Source: Glycera tridactyla
Taxonomy: Eukaryota
Assembly (NCBI GenBank): GCA_965644265.1
Contig: OZ286465.1
Location: forward strand, 7,130,001 to 7,194,000
Direction: 5' to 3'
DNA: 64,000 nucleotides
Part shown: positions 1 to 64,000 of the stretch, piece after piece
How positions within the stretch are numbered: position 1 is the first letter of the stretch
How the letters are laid out: each line of letters starts with the position of its first letter
The notes under the pieces: generated by a model
The model's database searches: none
Seen by the model: the letters and a program-made list of their open reading frames with translations, nothing else
What the model was told of the DNA's origin: nothing
Made by a program: the position numbers and the translations under genes

Positions 1-1241
1 ACTCTCTATACCCGTCTTCATGCACTAAAATCCAATTGACAAAAACACTGATTTTGTTGGTAATTCTAACACCATAGAGATACTGTAATCGGTTCCACTG
101 CATCCAATTGACGATTTTACCGAGTGTTTGATTCAGTACCTCGTGGAGCTAAAGCAGACAGTTGCTAACTTATCGCAGTGTCTAGTGTCAAGATAGAGGA
201 CCCAACAAGTTCACATGCTCCAAGGATGATCTTTTATTCCTCTGCTGGAACGAATGCAGAAGTACAAGAGCACATGCAGAGAACATGCAACATGACCCAC
301 GGATGTGTGGCACACAGCGACTCAATACACATGACTTGACTTGTCTGAAGGATACAGGATGGAACCAGAACAACTCAGGCCGTGCTGGGACTCAGGGAGA
401 GTCAACTAACCTTTTCGGACTGCGTCCTCATCAGGTGGTATTTGATCCCTCTGAGCTACCAAGGCTTGAATACCAGGGGAAGGAGCCGGTTCAAGAGAGA
501 AATGACGGGTCTAAGGTAGCCTTCCAGGGACTACATACCTAGGTGGTGGGGACTACCTACTCCCCTCACAGGGATAAATTTTATCCCAAACATAAATTGA
601 ACATGAGTGATCTACGGTGCTGGTACTTGGAGGGGAAGTATACAAAATGTATGGACGGAGTGTCCCAGGGCTCACAGTGTATGAAAACAGACAATTATAT
701 GGCACAAGATAGGAAACAAAATGGATAGGTAGAATCAAGTGAGAGCATATCCAGGCACTGGATGGCATATGTTGAGAAATGGATAATTGGTTCACATTTT
801 TTCAGCCGAACACGGGGAGTAAGGAGCAAGTGTCTCTCTTTTAGTGGTCTAAAATTTAGAAACATATTCCAAAGTTGGAATTGAAAATTGGAAATTAAAA
901 ATTGTACTCTGCCGAAGCAGAATGTCACATGAATCCAAGAAAAGCACGGGGAGTAAATTTTTTTTTTTTAATCACCCTGTTAGTGTCGTTGGCATCGAGC
1001 TGTACAATTACATTTTGTGTGGCGCCACTCAGCTAATGCTGTAAGGCATTAATATATAAACTAAATAGCAATAGACCCAGAGTTGATCCCCGAGGGACGC
1101 CACACAACATATACAATTCAGGGGATCTCCTGCCACATAGACAATTTGAGATCCATTCAATCGCTAATTTTCCCATTTCATACCCCGATAATACAAGATA
1201 CATTCACGGCTATGGGAGGGGCACAGTTATTTCTCGTTGCT

Positions 1242-2075
1242 GATGGGACTTGAGAGGGCAAAACTATGGTGGTACACTTTTAGGCTCGGTGGGGATTGAA
1301 AGAGCAAAGCACTGTTGGTACAGCGTTAAGGTTGGTGTGGCTTGAAAGGGCAAAGCACTAGTGGTACAGCTTTAGGCGTGGTGGGACCTGAGAGGGCAAA
1401 TCACTGGTGGTACAGCTTTAGACCTAGTGTGGCTTGAGAGGGCAAAGCACTGCTGGTACAGCTTCAAGTCTGGTGGGGCTTGAGAGGGCAAAGGACTGCT
1501 GGTATACCTTTAGACCTGGTTGGGGCCTGAGAGGGCGAAGCATTGGTGGTACAGTGTTAGCCTGGTGGGACTTGAGAGGACAAAGCACTGCTGGTACAGC
1601 TTTAGGCCTGGTGGGACTTGAGAGGACAAAGCACTGCTGGTACAGCATTACACCTGTGGGTTGTCCAGTTGCAACTAACAACCGCTTACGTTTTGTAATG
1701 GAAACAGGGTCCCTGTCATTCTTGACTCTTAAAATAAATGATATGTGATAGGGGATTTGGCAAACGTTTTCTCTGTTAGCTCAAGTAAACAGTCTGCTGT
1801 TGGGGCCTGAGACAGCGAAGCATTAAGTCGGTGAAGCTTGTGAGGGCAAAGCACTGTTGGTATACCTTTAGGTCTGGTGGGGCTTGAGAAGGCAAAACAC
1901 TACTGGTACAGCTTTACACCTGGTGGGACTTGAGAGGACAAAGCATTGCTTGAACAGCTTAGACCTGGTGGGACTTGAGAGCACAAAGCACGGCTTGTAT
2001 ACCTTTAGGTCTGGTGGGGCTTGAGAGGGCAAAGCACTGCTGATACAGTATTACACCTGGTGGGCCCGGTGAGGC
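1242..2075 (+). repeat. 46-bp minisatellite array A (GGTGGGACTTGAGAGGACAAAGCACTGCTGGTACAGCTTTAGGCCT), interrupted at ~1657-1796
   Basis: Period 46 read directly (CCTGGTGGGA at 1561 and 1607). Non-coding because the period is not a multiple of 3. Confidence 0.95.
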
Positions 2076-2202
2076 TCAGGAGGGCAATGCACTCATGGAT
2101 AATCATCTCGTGTTATGGTGAATTCATCATGCTTATGGCATATATAGCTAGATTTTCAACAATAATTTTTCACAAGAACTACAAGACCTCGATAATTCAC
2201 TT

Positions 2203-2350
2203 TCTGTGGAGCAGTGGTTAGTAGTGCTGGCAGTGTGTTGCTGGCAGTGGGTGCCTTGCTCAGAGGTTGCGTGTTCAAACCCTGTATGAGACCAATAAAT
2301 TGGGCTTGGGCACTTGACACATCTCATGAACCTGTTGTCACATGCATCAT
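2203..2350 (+). mobile_element. tRNA-derived SINE head (paralog at ~38808-38960)
   Basis: A-box-like TGGAGCAGTGG at ~2207 and B-box-like GTTCAAACCC at ~2273; no complete cloverleaf. Confidence 0.5.
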
Positions 2351-2797
2351 GTCACTGACAGTAAATCCATAAAAAATGTGTGTGTATGTATGTGTGAAAG
2401 TGTGTGTGTGTGGGAGGGGGTGGCAGTGTGAAGTGTGGCCCACTAGGTAGCTCTTGCGAGAAATACACAAAATCTGCTTTGTAAACAATTTTATTGGTTT
2501 TTTATATTTAAATAGCCAGTACCTATCTGACATAGATATGAATAGACAACATACTGAACCAAACCAGGGTAGATATATCCACATGAGTTAAGCTATACAA
2601 ACTAATCTGGATACAAATACAAAATATCTATGTATACGTCGCCAAACAGTGAACATTCAATGAGTATTATGGATAGTTCGGGAGGGAAAAACTGATGAAC
2701 AGCAAACAATGCCACAGAGTATTATATGTCCTGCCAAAGACATCGTCCATATTTCATATCATGATAAACGGGAACTCTTGGCAGCCATAAAATATGT

Positions 2798-2950
2798 CAA
2801 AATTCAATCACAGGCAGAGGGTCGCACCTCTCCAAAATTAGACCAATCACCCATGAATAGCTAACAGCAGCACTGGGAAGATCACAACCTCAGGCTCTGA
2901 CAGTGGTACTGGACTAAGATCAGTCAAAACAGTCAAACAAACAAACAAAC
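2798..2950 (+). mobile_element. 5'-truncated SINE/LINE 3' tail with (AAAC)n end and 7-bp TSD
   Basis: AATATGT flanks both sides (2791-2797, 2951-2957). The paralogous site at ~39405 is empty. A related tail lies at 3560-3755. Confidence 0.8.
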
Positions 2951-4054
2951 AATATGTAATGTGAAATGCACTCTCATCTGTCAATTGTCGTGAGTGCATG
3001 TATGTGTCAGGTTGCAAAAGCCGATAACAGGGCGGGCAGCGAGAGCTCTGCTCTCGACATCGGCCCCGTGCAAGTGCCGTTGCGTGTGAAACTCTGAGCC
3101 CTCATAAAAGTAACTTCATCTCTAGCACCCCCACAATTTACATCAAACAAGGAGAGTGTCATTTCAAAAGATTTTATCACTCAGCTATCTCCTCAAATAT
3201 CATCCACATTGAAGCTGCTCTATCTCAAAACTTACACACTCTGATTGGTCAAGCATTTTGATGACTCTGCCTCAGAGCGAGTGGGCAGTGCCAGTTTGAT
3301 TAGAAATTTGCAGCTCCCCCCCCCCCCCCCATACACACACATAAACATTGCCATGTGGTGTACTAGTAGTGTCTTCACACATGACACAAATTTAAAAGGG
3401 CTGCCTGGGATGACCTTAACAGAGGTGTGAGGAGGCCTACTATACACTACACCAATATTCACAGACTACATCACTGGTCTGCCCCAATACTTGAGTGTTG
3501 AGTTTGAAACACGGAAACAGGCTTAAGCTACACACCTTCAGGGCTGGGTGATGATGTGAGAACCAATCTGGGATCTGAAAACAATGGCCCTATGTTAGCG
3601 ATGGTGCTTTGATAAGTGACTAAACAACAACTACGCCTTTTCGAGATTAGACCTGTCACAAATGAAAATCTGACAGCAGAACTGGGAAGATCAGAACCTT
3701 CGGGCTTTGATAGTGATACTGGGTACTGGGCTGGAATCAGTCAAACAAACAAACATACATGAAGATGAATAGGCACTGAACAACCGAACAGCACAAAAGT
3801 GAATATCATACATTACAATGTGATGATACACCTATCTCCCAAATCCTTCAATATCATTGCTCCATATATATACAAATACACTGAGACAAAGGTCCATATA
3901 TGTGTGTGTACTCACTATGTGTACGTCATTCAACAGAACATATGTGGACGTTTTTTTACCCCCAAACTTTATACATGAGAACCAACCTTTGACTACATAG
4001 GAGTAAACTGACCTGTGCCTCGCCACTCCTGCATTGAACATTCGCATCTGATTA

Positions 4055-4220
4055 CAGTGGAACCTGTATTAAGCAACCACTGTGTTCAGCAACCACCTAT
4101 CTTAAGCAGCTGCTTTCTGATATACTGTTAGAGTATAATTTACCTGCATTAAGCACCGATCGTCTTGAGCAACCACTTTTTTCATTTCCAGAGGGTGGTT
4201 GCTTGATATAGATTCTACTG
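4055..4220. mobile_element. Tc1/mariner-pogo-like MITE (CAGTGG termini, TA TSD); paralog at 40182-40347
   Basis: TA|CAGTGGAACCTGTATTAAGCAACCAC ... GGTGGTTGCTTGATATAGATTCTACTG|TA. Related CAGTGAAACC/GGTTTCACTG elements recur throughout (e.g. ~4843-4932, ~5900-6000, 35060-35415, 53900-55540). Confidence 0.8.
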
Positions 4221-6740
4221 TATCTGCATCTAAGATGTGTATCGAGTCATCTAGCACGTGTGTATACTATCTATGTCGGTTTTTGTGTGGTCCATAAATA
4301 CTATTTGGCGTAGATAAGAATGTAACATGTGCACTGATCCATCATGTGCCAAGCAAAGTTCATCTTAGAATTTAGTGAGGAAATAAACACTAGAAGTTAC
4401 AGGCTTTTGTTGTAGTTCTAAGAGCTCTAGAGGAAGGTCAACAGGCCAAAACTACTAGAGCCTAGACTGTTTGGCCCACCGAGCTGCCCATGATTTTTTC
4501 TAGGAAGGGCCAGGACCGTGAGTGAGGTTTTACCTTCCAACTCACTAGTTCTGGATCCAGCATTAATTCCTACCAATCCCCGCCCTATGTCTCTAGAAAA
4601 GAACCTGCCCCAGTAGCTCTTTATTGTAAATGTAGAAGTGCCTCCACCATCCGTTTGAAGGTACATACAATGTACTTATTTGTCATTTGGTGATGTCTAT
4701 TAATCCATGTCACATCTTTATCAGAAAATCTCTGTACTGGAATGAATATATGTGACAAAGTTGAATAGAGTTCATTCATAGAACATCGTGATTTCATCAA
4801 CCAATAGTACCCAGTCAATGTCAGTTCGACATCGAGCAATTTACAGTGAAGCCAGTGATGAGAGACCCCCTGATGAGAGACCACATCTGACCGGAGACAT
4901 TTAGGGTGGTCTCTCATCGCAGGTTTCACTGCATGAGAAGGAGTGGAGTAGGAAATGGAAATTGTGAGGCTTTAGGTCCACTTTCTGCACTTGAGTAGGC
5001 TAAATCAGATCACCCACCAAGGAGGATCGAAGATGAAGGGTGAAACATTCCACCAGCATGGTAGTGGAGTAGTGAGTGTACGATCTACAAAGTTAATGAG
5101 CCAAAATAGCTTACAACAAAATTTCAAACTGAAATTTACACATCAAGTCAAGTTCAGGTGACAAATATTCTCCGTCAGTCGAACAATTTCCTATGAGCAA
5201 TCTTGGTCTCACTCACAAACATATTCAAATTCATGTTTGTATACGTATATATACATTCAAGTATACAGAGAAGTTTACATATGCAATGCACATATAAATA
5301 TATATCTACATGCATATAAATGACTTACTCGCAGAAATGCCCTAGGGTGTAATATGTATACAAATCATACACATATTCCACTCAACTGTAAGGGCATGCT
5401 TGCGATCAAACTGCTTCTATGCTAATGTACAATGTCAAAACTTTTTCATAACATTCATCATCCAACAGCAACAATCTGAATCAATTACATCTTCTGGTTC
5501 AGTGAAAACTTCATCTTATTGCATCGGAACAACAGAAAAACGAGTTAGGGCCAAAATCGAACATTCTTCAGGAAATTCATGGAAATTCATGGTGAAATCC
5601 TCGATTTCAGACAATTTGCGCCCACCACCATGAATGAAACATGCCTGGATGTGAAGATTAGTTCCTACATAAATTTCTGTGTGAGTGACGACATGCACGA
5701 GGGTGAATCTACAACTTGGCAATTGAAATACACTTATTGCATACATCGAACAACATTTTTAAGTCACCTGTTTTGTGCAGACTCCACCCATCCATGCATA
5801 GTAACTGCAATATTGGTAATCACAATCCACTTATATCCACTCTATCCTATAGATCATTCTCACAATCTATTGTTTCAAACAATCATCTATAAGTGAACCA
5901 GATTCAGTGAAACCTTTTTTTACGTAGTCATATATACATCTGACGAGAGACTGTTTTTAGTGACATTTTAGGTGGCCTCTCATGACAGGTTTCACTGTAT
6001 GTTTGTTTGTTTCTTTGTTTGAGGTTTAACGGCATGTATCAACCCACAGGATTATGTATGCCGTGTGTTCCTGGTCAATGAGAGCTAGATGTTCTCTCCG
6101 CTGCAGACATCACTCTCACAAACCCTGAATCAATGAAATCTTTTCAGCCAGTAACTAGTAAATATTTTCAACTACTGTGAATTTGCATTCATACAATGTA
6201 GGAAATTTGCCAACATTTCTCTACACCAGTAGGAAACAAAAAACTACGAATGCATACATATTCAGAACCCATAGCTGTACAACCTCTCAAGACTTTTACG
6301 AACATATTATTTGGGAACCAGCAATCATACAAAGCACATTTCACAGACCAGTTGCTGTCAAACATAACACATATCCATTGACATAATGTACTTGTATACT
6401 TTGCAATATGCATTTGATCCATCCATGGAGACCATACATAGACCGAGCTGAATGAGCGTCTGGTAGGGAACCATTTATCCAATGAGTGGCAGTAAGCATA
6501 GGTATATGTCAAGTACGAAGCACATGCGATATCCCTACACATGCCGCCACAAATCTCAATCAGACACAAGTTCACTTCTGTCTTTATCACATGACATGAT
6601 TAGCCCGCCTTAGTGCAACATTAAAATTCATTCATTCATGAAAAGTAGTCCCGCATCATGGCAAATACCAGCTCTTTATAGTTCTCATTGACATTTGTGC
6701 AAATCTGTATAACATATTAGTTATGCATGCCATATAATAA

Positions 6741-7342
6741 TATAACAAGAAATCATGGGGTGTTGTCCCAACGAGTTATACACCACGAGGTGTGTATTGT
6801 CGGTATAATTCACGAGGCCGAAGGCTGAGTGAATTATTGTGACAATACACACAGAGTGGTGTATAACTATTGGGAGAACACCTCATGGTTTCTTGCTTAT
6901 ATACCATGATTTAGCATGCTACTTCAAGGCCATTCGCTTATCTGTTTGAATTCAACTTATTTGTTGATTGCTTTTATCCCATCAGAAACCCCATGTCTGT
7001 AACATATCGGAGTTACCCTGAATAACAGACATGAACATATAGGCAGAATTCCACCCAAAACGAGCTAGGAATCTGAAAGTTTTCTCGGTAAACAGGGCAG
7101 ATCATGAAAAATCCAACAATGTACTATTTGTGTGTGTAGATCCTAAATCCATTACATGCAATCGAGAATTGAATGGACCACGAATCATTTTACGGACATC
7201 AACTTTGCCTGACAAGTCGCCTGCACAAGTGTGTCTATTTCAGGGGTGATCCATTTCATGCCGCGGCCGCGGACACAGTGGTCCCGACGAGTTATATTCA
7301 ACACCCTGTATTCAACCGTACTTAGCACTAATCGTGGTATAT
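6741..7342 (+). mobile_element. Non-autonomous hairpin-ended element (superfamily unresolved; Crypton- or Helentron-like)
   Basis: Imperfect palindrome of ~160 bp at 6741-6903 with apex GGCC-GAA-GGCT. TATATACCATGATT (6898-6911) is inverted at the far end (7330-7343, 13/14 match). Absent from the paralogous site at ~45140-45150. Confidence 0.75.
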
Positions 7343-8784
7343 AGTTCGTATATTCCTCGTGATTCTACTCATCATTTGCAAATCATGGCATTCAATCATT
7401 CTGTTGATGAGCAACCACCCAAAATGTCAACATAAAGTGGCCTAAAAATGTGCGTTCCCTAATTGGGAGTACATTCGATGAATTCAAATGCAATAGATAC
7501 GACTTCCAAAAAGTGGCCGTTCAATACGGGTGGTCCATCATCGACAGGTCTCTGTGTCTTTTTGCAGGTTTGACTGTATCACACTGATGATATAACTGGT
7601 ATTTTCTTTTTTAAATGAGAATGCAAATGAAGGGAGGATGGTGGTACAGTACAACACAACTTATACTGACATCCAGAAACCTGGAACGCTGTTCCATAAA
7701 TATGTGCCATGGATTGCACTGTATTCATTGTATCAGCCATCTAGCAGATGGGGAGGTGCTAATAGATATGCAGGTTGCCACTATATGTCACTCCCACCAA
7801 TACCCACCTTACAGGATGACTGCCCTTGTACATGACCTGAAGAAAACGCCAAGGATGAAGTTGGGGTTTCGTCCATCAGAAAATGCCAACACACAATTTC
7901 ATAAAACTACTTTACAGTGCAACACGAATGCTGGATCATAATAATCATTACTATCGTTTCAGGAATTGGTGGGTAGAAAAAAAACATTGCGCCCTAATCA
8001 ATCAATCAATCAATCAGCATAACGTCTTTTCCAGCATTACAAGAAAATAAAAAGAACGCCAAAATACGATTGGAAAAGTGAATATATAAACGATAAATGG
8101 TTATGTGATTATGAATTATGAGCCAACTGGGGTAATATGAAGATGAAGTGTGATAAAATCCTACCACCAGACATCTTGTCTTACTAAAAGTTCAGAGATA
8201 ATCGGTTTCGCTGCATCAACAATTTTACCTAGTGTTTGATTCAGTACCTCAGGTAAAGTGGTAAGTCATCAATATATAAACGATATAGCATGATTGACCC
8301 CTATGAGATGGCACACAACATAGGTAATTCAGGAGAGAGGGAGAGATTCTTCCACTTCCGAGTCCTGGCACATGTTTTATTTTTAACATTTTATTTATTT
8401 TTGCCAAAATACAATTAAACACCAAATACAGTGATCATCTCCAGGTTGACGACTGGTAGCACATCATCAAATACGATACAATGATGAAACATGAGTGTGA
8501 ATATTTACAAATGGTGATGGTATGAGATGAGAGAAATGAGTGATAATGAGTGAGATTGACCGGTTGTCATCAATTAAATATGAATATGATCAAATTCACA
8601 CGACTCTATACTCTATGTTATTCTTATTTGTTCCTGAGATGATGATGATAGCAAGGTGAGAAGATATCAGTACATCTGGAGCACATTTGTAGAGGAGATA
8701 CAGAGAGACATATCGGAGGGATATAGGATAATTTGAGATCCATTTTCCTAATGATTATGGGAGGCACACACATATTTTCATTAC

Positions 8785-10158
8785 TGGTGGGACTTGAGAG
8801 GGTAAAGCACTGCTGATACAGCATTAGGCCTGGTCTGACTTGAGAGGGCGAAGCACTAGTGGTACAACTTTAGGTCTGGTGGGACATGTGAGGGCAAACC
8901 ATTGCCTTTACAGCTTTAAGCCTGGTGGGGCTTGAGAGGACAAAACACTGCAGGTACAGCTTTGGGCCTGGTGGGACTTGAGAGGGCGAAGCACTGCTGG
9001 TGAAGCTTCAAGTCGGTGAGGCTTGTGAGGGCAAAGCACTGTTAGTATACCTTTAGGTCTGGTGGGGCTTGAGAAGGCAAAGCACTACTGGTACAGCGTT
9101 ACACCTGGTGGGGCCTGAAATGGTGAAGCACTGGTGGTACAGCTTTAGGCCTGGTTGGACTTGAGAGGACAAAGCACTGCTGGTACAGCGTTATACCTGA
9201 TGGGGCCTGAGCGGACAATGCACTGTTGGTAGCTTTAGACCTGGTGGGGCTTGGGAGAGCAAAGCACTGCTCGTACAGTGTCACATCTAGTGGGCCTGAA
9301 AGGGCGAGGTATTAGTGGTACAGCTTTAGGCCTGGTAGGACTTGTGAGGACAAAGCACTGTTGGTACAGCTTTAGACCTGGTGGGACTTAAGAGGGCAAA
9401 GCACTGCTGGTACAGCTTTAAGCCTGGTAATACTTGAGAGGGCGAAGCACTGCTGGTGCAGCATTACGCTTAGTGGGGCATGGGAGAGCAAGCACTGCTG
9501 CTATAGCGTTACACCTGGGCCTAGTTCGGCTGGGTGACAATTGTCGACAATTGTCGACAATCTTGCATTTGACTCGTCATATTGTTAACAAATTGTCGAC
9601 AATTGTCGACATTATGACGAGTCGAATGCAAGATTGTCGACAATTGTCAACAATTGTCAACCAGCCGAACATGCTCCTGGTGGGGCCTGAGAGGGTGAAG
9701 GATTGTTGGTACAGCTTTTAGGGCTGGTGGGACTTCAGAGGACAAAGCACTGCTGGTATACCTTTAGGTCTGATGGGACTTAAGAGGGCAAAACACTGCT
9801 GGTACAGCTTTAGACCTGGTGGGGTTTGAGAGGGCAAAGCGCTGCCGGTACAGCTTTAGGTCTAATGGAACTTGAGAGGACAAAGCACTGCTGGTACAGC
9901 ATTAGACCTGGTGGGACTCGGGAGGGCAAAGCGCTGCCGGTACAGCTTTAAGTCTGGTGGGGCTCGAGTTGGCAAAGCACTGCTGGTACAGCTTTAAGCT
10001 TGGTGGGACTTGAGAGGACAAAGCACTGCTGGTACAGCGTTACACCTGGTGGGGTCTGAGAGGAAAAGCACTGCTGGTATAGCGTTATACCTGGTGGGGC
10101 CTGAGAGGACAAAGCACTATTGGTACAGCTTTAGACCTGGTGGGACTTGAGAGGAAAC
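8785..10158 (+). repeat. 46-bp minisatellite array B
   Basis: Same unit as array A; shares the diagnostic variant unit AAGTCGGTGA(A/G)GCTTG (~1825, ~9010, ~38288). Confidence 0.95.
9518..9676. mobile_element. Palindromic PIF/Harbinger-like MITE, 159 bp, CTG TSD
   Basis: Termini GGCCTAGTTCGGCT and AGCCGAACATGCTC; CTG at 9515-9517 and 9677-9679; five exact TTGTCGAC motifs (9541, 9551, 9593, 9603, 9634); the whole element folds back on itself. Confidence 0.85.
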
Positions 10159-11392
10159 TAGGCCTGTAGGCCCCAAAAGAATGGCAGCAATACCACAGCA
10201 TGACTCCTGTCTCCGAATATGAAAGTAACACAAAACATCAATCTCACCAACTTACAATTTAATCGAATGGTATCTCATAAAAACAACCTGAAGTTTGACA
10301 TGAGAGTAGTACCTATGCAAGTCAACATCATCTGTAGCTCTGAAATTTAAGCTCATTGGAACCTTTTTCTGGGGAGTTACCTTTTATTGATGTGTATTGG
10401 TTTCATAAATTTTAACCTTCTGTTAGGGACCCAGAAGGAGGAGTTTGGAGAATGATCCCACCCATGCCCATTGCACGGGCGTCACAATGTAGCACAGGTG
10501 GAGCTGATGTGACGTTGAACCCCCAACAAAACAAAAAAAACAAATATCGGGATAACTTCAGAACACGGTCCTAAATGCAATGAACAAATAAAGCATTTGA
10601 CATGGCTGCTGAAGTGGCTGCCTAGCCTAATAAGAACGAATCTATGAACTAACTGTGTTAAATTCCCTTCGCGTAAGGGGAAAATCACCCCGGGGGAAGT
10701 CTGAAGCCATGTTTGCAGCCATTTCAGCAGCCTCATCAGCAGCCACTTCGTATTCTGAGTAAAAATGAAACCCGAGATAGTTTATGATGAAATAAAGTAC
10801 ATATTTTCTCACTTTACATGTGTTATGTTGATTTGTAAACAGCCGTATGTCATCCCTAATGTGATGTAATACTATCCGCATCCATAACTAAATCGAAAAG
10901 TAAATCAAGGAAATTACCTTAAGATTCCGTGTGCAGCATTATCGTATCAATTCTAAATCAGTAAATAATCAGACCAGAAGTAAGTGAATCGGCGCCAAGA
11001 AGAAGGAGTGTCATTGCGCACAGAGAAAATAGTTCCTTAGTTACTGTCATGTTTTCTATGAATTAAACGATCGTTTTGGCGTCATACCTCTTCAAATGTG
11101 CTTTTCATACTAATTTGATGTGAACAGTGGTTTTAAATGACTTTGAACCCGGATTCCGATTTTAGTGTAATTCGCGGCGAAAATGACGCAACCAATCAGC
11201 GTGTGAGATTTGGTCACGTGACCTAGCGGGATGCAGTCACGTGACCATTTCACCAGTCAACTCTTTCACTTTTGAAATTCGCTTGCGTTACGATCTCACA
11301 CGATATGGAGTATATTTGAGTGGACCAGAACACGAGAAGATTCAATTTCTTTTCTACGTGAAAAGAATGTTCTACGAAAAGGATGTTACTGC

Positions 11393-12235
11393 ATGGATTG
11401 CCAAGTATGGATGAGGCAGGAGCGATACAATCAAAGAAAAATTGATGGATATGTCTTTAAGTGTCTGTCATGCAAGTTGCGCAAGTCCATCCGTGATGGT
11501 TCATTTTTGTCCAAACAAAAAATGGAATTCCGGTATGTTATCATGCTTCTGTACTTCTTCGCAAAGAACATAGCCATCAATGTAGCCTCTCAGATGTGTA
11601 ATGGTGTGGTTTGCGAGCACTCTGTTACTGATTGGTTCAACCTATTCAGAGATCTGATGTGGCGTTACGTTGACAAGAATGAGGAGAAAGTAGGAGAACC
11701 TGGAACCATAGTTGACATTGATGAAAGCTTGTGGAGAGGAAAAGCCAAGTACCACAGAGGCAGACATCCCCCTAATGCTCCTTGGATTTTTGGAGACACA
11801 CAGAAAGTTATTTTGCGTCAAGTCGAATCTAGGACAGCTGAGGTTCTTCTAGGTTGCATAGAAGAGATGATTGAGCCAAGAACCACAATCATATCAGATG
11901 AGTGGAGGGCTTATAATGGGATAAGTCAGCACAGAAACCACTACATACATAAGACAGTTTGTCATGCTGAAGACTATGTAAATCCGGATGACGATGAAGC
12001 CCATACACAGTCTATGGAAGGATTTTGGGGTAATGCTAAGCTGTTGATCAAACGTATGCATGGTGTGAGACATGATAGGTTGGGACCATATCTGAGAGAG
12101 ATACAGTACAGGTGGAACCATAAAGGTCAGGATACCTTCGAAGACCTGCTTCAGCTGATGGGAACTTATTACAACGTAACAAACAACGACCTGCCAGCAG
12201 AAGTTCTGGCAGCCATGCCTGATGCGCGCCTTTAG
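11393..12235 (+). CDS. Merlin / IS1595-ISXO2-like DDE transposase
   Basis: Motifs VDIDESLW, IISDEWRAY and HTQSMEGFW, plus an N-terminal Cys ribbon (CYCMDC...FKCLSC). The frame is open from 11276 but the first ATG is at 11393. TIRs not found. Confidence 0.9.
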   Translation: MDCQVWMRQERYNQRKIDGYVFKCLSCKLRKSIRDGSFLSKQKMEFRYVIMLLYFFAKNIAINVASQMCNGVVCEHSVTDWFNLFRDLMWRYVDKNEEKVGEPGTIVDIDESLWRGKAKYHRGRHPPNAPWIFGDTQKVILRQVESRTAEVLLGCIEEMIEPRTTIISDEWRAYNGISQHRNHYIHKTVCHAEDYVNPDDDEAHTQSMEGFWGNAKLLIKRMHGVRHDRLGPYLREIQYRWNHKGQDTFEDLLQLMGTYYNVTNNDLPAEVLAAMPDARL

Positions 12236-12840
12236 GAAGTAATGCATCCTAATGTAAATAATGTGTTGTCTTGTACATAATGTGGAAGTCCTTCTTTACA
12301 TATTTGTCTTTTGATGTAGTAATTGAATGGTAATTTGCAATGGATTTGTCAATGTGTCAATGTCAAGAAACTGTGATAACATACAACTTTCGTTGCCCGA
12401 GAGAGCATCTGAGTGGTTGGTTCGTACTGCCAGCAGAAGTTCTGGCAGCCATGCCCGATGCGCGCTTTTAGGAAGTAATGCATCGTAATGTAAATAATGT
12501 GTTGTCTTGTACATAATGTGGAAGTCCTTCTTTACATATTTGTCTTTTGATGTAGTAATTGAATGGTAATTTGCAATGGATTTGTCAACGTGTCAATGTC
12601 AAGAAACTGTGATAACATACAACTTTCATTGCCCGTGAGAGCATCTAAGCGGTTGGTTCGTACTGAAATGGCAATGGAATCGCACATTTGTGGTGGACAA
12701 CGATAGCGGTCAAGGTGTCAATGTCAAGAAACTGTGATAACATACAACTTTGTCAAAGTCAAGAAACTGTGATAACATACAACTTTCGTTTCCCGTGAGA
12801 ACATGGCAATGGAATCGCACATTTGTGGTGGACGACGATA
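12191..12840 (+). repeat. 236-bp tandem duplication of the transposase 3' end and 3' flank, plus partial copies
   Basis: CTGCCAGCAGAAGTTCTGGCAGCC at 12191 and 12427; GTCAAGAAACTGTGATAACATACAACTTT occurs four times. Confidence 0.9.
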
Positions 12841-13734
12841 GCAGTAACAAATTGAAACCAAGTGAGGACAGAAGGTGAGAAATATTTATTTTTCCTATCA
12901 CGTTCCATTCAGCAGTATATTTCTTTCGGATAATCCCACTTAATAAAATAAAACCTGGCGAGTAATGAAAATTACAAGCATTGCATCAAGTTACGAATCA
13001 GAAAAACATGCCCTGCATAATGAATGATTTTATCCAGATGTTTGTATTATGGAGGTAGTGATTTTTTTTTAAAAATTGCATCCAGCTTAAAGACACAGTG
13101 TCAAACATTCAAATTTATTAAATGCCAACGTTGCATATGTATTACTTTGTACTAATCCCAGGAATGAGATAAACCCGGCACCTTATAAAAATTAGATGCA
13201 TTGCAGAAAGTAGTTAATTTCTAACATATGCCCTTCCGCTAACATATTATTTTCATTATATTGATTTTCAGATCTCGAAATATCAATCTNNNNNNNNNNN
13301 NNNNNNNNNNNNNNNNNNNNNNNNNNNNNNNNNNNNNNNNNNNNNNNNNNNNNNNNNNNNNNNNNNNNNNNNNNNNNNNNNNNNNNNNNNNNNNNNNNNN
13401 NNNNNNNNNNNNNNNNNNNNNNNNNNNNNNNNNNNNNNNNNNNNNNNNNNNNNNNNNNNNNNNNNNNNNNNNNNNNNNNNNGAGAGCAGTAAATTGTGAG
13501 ATGTTTAAACGATTTCTTTTGGCAACATCCTATTTCATCGTTGAATCGTCCATACACAGAAATATTATTGTCAATGTTTGGTCGAAGTATTTCTTGCAGC
13601 ATTCTATTTCAACGTTAAGTGGCGAACATTCAATGGCAGCATCTCCAGGTTTCATGATGATATCAATTTCCGTTGTTCGATGTTTGAACTATTCTGTCTA
13701 CACTGAAACATAGAATAATTAGCTCATTAAATAA

Positions 13735-13736
<2 letters not shown>

Positions 13737-13819
<83 letters not shown>
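13737..13819. repeat. (GA)n microsatellite
   Basis: Read directly; a second short (GA)n lies at ~16820-16855. Confidence 0.95.
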
Positions 13820-13829
13820 TGGTTCAATC

Positions 13830-14110
13830 AAGTTCGCACCTGGTGGATTCAAATTGAAACATTTAGTACAACATTATAACGCTAGAGGCGTAAGGAATTC
13901 ATAACAGATATGGTACATGTAATTGAAGGAACTAATAGTTCATAAATTTAACGCTAGAAAGTCTGCCAAATATATCATACGCGCACCTGGCGGATTCTAA
14001 TTGAAACATGTAGTACAAGATTATAATGATAGAGGTTTGCTGATTAAGTGTCAGATATGGAGAACGTTAATAAAGGAACTAATAGTTCACCAATTTAAGG
14101 CTACATAAAT
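13830..14110 (+). repeat. 147-bp tandem repeat (2 copies)
   Basis: GCACCTGG(T/C)GGATTC at 13836 and 13983; each copy carries GAACTAATAGTTC. Confidence 0.8.
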
Positions 14111-14171
14111 CTATTACGTATTTTTCATTTTAGAGCATCAGAATTTGTTTATTCCAATTTACTATGTTATC

Positions 14172-15510
14172 TTTTTTTAAATAAGTTTATTCAGGATAGC
14201 AGTGGACCCGGAGGTCATACAATAAGCTAACACAGTAAGAGATAAATGAGTAGACAACATAATACAAGTGGACAAATAGTGTTTGGTGATCGAAGAGACA
14301 AAACGGATCAGCCAAGTAACCCGGCAGATGATCTAGACGAAGGATACAAGCAACAGTAGTATCCATAGAATCATGGTATAGTTGGAATTGAGATCATAGC
14401 CCATAACTAATAATTGGCGTATAGTCGGAGTCATACATATCAGACTCACACCTGACAGATCTCAACAATTTGCACATGTAGAATGTAAGCAGAGAGAAGT
14501 CCATCGTATACAAGTAAGTATGGGATGAGGCAACATTATTCAATGCATCGGAGCGACCAAGTTTCTGCACATGCCTTAGAATGTTGCATCCGGGGGGGGG
14601 GGGGGGGGGGAGTTTCCATACACAACTAAGTAGGTGTAAGATACTGAGTATCCCCATAGTAAATTGAATTCAAATGAATATACAAGACACAATTGGCATA
14701 TGAATAGTATGATTCGAGTACTTGACTTACTCACTCATCAATAGTTGTTTCCAAGGCGGGAGCACAGAGTAGTAACTAGTGTGGTGTGGTAAACCTCTAC
14801 AATTTAGCTGTATAGCAATGTAGAGTAACAGCCCGGTCGGGATTTTGCGCAACAGGTAAGTAATACAGAACATAACATAAAGCACCCAGAATGGGGACAA
14901 TAGTTTAACCCGGCACTGCATCCAGAATGGAGGCAGTCATCACCTTGATTAGTCGGGTCGAGGTTATTCATACCCTGTGATGACTAAAGTGTTTTTTAAC
15001 ATGAATTTTAAAGCTGATAGTCGTCTCACAGTTGCGCAACTCAGGTGGGATAGTATTCCACAACTGTGTAGCTCTAGCAGATAGAGAGCCATAGGCAAAA
15101 CTCGTCTTAAATTTGGGGGGATAGAGGTCCCTACGAGTGGTTTGCCTGGTTTCACGGGAGCTGACGTTAGCCGCTTCGGTGAATAGATGTTTTAAAGACA
15201 TAGGGCTCGTGGACTTAATAGCATTGTAGACTTGCATAGACATACTAACATTTCTTATTTCTTGCAGAAATGGCACCTTTAAAGAGAGATGAAGTTCAGT
15301 GGCTGACCTGAATGCCATTGACCCTTTAACAGCACGAAGACTGTTATTTTGTGCCACTTGCAGCTTGTTGGCATACGTAGTGTACATGGCATCATAATTA
15401 AAGTCATTATAGAGAAAAAGTGGATGTATCAAAGCATTGTAAAGATGCAGTGCTCCAGACTGGGAGATGTTCTGCCTGATTCGTATCAGTGCCAATCTCC
15501 TAGCATCTCC
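14172..15510 (-). mobile_element. 5'-truncated CR1/L2-group LINE (ORF2 C-terminus 15495-14968 plus 3' UTR)
   Basis: LYNALIHPLFLY...KLQVAQNNSLR...LWNTIPPELRNCETTISFKIHVKKH is typical of the CR1/L2-group post-RT region. AATAAA followed by a short A-run lies on the minus strand at ~14170-14192. Confidence 0.8.
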
Positions 15511-15719
15511 TAGTTATGATTAAGGATATCCGAATGCATTCAAATTAATAATTACATTTGGAATTAAGTGAAATATTTAATTTACCTCGTTGGTCTGTAG
15601 ACATCACCAGTAATTTGCACATCAATTCTTGTTGCTTTCGTCCATCTGGAAAAAAAAATGTGCAATTCATTATGTGATTCATTATGAGATTCATAATTTG
15701 ACATTTTACTCATAATTTG

Positions 15720-16800
15720 CATATATTCATTAACGGATAGGAGAAAAATTGAAGACCGCATTTTCACACTGTCATCAGTCAATATTGAATTTTTACTCCC
15801 ATCCGTCAATATCACACATTCAATGACGGAATGGAGGAAAATTGAGGACCGCATTTTGATATAGATCCGGTGGGGTCAACGTCATAAAAGGGTCCTCATA
15901 AATTCTATTTATTTTTCAATCATTCAATCATTCAATATTGATTTTTCACACTGTCATCAGTCAATATTGAATTTTTACTCCTATCCGTCAATATCATACA
16001 TTCAATGACGGAAAGGAGGAAAATTGAGGACCACATTTTGATGTAGATCCGGTGGGGTCGTCATAAAAGGGTCCTCATAAATTCTATTTATTATTCAATC
16101 ATTCAATCAGTCATCAGTCAATATTAAATTTTTACTCCTATCCGTCAATATCATACATTCGATGACGGAAAGGAGGAAAATTGAGGACCGCATTTTGATG
16201 TAGATCCGGTGGAGTCAACGTCATAAAAGGGTCCTCATAAATACTATTTATTATTCAATCATTCAATCAGTCATCAGTCAATATTGAATTTTTACTCCTA
16301 TCCGTCAATATCATACATTCAATAACGAAAAGGAGGAAAATTGAGGACCGCATTTCGATGTAGATCCGGTGGGGTCAACGTCATAAAAGGGTCCTCATAA
16401 ATTCTAGTTATTTTTCAATCATTCAAAAAGTCATCAGTCAATATTGATTTTTCACATTGTCATCAGTCAATATTGAATTTTTACTCCTATCCGTCAATAT
16501 CATACATTCAATAACGGAAAGGAGGAAAATTGAGGACCGCATTTTGATGTAGATCCGGTGGGGTCAATGTCATAAAAGGGTCCTCATAAATTCTAGTTAT
16601 TTTTCAATCATTCAATAAATCATCAGTCAATATTGATTTTTCACACGTCATCAGTCAATATTGAATTTTTACTCCTATCCATCAATATCATACATTCAAT
16701 AACGGAAAGGAGGAAAATTGTGGAAAAGTGAGGACCGCATTCTGATGTAGATCCGGTGGGGTCAACGTCATAAAACGGTCCTCAGAAATTCTATTTATTT
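15720..16800 (+). repeat. Tandem satellite-like array, ~160-185-bp unit, ~6 copies
   Basis: Recurrent GTCATCAGTCAATATTGAATTTTTACTCCTATCCGTCAATATC...GATCCGGTGGGGTCAACGTCATAAAAGGGTCCTCATAAA. Unit length varies through an internal sub-duplication. Confidence 0.95.
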
Positions 16801-17581
16801 TTAAAACTAGTGACAATTCGAGAGAGAGAGAGAGATAGATAGAGAGAGAGAGAAAATTAATCATGCAATAAAGGGTAATAACACATGTATTTCATTTATT
16901 TCAGGTCTGGCTCAACAGTATATACAATTGACCTCGTGCAACAAAGGCAATAATCCATTCGGAGAAAATCGATCGGTATTAGTTTCTACAGTCGTCACCA
17001 GACTCTGTGGGTTCCAACATTGGCGTGCAGGTGATTTCTTGTTTGCAACTAACGGATCTAAAGAGAACTATTAATTCCATGATTGTCCGACAGGGGTGTG
17101 TAAGTTTATTCGTGTTTGCGACTACCGGATTGTAAACGAACTATCAGTTTTACTTGTTTCCGTACACATACGTGCCAGTGCATAGGGAAGTACGCCTGAC
17201 GGATCGACACGGAACTAATAATTTCACAAGTAGTCGTTGAGAGGTGTCGCATCACGTACGCATTTCGGACATGCGGAAAGAAGGGAACTATTAGTACCAT
17301 ATTTCAACACGGAGTGGCACGCAAGTGCACAAGGGAATTCCCTGCTTAGAATGACGTAGGCGCATCTATTTTGATGGAATACCCATAGCCATGATGACGT
17401 AGGCGCACTTTTATCATGTTTTTCAGACGGAATTTCCTTTAGTTAGACCTAAAATATGTCATTTAAAATTAAAATGAATTATCATTGCATACGTGGACAT
17501 CCAATGGCGCCATTATTATTGTTTTGAAGTCTGAGGGTTTTTTTCATTCATTCTAAATAATCGTGTTATTAAATACTCACA

Positions 17582-18540
17582 CTAGGACTGTGAATCATTG
17601 CTGGATTCACTGTCCGAGATCTGAATAATGGAATCAGAGAGAATGATCTTCGGAGCTTGTTTTTCCAGACCTTCAACACCAATTATGACGCAACTCTCTG
17701 CTGATGTGTTCCATAATGATTCAGTTGATGAATCTTCATCATTCAAGTATTTCTCGGAAGAAGGGAACATAGGATGCGAAATTAGCAGTTCTGGATCCGA
17801 ACTTTCAACGATACTGTCCAAGTCTGTCCTTACATTACCACTTGCTGGTATCGGAGAGGAATTGTCACTGTACAGCTTTGGTGTGCTGCAAGCTACTGGT
17901 GGAGAAAGTGCTTGATCTTAATGTATGCTTTCAATTGTTGATGAGTTGCTAGCCAGAATATCTTCATATTTAATTGAAAATGATGGCTTGGATACTGTCA
18001 ATGTAGGTGATTTCATAATTACATCCAAATCAGGCACTTCATATGGTATGTCTTCATTTACTAGCTCTGATACCGTACATGTATGTGATACCTTCATTAG
18101 TTTTGTTCGCTGAAAACCAACATCTAAATCAGGCAGTTCATATGGTGGACTGGCTTGCTTGTCATCAGGAATTTTGCATGATTCACTGTAAGTCGTCGTT
18201 CTTGGAATTGGTTTCTTTCTTGACATAACAGCAGTTATCTCAGGCAGTTCATCAGGTACAGTATCATTGTCTGAGATGTCATGCTTAACTTCTAAAGCCC
18301 TGTATGATTCCTGAGATAGGAAACTGCTCAGACTGACTATTTTGCTTGGCCCAGGGTGTTCTTGAACTGTAGATATACCCTTCTGACTTTCGCATCTACA
18401 GTGAAAGGGTTCTTGATTCTCCATGAGGTCCTGATCAATGGCTCTTAAGCAGGCTGGGTCACCAAGTATCATTTTTAGAAGGTAGGACATGTCACAATTC
18501 TTTGGTTTAAATCTGAAGGTTTGATGTAAAGTACGGTAAC
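17582..18540 (-). pseudogene. 3' part of an unknown ORF split by the DIRS insertion (Ser/Asp/Glu-rich C-terminal half)
   Basis: One frame from 18540 to TAG at 17582 with a single in-frame TAA at 17918; repeated PYE(L/V)PDLDV motif; followed by a GTGAGT donor-like site at 17580. Confidence 0.7.
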
Positions 18541-18808
18541 CCCCCCCCCCCCCAGGTTTATTAATTTAACCTGGGGATCTATACTTACCCATTTCTCCCT
18601 CAAATTCTGCATTCCCCAGGCCGAAGTGCCTACGTGCGAACATAACTACAAAACTTTTTAGGGAGACAGCCCTCCCGTTTATGGGATCCACTAGATGGCT
18701 CCCCCTACTATGCCTCCCGACGTCACCTGGCAACCGCTGTGTCTCTGTGTATTTTTTCAACGAGCTTATATATAGCTCTACAGCGGGGACGGACGGGAGG
18801 GACCATCC

Positions 18809-18903
18809 AATTTGAGGGAGAAATGGGTAAGTATAGATCCCCAGGTTAAATTAATAAACCTGGGGGGGATCTATCTGTACCCATTTCTCCCTCAAATTCT
18901 GCA
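18809..18903 (-). other. DIRS internal complementary region (ICR, circle-junction copy)
   Basis: The first half is the reverse complement of 18547-18610 and the second half of 26076-26111, joined through GGGGGGG-ATC. Confidence 0.95.
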
Positions 18904-18952
18904 ATGAATATGACACGGATGGAGGGTGTAGAGTCATAAGACTAATATATAT

Positions 18953-19330
18953 CTCCGTGTCTCTCAGGAAGAACCTATACCCCTAAAGTAGGGTAATGTT
19001 ACCAAACCCGAGTATTTAACTTGTACAATATATAGACCAGGAGTCCCAACTCCGTGTCTCACGGGAAACAACCCATACCCCTAAAGTAGGGTAAAGGTAG
19101 TCAGCACCCGTGTATTAAAAATGTACAATATCAGACCAGGAGAAAAACTCCTTGTCTGTCGGGAAGACTTCCTACCCCTAAAGTAGGGTAAAGTCGCCGA
19201 TGCCCGACTATTAAAACTATGTACAATATTGACCCAGAGAAAAACTCCATGTCTCTTGGGGATCATATCTGACCTCAGACTAAAAATGTCCCCAAGTCTT
19301 CAAAAGGTATAAATGTACATACAGTAATAT
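18953..19330 (-). repeat. 97-98-bp structured tandem repeat in the DIRS 3' UTR (3 full and 1 diverged unit)
   Basis: Units start at 18953, 19050, 19148 and 19245; invariant TACCCCTAAAGTAGGGTA hairpin in units 1-3; compensatory stem changes between units. Confidence 0.85.
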
Positions 19331-19351
19331 AAAAAACATCAGTAATTACAT

Positions 19352-22252
19352 TTACTCATTTGGAGTGATTACTGATTGAGCCATTACTAAGGGTCCCAAG
19401 GAATATAGATCTAGTGCGTGACCGCACATATCCCTTAGGTAATATGAAGCGAAGGTATTCCCAGACTTCCAGAAAGCGGCCCTCAATAATTCCTCTACTG
19501 AACTAGCCTGATTCAGTGAATTCCAGGATGTCGCTATTGCCCGAACCTCATGGGCTGAGATAGAGTCTGGAAGATCTTTTGACCTTTCTGCTTCTTCATA
19601 AGCTGATCTCACCACCTGTTGGATCCAGGCTGAAATTCAATCCACTCTGATTTCACTGGATGTACCTGGACTAGGGGGAATAAATAGCCGAACTCTATTC
19701 CCTCTAAGAGGTTCAACTTTCTGTAAGTAAAAACGTAAGCTCTTACAGGACAAAGAAATGCTCCTCTGTCGTTGCTATTAGGTGGTAAAGCCGGGATTAT
19801 CACTCCTGGTGACTTCTTTGTTGGTTTCTGTCCCTTGGCCAAAAACCCCAGTACAGAAAATAGTTGTACTGAAGTCATATCAGCGGCAAATCGGACGGAT
19901 CCTCTCGAACCTGAAAAGGCATGAACTTCGCTTCGGCGTCTACCAGTGCCACCAAGAAAGCTGTTTTCCTGGTCAAATCTAACAAGGAACAATCTGCTAT
20001 AGGCTCAAACCTTGAACCTTGAAGAAATTTCAAAACAACTGATAAGTCCCATTGGGGAACAGTCCTTTGTGACACTGGTCTCTCCAGTTCAAAATTACTC
20101 TGCAAAGCTTTAATATTCTTATGATTCAACATGCTACCATCAGTAAAAGCAAAAACCGATTGCATCGCATTTCTATAACCTCTGATGGTCGAAGGGGATA
20201 ATCCTGATTCAAACAGGTAGATAAAAAATTCTACCACTGACGGTGCAGAGGGACGCTGTGCTCTCTACACCATCCTGTCCACTTCTTCCATCTTGAGTCA
20301 TAAATCTTGGCTGATGACAGCCTGACGGACCTAGCGATCCGCTCTGCTGCCTTTGCAGAGTAACCCTTCCTGGAGAGGGCACCCCGGATAGACACCAAGC
20401 AGTCAAATTCATAACCTGAGGGCGAAAATGATGAACCAGTTTGGTGCCTACCACTTGAGTCATGAGATTCTTCTCGTCTGGCAGTTCCAACGGAAGATCT
20501 ATTGAAAGTTCTAAGAGGTCTGGAAACCACGACTGATTCAGCCACCAAGGGGCCACACAAATCAGTGTGATCTCCAGACCTCTCAGATGTCTGAGAATCT
20601 CTTTGATAAGAGCTGTCGGGGGGTAGATATAAGCCGTCCCGAAACGATTCCAATCTACTGCTAGAGCGTCAACCGCAAACGCTCTCGGATCTGGGTACGG
20701 GCATATGAATACTGGCAGTTTGGAATTTGCTGGTGTAGCCATGAGGTCTATTGTGGGGGAAAGTTTGTATTTCAGAGTTATCTGATTGAAGATTGTCTGG
20801 TCCAACGACCATTCTGTTTGTATTGGTGTTGCTCTTGACAGAGCATCTGCCAGAACGTTCCTGCGTCCTGGTATATGACGCACTCTGATCGTGACCCCCA
20901 ATTCCTTGATCAACATAAATATCTGCCATGCGATTCCGCATAAAAGAGCTGACCTCGTACCCCCCTGTTTCTGAAGGTATGACACAGTCGTCGAGTTGTC
21001 TGTGAATATCATCACAGTCAGATTCCTCACCCATTGGGAGAATTCATTCAAGGCTAACAGAACAGCCTCTAATTCGAGGGCATTTATAGAACAACCTATA
21101 TGAGACTGAGGCCAAGTCCCTGCTTTCTGTCTGATTACCTGGCCTGTTGTGAGACATGCTCCCCAACCTTTCAGAGAAGCGTCCGTCATAATCGTTGCAG
21201 ATGGTTGTGGAGGAGAAATCAGAATTCCCTGATATACGTTCTCCTTCCTCTGCCACCACTCGAGGATCTCTAAGATCTACTTGGGAATTACAATCAATAT
21301 TTCCATGGAGTCGGAAAACGGTGTCCATCTGGACAGCAGAAACATCTGCAGGGGTCTCATGAAAATTCTTCCCAATGGTATGAAGTCTGCCATGCTCGAC
21401 ATGTGACCTAATAATCTTAGAATAGCCCTGACTGGTTGCCGAGGCCTCCTGAGAAAGACTCTCACACACAGATCCATGTTGCTCACTCTCTTCAGGGACG
21501 GACGGACCATCCCGGATTGGGTGTCGAAATCGAGACCCAGATAAGTGAACTGCTTGCTTGGACAGAGGTCTGACTTCTGCAGATTCACAATCCAACCCAG
21601 GCTGGCCGTCATTTCTAGAACGTAGTCCAATTGATGAGTTAAAACAACTGGATCTTGGTGCCTCAGCAACCAGTCGTCGAGATAGAAATGAATCTTGATT
21701 CCTCGACTGTGTAGATGGTGCGCCAGTTCCCTCAACACCATTGTAAATACTCTCGCCGCCGAACAAAGACCGAACGGGAGGGCACGAAACTGGAATGCCT
21801 CCTCTTTGGATATGGCGAATCTTAGATATTTTTGAGAGTTTTGGTGAATCGGGATGTGGAAGTAAGCGTCTTTTAAATCTATTGATACTGTCCAATCTTG
21901 GGGAGATATTGATTTGACTACAGATGTCGCTGTCTCCATCTTGAATTTTGCGTTTCTGACTATCCTGTTCAGAGGCTTTAAATTTATGACTGGACGAAAG
22001 CCTCCCGTTGCCTTCGAGACCAGGAAGAGGTTGCAATAAAATCCCGGTTCCGCATTTTGATTGACTGGGATTATTGCTCGTTTGTTCAACATCTCCCTGA
22101 TCTCGTGGAGCAGTGCCTGTCTCTTCATCTGCCCCTTCGGTAGTGAAAAGGGCAAAAAGGTTTTCGAGAGTGGTGGCTGCTCCAGAAAGGACAACGACAG
22201 GCCCTCTCTTACTATCTCTAACACAAATCTGTTCTGAGTTAGGAGATTCCAT
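19352..22252 (-). pseudogene. DIRS tyrosine recombinase ORF with long N-terminal extension overlapping RT/RH
   Basis: ORFs 22252-21044, 21034-20669 and 20653-20231 share one frame (two stops); three frameshifts follow. Catalytic motifs RRSEVHA, SAHEVRA and WKSGNTFASYY. Confidence 0.92.
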
Positions 22253-22295
22253 TGATTTGGAACTGCAAAAGACGCCCCCCTACTACTTCCACATC
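20209..22295 (-). pseudogene. DIRS reverse transcriptase - RNase H - adenine-methyltransferase-like ORF
   Basis: VVGGRL start motif then a frameshift at ~22258; IDLKDAY and FYLDDWL (RT); TDASLKGWGA, TDNST and NVLADALSR (RH); IDLMAT...AYIYPP (MT-like). One in-frame TAG at 21277-21279. Confidence 0.95.
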
Positions 22296-22317
22296 TGAAG
22301 GACTGGCGCTCGCCATC

Positions 22318-24934
22318 CTAGGGCTGGCGCTTCTTGCCACGTCCTCTCTTATTAAATGTCACCTTGAATTCAGTTTTTGCATTTGACTGATCTTGATTTT
22401 GTCCTGATACATTCTGATCTTGTTGTCTATTTGAACTCTGGCCACCACCTCTGCCACGACCACGACCTCTTGACTGTCCTCTGCCACGAGAACTACTGCG
22501 ACCTCTCTTCTTAGGGAATCCCCGAGAAGAAGAAGAGGAATAATCTGAATGCTTTGGACCAAAATCATAAGCCATCTCTCTCTGCCTCCTCCCTACCTCA
22601 AAAGACTGTTTGGAAGCCTCGGCTAACTTGCCTCCAAACAAACAACTCAGGCTGGCCCAAAGGTAAAGCTCTCAGCTTATCCTTTGTATCTTCGTCGAAA
22701 TCAGTACCTTTTATCGCCGCAGATCTTCTAGACAACTCCATGTTGCTGACGACCTTCAGGACCAACTGTGTAGCATGTTCTACCGCCTGAAGGCCGACAC
22801 GGATGGCTTCCTTTTGTTTGGCTTTAATGTCTTTGATGTCTGCCTCAGACATCTCAGTTGAACACAAACCCGCTGCCAGCGTGAAGTCCGCATAGCTCAT
22901 AGCCTTCAAAGATTCCCGTAGGATAGTTTCATCATTGGAAGGCTTTAATTCATTTTTGGATGTCCTACCAAAATTTGAATAATCACGGTCAATCTGTGGA
23001 GCCTGCACTATATATCTGCGTGATCTATCCCCTGTATCACGAATCCTATAGGATCTTGAGTTACATCCATAAACTCTTGGTGCAGTGACTTTGAAATATT
23101 TAGTATTGGCTTCAACCAGACCCCCCATATCTAATTTGAAATCCTCAAGAGGTGTGGTGATTGGCAGGATCTCCTGCTTCTCTTCTCTGCCTTGCAAAGC
23201 CTTGTCCAATATTTCCTGACTTCCAATTAATAAAGGAGAGATAGGAAGAGCTGTCTCAATAGATGCATCTACCGCCCTAGTATTTAATTCATCGTCAAAA
23301 GACGTATCCATTGTCATTCTAGCAGCCATTGTCTTTCTATGATGGACAGATTCAGGATTAGGGATCAAGGTAGGGAGAACATCTGAAGTAAATCTCCTAA
23401 AACTCCTCATCCTTCTTTTCACCTCTGGTTTCTCTTCTTCACCATCAGAATCTCCCACCGGATCTTTGACTTCATTCACCTCCTTTCTCTCTAATCTTTT
23501 CTCCACTTTTTCCATCCTAACTTTCATGGCTTGCATCATAGCATCTCTTGACATGTCGTCTATACTTCTTTGAGATCCTGTAGGTCTAACAAAAGCAGAA
23601 TTGTCAGTTTCTCCCATAACAGCTGACCTCCCTGGAGCACTAGCAGTACATGGAATGGACCTAGGCTTTTTAGCAGGACGAACAATCTCATCTGCTTTCC
23701 TTTTCAGGGCTTGCTCTGCTTGAGATACCCTGCGGGGCATCCCATAACCCAACTGGGCCCTCGTATCTGCCATTAAAAGCATCAGTTGTTCCATGGTCTT
23801 CTTGATTGACTGACTTCTGTCAGTAAAATCACTGACTCCTGTACCTCTAACCTCAGACCTAGCAGGAGAATTAACTGAGGTATCAAGGTTATGAATTGAC
23901 TCGTCTCTGGGTACCTCCCCATCTGATTGCTCTGGTGGATCATCTACCTCATCAGGATCATTGACCCACACATCCCCAGGACCAGACGCATCTTCCCCAC
24001 TGGAATCCGCAATATGTCCCGTGTCAGGTAAGGATTGACATCCTCGCCTTTCTGAACTATATTTGTCCAGTAGCCGATCTATCCTCAGTCTCGGATATGA
24101 CGTGCCTCCGTCATTCCTACTGGACCTGTCCGGAGATTGGGGTCCCGAGACAACTTTTCCCAAATCAGAGCTCAGCCTTGAGCTTTTGTTCTGTGCAATA
24201 GGCAAAGCCTTTCGCCCTGACACAGAACTACCTCCAGCCTTGGAAGCAACTGATCTGACCGAGTTTGCTTTGCCCACTCGAATGGGAATTCTACTCTTTT
24301 GAGTAGACTGTGCCAAGGGAGCTGATTCTTCTGGCCACTCAAAATCATCCTGGAAATCCCTTATTTCAGGAGCTGTCTCGATTTCATCATGTGGCTCTTC
24401 ATCAAGCATATCATCATTATTCAAAAGACCCATTTCCTGCAATTCAATATCTGGTTGTCTAATCTCTTGAGATTGTATAATATCATGTGACTTCTGGTCC
24501 TTCAATCCTTCTGCTTTCTTTGCTGCCCTTTGCAAGGCAATCTGTCTTCTCTTACGTAAAGAAGAAGCTAAGTGAGGGCGTAACAATAACTCCTCGGACA
24601 TACTGTCAATACTATCGACCTGAGAACCTTCAGAAGGGATTTTCAAAACTTTAAGTTCCACAGAGGGCATCCTTGCTGGCTCAGAAATACGAGATGGGAC
24701 AGGGCTAGCTCCTACAGTAGTACATGATTTAGTTTTCTTCAAGGATAGCTTCCTTCTTTTATAATGGGCAGACCATTTCTCCAAAGGCCACTGAGAACAG
24801 ACACCACACACTTTTTGACCAAATTTAAGGACATCCTCGGACTTGCCGCAGTCTCTACAGGAGGGACATTTGGTGTGATCGTCCCATGTCTCCATGACAT
24901 GGCCACAACTACCCTTTTTCTGACCAGACGACAT
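22318..24934 (-). pseudogene. DIRS gag-like ORF1
   Basis: Likely ATG at 24934 (MSSGQKKGSCGH...CPSCRDC...CGVCSQW, Cys/His-rich N-terminus). A 4-bp AAAC slip at ~22635 shifts into the RGRG-rich C-terminus (22641-22318). Confidence 0.85.
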
Positions 24935-24989
24935 GATTCTTGCTTGTATGGAGTATATTTCAAAAGAGGGTAACACCAACACGGGTACT

Positions 24990-25320
24990 GGAGTGAATAT
25001 GTGCACTTTATGTGCAATCAATTGTGATTTGTGTATAGTCAAAATTTCACATCCGGACACTCAACACCTGCTGATATGAAAATCACAGACCCCCAGAGGG
25101 CCATTTCAAAGATTGGTGCAGAGTGACCTAGAACAAGACAACTGATGGCATTCACAGTGCTGGGTGAGTATGTGCACTTTGTGTGCAATCAATAGTGATC
25201 TGTATATCTATTCAATATTTCACATGCGGAGACTCAACACCTGCTGATATGAAAGTCACAGACCCCCAGAGGGCCATTTCAAAGGTTGGTGCAGAGTGCC
25301 CTAACAAGACACTGATATAT
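24990..25320 (-). repeat. ~173-bp tandem duplication in the DIRS 5' leader
   Basis: CTCAACACCTGCTGATATGAAA(A/G)TCACAGACCCCCAGAGGGCCATTTCAAAG at ~25060 and ~25233. Confidence 0.85.
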
Positions 25321-26110
25321 CATCATTAGTACCTGAAGTCGCCGTCGCGCTAGTCGATGGCGCTGCTAGAATCTGAATTATTTCTGAAAACAGAACCACC
25401 TACGGAATTCTAAAGAACTAATAGTTCCAAAAGTCGCCACGCTTTTTTGTGGTGGCGCTGCTAACTGCGTGGAGAAAAACAGAACCACCTAGCGGCGATC
25501 CTGAACACCATTAGTTCCAATTATCGCCGCGCTTTTAAATGGTGGCGCTGCTAACTTTGCGGATACGCGAGCGAACAAACGATCGTACAAACGATCGCGG
25601 CAATTATGCGACATAATACACGAAGTGACCAACGAACAAACTGTAAACAAACATGTTGGTCAAAATATCACACAAAATCACAATTCAACTGCCATCACGG
25701 CACCGCGCACCCCTCCCGTGCTCCGTGCACCCTTCTCAATACTCCAAAATACAGGCTAAACAGTTCGCAAACTATTCAATAATCCTTCACTGATCTGGAT
25801 AATATCACATAATGAACATAATATCCTTTGAATGAATGAATCTGAAAGGAAATGAATAGCCGTAGGCCACGTAAAACAAATTTTTACGGAGCCCGGGTAT
25901 TCTCCAACTGCTCACAACCAAGCGAAGTTGAAAAATACACAGAGACACAGCGGTTGCCAGGTGACGTCGGGAGGCATAGTAGGGGGAGCCATCTAGTGGA
26001 TCCCATAAACGGGAGGGCTGTCTCCCTAAAAAGTTTTGTAGTTATGTTCGCACGTAGGCACTTCGGCCTAGGGAATGCAGAATTTGAGGGAGAAATGGGT
26101 ACAGATAGAT

Positions 26111-26615
26111 CATTGTGGTATGGATGAAAAACCAAAGTGTTGATCACGTTTCTTCTAATATTTTCTCCGCCGTCACGTTGTTGTTTTCGCTCAAAAACAT
26201 TGAAGTATATGTCTGTCAGCTCACTCGGACTGTCAATATAGATCCACGGAGAAATACCGTTCATGTAGTTCTTTACACCTTTTGCTATGGTAACATTAGT
26301 ATGATAGTATGAGTCTTTTCCTGGAATCATATAAGCACACGCTTTGCAAAAACTCTCTGGTTTTTCATGTTCAAACTCTAATTGACTCAGCTCTTGCATC
26401 TGTGTGTTCCTGATTCTCAATGGGAAATCCACCAAATTCCTCACACATTCATACTTCGAGCAGCATTGCCTTAAATCGAGGAATACTCCACAGGGCCTGA
26501 ACATCAACTGCTCATTGGGATCCTACAGGTGGATCCTAGCTAGAGGATCACTTGGATTCAATCGTGTACGCACAAATGGGTGTCCAAAAACACCTTTGCA
26601 ATCCAGGTGGGACAT
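26111..26615 (-). pseudogene. 5' part of the unknown ORF split by the DIRS insertion (Cys-containing N-terminal half)
   Basis: ATG at 26615 (MSHLDCKGVFGHPFV), in-frame TAG at 26523-26525, then ...PCGVFLDLRQCCSKYEC...FCKACAY...VFHPYHN up to the DIRS edge. Confidence 0.7.
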
Positions 26616-26687
26616 GACTTTATCTCCTGAAAGAAGAGTGAAATATATATAGCACAAAAAAATTATTTAAAAAAACTTACAGTGCAT

Positions 26688-27246
26688 TCATTTCTGTAGC
26701 AATTTATGGACGTACGTTCTGTGTTTCCCATCCATGTACTCATATGAGTTGTTCACAACGTTATATGCATACAAGTTATAGTACTTTCCTTTGGCGAATG
26801 ACTTGAACATTAGGCCTATTCGACTGGTCGGTTTCGTTAAAAGTGCGTTGACGGAAATGTACTCAACGATCGTAGCCCAGTCGAATAGGTTTCGTTTAAC
26901 GAGTTCAACGCAGTGAAACGACCGTTGAGATCGTACACAACGAAAAAGTGTTAAGCGACCACTCGAATACAAAGCGTAGTCAACGGACCCGCCGTACTCA
27001 ACGAAACCTACCAGTCGAATAGGCCTATTGATCCGAAATCTTTTTCTGCAGAAATGTCTCTTGCCAACCCATACAGTCGAACCCATTCCATGAAAATTTC
27101 AGGGTCCAGCCCGTTGGCCCACACAAAGGCACATAGTATCATACGTTGGTCATGTCGCAGATTCTTTGTCCAAAAAGACATATATTTGCAGCACCAATAA
27201 TGTCCTGAATTGTTGACCATAAAGAATAATATTCATCTGGAGCCAT
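26688..27246 (-). pseudogene. Small ORF (~115 aa reconstructed) resembling the primase large-subunit (PriL/PriX) C-terminal domain
   Basis: MAPDEYYSLWSTIQDIIGAANI / frameshift ~27182 / FWTKNLRHDQRMILCAFVWANGLDPEIFMEWVRL...DFGSI [MITE] MFKSFAKGKYYNLYAYNVVNNSYEYMDGKHRTY. Removing the MITE plus one TA restores the frame. The family call comes from motif recall only. Confidence 0.6.
26813..27025. mobile_element. 213-bp MITE with 26-bp TIRs and TA TSD
   Basis: TA|GGCCTATTCGACTGGTCGGTTTCGTT ... AACGAAACCTACCAGTCGAATAGGCC|TA; a partial internal TIR copy lies at ~26875-26900. Confidence 0.92.
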
Positions 27247-27679
27247 TGACGTACCTTGTACAGCAATATATGACTATTAGGTGATACTTGCTGGTGAAGT
27301 GTGTGGCGCGAAAGAATACAAACAGCGACACCAAGCGGTTTCGAAGACCGAAAGTAGTCCCTTAGATCTGGCGACCGCATCACGAGAGTTGAACGAGATT
27401 TATTCATACGCGAAAAAACATGGCGGGGAAGGCAAGCAAAAATCAGTTTCAAAAAGTGGATTTTACGTTTTTACAGTGAACAACAGACAACAACAAACAC
27501 AAGTAAGCCAGAAATACACATTCCTCATGTTTGATATCATGTTTATTGTTTCAAAGTCAACATTATTGCATTCTGGACCTCGTAAATGCTATTTATACAG
27601 TTTATTAAAACATCGTTCCTATTAGAGCAGGCAGCCTTTTTTGCAGCCTTTCTTGCAGCCTTTTCACTTCTTCCTTTAT

Positions 27680-29418
27680 TTCGGTTGTATGGACAGAGAA
27701 AATGATGACATTGTGCCTGTTAACCATTTCAATGATTCATATATACATATATGGAGAAAGTATAGGAAAGTAACTCACTAATATGTGAGTGTTCTTGCTT
27801 TTGTGCCACCAATGCTCATTGTCATTAGCAACACAATTGCCATTCCATCTCTTCCAAAGAGACCTGAGCAAACTCATGTCCACAAGGGAAGGGATAGAAC
27901 GTAGCTGTGAAAAGAATATACCTAGATCATGAATATGTCTAGAAAAGAAAACATGTTTATAAAATTCTATAAGCCCTGTGCCAGTACCTGATGCAAACTC
28001 ATGCACTGATTCAGAACCCCAAACATGACTTGGGTGAAATAATTGACCAGGCCCCCATATGTGGCTCCTGAGGCCAACTCATGAACAAGCACATGGGGAT
28101 CTAGATAACTGGAGAATATGTCTCTAAAATAAAACATGTCTCAGATCCATGATCCTGAGGCAAACTCATGATCCTGGAAATGAATTTTAGAATTGCATGG
28201 CTGATTTGATTCATGGTTGTACACCCCTGAGGCAAACTCATGAGTGACTTCACCATTCTTCAAAACTTATCAGTGGAATATAGTATATCACAAAATATGG
28301 AAGAAAAATGAGCTATGGTGCCACATCCCTGAGACTAACTCATGGGTGACTTTGCCATGTCTCGAACTTTCAATGTTGGCATAACGATAAAAACGGTTAA
28401 ACATAAAATTGTCAGCTGAAATATTTGGAGCTGGAAGAGATATTGGCTAGGTGACTGGGGCTGGTGGCGGGATGAAGTTGTGGTGATGTGTCTCACTTGG
28501 CAGCCGGGTGGCAAATGGGAAGAGTGCAATGCAGCATGGTCCCTTGTGGGATGCCAACTTCCTGTGACCCAGATTTCTCGAACATGATTGGCTGATGTCA
28601 TCCTCTCACCCTTGCAGGGGTATGCTCTTGATGGAGTGATGTGAGGGGGGTCACTCCTTCATCCATTTCACCGAAATTATATTACCTTGTAATATATGTT
28701 TTCGGTTGTATGGACAGAGAAAATGATGACATTGTGCCTGTTAACCATTTTAATGATTCATATATACATATATGGAGAAAGTATAGGAAAGTAACTCACT
28801 AATATGTGAGTGTTCTTGCTTTTGTGCCACCAATGCTCATTGTCATTAGCAACACAATTGCCATTCCATCTCTTCCAAAGAGACCTGAGCAAACTCATGT
28901 CCACAAGGGAAGGGATAGAACGTAGCTGTGAAAAGAATATACTTAGATCATGAATATGTCTAGAAAAGAAAACATGTTTATAAAATTCTATAAGCCCTGT
29001 GCCAGTACCTGATGCAAACTCATGCACTGATTCAGAACCCCAAACATGACTTGGGTGAAATAATTGACCAGGCCCCCATATGTGGCTCCTGAGGCCAACT
29101 CATGAACAAGCACATGGGGATCTAGATAACTGGAGAATATGTCTCTAAAATAAAACATGTCTCAGATCCATGATCCTGAGGCAAACTCATGATCCTGGAA
29201 ATGAATTTTAGAATTGCATGGCTGATTTGATTCATGGTTGTACACCCCTGAGGCAAACTCATGAGTGACTTCACCATTCTTCAAACACTTATCAGTGGAA
29301 TACAGTATATCACAAAATATGGAAGAAAAATGAGCTATGGTGCCACATCCCTGAGACTAACTCATGGGTGACTTTGCCATGTCTCGAACTTTCAATGTTG
29401 GCATAACGATAAAAACGG
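27680..29418 (-). repeat. Ngaro B2-A2-B1 terminal repeat block
   Basis: 27680-28396 is near-identical to 28701-29418. 28472-28700 matches 34520-34744 apart from one duplication and one deletion in A1. Confidence 0.95.
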
Positions 29419-29535
29419 CCAAAACCATGGAGTGGCAAACTCAATGGTGCGCCAACTAGGAAAGGATGGCCAGCAGACACAAGATGTCAGAGGATATATG
29501 GTCAGCCCTATCACACCCATTTGTAACCCAAATGT

Positions 29536-30434
29536 TTATTTCACATGTATGGATTCTGGCCGAATGTATGCTCGAAAGGCATTTGAGCGCCATCTCCCTA
29601 GAGACATGATCTGCTGATCAGTGAATCCCTGCCTAACCATATCCGTGGCTTTCCCAATGCGGAAAGAGTGCGTGTTGAAGTTCCCTGACCAGCCCAAAAC
29701 ACTAATACATCTTCGTAAGGTGCGGGAAATCTACGCCCTGGTTAGGGGCTCACCCTTCCTGCTGGTGTAAGCATAATGCCTTGAGGGGGGAGCCATGAGT
29801 AAGTATTGTTGGTAGAGCCTGACTGGGCAAACCGTTGATACTTAGATGGATGGAGCTGTAAATTTGGGGTTGACCCTTCTGAATGTTTGTACGACCTGAA
29901 TGTCAAGGCTAGGACCTTTTGTGGCCCATTTCCCTTCAACTGGAGATCCCTGCTCTTAAGAATGTGAGTGAAAGTGTTTGTGACACAGATTTCACTTGCT
30001 CTCAGGCAAGCATGATACATAACTGCAAATATCGCCTTATACAAGGCTATGTTGTAGGGGTCATTGAAAACATGTTCGATGGCAGGGACCAGACTGACAA
30101 GGTTTTGTAATCCTAGGGCTGTACGCTTAGTGCTCTGCCCATCTCTTCGTGATATCGCCTTCAACAATTTCGCGGCACGGAATGCAGACGTTGGGTCTGG
30201 TTCAAGGCATATTTTATGGGCAAATGCTATGGCAGATAGGTGGGTTCGTATTGTCGAAGCCCGCATACTTTTGAGTGCTAGGTGGGAAATAAAGAGTGAT
30301 ATATCATCAGCAGAGGCTGGGATGGCCCGTCGTTTGCCCAAAATGTGATTCATGAATTGTGAGAGGAGTTGCCAACTACGCTCATAGGACCTCCTGGATG
30401 ATGCTGTCAGGCTCTGTTTCAGCAATCCTGCCAT
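29536..30434 (-). pseudogene. Ngaro tyrosine recombinase
   Basis: YHACLRASE (Arg I) in the annotated ORF. After a frameshift at ~29840 and an in-frame stop: HSFRIGKAT...LGRWRSNAFRAYIR, with stop at 29536-29538. Confidence 0.93.
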
Positions 30435-32311
30435 GGCAGTGCGAAGTTTTCTAGCAGCATTTCCTTCGGGATGGCTGTGGCTTGCGCATCCATGTCATAT
30501 TTGGTCAGCAATGCTGGAGAATCCTGCAAGTGGGAAATTTTGTCAGCAAGGATGTTAGTGACACCTGGTATATGTTCAGCTTCAAACGATATGTTATATT
30601 TCAGAAAGAGAGACATCATTCTGCGGATAATATGCATTAACTGTTTGCTTTTTGAGGTTTTCTTATTTATTGCGTAGGATATGGCTATATTATCAGTCAT
30701 CAGGCGTATTGAACTGTTCTTTATTCTGGAGCCAAACATGTAAATCATGACTAGGATAGGATAAATTTCACGAACTGTGATGTCCAATTTCTTCCATGTT
30801 CTGGGCCACCTTGCTATTATCCATGCCTTTTCCAGGCAGCCTCCCATCCCAAGATCTGATGCATCTGTGTACATCTTAAGGGAGTCAGATGTTACTTGGG
30901 GTTTTCTAAAAATGGAGACCCCATTGAAATTCTGTAAGAATTCGAGCCATACTAAAAGGTCGGCCTTCATGCCATGTGTTATTCGAATTTTGTGGTAGGG
31001 CTTTTCGATTTTCATTGTTGCATCAATGAGACGACGTAAGAAGGCCCGGCCAGGGAGGACACTCGTGGCAAAATTCAATTCTCCGATGAGTGACTCAAGC
31101 TCCTCGTTCTTCAATTTTGAAAGAGTCAATACCTCTTGAATCACGTCTGTCAATTCTGAGATTTTGCTAACTGGGAGTCTTGCCTCAAATGCCACCGAGT
31201 CCAATTCAATTCCCAGAAATGACAGGCAGGTCACTGATGGCTCGGTCTTATTCTCGGCTATTGGAACCCCCAGGTCAGTTGCTAGTCTCATGAACCCATC
31301 TAAATATTGCTTGCAAATTGCTGCCTCTTTGGCGATAAACAGAAAATCATCTAGATAATGCAGGACAACTGCATAGGGGAAGTGTTTTTTGAAAATCCAT
31401 TCCATTGCTGAGGAGAAACGTTCAAAAATTTGGCATGAACTTCCCAAGCCTTGGGGCAGACATTTGTCATAATAATATTGTTCCTCCCATGCCATTCCCA
31501 TCTCGCAATACTCTGATGGGTGAAGGGGGATGAGTCTGAAAGCACTCTTTATATCTGTCTTGGCAAGGTAAACACCCCTCCCCAAATCTTGGATGTATTT
31601 CATGGCATCACAAACGTTAGAATAGCTGACTGTTTTGCAAGATTGGGGAATCAAGTCATTAATCGATGTGCCATCATATGGATGGGAGAGATCGTGTATG
31701 AGACGAAATTTACCACTCTCTCTCTTGGCTCGTAATGACAATGGGGATACTTTGAATTCAGAGAAAGGCGGCTGGCCATGGGGGCCCGATATTCGACCTA
31801 GTGATATTTCCTCCTGCAGTTTTCGAGACACAGATGAGGGATGTCTTAATGTTATGCTTGCATTGCGGACCGGACCGGAGCAAGCAGCAATGGGCCCTTC
31901 ATGGCCAGTCATGAAGCCATGCATAAAGCCCTCAGTTAGGTACCAGAATTCATCTAGGGTATATCCTTCTAGGTGAAACCTAAGCCTGTCTATTCGCACT
32001 GGGGTTGGCAGCTTTGACAAATTTTGGCTTGCCGGAAGGAGAAACAGTGGGCTTTGATGGGTCATGGTCTTTGTCCTGCTGTGCACCGGTATTGGTTTTG
32101 CTATAGCATGGGAAGTAGGATGGGTGGCGTTTCTCACACTGCCAGCATTGGTGCTTGTAGCGACAGTTTTCATTATTCGGGCAACGGACCCCTTTGGTGT
32201 GGAACTGGATGCAGAATCCGGGTGGGATAGGTTGGGTCTGGGACTGACTTTGGCCACGAAAATTACCCTGTTTCTGGCCCCGGGTCCCACTCGATCGGTA
32301 TTGTTGGTCAA
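30419..32311 (-). CDS. Ngaro reverse transcriptase / RNase H ORF (uninterrupted, 630 aa)
   Basis: LPTPVR, FRLIHDLS, AKTDIKSAFR, YLDDFL, TDASDLGMG, TDNIA and NILADKIS; the first ~110 codons overlap gag. Confidence 0.95.
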   Translation of the reverse strand: MTNNTDRVGPGARNRVIFVAKVSPRPNLSHPDSASSSTPKGSVARIMKTVATSTNAGSVRNATHPTSHAIAKPIPVHSRTKTMTHQSPLFLLPASQNLSKLPTPVRIDRLRFHLEGYTLDEFWYLTEGFMHGFMTGHEGPIAACSGPVRNASITLRHPSSVSRKLQEEISLGRISGPHGQPPFSEFKVSPLSLRAKRESGKFRLIHDLSHPYDGTSINDLIPQSCKTVSYSNVCDAMKYIQDLGRGVYLAKTDIKSAFRLIPLHPSEYCEMGMAWEEQYYYDKCLPQGLGSSCQIFERFSSAMEWIFKKHFPYAVVLHYLDDFLFIAKEAAICKQYLDGFMRLATDLGVPIAENKTEPSVTCLSFLGIELDSVAFEARLPVSKISELTDVIQEVLTLSKLKNEELESLIGELNFATSVLPGRAFLRRLIDATMKIEKPYHKIRITHGMKADLLVWLEFLQNFNGVSIFRKPQVTSDSLKMYTDASDLGMGGCLEKAWIIARWPRTWKKLDITVREIYPILVMIYMFGSRIKNSSIRLMTDNIAISYAINKKTSKSKQLMHIIRRMMSLFLKYNISFEAEHIPGVTNILADKISHLQDSPALLTKYDMDAQATAIPKEMLLENFALPWQDC

Positions 32312-33005
32312 GGTGGGGCACTACTGCTGACCACGGACAGACCCCAAACTGACGGTCCCACCTGAAATGATGGTCATATTCTGCCCATTTTCCCCCACTC
32401 TTATAAATTTTCCTAATTTCTCTGCCATAAGTAAGTAGCTCTTTAATCTCAGCTCTATTGGCGGGAATCTCACAATAAACAGCCATGAATGATTCCCAGG
32501 CCTCTACCCATGAGTCAAAGTTTCTCAATAGTTTTGGCTTGCTAGCCACAACCCTAATTCTCCCCTGCTTCAATGTCAAGGTGTCTCCATCTTCTAAATC
32601 GTTGGGCGTTTGGATAGGTTGATGAGGGGTTGTAATGGGATGTCAAGATTTGCATTGTCCTGAGCAACCTCAATATCTTCAGGTAAGGCTTCGCCCTCCT
32701 GCCACTGCTCGTATGTTGTATTACCTGTGGGTGCCGTGATTGTGGCATTAGGTGTAGATGTCTGGGGTTGTGGAGCAGTCAACGTAGTCGACAGTGGCTG
32801 GTTTATAAGGTCAGTCGTTCTCGGTCGTTGTGCTCAGGCTCAGGGGCCTTCCTCCTCCGTTTTTCAGGCCGTGCTTGGTCGCTCTCTGTAACTAGGCCCT
32901 GATTCTGCTCCAGAATGGACACTTTTTGCTGAAGATCAAGCAGTGTTTTGTTCAGCTCACGCATCATCTTGGCCGAGCCACGCTTTTTGCGAATTTTTGG
33001 AGGCA
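31980..33005 (-). pseudogene. Ngaro gag-like ORF1 (frameshifted pieces)
   Basis: PPKIRKKRG start-like segment, coiled-coil, FDSWVEAWESF, WAEYDHHFR and a Cys/His finger CIQFH...CRYKHQCWQCEKRH. Confidence 0.85.
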
Positions 33006-33470
33006 CTAGAATGAAGAATAATATGTCATTGCCATGAAGGCATGACAAGACCTCTCGTGGACACGGCATATGCCCAGGACAAGGTATAATGAAGCGGCAT
33101 TTCGCACACGGCATGTGTGCCTGGAATAATAGATGAGTAATGCATGTGCGTGCACGTCATGTGCGGCAGGACAGATACTAACTCATGCATGGGCTCGGCA
33201 TAGAGGAGATCCCTGAAGACAGGCACAGCCTAGCAGGAAGGTGACTGGTCCAAATTTGGAGGTATATGCATGGCATATGCATGTTGAGAAAAAACCCCAA
33301 CACTGAGGGCTGACATCAGGTATACACGACAAGTGTTGGGTAAAGACCGGTATGGTTTACATAGGCTTTGAGTGGTATCTGGAAGCCACAGTGCTGTATT
33401 GCACAAAACAATGGCTTGGTGACTGGTTAGGAGAACAGCGGAGAGCTCGTTTCAGTCATCATTATTATTA

Positions 33471-33649
33471 CAGTGAAAAACCCGTCTTGGGAGACCACCC
33501 CTAACGCCAACAAAAAGTGGTCTCTCAAGACAGGTGGTTTCTCATTGGAGGTATATTTGACTATGCCAAATAGGGGGGGGGGGAGTCAATAAGGGGGGTC
33601 CCCATTAGGGGGTGGTCTCCCAAAAGAGGGTTCAAGACAGGCTTCACTG
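33471..33649. mobile_element. pogo/Tc1-like MITE nested inside the Ngaro element
   Basis: TA|CAGTGAAAAACCCGTCTTG ... CAAGACAGGCTTCACTG|CA. Confidence 0.8.
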
Positions 33650-33796
33650 CATTACATCAATGAATATAAGAGGAGGAAGAAATTTAAGAGGGGGGGGGGG
33701 GCGGAGGGCTTCTTGAATCATTAGGACCAAGTGCAATTGACAAGTGCCCCCAATTAGAGAGGCATACAGCTGACAACCAGTGAATTACAAGTAAGA

Positions 33797-34498
33797 TTAT
33801 TGATCGGAAAGGTGGTGTTTCATTGCAAAGAAGACACTGCGTGTGTATTTTTGCATTGGGGAAACACTATCTGTGTTGTCAATCCCAGGTGGGTTGACAA
33901 CTGTGCGCAAATGGATCCGATCATCACTCCATGTGTCTATCGGGGCTGGGGTGGCAACATCGAGGCCCGAGAATCCCCGTAACCGTTCGAAGTGTACGCA
34001 TTCCGTGTTAGCACAAAGCCTTTTCAATGTGCTGTTGTATTCAACAGCATTGAGGAGGAATTCCTCTTCAGTGCATGACATATTAGCACCACGAGGTATC
34101 ACGGAGAATATTGATACTGATCGGACAGAATGATGTCGGTGAATCAGCTTCGTAGCTGCAGCACATGTGCGGCTGGCAATTTCTGCAGCCCCCACTGCAT
34201 CTTTCCCGGACAACCGAGCGAGATCATTAGTACCTATGTCAATTTGAATATGCCGAGGTTTGATGGTACTTATCATGTCACGCACTCTCTTACTGTACAG
34301 ATCATCAATCATATTGATTCCTTTCGAACAAGTATACATATGTTTACAGAAACGATCATCAGTGAAGCCAGTACGGATGGCTAACAAACGTGCTGAGTTC
34401 AGGCATTCTATGCCTACATCTGCACCTCTAATACGTGACAATTTATCATCTGCATATCGGCGAACAAATAAATGTCCAACAAACAAGGCAGTGGCCAT
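33797..34498 (-). CDS. SGNH/GDSL hydrolase-like ORF inside the Ngaro element
   Basis: Block I FVGHLFVRR (Ser replaced by Leu), block III DIGTND and block V DRIHL; ATG at 34498; lies between A1 and gag. Confidence 0.88.
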   Translation of the reverse strand: MATALFVGHLFVRRYADDKLSRIRGADVGIECLNSARLLAIRTGFTDDRFCKHMYTCSKGINMIDDLYSKRVRDMISTIKPRHIQIDIGTNDLARLSGKDAVGAAEIASRTCAAATKLIHRHHSVRSVSIFSVIPRGANMSCTEEEFLLNAVEYNSTLKRLCANTECVHFERLRGFSGLDVATPAPIDTWSDDRIHLRTVVNPPGIDNTDSVSPMQKYTRSVFFAMKHHLSDQ

Positions 34499-36589
34499 GA
34501 CAATGATTGGCACTTACTAATGAAGTTGTGGTGATGTGTCTCACTCGGCAGCCGGGTGGCAAATGGGAAGAGTGCAATGCAGCATGGTCCCTTGTGGGAT
34601 GCCAACTTCCTGTGACCCAGATATATGCCAGAACTTCCTGTGACCCAGATATCTCGAACAGGGGTATGCTCTTGATGGAGTGATGTGAGGGGGGTCACTC
34701 CTTCATCCATTTCACCGAAATTATATTACCTTGTAATATATGTTAAGGACCTTGTTATGAAGTTACCCCCAAATATCTCCTCAACTGATCATGAACCAAG
34801 AGCCATCTCTCTATAAAAACCACTGATGCATCCAAGTGGTCTCCATTCACATATCTCACTTTAACAAAATTGCTCTCCACCTGTGCTATTTTAGGGACAT
34901 CAGTACTCAAAAGTCAATTTAGATGATCACATAACAAGATCCATAAATCTCTCAGCAAATTGGAGACAAATTGAAGATTGGGAAACTGCTGACATGCAAA
35001 ACCCAATCCAACAGGAGACCCCTTCTGCAGAACAACGTTCCTGTTTGGCATGGATAACTTTACCTTTGATGAGAGACCACTTTTTAGTGACATTTAGAGC
35101 AGTCTTTGGTCACTGGCTTCACTGTAATTGATTTAATTAAAATGGCATAGCTATGATTTTGCAATGGATGAAAATATATGTAGTGAAGAACCTTGATGGC
35201 AAGGCCATCTGTCATCAATATCATTTGGGACAAAATACTGTAGTGAAATTTGTGATGAGGGACCACCCTAAATGTTATTTAAAAGAGGTCTCCCAAAAGT
35301 GGTCTCTCATCATAGGTATATTTGACTATGTCAAATGAAGGAGCTGCCATAAAAAAATGGTCTCCCCCCTTAGGTGGTCTATTGTCAGAGGGTCTCTCAT
35401 CACAGGCTCCACTATAAAACTATAATGCATGTGGAGGGACCAAACAAGATAAGAAATTGGGGTCTGTGTGAATGGGAGGGGGATGGGGAGAGCACTATCA
35501 GTACATCTAGGTCAACTGGTAGATCCTGAAGCCAATGATGTCTGGTTGCTCTGCTGGTGTAGTACAGACCCCCACTTCCTCCCACCTGCTCAACACCTAT
35601 AGTTAGGTCCTGAATATGATGGCAGAGAGACAGCATATGGTCGGGTGGATACTTCAGAGTGCTGTCGTTTTGACAGACCCATCTTTTGACTGTTTTTATA
35701 AAGTGACACAGTGGTGACTGGCAGAATTACACTAACATTTCATATTTTTGGCCAGCATTCATTAGCAAGCTTTTTGATATGTCTCACATTGATTCTGCTT
35801 GCTCATGATGGGATGATCTTTACTTTGTATCACATACCGCATTCAGTTATGTAACAGTTCAAAGGATGTGATGAAAGTTTGTTAATGTATGTCACCATAG
35901 CTATTTTATGATAATACATCCCATCAGCAGCAGCAGGACTGTTCACAACCCTGTTGGAGGATGAATATGGTGCAGACCTCAAGTCATTGCACTCATATAT
36001 AATCTCTTTCATAGCAAATTCCCCATTCTGGGAAACTGTTTGATACATCCATACACATTTAGGCCTCAAACACCATCTCTCACCTGACATAAGGTGTAAG
36101 TGAACCCTGTCTGGAATGGGGTCTTTTATTGGAAGTTGCCCTCTGGTGAATATTCTTCACAAAAATTGTTCAGCCCCTAGTGGTCACTGTGGTCACTAGA
36201 GGATTCTCACTTCCAGGGAAAATAGTGTCACTTCCTGTACATACCTGCATGACTCATCATGACAGGAGTCAGACATGTCTCAAACTCCTGAAGTATCACA
36301 GGACCAAGAAACCATCCAATTCTAAAGGGCATGACCAACAAATCCCAAATATCCTAAGTAACCCTATGACCGGTAAGTTTCATTTATTTCTTTATATTCA
36401 AAAAGATAGTTCAAGTAAATTTAGAACATAGTTTTTTTCTTCTTATAATATTCACAACTTGAGAGCCACTGTCAATTGATCAGATACTCTGCGCATTATT
36501 CAAAATATGCAAACTGGAATATAACTGAAATATCATGTTTATTATGTGAAATATGTTGGTCAATATTTGAGACTTATTCATCAATCAAA

Positions 36590-37105
36590 TGTGTCTGAAC
36601 TGTCAGCTGCCTCCACTTGGCAACCTTTCAGGTTCCCTATCCTCTTGTTTTCAGGGTTTGTATAAGTGATGCCTGCAGGGGACAGAATGTTAATTGACCA
36701 GGAACACATGTCATACGTGATCCATTAGATTTATACATGCCATTGAAGTTCAATTCAATCAGTTAATTGAATCTGTTCATTTCTACATGTTATATTTATC
36801 TATTGTATGCTATTGTTATATATGATTTTCTGTTTTGAATATATTGTAATTATTGTAAATATGTCTTTGCAGAATATAACCAGTTTAGAGCAAGACTTTG
36901 TGTCATCATTTTTGAGAGAAAGTTGATTGATTGTTTGAGGTTTAACGACATGTATCAACCCACAGGATTATTTATGCCGTGTGTTCCTGCTTAATGAAAG
37001 CTAGATGTTCTCTCCCCTGCAGACATCACTCTCACAAACCCTGAACACAAGATGATGGGGAACCTGAAAGGTTGTCAAGTGGAAGTAGCTGACAGTTCAA
37101 ACACA
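36590..37105. repeat. Inverted (tail-to-tail) pair of a ~185-bp SINE-like sequence
   Basis: 36591-36770 (+) aligns with 37105-36925 (-); a further partial minus copy lies at ~6000-6130. Confidence 0.75.
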
Positions 37106-37920
37106 CCTCTACCTAATCTAAACATATACAAATAAACCTAGGATGGCATATCTAACTATATAGCTGGCTGGAAGCTAACACCCAAGCCTGATAGCAATGC
37201 ATTTTTTTTTCGCAAAGCGCAGCACTTGACACATAGAAAAGCATTAGGTTAGGAGAATACTCAACCAAAGTGTTCAATTACAAACTGCCAACTTCAAACC
37301 AGCTTTACAATAATTTCATGTCCTATACTCGCAGTACGATGCCATCACACATCCTAGTAACCTAGTCATCAGCCCTAGTAACCCAGAACTGGTGTGCTTG
37401 GTACCCGCTTTTTTGCATAGTGACAATATCTGCAACAGGCAAACCGTTAGCTACCTACACCGGAGACCATTTCGCTGAAGAAATAAGAAGGAGCTTAGAG
37501 TGATAGAAAAGAGGTGAAGAGAAAGAAACCATGGTGATAGTGTAATTTTGGTAGAAAATGCCTAAAGACAGATGACAGAAATTTGGAAGGTATGTTTTCA
37601 TTCAACCCCCACACCAAAAACCTATTGAGAAAAAGAGAAGGGATGATGCTACATCTAGGCCACATCATCCCCGATGGCAACACTTCAAAGAAAAAGACCC
37701 GCGCCCATTGGTGGCTGCCTTCTGTAGAGACCCTGGACTCCCACCCTACCCACTTTGAGAGAAAGCTATACATAAGGTATTTAATTGACAGCATTCATGA
37801 GGGTGCTATTTCCTTGTGAGCACACACTGGATACACAATTTTGGCCTGCTGCTGCTATTGCTTCTGGGTGATTACCTGCATAAAGCCTGGCAGAGCCATT
37901 TTTAAAAACACAGGCACTGG

Positions 37921-38706
37921 CACTGGTACAGCGTTACACCTAGTGGGCCTGAGAGGGCGAGGCATTGGTGGTACAGCTCTAGGCCTGGTGGGACTTGAGA
38001 GGACATAGCACTGTTGGTACAGCTTTAAGCCTGGTGGGACTGGAGAGGACAAAGCACTGTTGGTACAGCTTTAGACCTGGTGGGACTTGGGAGGGCAAAG
38101 CACTGCTGGTAGAGCGTCACACCTGGTGGGCCTGAGAGGGCGAGGCATTGGTGGCACAGCTTTAAGCCTTGTGAAACTAGAGAGAGCGAAGCACTGCTGA
38201 TACAGCTTTAGACCTGGTGGGAATTGAGAGGACGAAGCACAGTTGGTACCGCATTAAGCCTGGTGGGACACAGCACAGCACTGCAGAAGTCGGTGAAGCT
38301 TGAGAGGGCAAAGCACTGCTGGTATATCTTTAGGTCTGGTGGGGCTTGAGAGGACAATGCACTGTTGGTACAGCTTTAGACCTGGTGGGAATAGAGAGGA
38401 CAAAGCACTGCTGGTATAGCTTTAGGTTTGGTGGGGCTTGAGAGGGCAAAGCACTGCTGTTGCAGTGTTAGGCTTAGTTGGGCTTGGTAGAGCAAGCACT
38501 GCTGGTACAGCATTACACCTGATGGGGCCTGAGAGGGCGAAGCATTGTTGGTACAGCTTTAGGCCTGGTGGGACTTGAGATGACAAAGCACTGCTGGTAC
38601 AGCATTACACCTGGTGGGACTCGGGAGGGCAAAGCGTTGCCTGTACAACTTTAGGTCTTGTGGGGCTTGAGAGGGCAAAGCACTGCTGGTACAGCTTTAA
38701 GCTTGG
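37921..38706 (+). repeat. 46-bp minisatellite array C
   Basis: Same unit and same diagnostic variant as arrays A and B. Confidence 0.95.
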
Positions 38707-41700
38707 TGGTTGGTTGGTTGGTTGTGGTTCAACGTCACATCAGCACCATATTGTGACGCCCATGCAACACTAATTTTTCACAAGGACTACAAGACCTTGA
38801 TAATTCAACTCCTGTGGTGCAGTGGTTAGTAGTGCGGGCAGTGTGTTGCTGGCAGTGGGTGCCTTACTTGAGTGTTGTTGGCTCATTCTCTGTATGAAAC
38901 CAATAAATTGGGTTCGGGCATTTGACACATTTCATGGACCTATTGCCACTCGCATCATGTCACTGACATCCAATCCATAAAAATTGTATGTGTATGTATG
39001 TGTAAGTGCGTGTGGCGGGAGGGGGTGGTGATGCGATGGTGATGTGATGTGTGGCCCGCTAGCTAGCTCTTGCAAGAAATACTCAAAATCAGCTTTGTAA
39101 ACAATTTTATTGGTTTTTTATATTTATATAGCCAGTACCTATCTGACATAGATATGAATAGACAACATACTGAACCAAACCAGGGTAGATATATTCACAT
39201 GAGTTAAGCTATACAAACTAATCTGGGTACAAATACAAAATATATATGTATACGCCGCCGAACAGTGAACATTCAATGAGTATTATAGATAGTTTGGGAG
39301 GGAAAAGCTGATGAACAGCAAACAATACCACAGAGTATTATATGTCCTGCCAAAGACATCGTCCACATTTCATATCATGATAAACGGGAACTCTTGGCAG
39401 CCATACAATATGTAATGTGAAATTCACTCTCATCTGCCAATTGTCGTGAGTGTATATTCATATACATCTGCATGTATGTGTAAATGTTTGCTAATGTGTG
39501 CCATGACCAAAGCGACATCCAGTGTCAGACACAAAAACTGTGTTTACACCATACACCACAAAAGGCCTACCATACTCTACACCAATATTCACAGACTACA
39601 TCACTGGTCTGCCCCAATACTTGAGTGTTGAGTTTGAAACACGGAAACAGGCTTAAGCTACAAACATTCAGGGCTGGGTGATGGTGTGAGCACCAATCTG
39701 GGATCTGAAAATGATGGCCCTGGGTTAGAGGTGCTGCTTTGATAAGCAACCAAACAACAACTATGCCTTTACGAGATTAGACCTGTCACAAATGAATATC
39801 TGACAGCAGCACTGGAAGACCAGAACCTTCAGGCTTTGATAGTGATACTGGGTACTGGGCTGGAATCAGTCAAACAAACAAACATATATGAAGATGGATA
39901 GGCACTCGACAACCGAACAGCACAAGAGTGAATATCATACATTACAATGTGATGATAAATCAGTCTCCCAAACACTTCAAAATTATTGCTCCATATATAT
40001 ACAAATACACTGAGACAAAGGTCCATATATGTGTGTGTACTCTCTATGTGTACATCATTCAACAGAATATGTGGATGTTTTTTTACCCCCAAACTTTATA
40101 CATGGGAACCAACCTTTGACTATATAGGAGTAAACTGACCCGTGACTCGCCATTCCTGCAATGAACATTTGCATCCGATTACAGTGGAACCTGTATTAAG
40201 CAACCACTGTATTCAGCAACTGCCTGTCTTGAGCAGCTGCTTTCTGATATCCCATCAGAGTATAATTCACCTGTATCAAGCACCGATCGTCTTAAGCAAC
40301 CACCTTTTTCATTTCCAGAGGGTGGTTGCTTAATATAGGTCCTACTGTACCTGCATCTAAGATGTGTATTGGGTCATCTAGCATGTGTGTATACTATCTA
40401 TGCCAGTTTTTGTGTGGTCCATAAATACTATTTGGCGTAGATAAGAATGTAACACGTGCACTGATCCATCATGTGCCAAGCAGAGTTCATCTTTGAATTT
40501 AGTGAGGAAAAAAAACTAGAAGTTGCAGGCTTTCATCGTAGTTCTAAGAGTTCTAGAGGCAGGTCAATAGACCAAAAACTACTATAGCCTAGACTGCTTG
40601 ACCCACCAAGCTGCCCATGATTTTCTCTAGGAAGGGCCAGGACCGTGAGCGAGGTTTTACCTTCCAACTCACTTGTTCTGGATCCAACATTCTTTCCTAC
40701 CAATCCCCGCCCTATGTCTCTAGAAAAGACCCTGTCTCGGTAGATCTTTATTGTAAATGTAGAAGTGCCTCCACCATCTGTTTAAAGGTACATACAATGT
40801 ACTTATTTGTCATTTGGTGATGTATATTAATCCATGTCACATATTTATCAGAAAATCTCTGTACTGGAGTGAATAAATGTAATGAAGTTGAATAGAGTTC
40901 ATTCATAGAACATCGTGATTTCATCAACCAATAGTAGCCAGTCAATGTCAGTTCAACATCGAGCAGTTTACAGTGAAGCCAGTGACAAGACCCCCTGATG
41001 AGAGACCACCTCTGACCAGAGACATTTAGGGTGGTCTCTCATCGCAGGTTTCACTGCATGAGAAGGAGTGGAGTAGGAAATGGAAATTGTGAGGCTTTAG
41101 GTCCCCTTTCTGCAATTGAGTAGGCTGAATCAGACTACCTACCAAGGAGGATCGAAGATGAAGGGTGAAACATTCCAGCATGGTAGTGGAGTAGCGAGTG
41201 TACGATCTACAAAGTAAATGAGCCAAAATAGCTTACAACAAAATTACAAACTGAAATTTACACATCAAGTCAAGTTCAGGTGACGGATATTCTCCGTCAC
41301 TCAAACAATTTCCTATGAATGATCTTGTCTCACTCACAAACATATTCAAATTCATGTTTGTATACGTATATATACATTTAAGTATACAGAAAAGTTCACA
41401 TATGTTATTTTACATATGCAATGCACATATAAATATATATCTACATGCATATAAATGACTTACTTGCAGAAAATGCCCTAGGGAGAATACGTATATAAAT
41501 CATACACGTATTACACTTGACTGTTAGGGCATGCTCGCGATCAAACTGCTTCTATGCTAATGTACAATGTCAAAACTTTTTCATAACATTCATCATCCAA
41601 CAGCAACAATCTGAATCAATTACATCTTCTGGTTCAGTGAAAACTTCATCTTATTGCATCGGAACAACAGAAAAACAACGAGTCAGTGCCAAAATAGAAC

Positions 41701-42211
41701 ATTCTTGGGGAAATTCATGGTATACAAACTCAGTGAAATCCTCGATTCAGACAATTTGCGCCCACCACCATGAATGAAACATGGAGAATTGTGTCCCTAC
41801 ATACATTTCTGTATGAGTGACGGCATGCACGAGGGTGAATCTACAAGAAGCTCCGTCAAACAACTTGGCAATTAAAATACACTTATTGCATACATCAAAC
41901 AACATTTTTACATCACCTATTTTGTGCAGACTCCACCCATTCATGCATAGTAACTGCAATATTGGAAATCACAATCCACTTATATCCACTCTATCCTATA
42001 GATCATTCTCACAATCTATTGTTTTAAACAATCATCTATAAGTGAACCAGATTCAGTGAAACCTGTGACCAGACTCCCGACTACCTCAAATTTCTAGCCA
42101 TTTTCTCAGGACTGTTTTTTCTTTACGTAGTCATATATACATCTAACGAGGGACTGTTTTTTGGTGACATTTTAGGTGGCCTCTCATGACAGGTTTCCCT
42201 GTATGTGTGTG

Positions 42212-42247
<36 letters not shown>

Positions 42248-43447
42248 GCATTCTTATAAGTACAGAACCATTTGCTCTTATTGATCTAACAAACGCATGT
42301 AATCTACTTCATATCTATTCTTTCAGGACACCTTTTTGCCCCTTTCCACAGTGTCTTTTCAGTAGGCGCCTTCGGATACTGACTCATTTGGATCAGAGTT
42401 TCTGATGGGGGAAGGGGTTCTGGCAGACCAGCCTGCTATTGGCTGTTTCGGCACCTGATCACGAGAATTTGTGAGATCTGCCAATCAACCTCCAATGCAG
42501 ATGCTCATATTAATCAGTGCACATGTTACCTCACATCTATAACTTTTGATAAATTTCGCAAACACTGGAAGCTTTCACAAATTTGGTGAATTATCAATAG
42601 TACACCTACCAGCCACTCCCATGCCCATTTCATGGGCAACCCACTCCCCCAGTCACAGTCTTTCTCCAACTTCACAAGGAAACTTGTCTGCTTGGGTACA
42701 GAAAGAGTATCATACCTAACACAATGAGAGAGGTCTGCTATGCTATATGACATTTGTCAAACTTGTGTATGATGCACTGTTGGGTTTTCCTGTCTTTCCT
42801 CCGTATGTCATTCTTTATATGGTTTATCTGAGAATCAATGAAATCTTTTCAGCCACTAAGTAATGAATATATCCAACTACTGTAATTTTGCATTCATACA
42901 ATGTAAGAAATTTGCCAACATTTCTCTACACCAGTGGGATACAAAAAACTACGAATGCATACATATTCAGAACCTAAAGCTGTACAACCTCTCAATACTT
43001 GTTACAAACTGATTATTTGGGAACTAGCAATCATACCAAAACATATTTCATAGAACAGTTGCTATCAAACACAACCCGCATCCACTGACACAAAGTACTT
43101 GTATACGATGCAATATGCATTTGATCCATCCATGGAGACATACAGAGACAGAACTGAATAAGCGTCTGGTAGGGAGCCATTTATCCAATGAGTGGCAGCA
43201 AGCATAGGTATATGTCAAGTACGAAGCACATGTGATATCCCTACACACGCCGCCACAAATCTCGATCAGACACAACTTCACTTCTGTCTCCATTATATGA
43301 CATGATTGGCTCACCTTGGTGCAACATGGCAAACTACTAGCTCTTTATAGTTCTCACTGATGTTTGTGCATATCAGTTCTCTTGAACAAATTAGTTATGC
43401 ATGTTAGTAAGGTTTAAACTGTAATCCACACACTGAATGACACACAC

Positions 43448-43495
43448 TTACGGCAGCTTTCGATCCGTATCCTTGGATCTTTCTCAACCAACTGA
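43448..43495 (-). ncRNA. Minimal hammerhead ribozyme-like motif in the 3' pLTR (G at the cleavage position, likely impaired)
   Basis: UUGAGAA-A-GAUCC/GGAUC-GAAA-GCU-G; palindromic AGCU stem III. Confidence 0.55.
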
Positions 43496-44994
43496 CTGTC
43501 GGGGGCAGTGATTTGGTGAATGGTCTGTCATGTGACACAATCCCAGGAGAGGTCGAGTCACATGACTGAAACAGCTGTTTGTAGATGGCCGGGAGCTGGT
43601 GCCTTCCCTGGTCCCTCATGAGCTGGGCGTCATTGGTGTAGATGTGTACCACTTCGTGTACTCCTCTTTCGTACCAGTTTTCATCTCTGTCCAGGATGTG
43701 TACTTTGTCCCAATCTATTTCATGTTTCATCGCAGTAGAATGTTCTGTGACTGGGGATGACAAATTATGGTGTTCCGCCAACATATTTCGCTGAGCAGGT
43801 CTTACAGAGGATTTTGCACACTGTGCCACAGGTATCCAGTTTGTCAGTTTTGTCTTTGGGAGCCATCAACAAGGATCTTAATGTGTTGATGCATCTGAGG
43901 TTGACCTGAAAACCTTTATCTCGGAACACTTACCGCAGCTTTTCTGACAGGGGTCCCACATATGGTAGAGCGACATGACCAAGGGTGGTTGAGTTGGATT
44001 TCCCTCTCTGTCTACTACTGTTAGCACCTGGTGTCTTGTGTTCATATTTGAAGGCCCACTCAGAGTATCCAAAGACCTGTAGAGCCTTGTTGATGTGTGT
44101 TAACTCTATTTCCTTGTCCTCCTCTTCAGTCACAATGGTATGTGCCCTGTATTTGAGTGTGCGCACCACCCCTAATTTGTGTTGCAAGGGGTGATCGGAA
44201 CCAAAACTCAAATATTGGTCTGTATGAGTAGGTTTACGGTAGATTGTGAAATTTAGTCCACCTTCCTCAGTCTTATGTGACATCCAGCAAGGGTAGGCAG
44301 TCATTTTCCTCCTTCTAGATGGTAAACTTGCAGAATGTCAATGTGTGAGGTGAACTCGTCGATCTGGTCCGACTTGATGATCACCAGCATGTCATCAACA
44401 TACCTCCCCAAAATTTTGGTTTGTTGGGGGCAGAGATGATGGCATTCTGTTCAACATTCTTGAGCCCATTGCTGCTCCCTCAGTTTGCTGGTAAATGGGT
44501 AGTGGTGAAATAGGTAGTGGTGAGACAAAAATCTAGCAATTGAGCAACTTGTTCAAAACCCAGTCTTGTGCATTCATATAGCGTTCCATCATTTCTGAGG
44601 AGGTCTGTGATGATTGCTATGGATTTTTTCACTGGTGTGCGAGTAAATAGGGAAGTGACATCATAAGAGACCAAGGATTCATCAGGAGCAATATTCTGGT
44701 ACTCCAGCTTCTTAACAAGGTCAGCACTGTTTGGAATACGGAACTGTGTCTTACCCACTGAAGGACCAATAATGTCTGCTATAAACTTGGCAACATTGTA
44801 GACAAGTGAGCCGCAGCATGTCACAATGGGTCTGAATGGGACAGCAGCTTTGTGGACCTTTGGGAGCCCATAAAACTTATGGAGTGTCATCGGTGGTGGG
44901 ATATAGTCTTTTGTGCAGAGCATCTTCTGGGATTGTGTCACATGACTGACCATTCACTAAATCTCTTCACCCCCCCCCCCCCCCCCCCGACAGT

Positions 44995-45040
44995 GAGTTG
45001 TTTGAGAAAGGTCCGAGGATATGGATCGAAAGCTACCGTA
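44995..45040 (+). ncRNA. Minimal hammerhead ribozyme-like motif (U3:A8 core variant) in the inverted pLTR
   Basis: UUGAGAA-A-GGUCC/GGAUC-GAAA-GCU-A-CC followed by GUAAGU; CUA cleavage triplet. Confidence 0.62.
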
Positions 45041-46042
45041 AGTGTGCTTTATTCAGTGTGTGGATTACGGTTTAAACCTTACTAACATGTCTACACCACC
45101 ATTGTTAAACATCCATCGCCGTCTTAGTTATGCATGTCATGTAATAAAGTTCATGTATTCCTCATAATTCTACTCATCATTTGCAAATCATCGCATTCAA
45201 ACCACCCAAAATGTCAACATAAAGTGCCCTGAAAATGTGCGTTTTCTAATTGGAAGTACATTCAATGAATTCGAATACAATGAATAGAACTTCGTAAAAG
45301 TGGCCATTCAACATTGGTGGTCCTTCATCAACAGGTCTCTGTGTCTTTTTGCAGGTTTGACTGTATTGCACTAATGATATAACTGGTATTTTCTTCTCCG
45401 AATAAGAATACAAATGACGTGAGGATGGTGGTACAGTTAAAAAAAGTACAGCACAACTTCTACTAACATCTCCAGAAACCAGGAACTCGATTTCATAAAT
45501 GTGCGCCATGAATTGTGCTGTGAACAATGTCTGTCAGTGAGGCTCATTTCTATCAGATGCAAAGTTGCGATGCTGGCACAAAAAATATACTCACCAGGAT
45601 TGAATATGACAGACTTTGGTCCCCAATATTCGAATCCTATTTCTTCTCACATTAAAATAGACAATGTTAACCAATGTGATGATAACACAAGTACACTATG
45701 GTAACGCAACTATCAACCAATCTCCTGACGCTGACATAAAGCTATGCTGAGACATCACCGTTTTTTCAAAGATGGCGGGGCTAAATTCCAGACCATGGTA
45801 TTATCTAATGACAATGGGTTTTACATCTCACTATCTCTGGTTTCACATTCTGGATTTTCCTTCTGCTGTATATTGTCTGAGATTTCAGTGATTCTTGATT
45901 ACAATCCACGTCAGAGTCCATAAGTTCAGACACCAATTCAACACTTCAATATCTCTGTAAAACGTGACAACAGAATGTTGAATCAGAGTTACACATACCT
46001 CTAAAGCATACACACAATTTTGAATACATAAATAAAAGCATA

Positions 46043-46225
46043 CTGTATATACTCGCATGTAAGCCCATTTTTTGACACCAGAATATCGAGGCGCAAATGA
46101 ACCAACAATAGCTGGGGTGAGGCGCGAATTGGCTTCCCTACATGGTTGTCTTTGATGTATCACTCGTCAACAAAATCGTTCCCCCGGCTTAATCGTGGAG
46201 AAGGCTTATATGCGAGTACATACGG
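46043..46225. mobile_element. Tc1/mariner-like MITE, TA TSD
   Basis: TA|CTGTATATACTCGCATGTAAGCC ... GGCTTATATGCGAGTACATACGG|TA. Confidence 0.85.
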
Positions 46226-47261
46226 TAGCTCATGTTTGTGACCAATAAAAAAATTGTCAATGTTCTGAGTACAGTGAAAACCTAAGTGAGCAGCCTCCAC
46301 AAGAGATTAATCCCACTGTAGATAATGTTCGTCCGACCAACCATCCATTCAGCCATATTCAAGAAAAACCTAGTGAAAGACTGTAGCTCTTGATGGACCT
46401 AGTTTAGCTGATCACAGAGGGTTTCACCATCATGGTGAACAACACAGTTGCCGGTACGACTATGACCCATGCTGCATGGGCCCAGTGAAACATACATTAA
46501 CATCAATTCACGGTTAGTCAACCGAGACCATGACTGATTATAAAAACAACCTAGAGTACACTGAAACTATATTCGATGACAAATTATCTACCAATCACTT
46601 TCAGGGAAAAAAACATGCTTCTTTCCCATTTTACCCTTTACAATGGGTTAGACACACAGTCAATCAAGTAATGTGAATGGGACACCACCTTCACAAATAC
46701 TTGAACATTAGTATAGCAACATAGTGTAGTAGAAAAACACCAGACTCCCTGCGTTCGACTCGGTTTGTTGCATATACACGTGCACATATGTTTTGAGGGG
46801 GCAGCTTCTAACCAAAATGGCCAATTGAAGTTGTTTCCTATTTGGTCAAATTATGAACCAATAGCTGAATCAATGGATGGGTTCTTATATGAGGTTAGGC
46901 CCCTACATAAGGAACTATTTTATTAATATTTTTGGTATTGTTATGACATATACTGATGAGATGTGCAGGCTGTCCAGTTGCAGCTAACAATGACTAATGT
47001 TTTGTGAAATGAATCAGGTCCCCATTCTTTTTTGTTGCACATGAGATGGAGAATACTTGATTGAGGATTAAGCTAACGATTTCTCTGTTAGCCAAACTGA
47101 ACAGACTTGCAGGTGGCTCTCACAATGAGATCATGGTTTCAATTAATTGACATGGTATACCAAAAGATCAATGACATACAAGGTGACATCGTCGTTATCT
47201 ATCCAGTTGTATAAAACAATCAAGCACGGTTATCCCATATATTTATATTGCTAACAGGCAC

Positions 47262-47738
47262 CTAACCGCCACAACCGCCACAACCACCACAACCGCCGCA
47301 CGCCCCACAGGCACCACATCCTCCACAACCGCCACAGCCGCCACAACCTCCGCAGCCGCCACAACCGCCAGCATCACCAACGCATGACGAACACGAGCCA
47401 AACTGCTGCTTGATGTAGGTGTTACATGGAGTCTCACTCAGGTACCCAGCTGCTAGAATCAACATGAGATTCTCGCCCTCGATACGCTTCACTGGTTTCT
47501 GGTTTGTCAACTGTTTCGACTTGGGTTGCAGTACACGCGGCTGACACAGCACTTGAAGAATGGCAATGCTGAATGCCAAGCACAGATTCTGGACGACATC
47601 GTCAGAGTCTGCTGATATGGACAGATTACCCGTTTTGAGGTCCACATTGATGTTTTCAATCTGGAAGTTGAATTGATTTTGCCAATTCGGAACTTGAATA
47701 TTTTTCCACTGCTCTGTGCGTAGATTGAAAAATCGCAC
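47262..47738 (-). CDS. Host gene last coding exon: glycine-rich domain-containing (GRDP-like) protein with a (GGC)n Gly/Cys tail
   Basis: Acceptor TTTCAG at 47739-47741, phase 0; VRFFNLR...LCLAFSIAILQVLCQPR...GGCGGCGGCGGCGGCGACGACGGCGGCGGCGG*. Confidence 0.8.
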   Translation of the reverse strand: MRFFNLRTEQWKNIQVPNWQNQFNFQIENINVDLKTGNLSISADSDDVVQNLCLAFSIAILQVLCQPRVLQPKSKQLTNQKPVKRIEGENLMLILAAGYLSETPCNTYIKQQFGSCSSCVGDAGGCGGCGGCGGCGGCGGCGACGACGGCGGCGGCGG

Positions 47739-48454
47739 CTGAAATCAGATGAAAGTGAACCAACTTTAGTAATACACGTAAAAACCAATGAATTCAAACC
47801 ATAGCAAATTGGTGGATTCAACATCAGAAGAACTACTCAAAATAATACCACTGTCACACCTCAAGCTGGATATTCTGAATCAAGAAAATGGACAATATAG
47901 AAATGCATGTATAATAATATTCACATGCATATAATATTTCCTGGCTCTGGAGGCTCATGACGCCCAACATTCTCATCACAGTTTCAGGTCACTGGATGTT
48001 TGGCTGTCACACGAAAACCGAATCAACATATCAACGACGGTAACAATCATCTTTCCTCCATCCTTATAATTGCCCTTGGTAACATTTATTTCACATAGTA
48101 GATTAATATAGCTCCATACATTATATTGTGCTATTTCTTGGCTCAGGACATTCACGACCGCTGTCAGGGTGCGACTGCAGAAACGTCCAGTGCCAATAGT
48201 GTCGTCCACCATGTGGGCATCATGAGCATCCAGAGCCTGGATATAGCAGTCTGACATAGCTCAGAAACCATCTACATCCCACATCAAAATGGTGAATGCC
48301 TCAGCAGGAGGTGTGATGTTGAGCAGTTTCCTCAGAACTGTTTCTTCCTAGAGGTATGTGGGAGCGATTGTGGACCATGAAAAGCAGACTAGGATGGCTT
48401 TAGGCTCAGTCATTCTCAATATCTGCAGGGAAGAAGTATAGCACTGGTTCCTAC

Positions 48455-48528
48455 CTTCAGATATCCTGGATTACCTGGTACACCGGGAACTCCTTTCTGG
48501 GGTTTACCATCAGCCCCATATGTGCCTC
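48455..48528 (-). CDS. Host gene internal exon (74 bp, phase 1 to 0)
   Basis: TTGCAG|GA GGC ACA...CTG AAG|GTAG; GTYGADGKPQKGVPGVPGNPGYLK joins both neighbours in frame. Confidence 0.8.
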
Positions 48529-49244
48529 CTGCAAGATGAGAATATCTAACTTAGTGGTAGAATGATGATACCTTCATTGGAATTTGCGACAGTAGCATAC
48601 ATCATGGTTGTGGAGTCAAACCTGCTTGAGAGACCAAACTAAGTGCATTTCATTTCAAACTTCATTTGCAAACCTAAAATGGAGCTAGATATTCCCAGTG
48701 AGTAGAGTTTTGCAGGAGAATGTGTGCCCTGTGGGCTGCATAAATTCCTTATGTTCAACTATTGTGCCGCCAATGATCCCACATACACTACTTGAGCTTT
48801 GTCACAGATATGACTAAGAATGTCCCTGCTGCTGCTTCGATACTAAGAATTACGCAGAAATTCACAACAATCTTGTGGATTTCATCACTCAACCAGAACC
48901 TCTTCGAAGGACTTCTCATCTAATTTCATGAAATCAAATTACTGACACCTTAGCTAAACATCTGCCAAATTAACTTTGACTAGAAAATATGCCAAGTTCA
49001 AGGGCTCACAACCCTGGAATGTTGTGTCTTGCACATCTACGCTTCAGGGTGATGACATATTTCAAGTTTCAATCCAACAGCTCAAGAAATGTGGAAGCAG
49101 TTCATTCTGCAATCTCTTTGTGGACCGACCAATCAACGAACCAGCAGAGTGACTCCAATATACCCCCTTCAAATTTCGCTTGTATGGCGGTATAAGCATC
49201 AGTCCTCAGGGTTTTTGCTCTACCCGTTCTAATTTCTGACCCAC

Positions 49245-49383
49245 CTGGCACTCCAGCTTTGCCTTTCTTGAGTCCTTCCCAGTTACCGAAGCAGATACCC
49301 CAATCTCCGTAGTAATCCTTGATCAACATCGCTCGCTCTGCTTGCTTCAGTCTCAAGCCCAGACTCTCGTTACTCCCAGACAA
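49245..49383 (-). CDS. Host gene internal exon (139 bp, phase 0 to 1)
   Basis: TTTTAG|TTG...CCA G|GTGGG; LSGSNESLGLRLKQAERAMLIKDYYGDWGICFGNWEGLKKGKAGVP. Confidence 0.8.
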
Positions 49384-49444
49384 CTAAAACAAATAAAACA
49401 TACATTTACTTTGTTACAAATACAGAATCAGACCAAGTGCTTGA

Positions 49445-49600
49445 TGAGTGGTCTTATGGGGCCCTACCCACAGAAGGAAGAGTCGAGGACGACCAACCAA
49501 AACCGTGGTAGACACCCTGAAGGAGGACGCTGGTGTGGCAAGCACGAAAGAGCTGAGAACCTTATGCCCGCTCTTGTGCCCGATGAAAGTCGATATAGGG
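49445..49600 (+). mobile_element. RTE-clade LINE 3' coding fragment (intronic)
   Basis: LWGPTHRRKSRGRPTKTVVDTLKEDAGVASTKELRT resembles the RTE ORF C-terminal GRP motif region. Confidence 0.65.
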
Positions 49601-50959
49601 AGAGAACAAGTCTACAAGTCTCCACCTTGTTTGAATGACCGCTTTTTGCTGGCACAATGTTCTGTAAGTATAATTTACCTCTATTGGGTGACCGCTTGGC
49701 TTGAATGATCTCCTCGAATGGATTCAATAGATTAATACTTGGGTCGTATTCTCTCTGGCCGATATACCTAAGTCATGTAAGTTCTTCAATTGAATGTAAG
49801 ATCATGTAGTTCATTTTGCAATGACATCTTGCCCCAGAGGCGATGAGACTCAACTTGCTGTGTCAACAAATTAACTGAGCTCAAAACCATCCACACGTAA
49901 ATATCAATAAAAAAATTGTGTTGAAGCTGCTTATTCTTGCTGGACCAATGTCTGGGTATATGAAATCCTAATGGGAGCAAAACCTGGGACATGTTTAGCC
50001 TGAGAGAAATTCATCAAATCATGTGATTTCAAGTAATAAGTTCATGGTACTCACAGCAACCTAACATATTGGGATCACGGGATTTGTCTAGCTAAAAATA
50101 TACATTGAAATCTACTTGATAAGCTGATATGGATCAGTGGTACAGAAAACAAATTTTATGTATTGGATCAATCTCTACAAGATTCGTCCCCGTACAAATG
50201 AACACATTCACCAGCCATTTGCGGGTAGAGCGCAATGTGTTCTTCAAAACCTGAAATAGAGTAAGTCAGAGTCTTCAAATTCAGCCACTCTCTCAAATCC
50301 AAAGGAGAGTGAATTTGGTCCCAGGGGAGTGAAAAGACTAAACTCACTCACTCTCCAGATGGGAGTTTTCAGTTGATCAGAAACTGATGATTTTATTGTG
50401 AAGACACCACACCCCAGTTTGACTCCACCAACAAATAAACCCTATTTCCTACTAGATGACTTTGCATATACCTGCACATGTTTGATTCTGAAGAACAAAC
50501 CAAAAAAAAATGTGTCGATGGTACTTGGGTAGTCACTCACATGATGAATAGATTGGAATTCTCGTCTTGATTAGGCGTTTACTCACACAAATGTCTTACT
50601 CTTGAGATTGATTTCCTTTTCGTACCTCTTGAAAAAATTTGGGAGAGTCAATATATTACACGAGAGTGATTCTTCCATTCTGCACTCATAATGGGGGAGT
50701 GGCTGAAAAAGTGTTTTGTGAATTCATGATTTTTACGATTTACAAAAGTGATGCGGGGATGCAGAGGTGGAAGTGGATGCAGCTTAGAGAGGGTTACCGC
50801 AGAACATGGCAAAGCAATCTAATATCACCCATAAGCCACAAGACATGCACCCTATCATTACCATTACACTTCATCATCACCGCGCTATACACGCAGCGCG
50901 GAAAAATACGTGTTGCTAGAGAGTAGTATGGAACAACATGATCTGGCATTCTCATTATA

Positions 50960-51118
50960 CAGTCAAACCACCCTATAAAGACCGCCTTCGGTCACATAAA
51001 AAAGTGGCCTTTACAGGGAGGTGGTCTTTATAGAGGGCATTTACTGTTGAAAATACTACCATGGTCGCTGCTCAGGGTGGCCTATTTAGAGAGGTGGTCT
51101 TCAGAGGAGGTTTGACTG
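50960..51118. mobile_element. pogo/Tc1-like MITE, TA TSD
   Basis: TA|CAGTCAAACCACCC ... GGAGGTTTGACTG|TA. Confidence 0.85.
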
Positions 51119-51639
51119 TAACATGTATGATGCTGGACATGCTGTCATGAGGACCCCCCCAACCCCCAGGATTTTTTTCTGAATAATTTTCATAAATCAT
51201 ATTTTTACTAACAGGGTTCTACAATAAGGACAGCCCTACTAGCACAGGCAGGTAGATTCATTGCAAGGGCAGGTGATTTCAGTTTACATGCACAATGAGC
51301 AGGTACCTGAGAATTTTATGCAGGAGGGGAGGTGAAAATGACAGGGAGGCAGGTGATAATATTCGCCTCAAGGCCCCAAGGACAACAGCCCTGGTACACA
51401 TTAACTAGGACTGTAGGCCTGAAATGGTAAGCGGCAAGTAGATGAACATATGGGTGGGTTTAGCTGGATGGGTGGGTGAGTGTGAGTGTAGATGGGTGCA
51501 TGGGATGGTGGGTATGTGGGTCTCTCTCTCCCTCCCCCTCTCCTCCCTTTCTCTCTCTCTTTCTCTCACCCTGTCCCCTCTCCTCCCTCCTCCCCTTTTC
51601 TCTATCTTTATTGCTCTTCTCCCTCCATCCCTCCCCCTC

Positions 51640-51677
<38 letters not shown>

Positions 51678-51898
51678 CTTTCTCCCCCCCCCCCCCCCTC
51701 TTCCTTTACACCCCCCCTTCTATCTGTCAAGAGAGAGTCTAGGTAGTGAGGTAGGTTGGCCAGTTTGAGGACGGCAATACATGCACGTGTGGTAACTCAA
51801 CAAGGTTGTCACCTCAGGGACAGTACTGACTGAAATGAACAACTTGATCTTGCTAACCTACACTCAGATGCATGTCTGCCTATTCAAGGCACTATATA

Positions 51899-52655
51899 CA
51901 GTCGAACCTCCCTATAACGACCACCCTCGGTCGCACGCCAGAGTGGTCGTTATAGGGAGGTGGCCGTTATGGGGAGGCTCTGATGAAAAATGCATTCACA
52001 AACGTATGTGGCCAATAAGCGACAGCTGACATGTATGACACCTCCACCATTCCGTCTCCATGCAAAGACGAACCCGGTTTTGAAGTTATCAATAAATATA
52101 GCCAAATAGATGTGTGGCAGTTGTATCCACTGATAATACAACCACAATTGATGAAATATCGACATGATCGCCAAAAACGTGATAAAATCGTTCATCAGGC
52201 ACAAAGAGCGAGACCATGGCGGCCATCACTGTGTTTGCTCGGAAGGTCGCCGGGGACGGAGACCGGCTGCTGCTAGTGCTTGGCGGGGGGAGTGAGTTCA
52301 TCTGAGAGGCGAGTGAGCGGAATCTGAGCAGATTTCACAGTGTCGAATTTGGCCGGGCGGTCGCTGGAGGAGGGAGACCGGCCGCTGCTAGCTTGTAGGC
52401 GGGGTAGTGAGTTCATCTGAGGGGGCGAGTGAGCGGAATTTGAGCAGATTTCACGGTCTCGAGTTTGGCCGGCCGACCGTGAGTGGTCGCTATAGGGAGG
52501 TCCGCGAACCATACATGGCGGTCGCTGGTCGGAGGTTGGAGGTGGTCGCTGTATGGAAGACAATTATAGTGAAAAATACATCGGTCGCGGTCAAAGGTGG
52601 TCGTTATAAGGAGGTGGTCACTCTCTGGAGGTGGTCATTAGAGGACGTTCGACTG
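51899..52655. mobile_element. 757-bp pogo/Tc1-like non-autonomous element, TA TSD
   Basis: TA|CAGTCGAACCTCC ... GGACGTTCGACTG|TA; subterminal GGTGGTC repeats; CpG-rich internal duplicated segment at 52270-52470. Confidence 0.85.
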
Positions 52656-54117
52656 TAGGTCATAAACAATGTCAAAGAATGCCAATGACCGCCTCTAAAT
52701 CCTGAGTTATAATCCCAAATTTCTCCTTTATTTTTATTCCAAATGAAAATGCGATGCTAGCTACGATTTTTATGAGCAGTGAACAATCAACATGAATGCC
52801 ATCTCATGATTTGTTAGCCTGCCTGAGCTGTATAGATGAAGAGTGTCAGGTGGTCGAGAGTTTCAGGCACTCTCACTCTTCCATATCAGGTTATGGATGC
52901 CCATGAATCTCAACAATTTCCACTCCTTTGTTTCTATCTCATAGCAAACTGAGGAAATAACAACCAATTTTTTCACTGAAATCAAGCTATATATTTTTCA
53001 TACATGTAGACGCATACCCAACATGGTGTTCAAAATGCTCACATTTCCCTCAACTTGACAGGACTCCTTCAATGCCAGAAAAAAACATATGGTTGTTTGG
53101 TAATCACAGCCACCACTATGCTCTGAATATGGAAGCCAAGCCCACCATAAAAATGATGATATTTTTCTTAGCTCTCATTTCGCATATCTGATTCAAGACT
53201 TCAACTGTCAGCAGGATTTCCACTCAGGGCAAGATTATTCATTCTTTTTNNNNNNNNNNNNNNNNNNNNNNNNNNNNNNNNNNNNNNNNNNNNNNNNNNN
53301 NNNNNNNNNNNNNNNNNNNNNNNNNNNNNNNNNNNNNNNNNNNNNNNNNNNNNNNNNNNNNNNNNNNNNNNNNNNNNNNNNNNNNNNNNNNNNNNNNNNN
53401 NNNNNNNNNNNNNNNNNNNNNNNNNNNNNNGGGTGGATGAGCCTTTGTAAGCAGGTGACCTTTGCAGATGGATGGATGGACAGACGGACTGATGGACAAA
53501 TAGATGGATGGATGGATGTATGGATGGATGGATGGATGGATGGATAGGATGGATGGATGGATCGGATGGATAGATACATGGACTGACAGACAGGCAGCCA
53601 GGGAAACAGATAGGATTGTGATTCTTTTACAAACACATGGAACCATGTTCCAGCGAGAGCCCGAATTGAGGACCAAATTTCATCAACTGCGAGGCGCTTA
53701 CCAGTCGTGGTTCAACTGTAAAAACTGATATATGAGGCATGTGGCTGTGATGTGTTCGAGCATTTTCATGGCCGCTCCCCTCTCACCAGAACGCTGACTC
53801 AGGGCTTTATCTTCCCGCTATATGGCATCTTGTGAAATCTCACTCTCTCTTTTGTCATCATGACCAGCAGTTGAAAGGTGCATGACACACGCACATGCAA
53901 TAAAGTGAAACATGCAACGAGAGACCACCATAAATGTCACCAAACAGTGGTCACTCAAGAGAGGTGGTCTCTTGTCAGAAGTGTATTTGACATAGTCAAA
54001 TAAGATAGCTGTACTGGAAAAGTGGTCTCCCTTCCGAGGTGGTCTCTCATCAGGGGATCTCTCCTGGAGGTTTCACTGTACCGATTACCTCCGTGGGGAA
54101 GGTGTCCTATTTGACAG

Positions 54118-54588
54118 TATCATCCGATGCTGAGTCTAGGGTGTTGGGAAGCTGGTGCTTCCAACCCGCCTCGGCCACCTGCTGTACGTCGTGGGGGATT
54201 CGCGCTACGCGAATCCGCCCTCCTGATTGGCCGCTTCAATCACGTGATACCTATGCACAACGCTGATTGGTCGTATAACAATCAAGTTCAAAGGTCAACT
54301 GGTAGCTTCGTAGCGTTCAAAGTGACGTTCCAACAATAAACACGTCACCGGTTTCGCCACTTTTGGCTGGATTTTCAAGCTTTAAGATGTCAATTTCTTT
54401 GGTTTTTGAAGTTTAATTGGATGATAAATTCAGAATGCGTCTCGTGACGGGTACGGAAGGAGTGTAGATGCCTCGTATCGATCCCCGGGGACGCGCTCGT
54501 GGCCTCCGGCCACTGGCGCGTCCCCGGTGATCGCTACTCTGCGTGTATGCTCCTCCCGTACCCGGCACTCGGCGCATTCTTTATAATA
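54118..54588 (-). mobile_element. Second hairpin-ended non-autonomous element
   Basis: Palindrome of ~165 bp at 54423-54588 with apex GTGGCC-TCC-GGCCAC (GGA loop on the minus strand). TATCATCC (54118-54125) is the inverse of GGATGATA (54419-54426). Internal CTGATTGG and CACGTG motifs. Confidence 0.72.
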
Positions 54589-55668
54589 GTCAAATACTAT
54601 CTCTGACAACAGACCACCTCTTTTGAGAGACCACTTTTTGGTGACATATAAGGGGGTGTCTCTTCACCGTTTTCACTTTGAAAATGGTCAGATCACCCAT
54701 ATTCAAAGAATGGTTAGAATAAATCAGGACACCACATGACTTCCAAATTTAGTTGAACGCATCTATAAATGCCATCTGTGGTTGCCCCAATAAGTGGCCT
54801 TCATAGGTAGGTGGCCCTTATGAAGGGGACATTTTCTGTTGAAAATACTTTCAAAGTCGCAGCTCAGTTGGGCCTTTATAGGCAGGTGGTCTTTATAGAG
54901 AGATGGTCTCAAGCAGGTTTATCTGTACAGTGAAGACGTAACCCTTCCATGAGAAACCACCTGTGATGAGAGACCACCTGTGATGAGAAACCACCTGTGA
55001 TGAGAGACCACCTGTGATGAGAGACTGCATTCAAAGGGCAGTTTCATGATTTAAATAGTCAAATACACCTCCAAAAAGAGACCACTTTTTGATGATATTA
55101 AGGGTGGTCTCTTGTCACACCCCTCATTGCATCTACGATGACTGTGACCGAAGCTGAACTGTAAAAGGGAACCATTTCTTTGAAGACAAAGTCAGGAAAT
55201 AGATTTGATCGCTTGCATTTTTTATTTACTTAGAACTATAACATGAGTTAAATAGACCATCCTAAAGATTGTCAAATCCAAATGTGATGGGTATGTTAAT
55301 GTTACCATTTCTCAAACGGTCCAAGTTTTAATGGCACATGTTGTTCGTATAAAGGTTCCAGCGATCATCGGACCAAGTTTCAGGTACACTGTACTGTGAA
55401 ACCAAATGTCACCAAAAAGCAGTCTCTCAAGACATGTGGTCTCTTGTCTGAACTATGTTTGACTATGTCAAATTAGAAAGCTGCCCTGAAAAGCGGTCTC
55501 CCATCGGACGTGGTCTCTCGTCGCAGGTTTCACTGTGCTCACATTTCATCGCATTCATTTGGCTCCACACCCACCCTCACACTGGCACAATCACCCAGCT
55601 GGAATGGAGCTATATCGAGCACACAGCTCAATGCGGCAAACTGAAGCCATATCTTAGGCAGAACTCAC

Positions 55669-55819
55669 CTGTGCTGAGGTTGGGAGCTGCTCGGTGCCGA
55701 TGAGGTGCGACACCGCCGTGAGTTTATCGGCGAAGAAAACCTGCATGGCCGACATCATCAACGGGATCGAATGAATCACTCGACACGTGAACTTCAACTG
55801 CTGAGCGTGGTTGAACAAC
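55669..55819 (-). CDS. Host gene internal exon (151 bp, phase 2 to 0)
   Basis: TTTTGTTTCAG|G TTG...GCA CAG|GTGAGT; LFNHAQQLKFTCRVIHSIPLMMSAMQVFFADKLTAVSHLIGTEQLPTSAQ, in frame with the 49383 exon. Confidence 0.8.
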
Positions 55820-55884
55820 CTGAAACAAAACAGATCGATATTATCAGTATATTTCATCATGTCATTCAGGAGAAGCACTGTAAT

Positions 55885-56470
55885 AAAGCGAGCAGATGTG
55901 TCATTCACACGAGTGCTAGAATCAGGAGCGGCATCACAAGGGAATGAGCATATCTTTCATCCACACCAGTGCTAGAATCAGGAGAGCCTTCACAAGGACA
56001 TGAGCAGATCTTTCATTCACACCAGTGCTAGAATTGGGAGAGGCATCACAAGGGAATGAGCGAATCTTTCATTCACACGAGTGGTAAAATCAGGAGAGGC
56101 ATCACAAGGGAATGAGCAGATTTTCCATTCACACCAGAGCTAGAATTGGGAGCGGCATCACAAGGGAATGAGCAGATCTTTCATTCACACCAGTGCTAGA
56201 ATTGGGAGAGGCATCACAAGGGAATGAGCAGATCTCCCATTCACACCAGTGCTAGAATCAGGAGAGGCATCACAAGGGAATGAGCAGATCTTCCATTCAC
56301 ACCAGAGCTAGAATTGGGAGAGGCATCACAAGGGAATGAGCAGATCTTTCATTCACACCAGTGCTAGAATCAGGAAAGTCATCACAAGGAAAAGAGCAGA
56401 CCTTCCAGTCACATCAGTGCTAGAATTGGGAGAGGCATCACAAGGGAATGAGCAGATCTCTCATTCCCAC
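55885..56470 (+). repeat. 56-bp minisatellite, ~10 copies (intronic)
   Basis: AGATCTTTCATTCACACCAGTGCTAGAATCAGGAGAGGCATCACAAGGGAATGAGC; TGAG at 56001 and 56057. Confidence 0.95.
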
Positions 56471-56761
56471 GAACATCTTCGACTGGTCGAAACAAGCACC
56501 TCTTCCAAACCCTCAAGGGCATCATCAATGGTTCATTTCTGAAAAGTTAGATCCAATTCCTTGCGTGCGTGTGTGTGTATGTGCGTATTATCCAAAATTT
56601 CTAACAACTATGTTCCAAAGTCAATACACCTCGACATAAATGAGTGGTTTTTGCAAGAGTTTATCCGCCGCTGAATGAGAGAAAAATGTTGAAAATTATC
56701 ATGACAGGTCACGCTGCTATTTTCCATCTGGACTCACAAACCTTCTTCAACACATTCTCGA

Positions 56762-56834
<73 letters not shown>

Positions 56835-57988
56835 AAACCACACCTGCATGCCACANNNNNNNNNNNNNNNNNNNNNNNNNNNNNNNNNNNNNNNNNNNNN
56901 NNNNNNNNNNNNNNNNNNNNNNNNNNNNNNNNNNNNNNNNNNNNNNNNNNNNNNNNNNNNNNNNNNNNNNNNNNNNNNNNNNNNNNNNNNNNNNGATCTG
57001 ATGCTTTTTATCAAACACACTAATTCCATTAGCTTATCTAATTTAAAGATCACTAAGAACTGTATCCCACATCAAAGACATTCTTAGGACTNNNNNNNNN
57101 NNNNNNNNNNNNNNNNNNNNNNNNNNNNNNNNNNNNNNNNNNNNNNNNNNNNNNNNNNNNNNNNNNNNNNNNNNNNNNNNNNNNNNNNNNNNNNNNNNNN
57201 NNNNNNNNNNNNNNNNNNNNNNNNNNNNNNNNNCTTCCTTACTCTCTCACCCCTCCCATCTCTCCCTCCCTTCCTTACCTCCCTCTCCCCTGTCTCCCTA
57301 TCTCCCCTCCTGTGTCTCTCCCTCCCTCCACACTCTCTCGCCCCCCCTCCGATCTGCCCTTCCCTTCCTCACCCCCCTCTCCCCCAGCCCCCTCTGCCCC
57401 TCTCTCTCTATCTTCCTCCCTCCGATACTCTCTCTTGCTCTCCCTCTCTTCTTCACCTCTCTCCCCCTCCCTTCCTCTTTCTCTCTTCCTGCGTTCCTTA
57501 CCTTCCTCCTCCTCTATCTCCCTCTCTCTTCTCCTGCGTTTCTCCCTCCCTTTCTCACCTCCCTCTCCCCTGTTTCTCCTCATGTGTCTTTCCCTCCCTC
57601 TCACTCTCTCGCTCCCCCCTCCCATCTCCCCTTACCACCCTNNNNNNNNNNNNNNNNNNNNNNNNNNNNNNNNNNNNNNNNNNNNNNNNNNNNNNNNNNN
57701 NNNNNNNNNNNNNNNNNNNNNNNNNNNNNNNNNNNNNNNNNNNNNNNNNNNNNNNNNNNNNNNNNNNNNNNNNNNNNNGCAATCTACCACAATGAAACCT
57801 GCAATGAAAGACCCCCTGACAAGAGACCACCTCTGATAGGGGACAGAAATTTGTAGATATGTCACCACACTTCTGGATAAAACATGAACAACTTGGTTAA
57901 AAGTGGGATGACTGCTCCTGACAAATTTAATACAAGAATAACTGTTCTAGTATCAACGCAGGGTACCAAGTCACCTTGACACCGAGTC

Positions 57989-58960
57989 CAGTGTTCACGA
58001 AAAACCGTCGGTCTGTCGGACATGACCGACGTAAAATTCTAATGTCCGACGAGAATCGCTATAAGCGCCGGTCACCGGGACCGGCGTCAACGAATCGTGG
58101 CTTATCCATCATTATTTATAGAGGAATTTGAGTGAAAACGATCGTATCTTTGACAAATATTACACGCCGGCGCCATTTTGGTCTTCTTGTCTCGTCAGAT
58201 CTCGCAACGCCACGGGATTTGGAGAAATTCAAACTTTTTCACTATTATTTTCAAATATAACATTAATCGAGTCATCTTCGGCACGAAATTGACTTGTAAA
58301 CGGTCATATCTGGCATAAAGATGCGTTTCTAGCTAGAAAAGACGTATAATTTGGTGAAAATTCATATTTTAATGAAGTCTCGCGAGAGTTCACGACGCCG
58401 CGAGATTTGGAGAATTCAAACGTTTTCAGTTTTATTTTCATTTCTAACATTAATCGAGTTGTCTTTGCCACCGAAATCACTCGCAAATGATCATATCTGT
58501 CATAAAGATGCGTTTTTACCTAGAAAAGACGTATAATTCGGTGATAATTCATATTTTAATGAAGTCTCGCGAGAGTTCCCGTCGCCGCGAGACTTGACGT
58601 GCGGAATGCCGAAAACGAAAGTTTGATGTGATTTTCCGGCGATCTTCCGTGTTTTCCGACGCAGGAGTATGAAATATTGCCTTATTACACATGATATAAT
58701 AAATTGCACAAATCATATGATAACAGGTAAGTTTAGTTTATTCTGGGGTAGGATAGGTTGCTAAAATAGTGTAGAATAGTCAGACATGAAGCATTTTCAT
58801 GTCTGACACCGGTGTCAGACATGGAGCAAAAAATGTCAGACATGGGAGCCTTCCCATGTCTGACACCGGTGTCAGACATAGACCAAAAATGTCAGACATG
58901 GGAGCCTTTCCATGTCTGACACAATGTCAGATGTCGCCAAAATTTTTTCTGTGAACACTG
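57989..58960. mobile_element. hAT-like non-autonomous element (972 bp) with apparent 6-bp TSD
   Basis: TIR CAGTGTTCAC / GTGAACACTG; CGAGTC on both sides; subterminal GTCAGACATG/GTCGGACATG repeats; internal ~190-bp duplication at 58190-58620. Confidence 0.8.
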
Positions 58961-61346
58961 CGAGTCTGTACATGCTTTTAGAATGGATGGAAAATTTGGC
59001 ATTTTTCTCAAAGTAGACATAAATATTCTTTCATAATCGGCCTTAACGTCTGATAATACAGTCGAGATTCAACATTTGGGTAAATGATCCTTCTTGATTT
59101 CTAGGATGATAATTCAGGTTGTGGCGTCACCCACATGATGGATGAGAGGCGAGAGATGGGCACTGAAGGAGAATCCATCTCAATCAGCCCGGAGACCATG
59201 TGTTGCTTCTAAATATAGACGTGCTCCGAGGGTCGAAAATGAGCCTCACCTCGTGATCATACCTTTTATGTAAGTGGCTCACTAAAGTACATAGGATAAG
59301 TATGAATATAAAGTATCTTAATTGAGCATTTTCTTGAGAGAAGTGATATGACTCAATATATGTGTCTCCAAATCATATTTTTTCTGAGAAATAGCATGTA
59401 ATATATACACTCCGAGTCTTGTCAGGGAGACAGGGCACAGCATCTTTCTCGTGGCGTGGCACAAATATTTGGGCTCAACCTCGAAGGATATGTTAATGTG
59501 TTTCCCGACTGATGCTTTCTCGGAGATCTGGAGATTCTCGGAGGAGAGTTGTACGGCTTCAGCAATCAGGCTGTTGCGTTGTCACTGATGAATTGTTACT
59601 GCCACTGAAGCGATACAGTCAAACCTGTCCACGAAACCGTCCTTGCTAGACTCACACCAGCCTTTGGAAAGTGATCATGATCAATGCTCAGGTTGCTCTT
59701 GCATGGCAGATGGCTTCAGAAACAGATGGTTATTTATCTTCTTGTTATTTATTTATTGTTAATTTCTTATTTATCTATTTTTTTGATTTTTTTTTTTTGG
59801 GGGGGGGGGGGGGGGGTCAATAGTAGATCCTATCATGGGCTACATGGAACATGGAGATATCAGCTTTTACATGGAATGAAAATCCTGTATCATGTGAATG
59901 CATGAAATTGTTACCATGATGGAAATGAACGATTCTTATCTTATCTTATCTTATCTTATCTTATTGCACTAATGTCCGCCCCATGGTCTTTGGTTTGGTT
60001 CACTATCTATTCAAGCATGGTGGCCTGTCCGGTCAGTTCCTGTTTTGCATTATAACACCTCCCCTGTACCTGGAGAGGTGAATTTTGAGTCAAACAGTGA
60101 GAAAAAGATCAACAATACGAAATCTCTTTTGATATTCTGCTTTGATGTGGTCATGAATTATGACGATGACGATGATGACGATGAAATTCTTCTAATGGAG
60201 GAAACATTGATGATAACGATGGAGATGATGACGAAGACAGGGCCATGGATGATAATGATGATGATGATGAAGACGACGATGATGATAACGATGATGATGA
60301 CAATGACAATGATGATGATGAAATTTTTCTAATGAAGAAAATGTTGGATGCAGGATGAGCAGCCATCATTGTCTCGACAAGGCGAGGGAGAGGGGGGGGG
60401 GGGGGGGGGAGGGGGGGGGGGGGGCTGGGAACGAGGCATGCCGTCAGTTATGTGCGTGTGATTACTTAGCAACATCATGCAACAAAATCTCCCGTCCATT
60501 ATGGTGACGCCAACCCTCCAACCACGCCAAATGATTACACAGTATGTGATTTCAACACCGATCTCTCCCGCCATGAAATCGACGTTAGGAAGTCATCTCT
60601 GACACGGATCAATACTCGCGGCACGTGTGCGTCCAACCAACTATTTTGCCCACCAAAATCGTGTTCTGTTTTGTTCACTGAACCACGTCTCATTGGCGTT
60701 GTGGATTGATATATCGACATATGTGTCTCAAAGTCAATAGGGGAATACCCCGTCCACCTGAAACATCACTCTCCTAACCCCCTGAATACAAATGGTGGGG
60801 AGACATCACACAGTGAAACTTGTAATAAGAGTCCATTCTGAAGGTCACCAAAAAATGGTCTCATGAAACAGGTGGTCTCATTGAAGGTAAAGTGTAGGTA
60901 TTCGAAAATGTGATTTGTAAGATTAGCAGGTCTCTTGTCTGGGTTGAGGGGGGGGGGGGGGGGGGGGTAGGAGCCAGCCAGCCCTGAAATTTGTAGAGAT
61001 TGTTATTGGCGATCTATTGACAGACCAAACATTATACAAGTGCCGGGTCCTCACAGGATGGGGAACCAGTTACTTCTAATGTTGACTGGTCTCCAGATTC
61101 TACACCTCGATACCAACACCAAGTGCAAATGCTCATCATTACATCCATTACTCGTGGAAACCTGGTCCCATACAAATGGCAATCTACCCTGTGTAGTTTG
61201 CCGTCAAAATCTTGACAGGTGTGAATCAATGATTTTGTATTGATGCCGAGGCAGGCATATACATGCTGCAAAGTGTACCTCTCTATTCTAACATAGTTGA
61301 GATCTTTCATCTACACCGGAAAAGCCCCATCTACAAGGTGAATGGG

Positions 61347-61510
61347 CAGGGCTCTACATTGCTATCTATGGCTACCACATTTCAAAAGTCAGGAGCCAGC
61401 TGCCACTGAAATTGTGAAAGGTTGTAATTAGCGAAGTATTGACTGGTTACCAAATATTTCCACTTAGGAGCCAGCTGGCTCCTATATATTTCAGCCAATG
61501 TAGAGCCCTG
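61347..61510. mobile_element. hAT-like MITE
   Basis: TIR CAGGGCTCTACATT / AATGTAGAGCCCTG; no clear TSD. Confidence 0.65.
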
Positions 61511-62144
61511 CATTCATATCTCTACCCACTTCATACATCACACAAGATAATCCTTACTTGGCTATGGAGATTCGTGGGGTTGAAAACTGGTTGAAATCCC
61601 AATGTAAATCACAGAGAGAGATGTCACATGCATGATCCATACCCGTGATATCCTACTTTTATACCACACATGTCTGATTTCAATGATGAAATCTCAGCAC
61701 AGAGTAGTGTACATCCTTGTCTGTTTTTGTGTTACATATCCTCAGATGGGATATCCTCAGATGGGATATCACCTGCATCTTCCATGGCCATGCTTATATC
61801 ACCAATGCCTGAGTTTGCTGATACATACACAATGACGCTAATATGGCGTAATACATAATGACGTCATGATCATGGTCACATGTCAGCTTGCATCACCAAT
61901 GTTTCTTTCTGCAAACATGAGNNNNNNNNNNNNNNNNNNNNNNNNNNNNNNNNNNNNNNNNNNNNNNNNNNNNNNNNNNNNNNNNNNNNNNNNNNNNNNN
62001 NNNNNNNNNNNNNNNNNNNNNNNNNNNNNNNNNNNNNNNNNNNNNNNNNNNNNNNNNNNNNNNNNNNNNNNNNNNNNNNNNNNNNNNNNNNNNNTGTAGA
62101 ATATGAAAATTATATCCCCTACAACAAGAAAGAGAGAGAAACTA

Positions 62145-62520
62145 CAGCCAAACCTGCTCAAAAGACCACCTGTCTGTAAAGGCCACATACCTACAAAACA
62201 CCATCCTGACCATGGTAATACAAGCAAGCATCTCTCTATCAAGACCACCTCTGTATAAAGACCACCATCACTGTGAGGGTATTACCAGTAAATGACCTCT
62301 CTATAGAGGCCACCTGCCTACAAAGACCACCTCTCTACAAAGGCCACCCTGTTGTTAACAGTAAATGACCTCTCTATAAAGGTCACCTGCCTACAAAGAC
62401 CACCATTAGGTGTAACTGAGAGTATTGGTAATAGTAAATGGCCTCTCTATAAAGGTCACCTGCCTACAAAAGCCACTCTTCAATGTGAATAAAGGAGGCC
62501 TTTTTAGACAGGTTTGACTG
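62145..62520. mobile_element. pogo/Tc1-like MITE with internal tandem amplification
   Basis: TA|CAGCCAAACCTG ... CAGGTTTGACTG|TA; AGTAAATG(A/G)CCTCTCTATA...CACCTGCCTACAAA occurs three times. Confidence 0.8.
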
Positions 62521-63566
62521 TACATCTATAGTACGATCATGTGGAAGAAAACACACTGGAGCCTATTATCTTCTCATATGGGTACGTTCACATAGATCTG
62601 CGATACTGTACAATTCCCGCATCAGTTAGTGAATCTCTCCAAGATGCCTGCCTGCCTGACAACCATGAGATGAAAAATATAGAAGACACATTTATCTGAC
62701 TGACACAAACAAGATGAGATACACACACTTGCTGCGAACAAAGACTAGTTTTTTTCTCATCACGACGCAAATGACTCTTCCAATTCATGCTCAAGTCAGT
62801 CAAGTCGGGACCTGGCTGAGTAATTTTTCACGCATTCATTGCTATTTCTTATCTGATCAAAGCTTAGTGCAGCATCTGTCTTCTCCTCGCAAACCAGACA
62901 ACAATTACAGAACCAGATCACTATGCCTGTAATGTTCTGCGAGTTATCAAAAGTATTTTGACACAAATTGACCCACAACTTCCTGAAAGTTCCTCACTCC
63001 AAATGCTATTCTCCATAATCATCTTATTTCTCATGTATTTATTTGCATTGAGGAAGCATTTTCTTGACCTTGAGATTCATCTCATTTTACTGTGTCAATT
63101 GCATGATTTCCGCTAGTCATTCCAACCACACCCGCAGCCGGGGTCATCACTTGTTTCACTCTGGTACTTATAAGTAGCATTTCATTGGGCGAGGGCGTGG
63201 CGGGAACGAATAGCGGAAATCAAGCAATTCCTGGCGAGGCCTTCTTCATTCACAGAGCCATAAGGCACATGAAGCTGAGAGACCATGGATGAAGTGCCCA
63301 AAAGGCACATGCAATTCAGCATATTCTCGTCATACTATAGAAGAGATGGTTGCTTCTCCATGTGAGATACAGCAAAACCTTTGATGAGAGACCTCCAAAA
63401 ACAGACCACCTCTGACGGGAGACCACTTCTTAGGGAAGCTTCCCTATATGATAGTCAAATATTTCTCCGATGGAAGACCACAATGGAATGTATCGGTCGC
63501 CAACTGATTATCGAACCTAGTTTTGGTTAGTCTGTATGCTTTTGAACAGGATACACTCGCATGTCA

Positions 63567-64000
63567 CAGGGCGCGAAGACATCAGAAAAAGTCACCCGCC
63601 CAACGGGCGGGTGAAATTCAATATCACCCGCCCACCACGAAAAACAACCCGTCCGTACACGAATACCAACTGGATCGAGGAAATACTCGTATATATATGC
63701 AAAATGTCCGTAGAAAACACATGAAACGTGATAAATTCATTCGTAAGATCAGCTTCCTCGTTGTTCCGAAACCTGCGCAGATGGTCAGAAATCGTCTTCT
63801 GCGCACATTGTTGACATCTCGCGAAGAGAGCCCCATGAAATCAGGTCGCTGATTGGTGGATTTCGCCGCGATTTCGGCAATTTGGCCAATCAGGGATCGC
63901 GAGAGATATCTGTTTCGGTTCTTTCTCACCTCCAGCGTTAAAGATGGCGCTGGGTCTTCCGAAAGTGACGAAACTCGCCAGCGAATTTGACAAATAAACT
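63567..64000 (+). mobile_element. Probable left end of an hAT-like element running off the window
   Basis: CAGGGCGCG start, repeated CACCCGCCC and inverted GGGCGGGTG, CpG-rich interior; the other end is not visible. Confidence 0.45.

Follow-up and report, generated by a model that had tools for sequence, protein, structure and literature searches.

A two-gene cassette inside a Merlin-type DNA transposon of Glycera tridactyla, a candidate accessory module

Features of the locus

We analysed a window of 64,000 nucleotides from Glycera tridactyla (assembly GCA_965644265.1, contig OZ286465.1, positions 7,130,001 to 7,194,000; all coordinates below are those of this stretch). A first-pass annotation had described at 17582-27246 a dead two-ORF cassette, which it thought less like an ordinary host gene than like an uncharacterised mobile or virus-derived unit. 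A DNA transposon of the Merlin (IS1595) type, spanning 10549-34769, encloses this cassette; within it the transposase and the two genes point towards each other, with an array of hairpins resembling the terminal repeats between them. The full span is 24.2 kb, of which three nested elements (DIRS1-like, Ngaro-like and MITE) together make up 61%; without them the Merlin unit is about 9.4 kb. The features are listed below, with the strand where one applies.

10541..10548: target-site duplication, left copy, 8 bp, CAAATATC
10549..10665, plus strand: left terminal inverted repeat, starting with GG; first 24 nt 21/24 identical to the right end
11276..12235, plus strand: Merlin/IS1595-type DDE transposase, 319 open codons (Pfam PF12762, E 3.5e-19)
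15761..16805: tandem array of the Merlin terminal-repeat motif, units of 160-190 bp
17000..17420: CpG-rich region past the 3' end of ORF2, holding a degenerate repeat of ~73 nt
17582..18541, minus strand: ORF2, 3' part, 320 codons, end of the conserved domain, then tail
18541..26111, minus strand: DIRS1-like retrotransposon, splitting ORF2
26112..26615, minus strand: ORF2, 5' part, 168 codons, Cys/His-rich conserved domain
26627..26680, minus strand: AT-rich GT-AG segment of 54 nt, whose acceptor ends 12 nt upstream of the ATG of ORF2
26688..26810, minus strand: ORF1, 3' part, 40 codons and stop
26813..27025: MITE nested in ORF1
27026..27246, minus strand: ORF1, 5' part, reading frame open from ATG 27220
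27249..27257, minus strand: strong splice donor (GT at 27254), directly before ORF1
27258..27480, minus strand: CpG-rich region, a putative promoter with 5' leader for the cassette
27590..27679, minus strand: right terminal inverted repeat, inner part, local alignment to the left end with score 50
27679..34744, minus strand: Ngaro-like tyrosine-recombinase retrotransposon within the right terminal repeat (split direct repeats, Pfam)
34746..34769, minus strand: right terminal inverted repeat, outer 24 nt, 21/24 against the left end
34770..34777: target-site duplication, right copy, 8 bp, CAAATATC, a perfect match to the left copy

The DIRS element proposed in the first-pass annotation was confirmed at about 18541-26111. 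Its 181-nt inverted terminal repeats are 98% complementary (181/185 identical), an internal complementary region lies at 18809-18868, and Pfam matches cover RT, RNase H and integrase-N; the RT-RH-MT and tyrosine recombinase of DIRS1-like elements are present, with a weak methyltransferase (E 0.055) and a fragmented recombinase frame. The MITE was likewise recovered, with inverted repeats identical at 25/26 positions and a TA (or AAT) duplication, and with both elements inserted in it the cassette has indeed served as a landing site. The Ngaro-like element has split direct repeats (715/718 identical, order A1-ORFs-B1-A2-B2), RT-RH, a tyrosine recombinase and no methyltransferase; a GDSL/SGNH ORF is presumably linked with Ngaro. 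Both retrotransposons have the terminal and internal repeats and the enzyme domains described for their classes (PMC3266345), and are later insertions, separate from the cassette.

The two reading frames of the cassette

Protein searches with both ORFs, recommended in the first-pass annotation, found relatives of ORF2 and no homologue of ORF1. An exhaustive profile search placed ORF2 in a family whose 18 unnamed members share 25-39% identity with it and have a median pairwise identity of 27%; of the 19 matches obtained, P0005 was left out of every alignment and count because it is a multi-cystatin repeat protein. Among 1.84 billion representatives there was no homologue above 39% identity and no close or named host orthologue, and a word-based protein search with the N-terminal half found none among 111 candidates.

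Removal of the DIRS1-like element rejoins ORF2, as had been predicted, into 488 codons (168 + 320) with one internal stop in each part (26525-26523 and 17920-17918) before the final stop. Since DIRS elements integrate without target duplication (PMC3266345), the halves abut exactly. The junction is not fixed by the DNA alone, because the right end of the element has 14 G and its internal copy 7 G; it is fixed by the protein family, since 16 of the 18 homologues cross it gap-free (the remaining two end or diverge earlier) and the halves match a homologue-only profile without a gap, at positions 1-168 and 169-225. The long ORF is therefore real, and the present copy retains 26 of 28 highly conserved columns, all Cys/His positions included.

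The tail of ORF2 is 269 aa long and Ser/Thr/Pro/acid-rich, while tails in the family range from 1 to 802 aa, with P0010, P0011 and P0020 lacking one and P0017 almost so. None of the 18 homologues belongs to a Pfam family, none of the 13 aligned members to a PHROG family, and the three recovered with contigs are unnamed singletons on contigs of 1.1-2.5 kb; in these traits, and in its low pairwise identity, the family looks like mobile DNA. Scans of the cassette pieces and homologues with Pfam, PHROG and NCBIfam gave nothing above cut-off, phage and plasmid records held no real cassette match, and none of eight candidate stretches for ORF2 in prokaryotic genomes was confirmed. Atlas searches returned weak, uninformative matches (RdRP fragments at no more than 0.91 with low shared-feature counts; a second search at no more than 0.88), and the family motif HPYHN was found in no paper, nor in 11 supplementary files of PMC8101967.

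AlphaFold models 158 residues of the homologue P0004 at a pLDDT of at least 90 and its tail at below 50. The confidently modelled, Cys/His-rich domain of ORF2 probably binds zinc, and its tail is probably disordered. A fold search against the PDB and viral models gave no match at E <= 0.001, which does not in itself prove a new fold, and none of 48,161 chains reached Z >= 5; the AP2 domain (Z 3.3, rmsd 3.7, 67 aligned) lies within background. SUMO-interaction-like motifs are not enriched in the tails (nine observed, a number reached in 154 of 1000 shuffles).

ORF1 had been described as a single frame of about 115 aa at 27246-26688, which does not hold: the frame from ATG 27246 stops at 27141, does not share the phase of the part past the MITE (0 open codons), and may be a short upstream ORF or an old frameshift. 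The in-phase frame, one base off, is free of stops for 69 codons up to the MITE and for 40 beyond it, and runs for 105 codons across the MITE from its first ATG at 27220. Because a fully open frame arose in 72 of 20000 trials with shuffled letters, and frames of that length take in 3398 of 56388 positions (6%) in the flanks, ORF1 is probable rather than proven; we regard it as probably real, though misdescribed.

No homologue of ORF1 was found in protein, phage or plasmid searches, the word-based search included. Two of 52 candidate stretches in prokaryotic genomes were confirmed (L001 and L002), both short, and L002 was rejected on inspection as a chance match in an unrelated gene. The single-sequence model is too weak to use (pTM 0.39; best fold Z 5.1, to unrelated helices). 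A kinship with the C-terminal domain of the primase large subunit (PriL-CTD), considered as a lead, was not supported: ORF1 has no Pfam or PDB match, and the comparison with a plasmid primase was a weak test, because Pfam misses that primase too. The Arg spacing of ORF1 resembles Arg351/Arg355 of yeast primase, with Lys363 unmatched (residues from PMC2852410).

The 54-bp intron-like segment noted between the frames is present (GT-AG, 26680-26627) and its acceptor at 26627 is strong, scoring among the best 0.1% of AG sites, but its donor is weak (rank 127 of 3807 GT sites). The stronger donor is that at 27254, which ranks 13 of 3807. Joined to the 26627 acceptor it would, we infer, skip ORF1; splice sites were scored with a generic matrix, and splicing and promoters are predictions. 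CpG o/e is 1.42 over 27246-27480, against 0.52 window-wide.

The enclosing Merlin element

The right Merlin repeat escaped notice because the Ngaro-like retrotransposon splits it. The GG-starting repeats, at 10549 and 34769, extend imperfectly to about 110 bp and resume past the Ngaro insertion, the left one with an additional imperfect ~60-nt block at about 10604-10663; the score of the inner right part was matched by none of 2849 random window pieces (random maximum 44). Among 64,892 pairs in the window that are flanked directly by matching 8-bp words, only four reach at least 20/24 inverted identity, the Merlin ends among them, and the other three have palindromic flanks within local inverted repeats. 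Repeat length (24-462 bp in Merlin elements), the duplication flanking both ends (8 or 9 bp) and the single transposase gene between the repeats are those of the superfamily, the non-transposase genes being extra. A Lys/Ala-rich frame at 27551-27698, considered as the end of another gene, was rejected and is the inner terminal repeat. No second Merlin copy lies within the window, and an assembly gap of 192 nt (13290-13481) falls within the element.

The first-pass annotation had recognised no transposase, which is correct for 17582-27246 and incorrect for the enclosing element. The transposase matches PF12762 (DDE_Tnp_IS1595) at 69.7 bits against a cut-off of 27, and a search of plasmid records gave 37 matches, with eight of ten among the matches listed annotated as IS1595 transposase. 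Its catalytic triad (D149, D208, E248) aligns with the D, D and E of an IS1595 transposase and follows the IS1016 pattern given in PMC12561309. Pfam reported no Zn_Tnp_IS1595 domain at E <= 0.1, yet two CxxC motifs are present; absence of the domain is the usual Merlin trait, with exceptions. No in-frame ATG precedes codon 41, the 3' end falls in a 236-bp duplication, and a CpG-rich stretch lies upstream at about 11050-11300.

In each of six array units, an arm resembling the right end of the Merlin repeat is followed, after a short spacer, by one resembling the left end. The best match to the terminal repeat is 19/24, attained by 2 of 500 shuffled repeats; the best match of the motif outside the element is 17/24, and one unit folds into a hairpin (z -3.6). 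Further genes were sought at 12236-17581, where frames are short or broken and three scanned pieces gave no Pfam match; Rfam gave 0 matches. An ORF at 14968-15513, also without a Pfam match, is one we take to be a LINE-like fragment.

The Merlin superfamily is related to IS1016/IS1595, and the element agrees with it in its DDE_Tnp_IS1595 transposase (about 320 aa), in imperfect inverted repeats that end in GG, in the 8-bp duplication and in having internal tandem repeats (PMC8101967). Three curated mollusc consensus sequences average 1,635 bp (PMC10294476), and the present element is within the size range of the largest Repbase Merlin families. Unlike the Merlins described in PMC8101967, it has a separate two-gene cassette on the opposite strand with its own leader, and its internal array is built of terminal-repeat-like hairpins. 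The sole extra ORF reported for Merlins in that study is an antisense ORF overlapping the transposase in Symbiodinium, judged by its authors to be due to chance; no description of a Merlin with separate accessory genes was found in the literature searched, which did not extend to Repbase itself or to subscription papers.

Origin and possible role of the cassette

Since transposase and cassette lie inside one terminal-repeat pair and one 8-bp duplication, they inserted as one cut-and-paste unit, and that they moved together is close to certain. The ends at 10549 and 34769, the duplication and the transposase, all outside the coordinates of the first-pass annotation, overturn its view of an unclassifiable or virus-like unit and bear out its view of a dead cassette carried by a mobile element. 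Our preferred reading, to which we assign a probability of about 0.55 on the sequence features described, is that the cassette is an accessory-gene module of this large Merlin transposon, and a long-standing one in the Merlin lineage.

The strongest alternative, possible but clearly less probable, is that Merlin captured both genes once from another element or the host, in a Pack-MULE-like manner, as cargo without function for Merlin. The presence of a single copy in this window would fit such a capture, and the interior also holds the presumed LINE-like fragment. Tandem-repeat coordinates reach 10,335 in Merlin-1_DR and 13,661 in Merlin-2_DR (S1 Table, PMC8101967); such large Repbase Merlins mean that extra DNA can be absorbed. 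However, the cassette is complete, with its CpG-rich leader just inside the right repeat as a mirror of the transposase, and the 1.84 billion representatives searched include no close or named host orthologue. It also lacks another element's ends: 24 of 2,304,800 pairs reach 12/15 inverted identity, the best 12 without a duplication longer than 2 nt.

Far less probable is an origin from an endogenous DNA virus, a fragment of which ended up in Merlin. The compact two-ORF layout, the alternative donor directly before ORF1, the fast divergence of the family and its tailless members would fit such a source, and the small ORF inside an intron recalls what we take to be the densovirus NS3/NS1 cassette. 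A densovirus-like splicing layout was not found in the parts of the densovirus literature consulted, and helicase, replication-initiator and capsid domains are absent from the cassette; by Pfam, an NS1 with SF3 helicase appears neither in the ORF1 and ORF2 frames nor in the 18 homologues. The virus-derived origin proposed earlier finds no link in phage records, PHROG, the NCBIfam/Pfam scans or viral structure models, although the empty structure search (E <= 0.001) is not exclusive of a virus.

That ORF1 and ORF2 form one gene spliced through the 54-nt intron is highly improbable: 54 is a multiple of three, so that the ORF1 tail frame and ORF2 stay in register, but two stops lie at the join, the alignment column of ATG 26615 is Met in 12 of the 18 homologues, and the ORF1 tail (query residues 1-41) is covered by no match. 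Least probable is that ORF2, though a real protein family with strongly conserved structural residues, belongs as an exon to a single-copy, conserved gene of the host flanked by repeats by chance, since an exact duplication, GG ends, a matching transposase and the inner repeat block occur together here, identity never exceeds 39%, and two stops and two insertions are tolerated.

If the cassette is an accessory module, an inward-facing CpG-rich promoter at each Merlin end would drive the transposase from the left and, from the right, a single transcript carrying ORF1 and ORF2. ORF1 would be made from the unspliced transcript, or after removal of the 54-nt intron only, and ORF2 from a transcript with the 27254 donor joined to the 26627 acceptor. 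ORF2 would pair a domain stabilised by zinc, which contains an Arg-rich three-stranded sheet, with a tail that is disordered; our committed guess is that the domain would bind DNA of its own element, at the ends or the internal hairpin array, and that the tail would recruit host chromatin factors, the element being kept active or its transposition tuned. The DIRS, Ngaro and MITE elements arrived after Merlin, and these insertions and the two stop codons killed the copy.

Precedents for accessory proteins exist in other transposon superfamilies, in the parts available of PMC9587614 and PMC6719617. Kolobok elements have KolX and, in KolobokP, a His-Me finger; they share a DDE transposase with a second gene (on the opposite strand in KolobokP) and differ in superfamily and in their TTAA target duplication (PMC9587614, in part). 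Neither ORF1 nor ORF2 showed any similarity to known nucleases or helicases. The plant systems VANDAL/VANC and Spm/TnpA share a layout, a non-catalytic transposon-encoded protein alongside a motif that recurs within the element (PMC6719617 and bioRxiv 10.64898/2026.08.24.746577, both in part), but belong to plant rather than animal hosts, and Pfam and fold searches gave no link to ORF2. By analogy, VANC and TnpA, which act in this way for plant transposons, may model how ORF2 works, with binding and anti-silencing putative. ORF2 as a regulator of its own element is a tentative proposal; it would be a nucleic-acid-binding one, and no fold or family match supporting DNA binding was found. A little more doubtful is the full picture of an undescribed multi-gene Merlin lineage across invertebrates, in which one alternatively spliced transcript would encode ORF1, as a small partner, and ORF2, with a new zinc-binding fold, as a family-specific anti-silencing or transposition regulator reading the hairpin array, the equivalent in animals of VANC/TnpA in plants.

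The locus is a clean example of nested insertion masking a large element from annotation, one of three inserts splitting a terminal repeat. Merlin elements have been described as one-gene transposons, and a Merlin with a dedicated two-gene cassette, if true, would add Merlin to the superfamilies known to carry accessory proteins. It would also assign an orphan protein family, with at least 18 divergent members and without a Pfam entry or fold match, to a type of element. Convincing sequence-specific anti-silencing proteins of DNA transposons are, in the portion of the literature available to us, from plants, so that a candidate from an animal, whose target array is built into the element, would lend itself to direct tests.

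The Merlin element enclosing the cassette

The window has a eukaryotic, repeat-rich composition (GC 42%, CpG depleted) and presumably belongs to an invertebrate host. A search for shared ends returned a 20-nt inverted match (10553 versus 34765) that belongs to a pair of terminal repeats, each 24 nt long, at 10549 and 34769. The two agree at 21/24 positions, both begin with GG, and a perfect 8-bp duplication, CAAATATC, lies on either side. Among the 64,892 pairs in the window with 8-bp direct flanks, 4, including these ends, reach at least 20/24; the other 3 have palindromic flanks inside local inverted repeats. The right repeat resumes across the Ngaro-like element (27591-27648 versus about 10604-10663; score 50, 0/2849 random pieces). 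Merlin hallmarks are GG-ended repeats of 24-462 bp, an 8-9-bp duplication, and a DDE_Tnp_IS1595 domain (PMC8101967); judged by sequence, the element is a Merlin, agreeing in every feature tested. Transposase and cassette entered this site together as a single cut-and-paste unit, which now spans 24,221 bp (9,369 bp minus DIRS, Ngaro, and MITE; 192-nt assembly gap inside), and no ends belonging to the cassette itself were found within the window. That ORF2 is instead a host exon is the least probable reading that we weighed. A fragment inside the Merlin is presumably LINE-like.

Features of the element and its insertions
11276-12235: transposase with a DDE_Tnp_IS1595 domain, 319 open codons, DDE triad intact, no in-frame ATG before codon 41; last codons in a 236-bp tandem duplication (12191-12665); start broken or first exon spliced
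about 15645-15586 and 13700-13480, minus strand: candidate exons, perhaps third-gene remains; no Pfam match
15761-16805: six tandem units between transposase and cassette
17000-17420: CpG-rich, degenerate ~73-nt repeat, one short motif of which recurs in the 147-nt repeat at 13835-14103, 3 kb distant; possible third promoter
17582-27246, minus strand: cassette (ORF1 and ORF2)
about 18541-26111: DIRS1-like element; its inverted ends are 181 nt long, it contains an internal complementary region, and it encodes RT, RNase H, and integrase-N domains
27679-34744: Ngaro-like element, near-intact, which landed about 25 nt inward of Merlin's right end; its GDSL/SGNH-hydrolase ORF (33797-34513) is presumed to be a Ngaro component

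Because the repeats of the nested elements are near-identical (DIRS 181/185, Ngaro 715/718, MITE 25/26) and the elements interrupt Merlin's genes and right end, all three arrived later than Merlin. Elsewhere in the window, a ~5.5-kb segment is duplicated (2157-7722 and 38765-45521; about 80-90% identity). An array of a 46-bp satellite precedes each copy, and an insert in the second (43400-45089) is taken to be Penelope-like. An 80-nt inverted repeat inside the 46-bp satellite (9512-9682) is possibly another MITE. Exon-like minus-strand frames at 47262-49772 end in a Gly-Cys repeat, have no Pfam match, and look similar to a glycine-rich-domain host gene.

Reconstruction of ORF2 and its separation from ORF1

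The first-pass annotation had rejoined the DIRS flanks into a single 488-codon frame with two internal stops, and this reconstruction was confirmed (168 + 320 codons; stops at 26525-26523 and 17920-17918). DNA alone leaves the junction ambiguous, since the DIRS end has 14 G versus 7 in its internal copy. The ORF2 5' frame gave 19 matches among 1.84 billion proteins, of which a multi-cystatin protein was excluded; 16 of the 18 homologues kept cross the junction gap-free, and in a profile derived from 13 of these, positions 1-168 match the window on one side of the DIRS and positions 169-225 on the other. Sequence homology fixes the junction. The clean split of ORF2 is explained by DIRS integration without target duplication, as described in PMC3266345. 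The DIRS ends meet at a G run, whereas an NTT trinucleotide is common in that paper; at 20209-21276 the DIRS encodes RNase H and a weakly scoring Dam-like methyltransferase domain.

The ~115-aa ORF previously proposed to start at 27246 does not stand as drawn: the frame of that ATG ends at a stop at 27141 and is out of phase past the MITE. The ORF1 frame lies one base off (open for 69 codons up to the MITE and for 40 beyond it; first ATG at 27220). An equally open frame arose in 72/20000 shuffles, and frames that long cover 6% of flanking DNA. Protein, phage/plasmid, and prokaryotic genome searches found no ORF1 homologue, and a suggested resemblance of ORF1 to a primase subunit gained no support. 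ORF1 is probably, though not provenly, a real gene, which may once have begun at 27246.

A Met aligns with the 26615 ATG in 12/18 ORF2 homologues, and the ORF1 tail was covered by 0 matches in the 1.84-billion-protein search; to judge from these alignments ORF1 and ORF2 are separate genes, and a single fused gene is very improbable. Of the 54-bp GT-AG intron suggested between them, the acceptor held up (top 0.1% of AG sites), but the donor at 26680 ranks only 127/3807 among GT sites. A donor-like GT at 27254, directly before ORF1, ranks 13/3807; with the strong acceptor before ORF2, one transcript could therefore yield both ORFs, and by a generic splice matrix it would give ORF1 unspliced and ORF2 once ORF1 is spliced out. 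Within a few bases after the stops of both ORFs lies a donor-like GT (26680, and 17580 at rank 166/3807). Two unnamed homologues, P0013 and P0015, have short N-terminal extensions ending in Phe-Tyr-Arg or Phe-His-Phe-Arg directly before the conserved Met, the pattern expected on reading through a splice acceptor, which weakly hints at conservation of the intron preceding ORF2.

The ORF2 protein family

The family domain (~215 aa) is marked by invariant Cys pairs, a strand rich in Arg and Asn, a His-Pro-Tyr turn, and His-Cys-x-Cys at its end, and the window's ORF2 keeps 26/28 highly conserved columns. Homologues are 25-39% identical to the query (median 27% among themselves), 0/18 match a Pfam family, and the 3 recovered with records are unnamed singletons on contigs of 1.1-2.5 kb; the motif HPYHN is absent from searchable literature. 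For P0004, another homologue, AlphaFold predicts a domain with confidence (pLDDT of at least 90 at 158 residues), ordered as helix, three long antiparallel strands, and helix, then disorder. None of the matches stood out in fold searches of PDB, viral models, and a chain library (best Z 4.9, rmsd 4.8, 104 aligned). Eight or more conserved Cys/His suggest that the domain binds zinc, and conserved Arg on the modelled sheet points to nucleic acid binding. The tails (1 to 802 aa) are Ser/Thr/Pro-rich, with no enrichment of SUMO-type motifs. An acidic Leu-Pro-Asp-type motif occurs in 7/11 long tails (three copies in the ORF2 tail, 18021-18257), and Lys-Leu-Ser-Leu in 4/11 and also in the DIRS ORF at 22598-25060; both were picked after viewing the sequences, their recurrence being matched by 0/1000 shuffles.

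Origin and possible action of the cassette

We favour the cassette as an accessory module of Merlin, known here from one dead copy (probability about 0.55). The main rival, cargo captured once by Merlin, is possible but clearly less probable, and a viral fragment, with a layout that we presume to resemble that of densovirus NS3, is improbable.

Each of the six tandem units contains two arms, one resembling the right and one the left terminal repeat of Merlin, which face each other head to head across a short spacer (best arm 19/24, 2/500 shuffles; best outside the element 17). The array could be a set of binding sites; alternatively, amplification of a circle with joined ends could have produced it from a mini-Merlin. 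CpG-rich putative promoters at both Merlin ends, facing inward, would drive transposase and cassette, while ORF2 would bind Merlin's own DNA and its tail recruit host factors. This mode of action is likened to that of plant VANC, which works via a motif repeated within VANDAL (PMC6719617), and of TnpA, which acts at Spm ends (bioRxiv 10.64898/2026.08.24.746577). That ORF2 regulates its own Merlin is, by this analogy, a tentative proposal.

Large size is not new for Merlin, with Repbase families of at least 10.3 and 13.7 kb in PMC8101967, where the sole extra ORF overlaps the transposase and is judged chance. Kolobok has separate accessory genes (PMC9587614); for Merlin, literature searches found none reported, and a Repbase entry may already exist. 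Internal tandem repeats and imperfect ends, like size, are known in Merlin; what appears to be new in this element is its cassette of separate, putatively accessory genes.

What the first reader, a model, noticed from the sequence alone, without database searches (positions are those of the whole stretch)
18953..19330. Covarying structured-RNA repeat in the DIRS 3' UTR, between the YR stop and the ICR
SEEN: four ~97-bp units keep a stem while changing its sequence: CTCAGG/CCCGAG, CACGGG/CCCGTG, GTCGGG/CCCGAC and CTTGGG/CCCAAG. The unit-1 mismatch becomes a G-U pair only on the minus (element sense) strand. An outer stem (CTCC..GTC/GAC..GAG), an inner GACTT/AAGTC or ACC/GGT stem and an invariant TACCCCTAAAGTAGGGTA hairpin are nested. 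A large unpaired segment always keeps the palindrome TGTACA. The core does not match the hammerhead CUGANGA/GAAA. INFERENCE: a selected RNA structure (packaging or dimerisation signal via the palindromic loop, or an unknown ribozyme) that I cannot assign to a known family.
Basis: partly seen in the sequence, partly recalled or inferred. Interest (0 to 1): 0.7.

Follow-up and report, generated by a model that had tools for sequence, protein, structure and literature searches.

The report
Folded repeats in DIRS retrotransposon tail
A jumping gene carries four copies of a folded RNA module in its tail, each paired with a short motif that looks like a docking site for the host protein Pumilio, which hints that the element plugs into the host's control of messenger RNA.

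Summary
The repeat is real: four units of about 97 nt lie between the recombinase stop (19352) and the ICR of a DIRS1-like retrotransposon on the minus strand. The 'outer stem' has pairing probability of at most 0.02. Each unit is two adjacent hairpins joined by one A, and the last hairpin closes at 18912. The 'invariant' hairpin is in 3 of 4 units. There is no Rfam match and no match in 56 other loci. UGUACA lies in an A/U-rich linker that resembles a Pumilio/Nanos site. In 38 other DIRS 3' regions UGUAHAUA occurs 10 times (0.9 expected, 2 antisense) and TGTACA 18 times (3.8 expected). Best reading (0.45): a selected RNA scaffold that presents Pumilio-type sites. Rivals: palindrome-driven dimerisation (0.2), a Gag/RT signal beside the ICR (0.2), an unknown ribozyme (0.07). 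No function was shown. The scan's notes held no look-alike; one note describes a folded tail in Ngaro elements.

The parts
18547..26111 (-). DIRS1-like tyrosine-recombinase retrotransposon that holds the repeat
   Evidence: RVT_1, RNase H and integrase N-terminal Pfam hits; inverted terminal repeats 18576-18756 / 25931-26111, 98%
19352..20668 (-). Tyrosine recombinase gene, broken in this copy (frame changes near 20252, 19940 and 19740, and an in-frame stop); its stop codon is at 19352-19354
19226..19319 (-). Unit 4 (5'-most): UGUACA, linker, hairpin X with a different 30-nt interior, one A, hairpin Y
19128..19225 (-). Unit 3: UGUACA, linker, hairpin X, one A, hairpin Y
19028..19127 (-). Unit 2: UGUACA, linker, hairpin X, one A, hairpin Y
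18903..19027 (-). Unit 1 (next to the ICR): hairpin Y is longer and its 3' side bears a pyrimidine-rich tract also seen before the ICR of other DIRS
   Evidence: found at 53 bits by a model trained on units 2-4 only
19255..19296 (-). Stem X of unit 4 (arms 19291-19296 and 19255-19260)
   Evidence: pair probability 0.98-1.0
19158..19208 (-). Stem X of unit 3 (arms 19203-19208 and 19158-19163)
   Evidence: pair probability 0.69-0.81
19060..19112 (-). Stem X of unit 2 (arms 19107-19112 and 19060-19065)
   Evidence: pair probability 0.99-1.0
18963..19012 (-). Stem X of unit 1 (arms 19007-19012 and 18963-18968), with a G-U pair on this strand
   Evidence: pair probability 0.54 on the minus strand against about 0.23 on the plus strand
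19231..19253 (-). Hairpin Y of unit 4 (two G-U pairs on this strand)
   Evidence: only about 0.23 in the whole-region fold
19134..19156 (-). Hairpin Y of unit 3
   Evidence: pair probability 0.98 for most pairs
19035..19058 (-). Hairpin Y of unit 2
   Evidence: only about 0.27 in the whole-region fold
18912..18961 (-). Hairpin Y of unit 1, 8 perfect pairs (18954-18961 with 18912-18919)
   Evidence: relatives keep the stem with other interiors (loose ends and joints)
18978..18995 (-). 18-nt inner hairpin, copy in unit 1 (identical copies at 19076-19093 and 19173-19190; absent from unit 4)
19218..19229 (-). Unit-3 site: full Pumilio consensus UGUACAUA with A and U at -2 and -1, as in the hunchback NRE2
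19120..19131 (-). Unit-2 site: 7 of 8 consensus positions, A and U at -2 and -1
19020..19031 (-). Unit-1 site: 6 of 8 consensus positions, A and U at -2 and -1
19312..19323 (-). Unit-4 site: 7 of 8 consensus positions, preceded by a second UGUA; -1 is A, not U
18809..18903 (-). Internal complementary region: 18868-18903 matches the left end (26076-26111), 18809-18868 matches the right end (18547-18606)
   Evidence: both 100% complementary
18557..18562 (-). The only AATAAA or ATTAAA downstream of the repeats; candidate poly(A) signal

Best explanation
The repeat is a tandem expansion of a two-hairpin RNA module that sits next to the ICR in one clade of DIRS1-like retrotransposons. SHOWN: four units, the fold hairpin X - A - hairpin Y, compensatory change in stem X, and one UGUACA in the A/U-rich linker of each unit. 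INFERRED: on the element's mRNA the hairpins tie up the G/C-rich sequence and leave four easily opened linkers about 97 nt apart. Host Pumilio, helped by Nanos at the imperfect sites, binds them and represses or destabilises the RNA, or holds it untranslated, most likely in the germ line. The array would act as a dose-type regulatory cassette, laid out like the NORAD repeats. Pairing between neighbouring UGUACA copies is then a by-product or a weak switch.
For: Three of four sites have A and U at -2 and -1, the two positions whose change to C blocks Nanos on the hunchback NRE2; one site is a full consensus; Nanos relaxes the 3' half, and several weak sites add up (PMC4995099, passages). In 38 non-redundant 3' regions of other DIRS (13092 nt): UGUAHAUA 10 against 0.9 in shuffles (0 of 200 reach it) and 2 on the antisense strand; AUUGUA 13 against 5.0 (2 of 200) and 1 antisense. 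UGUAHAUA per kb: 0.76 in these regions, 0 in upstream coding DNA, 0.13 in the window outside the element. Five of 10 non-palindromic UGUAHA sites run on to the full consensus. Opening a site costs 1.5-4.9 kcal/mol against a median of 7.4 for 60 random 10-mers. Pumilio sites tend to pair with each other and predicted pairing did not reduce binding (bioRxiv 2024.05.03.592352, passages). NORAD units combine such sites with two hairpins (bioRxiv 033423, passages).
Against: Only 1 of 4 window sites is a full consensus (119 of 2000 shuffles reach one); unit 1 lacks both +7 and +8. The hexamer enrichment in other DIRS is almost all in the palindrome: TGTACA 18 against 3.8, but TGTAAA 6 against 3.5 and TGTATA 4 against 4.7, and 13 of 18 TGTACA sites are not full consensus. 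The consensus is in 6 of 38 regions only; 21 of the 38 had no ICR landmark and may include flanking DNA; 13 patterns were tested. Three of four sites are predicted mostly paired in the full 3' end. The reading does not explain why stem X, the single A, the GAC/GUC closure or the UUNAAKA linker are conserved. No binding or expression data.
Confidence: 0.45

Rival explanations
1. UGUACA is a pairing element. Copies pair in cis (closing three-way junctions of UGUACA helix, hairpin X and hairpin Y) and exchange into intermolecular duplexes, as Ty1 PAL1/PAL2 do, to dimerise or cluster the RNA for packaging by Gag.
For: Neighbouring copies are predicted to pair, P 0.2-0.7 on the sense RNA. Two copies of one unit gain about 5-6 kcal/mol as a dimer (no shuffled control). 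TGTACA is the top palindromic hexamer in 38 DIRS 3' regions, its one-letter neighbours are near background, and 4 of the 10 regions that have it hold three copies. Ty1 uses A/U-rich palindromes that pair in cis and then in trans (PMC6844567, passages).
Against: Pairing would accept any palindrome, yet one hexamer recurs and all 64 palindromes together are barely enriched (204 against 183). The strand-biased 8-mer and the non-palindromic full sites are not explained. The known signals lie near the 5' end. I found no report of dimeric DIRS RNA in searches (listings only).
Confidence: 0.2
2. The hairpin pair is a recognition site for the element's own Gag or reverse transcriptase, duplicated from a hairpin that precedes the ICR in many DIRS. 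It would load or pace the enzyme where end repair takes place. This can hold together with the best explanation.
For: Unit 1's 3' arm aligns with the pyrimidine tract just before the ICR in distant DIRS. Five of 8 hand-picked such regions fold with z below -2.5. Relatives in other runs keep the last stem and the start of stem X with other interiors. The RNA's 3' 60 nt can pair on the ICR.
Against: A contiguous-helix test was significant (at most 11 of 200 shuffles) in 4 of 14 other loci only. The two-hairpin model finds nothing in 56 loci. The duplicated units lost the pyrimidine tract. DIRS-1 still makes cDNA without its ICR (PMC7192593, passages).
Confidence: 0.2
3. An unknown self-cleaving or ligating ribozyme: a three-way junction that forms only when two tandem units pair through UGUACA, as minimal hammerheads do through a palindromic helix III.
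For: Predicted junction with short conserved linkers.
Against: No ribozyme family at E up to 10. No CUGANGA on either strand and no GAAA on the sense strand. The linker before the closing helix varies from 9 to 17 nt. Unit 1 has no downstream UGUACA. A cut would remove the essential ICR from the coding RNA (inference).
Confidence: 0.07
4. The fold matters on the single-stranded cDNA (for example for the recombinase), or is an unselected leftover of tandem duplication.
For: Both strands fold (z -5.67 and -4.74) and the stems form with DNA parameters. DIRS-1 cDNA is single-stranded (PMC7192593). Only four related units were available.
Against: Three G-U pairs in stems X and Y fall on the RNA sense strand and none on the other. 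Three double changes without a broken pair are improbable without selection.
Confidence: 0.08

Closest known systems
NORAD repeat units (bioRxiv 033423, passages)
   Same: Tandem units, each with a Pumilio-type site, a U-rich stretch and two hairpins kept by selection.
   Different: NORAD is a mammalian lncRNA with 12 units of about 300 nt and mostly consensus sites. Here the units are 97 nt, in a retrotransposon mRNA, with 1 of 4 full consensus sites. No homology is claimed.
Drosophila Nanos response elements of hunchback, bicoid and Cyclin B (PMC4995099, passages)
   Same: UGUA core with A/U just upstream; unit 3 matches hunchback NRE2 from -2 to +8; imperfect 3' halves in several copies.
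   Different: Those are tested sites in cellular mRNAs with no repeated hairpin scaffold described in the passages read. Binding here is untested.
Ty1 PAL1/PAL2 and retroviral dimerisation palindromes (PMC6844567, passages)
   Same: A/U-rich self-complementary hexamers that can pair in cis or in trans in a retroelement RNA.
   Different: Those lie near the 5' end, within a hairpin. Here four identical hexamers lie in 3' linkers about 97 nt apart.
ENE of the Evade retrotransposon (PMC12501189, passages)
   Same: A structured element between the last ORF and the 3' terminal repeat.
   Different: An ENE needs U-rich internal loops; the U runs here are in hairpin loops and linkers.
Tandem type I hammerheads of Penelope-like elements (PMC4209133, passages)
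   Same: Tandem units, a palindrome that can close a three-way junction between copies.
   Different: The catalytic core is absent.

Membership tests
DIRS1-like retrotransposon (host element) | RT, RNase H and tyrosine recombinase coding regions | tested here: met
   the recombinase is broken in this copy
DIRS1-like retrotransposon (host element) | Inverted terminal repeats and an ICR complementary to both ends (PMC3266345, passages) | tested here: met
   pairs I1, I2 and I4
DIRS1-like retrotransposon (host element) | Methyltransferase domain after RNase H | tested here: inconclusive
   Pfam gave only RNase H for 20209-21276 at E up to 0.001; not searched further
Pumilio response element | UGUAHAUA on the mRNA strand | tested here: inconclusive
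   met in unit 3; 7 of 8 in units 2 and 4; 6 of 8 in unit 1
Nanos response element | A/U at -2 and -1 before UGUA | tested here: met
   A and U in units 1-3; U and A in unit 4
Pumilio / Nanos response element | Binding and repression that depend on UGU | not testable with these tools
   needs binding and reporter assays
   one UUGAAGA in unit 4 only, no GAAA on the sense strand; no Rfam hit
Other Rfam ribozymes and cis-elements | Match to the family's covariance model | tested here: not met
   over the repeat only three matches at E 5.6-9.2, far below gathering scores
ENE triple-helix element | U-rich tracts in internal loops of a stem-loop | tested here: not met
   runs of five or more U lie in hairpin loops, in linkers, and on one side of one internal loop in unit 4
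Retroelement dimerisation signal | Self-complementary hexamer | tested here: met
   four copies
Retroelement dimerisation signal | Palindrome in a hairpin near the 5' end | tested here: not met
   linker position in the 3' region
Retroelement dimerisation signal | Dimer formation that depends on the palindrome | not testable with these tools
   needs native gels with Gag

The most novel reading that the evidence does not exclude
The unit is the core of a new ribozyme class that folds only when two tandem units (or two RNAs) pair through UGUACA, closing a three-way junction with the conserved UUNAAKA, single-A and AUAU linkers, and that processes DIRS RNA next to the ICR. Nothing tested excludes it; only a cleavage assay can.
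Probability: 0.07. Interest if true: 0.88.

Novelty: new variant of a known kind. Interest (0 to 1): 0.47.

Why it matters
How DIRS RNA is regulated, packaged and primed is largely unknown; the ICR is the cis-element shown to be needed in the paper read (PMC7192593, passages). This is a selected RNA structure right beside it, small enough to test directly. If the Pumilio reading holds, a class of selfish elements would carry host repression sites on purpose, in a NORAD-like layout, and the excess of such sites in unrelated DIRS 3' regions suggests that this is common. One set of hexamer swaps separates the Pumilio reading from the dimer reading.

Tried and rejected
No whole genome is held, so other copies in the host assembly could not be collected. 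Pattern scans of viral contigs: 0 hits for two repeat- or ICR-specific patterns and 1 hit for an ICR 18-mer in a 319-kb contig, treated as chance and not followed. Model R1 found nothing in 56 loci (best E 5.8) or in one symbiont genome (four other handles were not held). Unit 2 is missing from the table although it was in the training set, probably through overlap removal; the descriptor finds all four units and nothing in 56 loci. Sequencing runs: no RNA holder listed; all runs laid were contigs, so ends, strand and level of an RNA could not be read. Cytoplasmic polyadenylation elements: UUUUAAU follows two of the sites, but CPEs are not enriched in DIRS 3' regions (17 against 12.9; 4 against 2.8), adjacency is marginal (6 of 28 against 2.6; 55 of 2000; not matched for U content) and the window has 3 against 0.95 (106 of 2000); dropped. 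CFIm-type UGUA: the 4-mer is not enriched (75 against 65). A pistol-like or twister-like reading from short resemblances (recalled) was dropped: no Rfam hit, and unit 4 has a different interior. Rfam miRNA hits at 18808-18899 reflect the ICR's own hairpin. In one search the unit-1 hairpin Y row was queried one base out of register; its zeros were not used. In one search my anchors were placed by hand and allow no bulges. In one search, L002 and L003 were not used, 4 of 53 loci were dropped for less than 80 nt of downstream DNA and 11 of 49 as redundant.

Full report
Setting. The finding lies in a DIRS1-like retrotransposon on the minus strand, 26111 to 18547: a long first ORF with no Pfam hit (25060-22598), RT (22317-21277), RNase H (21276-20209), a recombinase gene ending at 19352, inverted terminal repeats that are 98% complementary over 181 nt, and an ICR at 18809-18903 that matches both ends at 100%. 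The recombinase of this copy has three frame changes and an in-frame stop. No whole genome is held for the window. That the host is an animal is my inference from the window's content.

The observation. Four units are present with stem arms 97, 98 and 97 nt apart. On the sense strand the 6-bp stem X is paired in 24 of 24 cells. Pairs 1-3 each show a change on both sides, pair 4 shows G-C to G-U, pairs 5-6 never vary. Dealing out the 3' letters anew gives p 0.016, and 71 of 200000 star-tree simulations with 7 random substitutions keep all cells paired. The pair counter on units 2-4 gave 93% of 57 cells paired, 4 pairs with a double change (10 of 500 shuffles) and 35-60% for slid partners. These tests use four related units, and the structure was read from them, so they are support and not proof.

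The 'outer stem' has probability of at most 0.02 under all four conditions tried. Each re-phased unit folds alone as hairpin X, one A, hairpin Y, with MFE equal to centroid and z from -2.7 to -4.3. In the whole region, hairpin Y of units 2 and 4 competes with longer-range pairing (about 0.25). The unit reads UGUACA, a 9-17 nt linker ending in UUNAAKA, stem X with a 30-41 nt interior, A, GAC...GUC, and an A/U spacer. The 18-nt inner hairpin is identical in units 1-3 and absent from unit 4. Strand: z-scores hardly discriminate (-5.67 and -4.74), but the three G-U pairs of stems X and Y are all on the sense strand.

Relatives. Contigs of four coded runs (three studies; X1 may be the window's own source) show families that share the ICR and 18904-18933 and then differ inside hairpin Y while keeping its 3' partner, and one that continues into a stem X arm with an inner hairpin of the same outer four pairs and another loop (loose ends of 30 letters, single contigs). 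A recombinase alignment brought 53 distant DIRS loci (34-54% identity) and two weak viral hits. A model built from units 2-4 finds unit 1 at 53 bits and nothing in 56 loci; a descriptor gives the same answer. So the module is limited to this clade in the data I could reach. Unit 1's 3' arm aligns with a pyrimidine tract that precedes the ICR in many of these loci, often in a hairpin: 5 of 8 hand-picked regions fold with z below -2.5, but a stricter test passed in 4 of 14. The array therefore probably grew by duplication from an ICR-proximal hairpin; this step is inferred.

The hexamer. In 38 non-redundant 3' regions of those loci (13092 nt; 17 cut at an ICR landmark, 21 taken as up to 600 nt), TGTACA occurs 18 times against 3.8 in shuffles and ranks second of all hexamers. 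UGUAHAUA occurs 10 times against 0.9, in 6 of 38 regions, with 2 on the antisense strand; AUUGUA 13 against 5.0, with 1 antisense. Upstream coding DNA has 0 such 8-mers in 52831 nt. The motif thus recurs without the structure, and with a strand bias. In the window, unit 3 matches the hunchback NRE2 from -2 to +8, and units 1-3 have the -2 A and -1 U that Nanos needs (PMC4995099, passages). Against a pure Pumilio reading: the one-letter neighbours of TGTACA are near background, 13 of 18 TGTACA sites are not full consensus, U follows the hexamer in 10 of 18 on the sense strand and 6 of 18 on the other, and only 1 of 4 window sites is a full consensus. The sites are among the cheapest stretches to open though often predicted paired with each other.

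Mechanism. Best reading (0.45): a selected RNA scaffold that spaces and exposes Pumilio(-Nanos) sites in the 3' UTR, for repression or storage of the element's RNA; the germ-line setting rests on established knowledge of Nanos and Pumilio, not on data here. Rivals: palindrome-driven dimerisation (0.2), a Gag/RT signal derived from the pre-ICR hairpin (0.2, compatible with the first), an unknown ribozyme (0.07), and a cDNA-level or unselected fold (0.08). The conserved single A, the GAC/GUC closure, the UUNAAKA linker and the threefold identical inner hairpin are not explained by the best reading.

Comparison with what is known. Rfam 15 has no match over the repeat near a gathering score. Hammerhead and ENE features were tested and not met. 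It is laid out like NORAD units and its sites look like Nanos response elements, but it is not a member of either on the evidence here. Paper searches listed no description of such repeats or of Pumilio sites in DIRS; I saw listings and abstract openings only, the library lacks most subscription papers, and no supplements were read (the annotation file of PMC3266345 could bear on this). Papers read as passages: PMC7192593, PMC3266345, PMC4209133, PMC4995099, PMC12501189, PMC6844567, bioRxiv 033423 and 2024.05.03.592352; of PMC4918198 only a reference-list passage. The scan's notes gave no look-alike by sequence or place; one note on other DNA describes a folded tail in Ngaro elements, which I did not test.

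Verdict. A real, probably selected RNA structure with a corrected fold; not found in Rfam or in the searches named; a new variant of a known kind (structured cis-elements in retroelement 3' regions). Function is untested. Interest 0.47.

Noticed in passing
L006-L056, 3' regions after the recombinase match: Pumilio-type 8-mers and TGTACA are in excess on the sense strand of distant DIRS; L006, L007, L042 and L047 each hold three TGTACA copies.
   Followed up: yes
L022:2840-2906, L027:2842-2912, L048:2834-2903, L033:2785-2900, L044:2770-2841: A hairpin with a pyrimidine-rich 3' side lies just before the ICR in several DIRS, with different 5' arms and sense-strand G-U pairs; no Rfam match at gathering score in the 15 loci scanned. 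A second C-rich tract follows the ICR in many loci and in the window near 18778-18805; it is G-rich on the cDNA.
   Followed up: partly
L019:1240-1420 and L004:2495-2670: Another DIRS has its own two-copy structured repeat of about 91 nt in the same place, unrelated to the window's unit.
   Followed up: partly
L007 and L011, 3' region: A two-copy short repeat that ends in a full Pumilio-type 8-mer in each copy.
   Followed up: no
window 18547-18606 with 18809-18868, and 18557-18562: The RNA's last 60 nt can pair perfectly on the ICR, and the only downstream AATAAA lies at the very end, so a full-length 3' end would fold back next to unit 1: a possible self-priming arrangement.
   Followed up: no
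L004 and L005: DIRS contigs sit inside a bacterial symbiont genome assembly, most likely host contamination.
   Followed up: no
window 29742-34513: A second tyrosine-recombinase retroelement on the minus strand (RT-like ORF, integrase N-terminal hit, an upstream hydrolase-like ORF by eye), Ngaro-like.
   Followed up: no
window 24993-25563: Two pairs of direct repeats (about 172 and 90 nt apart) in the element's 5' leader, the second with short inverted arms.
   Followed up: no
window 11276-12235 and 15678-16805: An ISXO2-like transposase ORF, and a satellite of 157-189 nt units.
   Followed up: no
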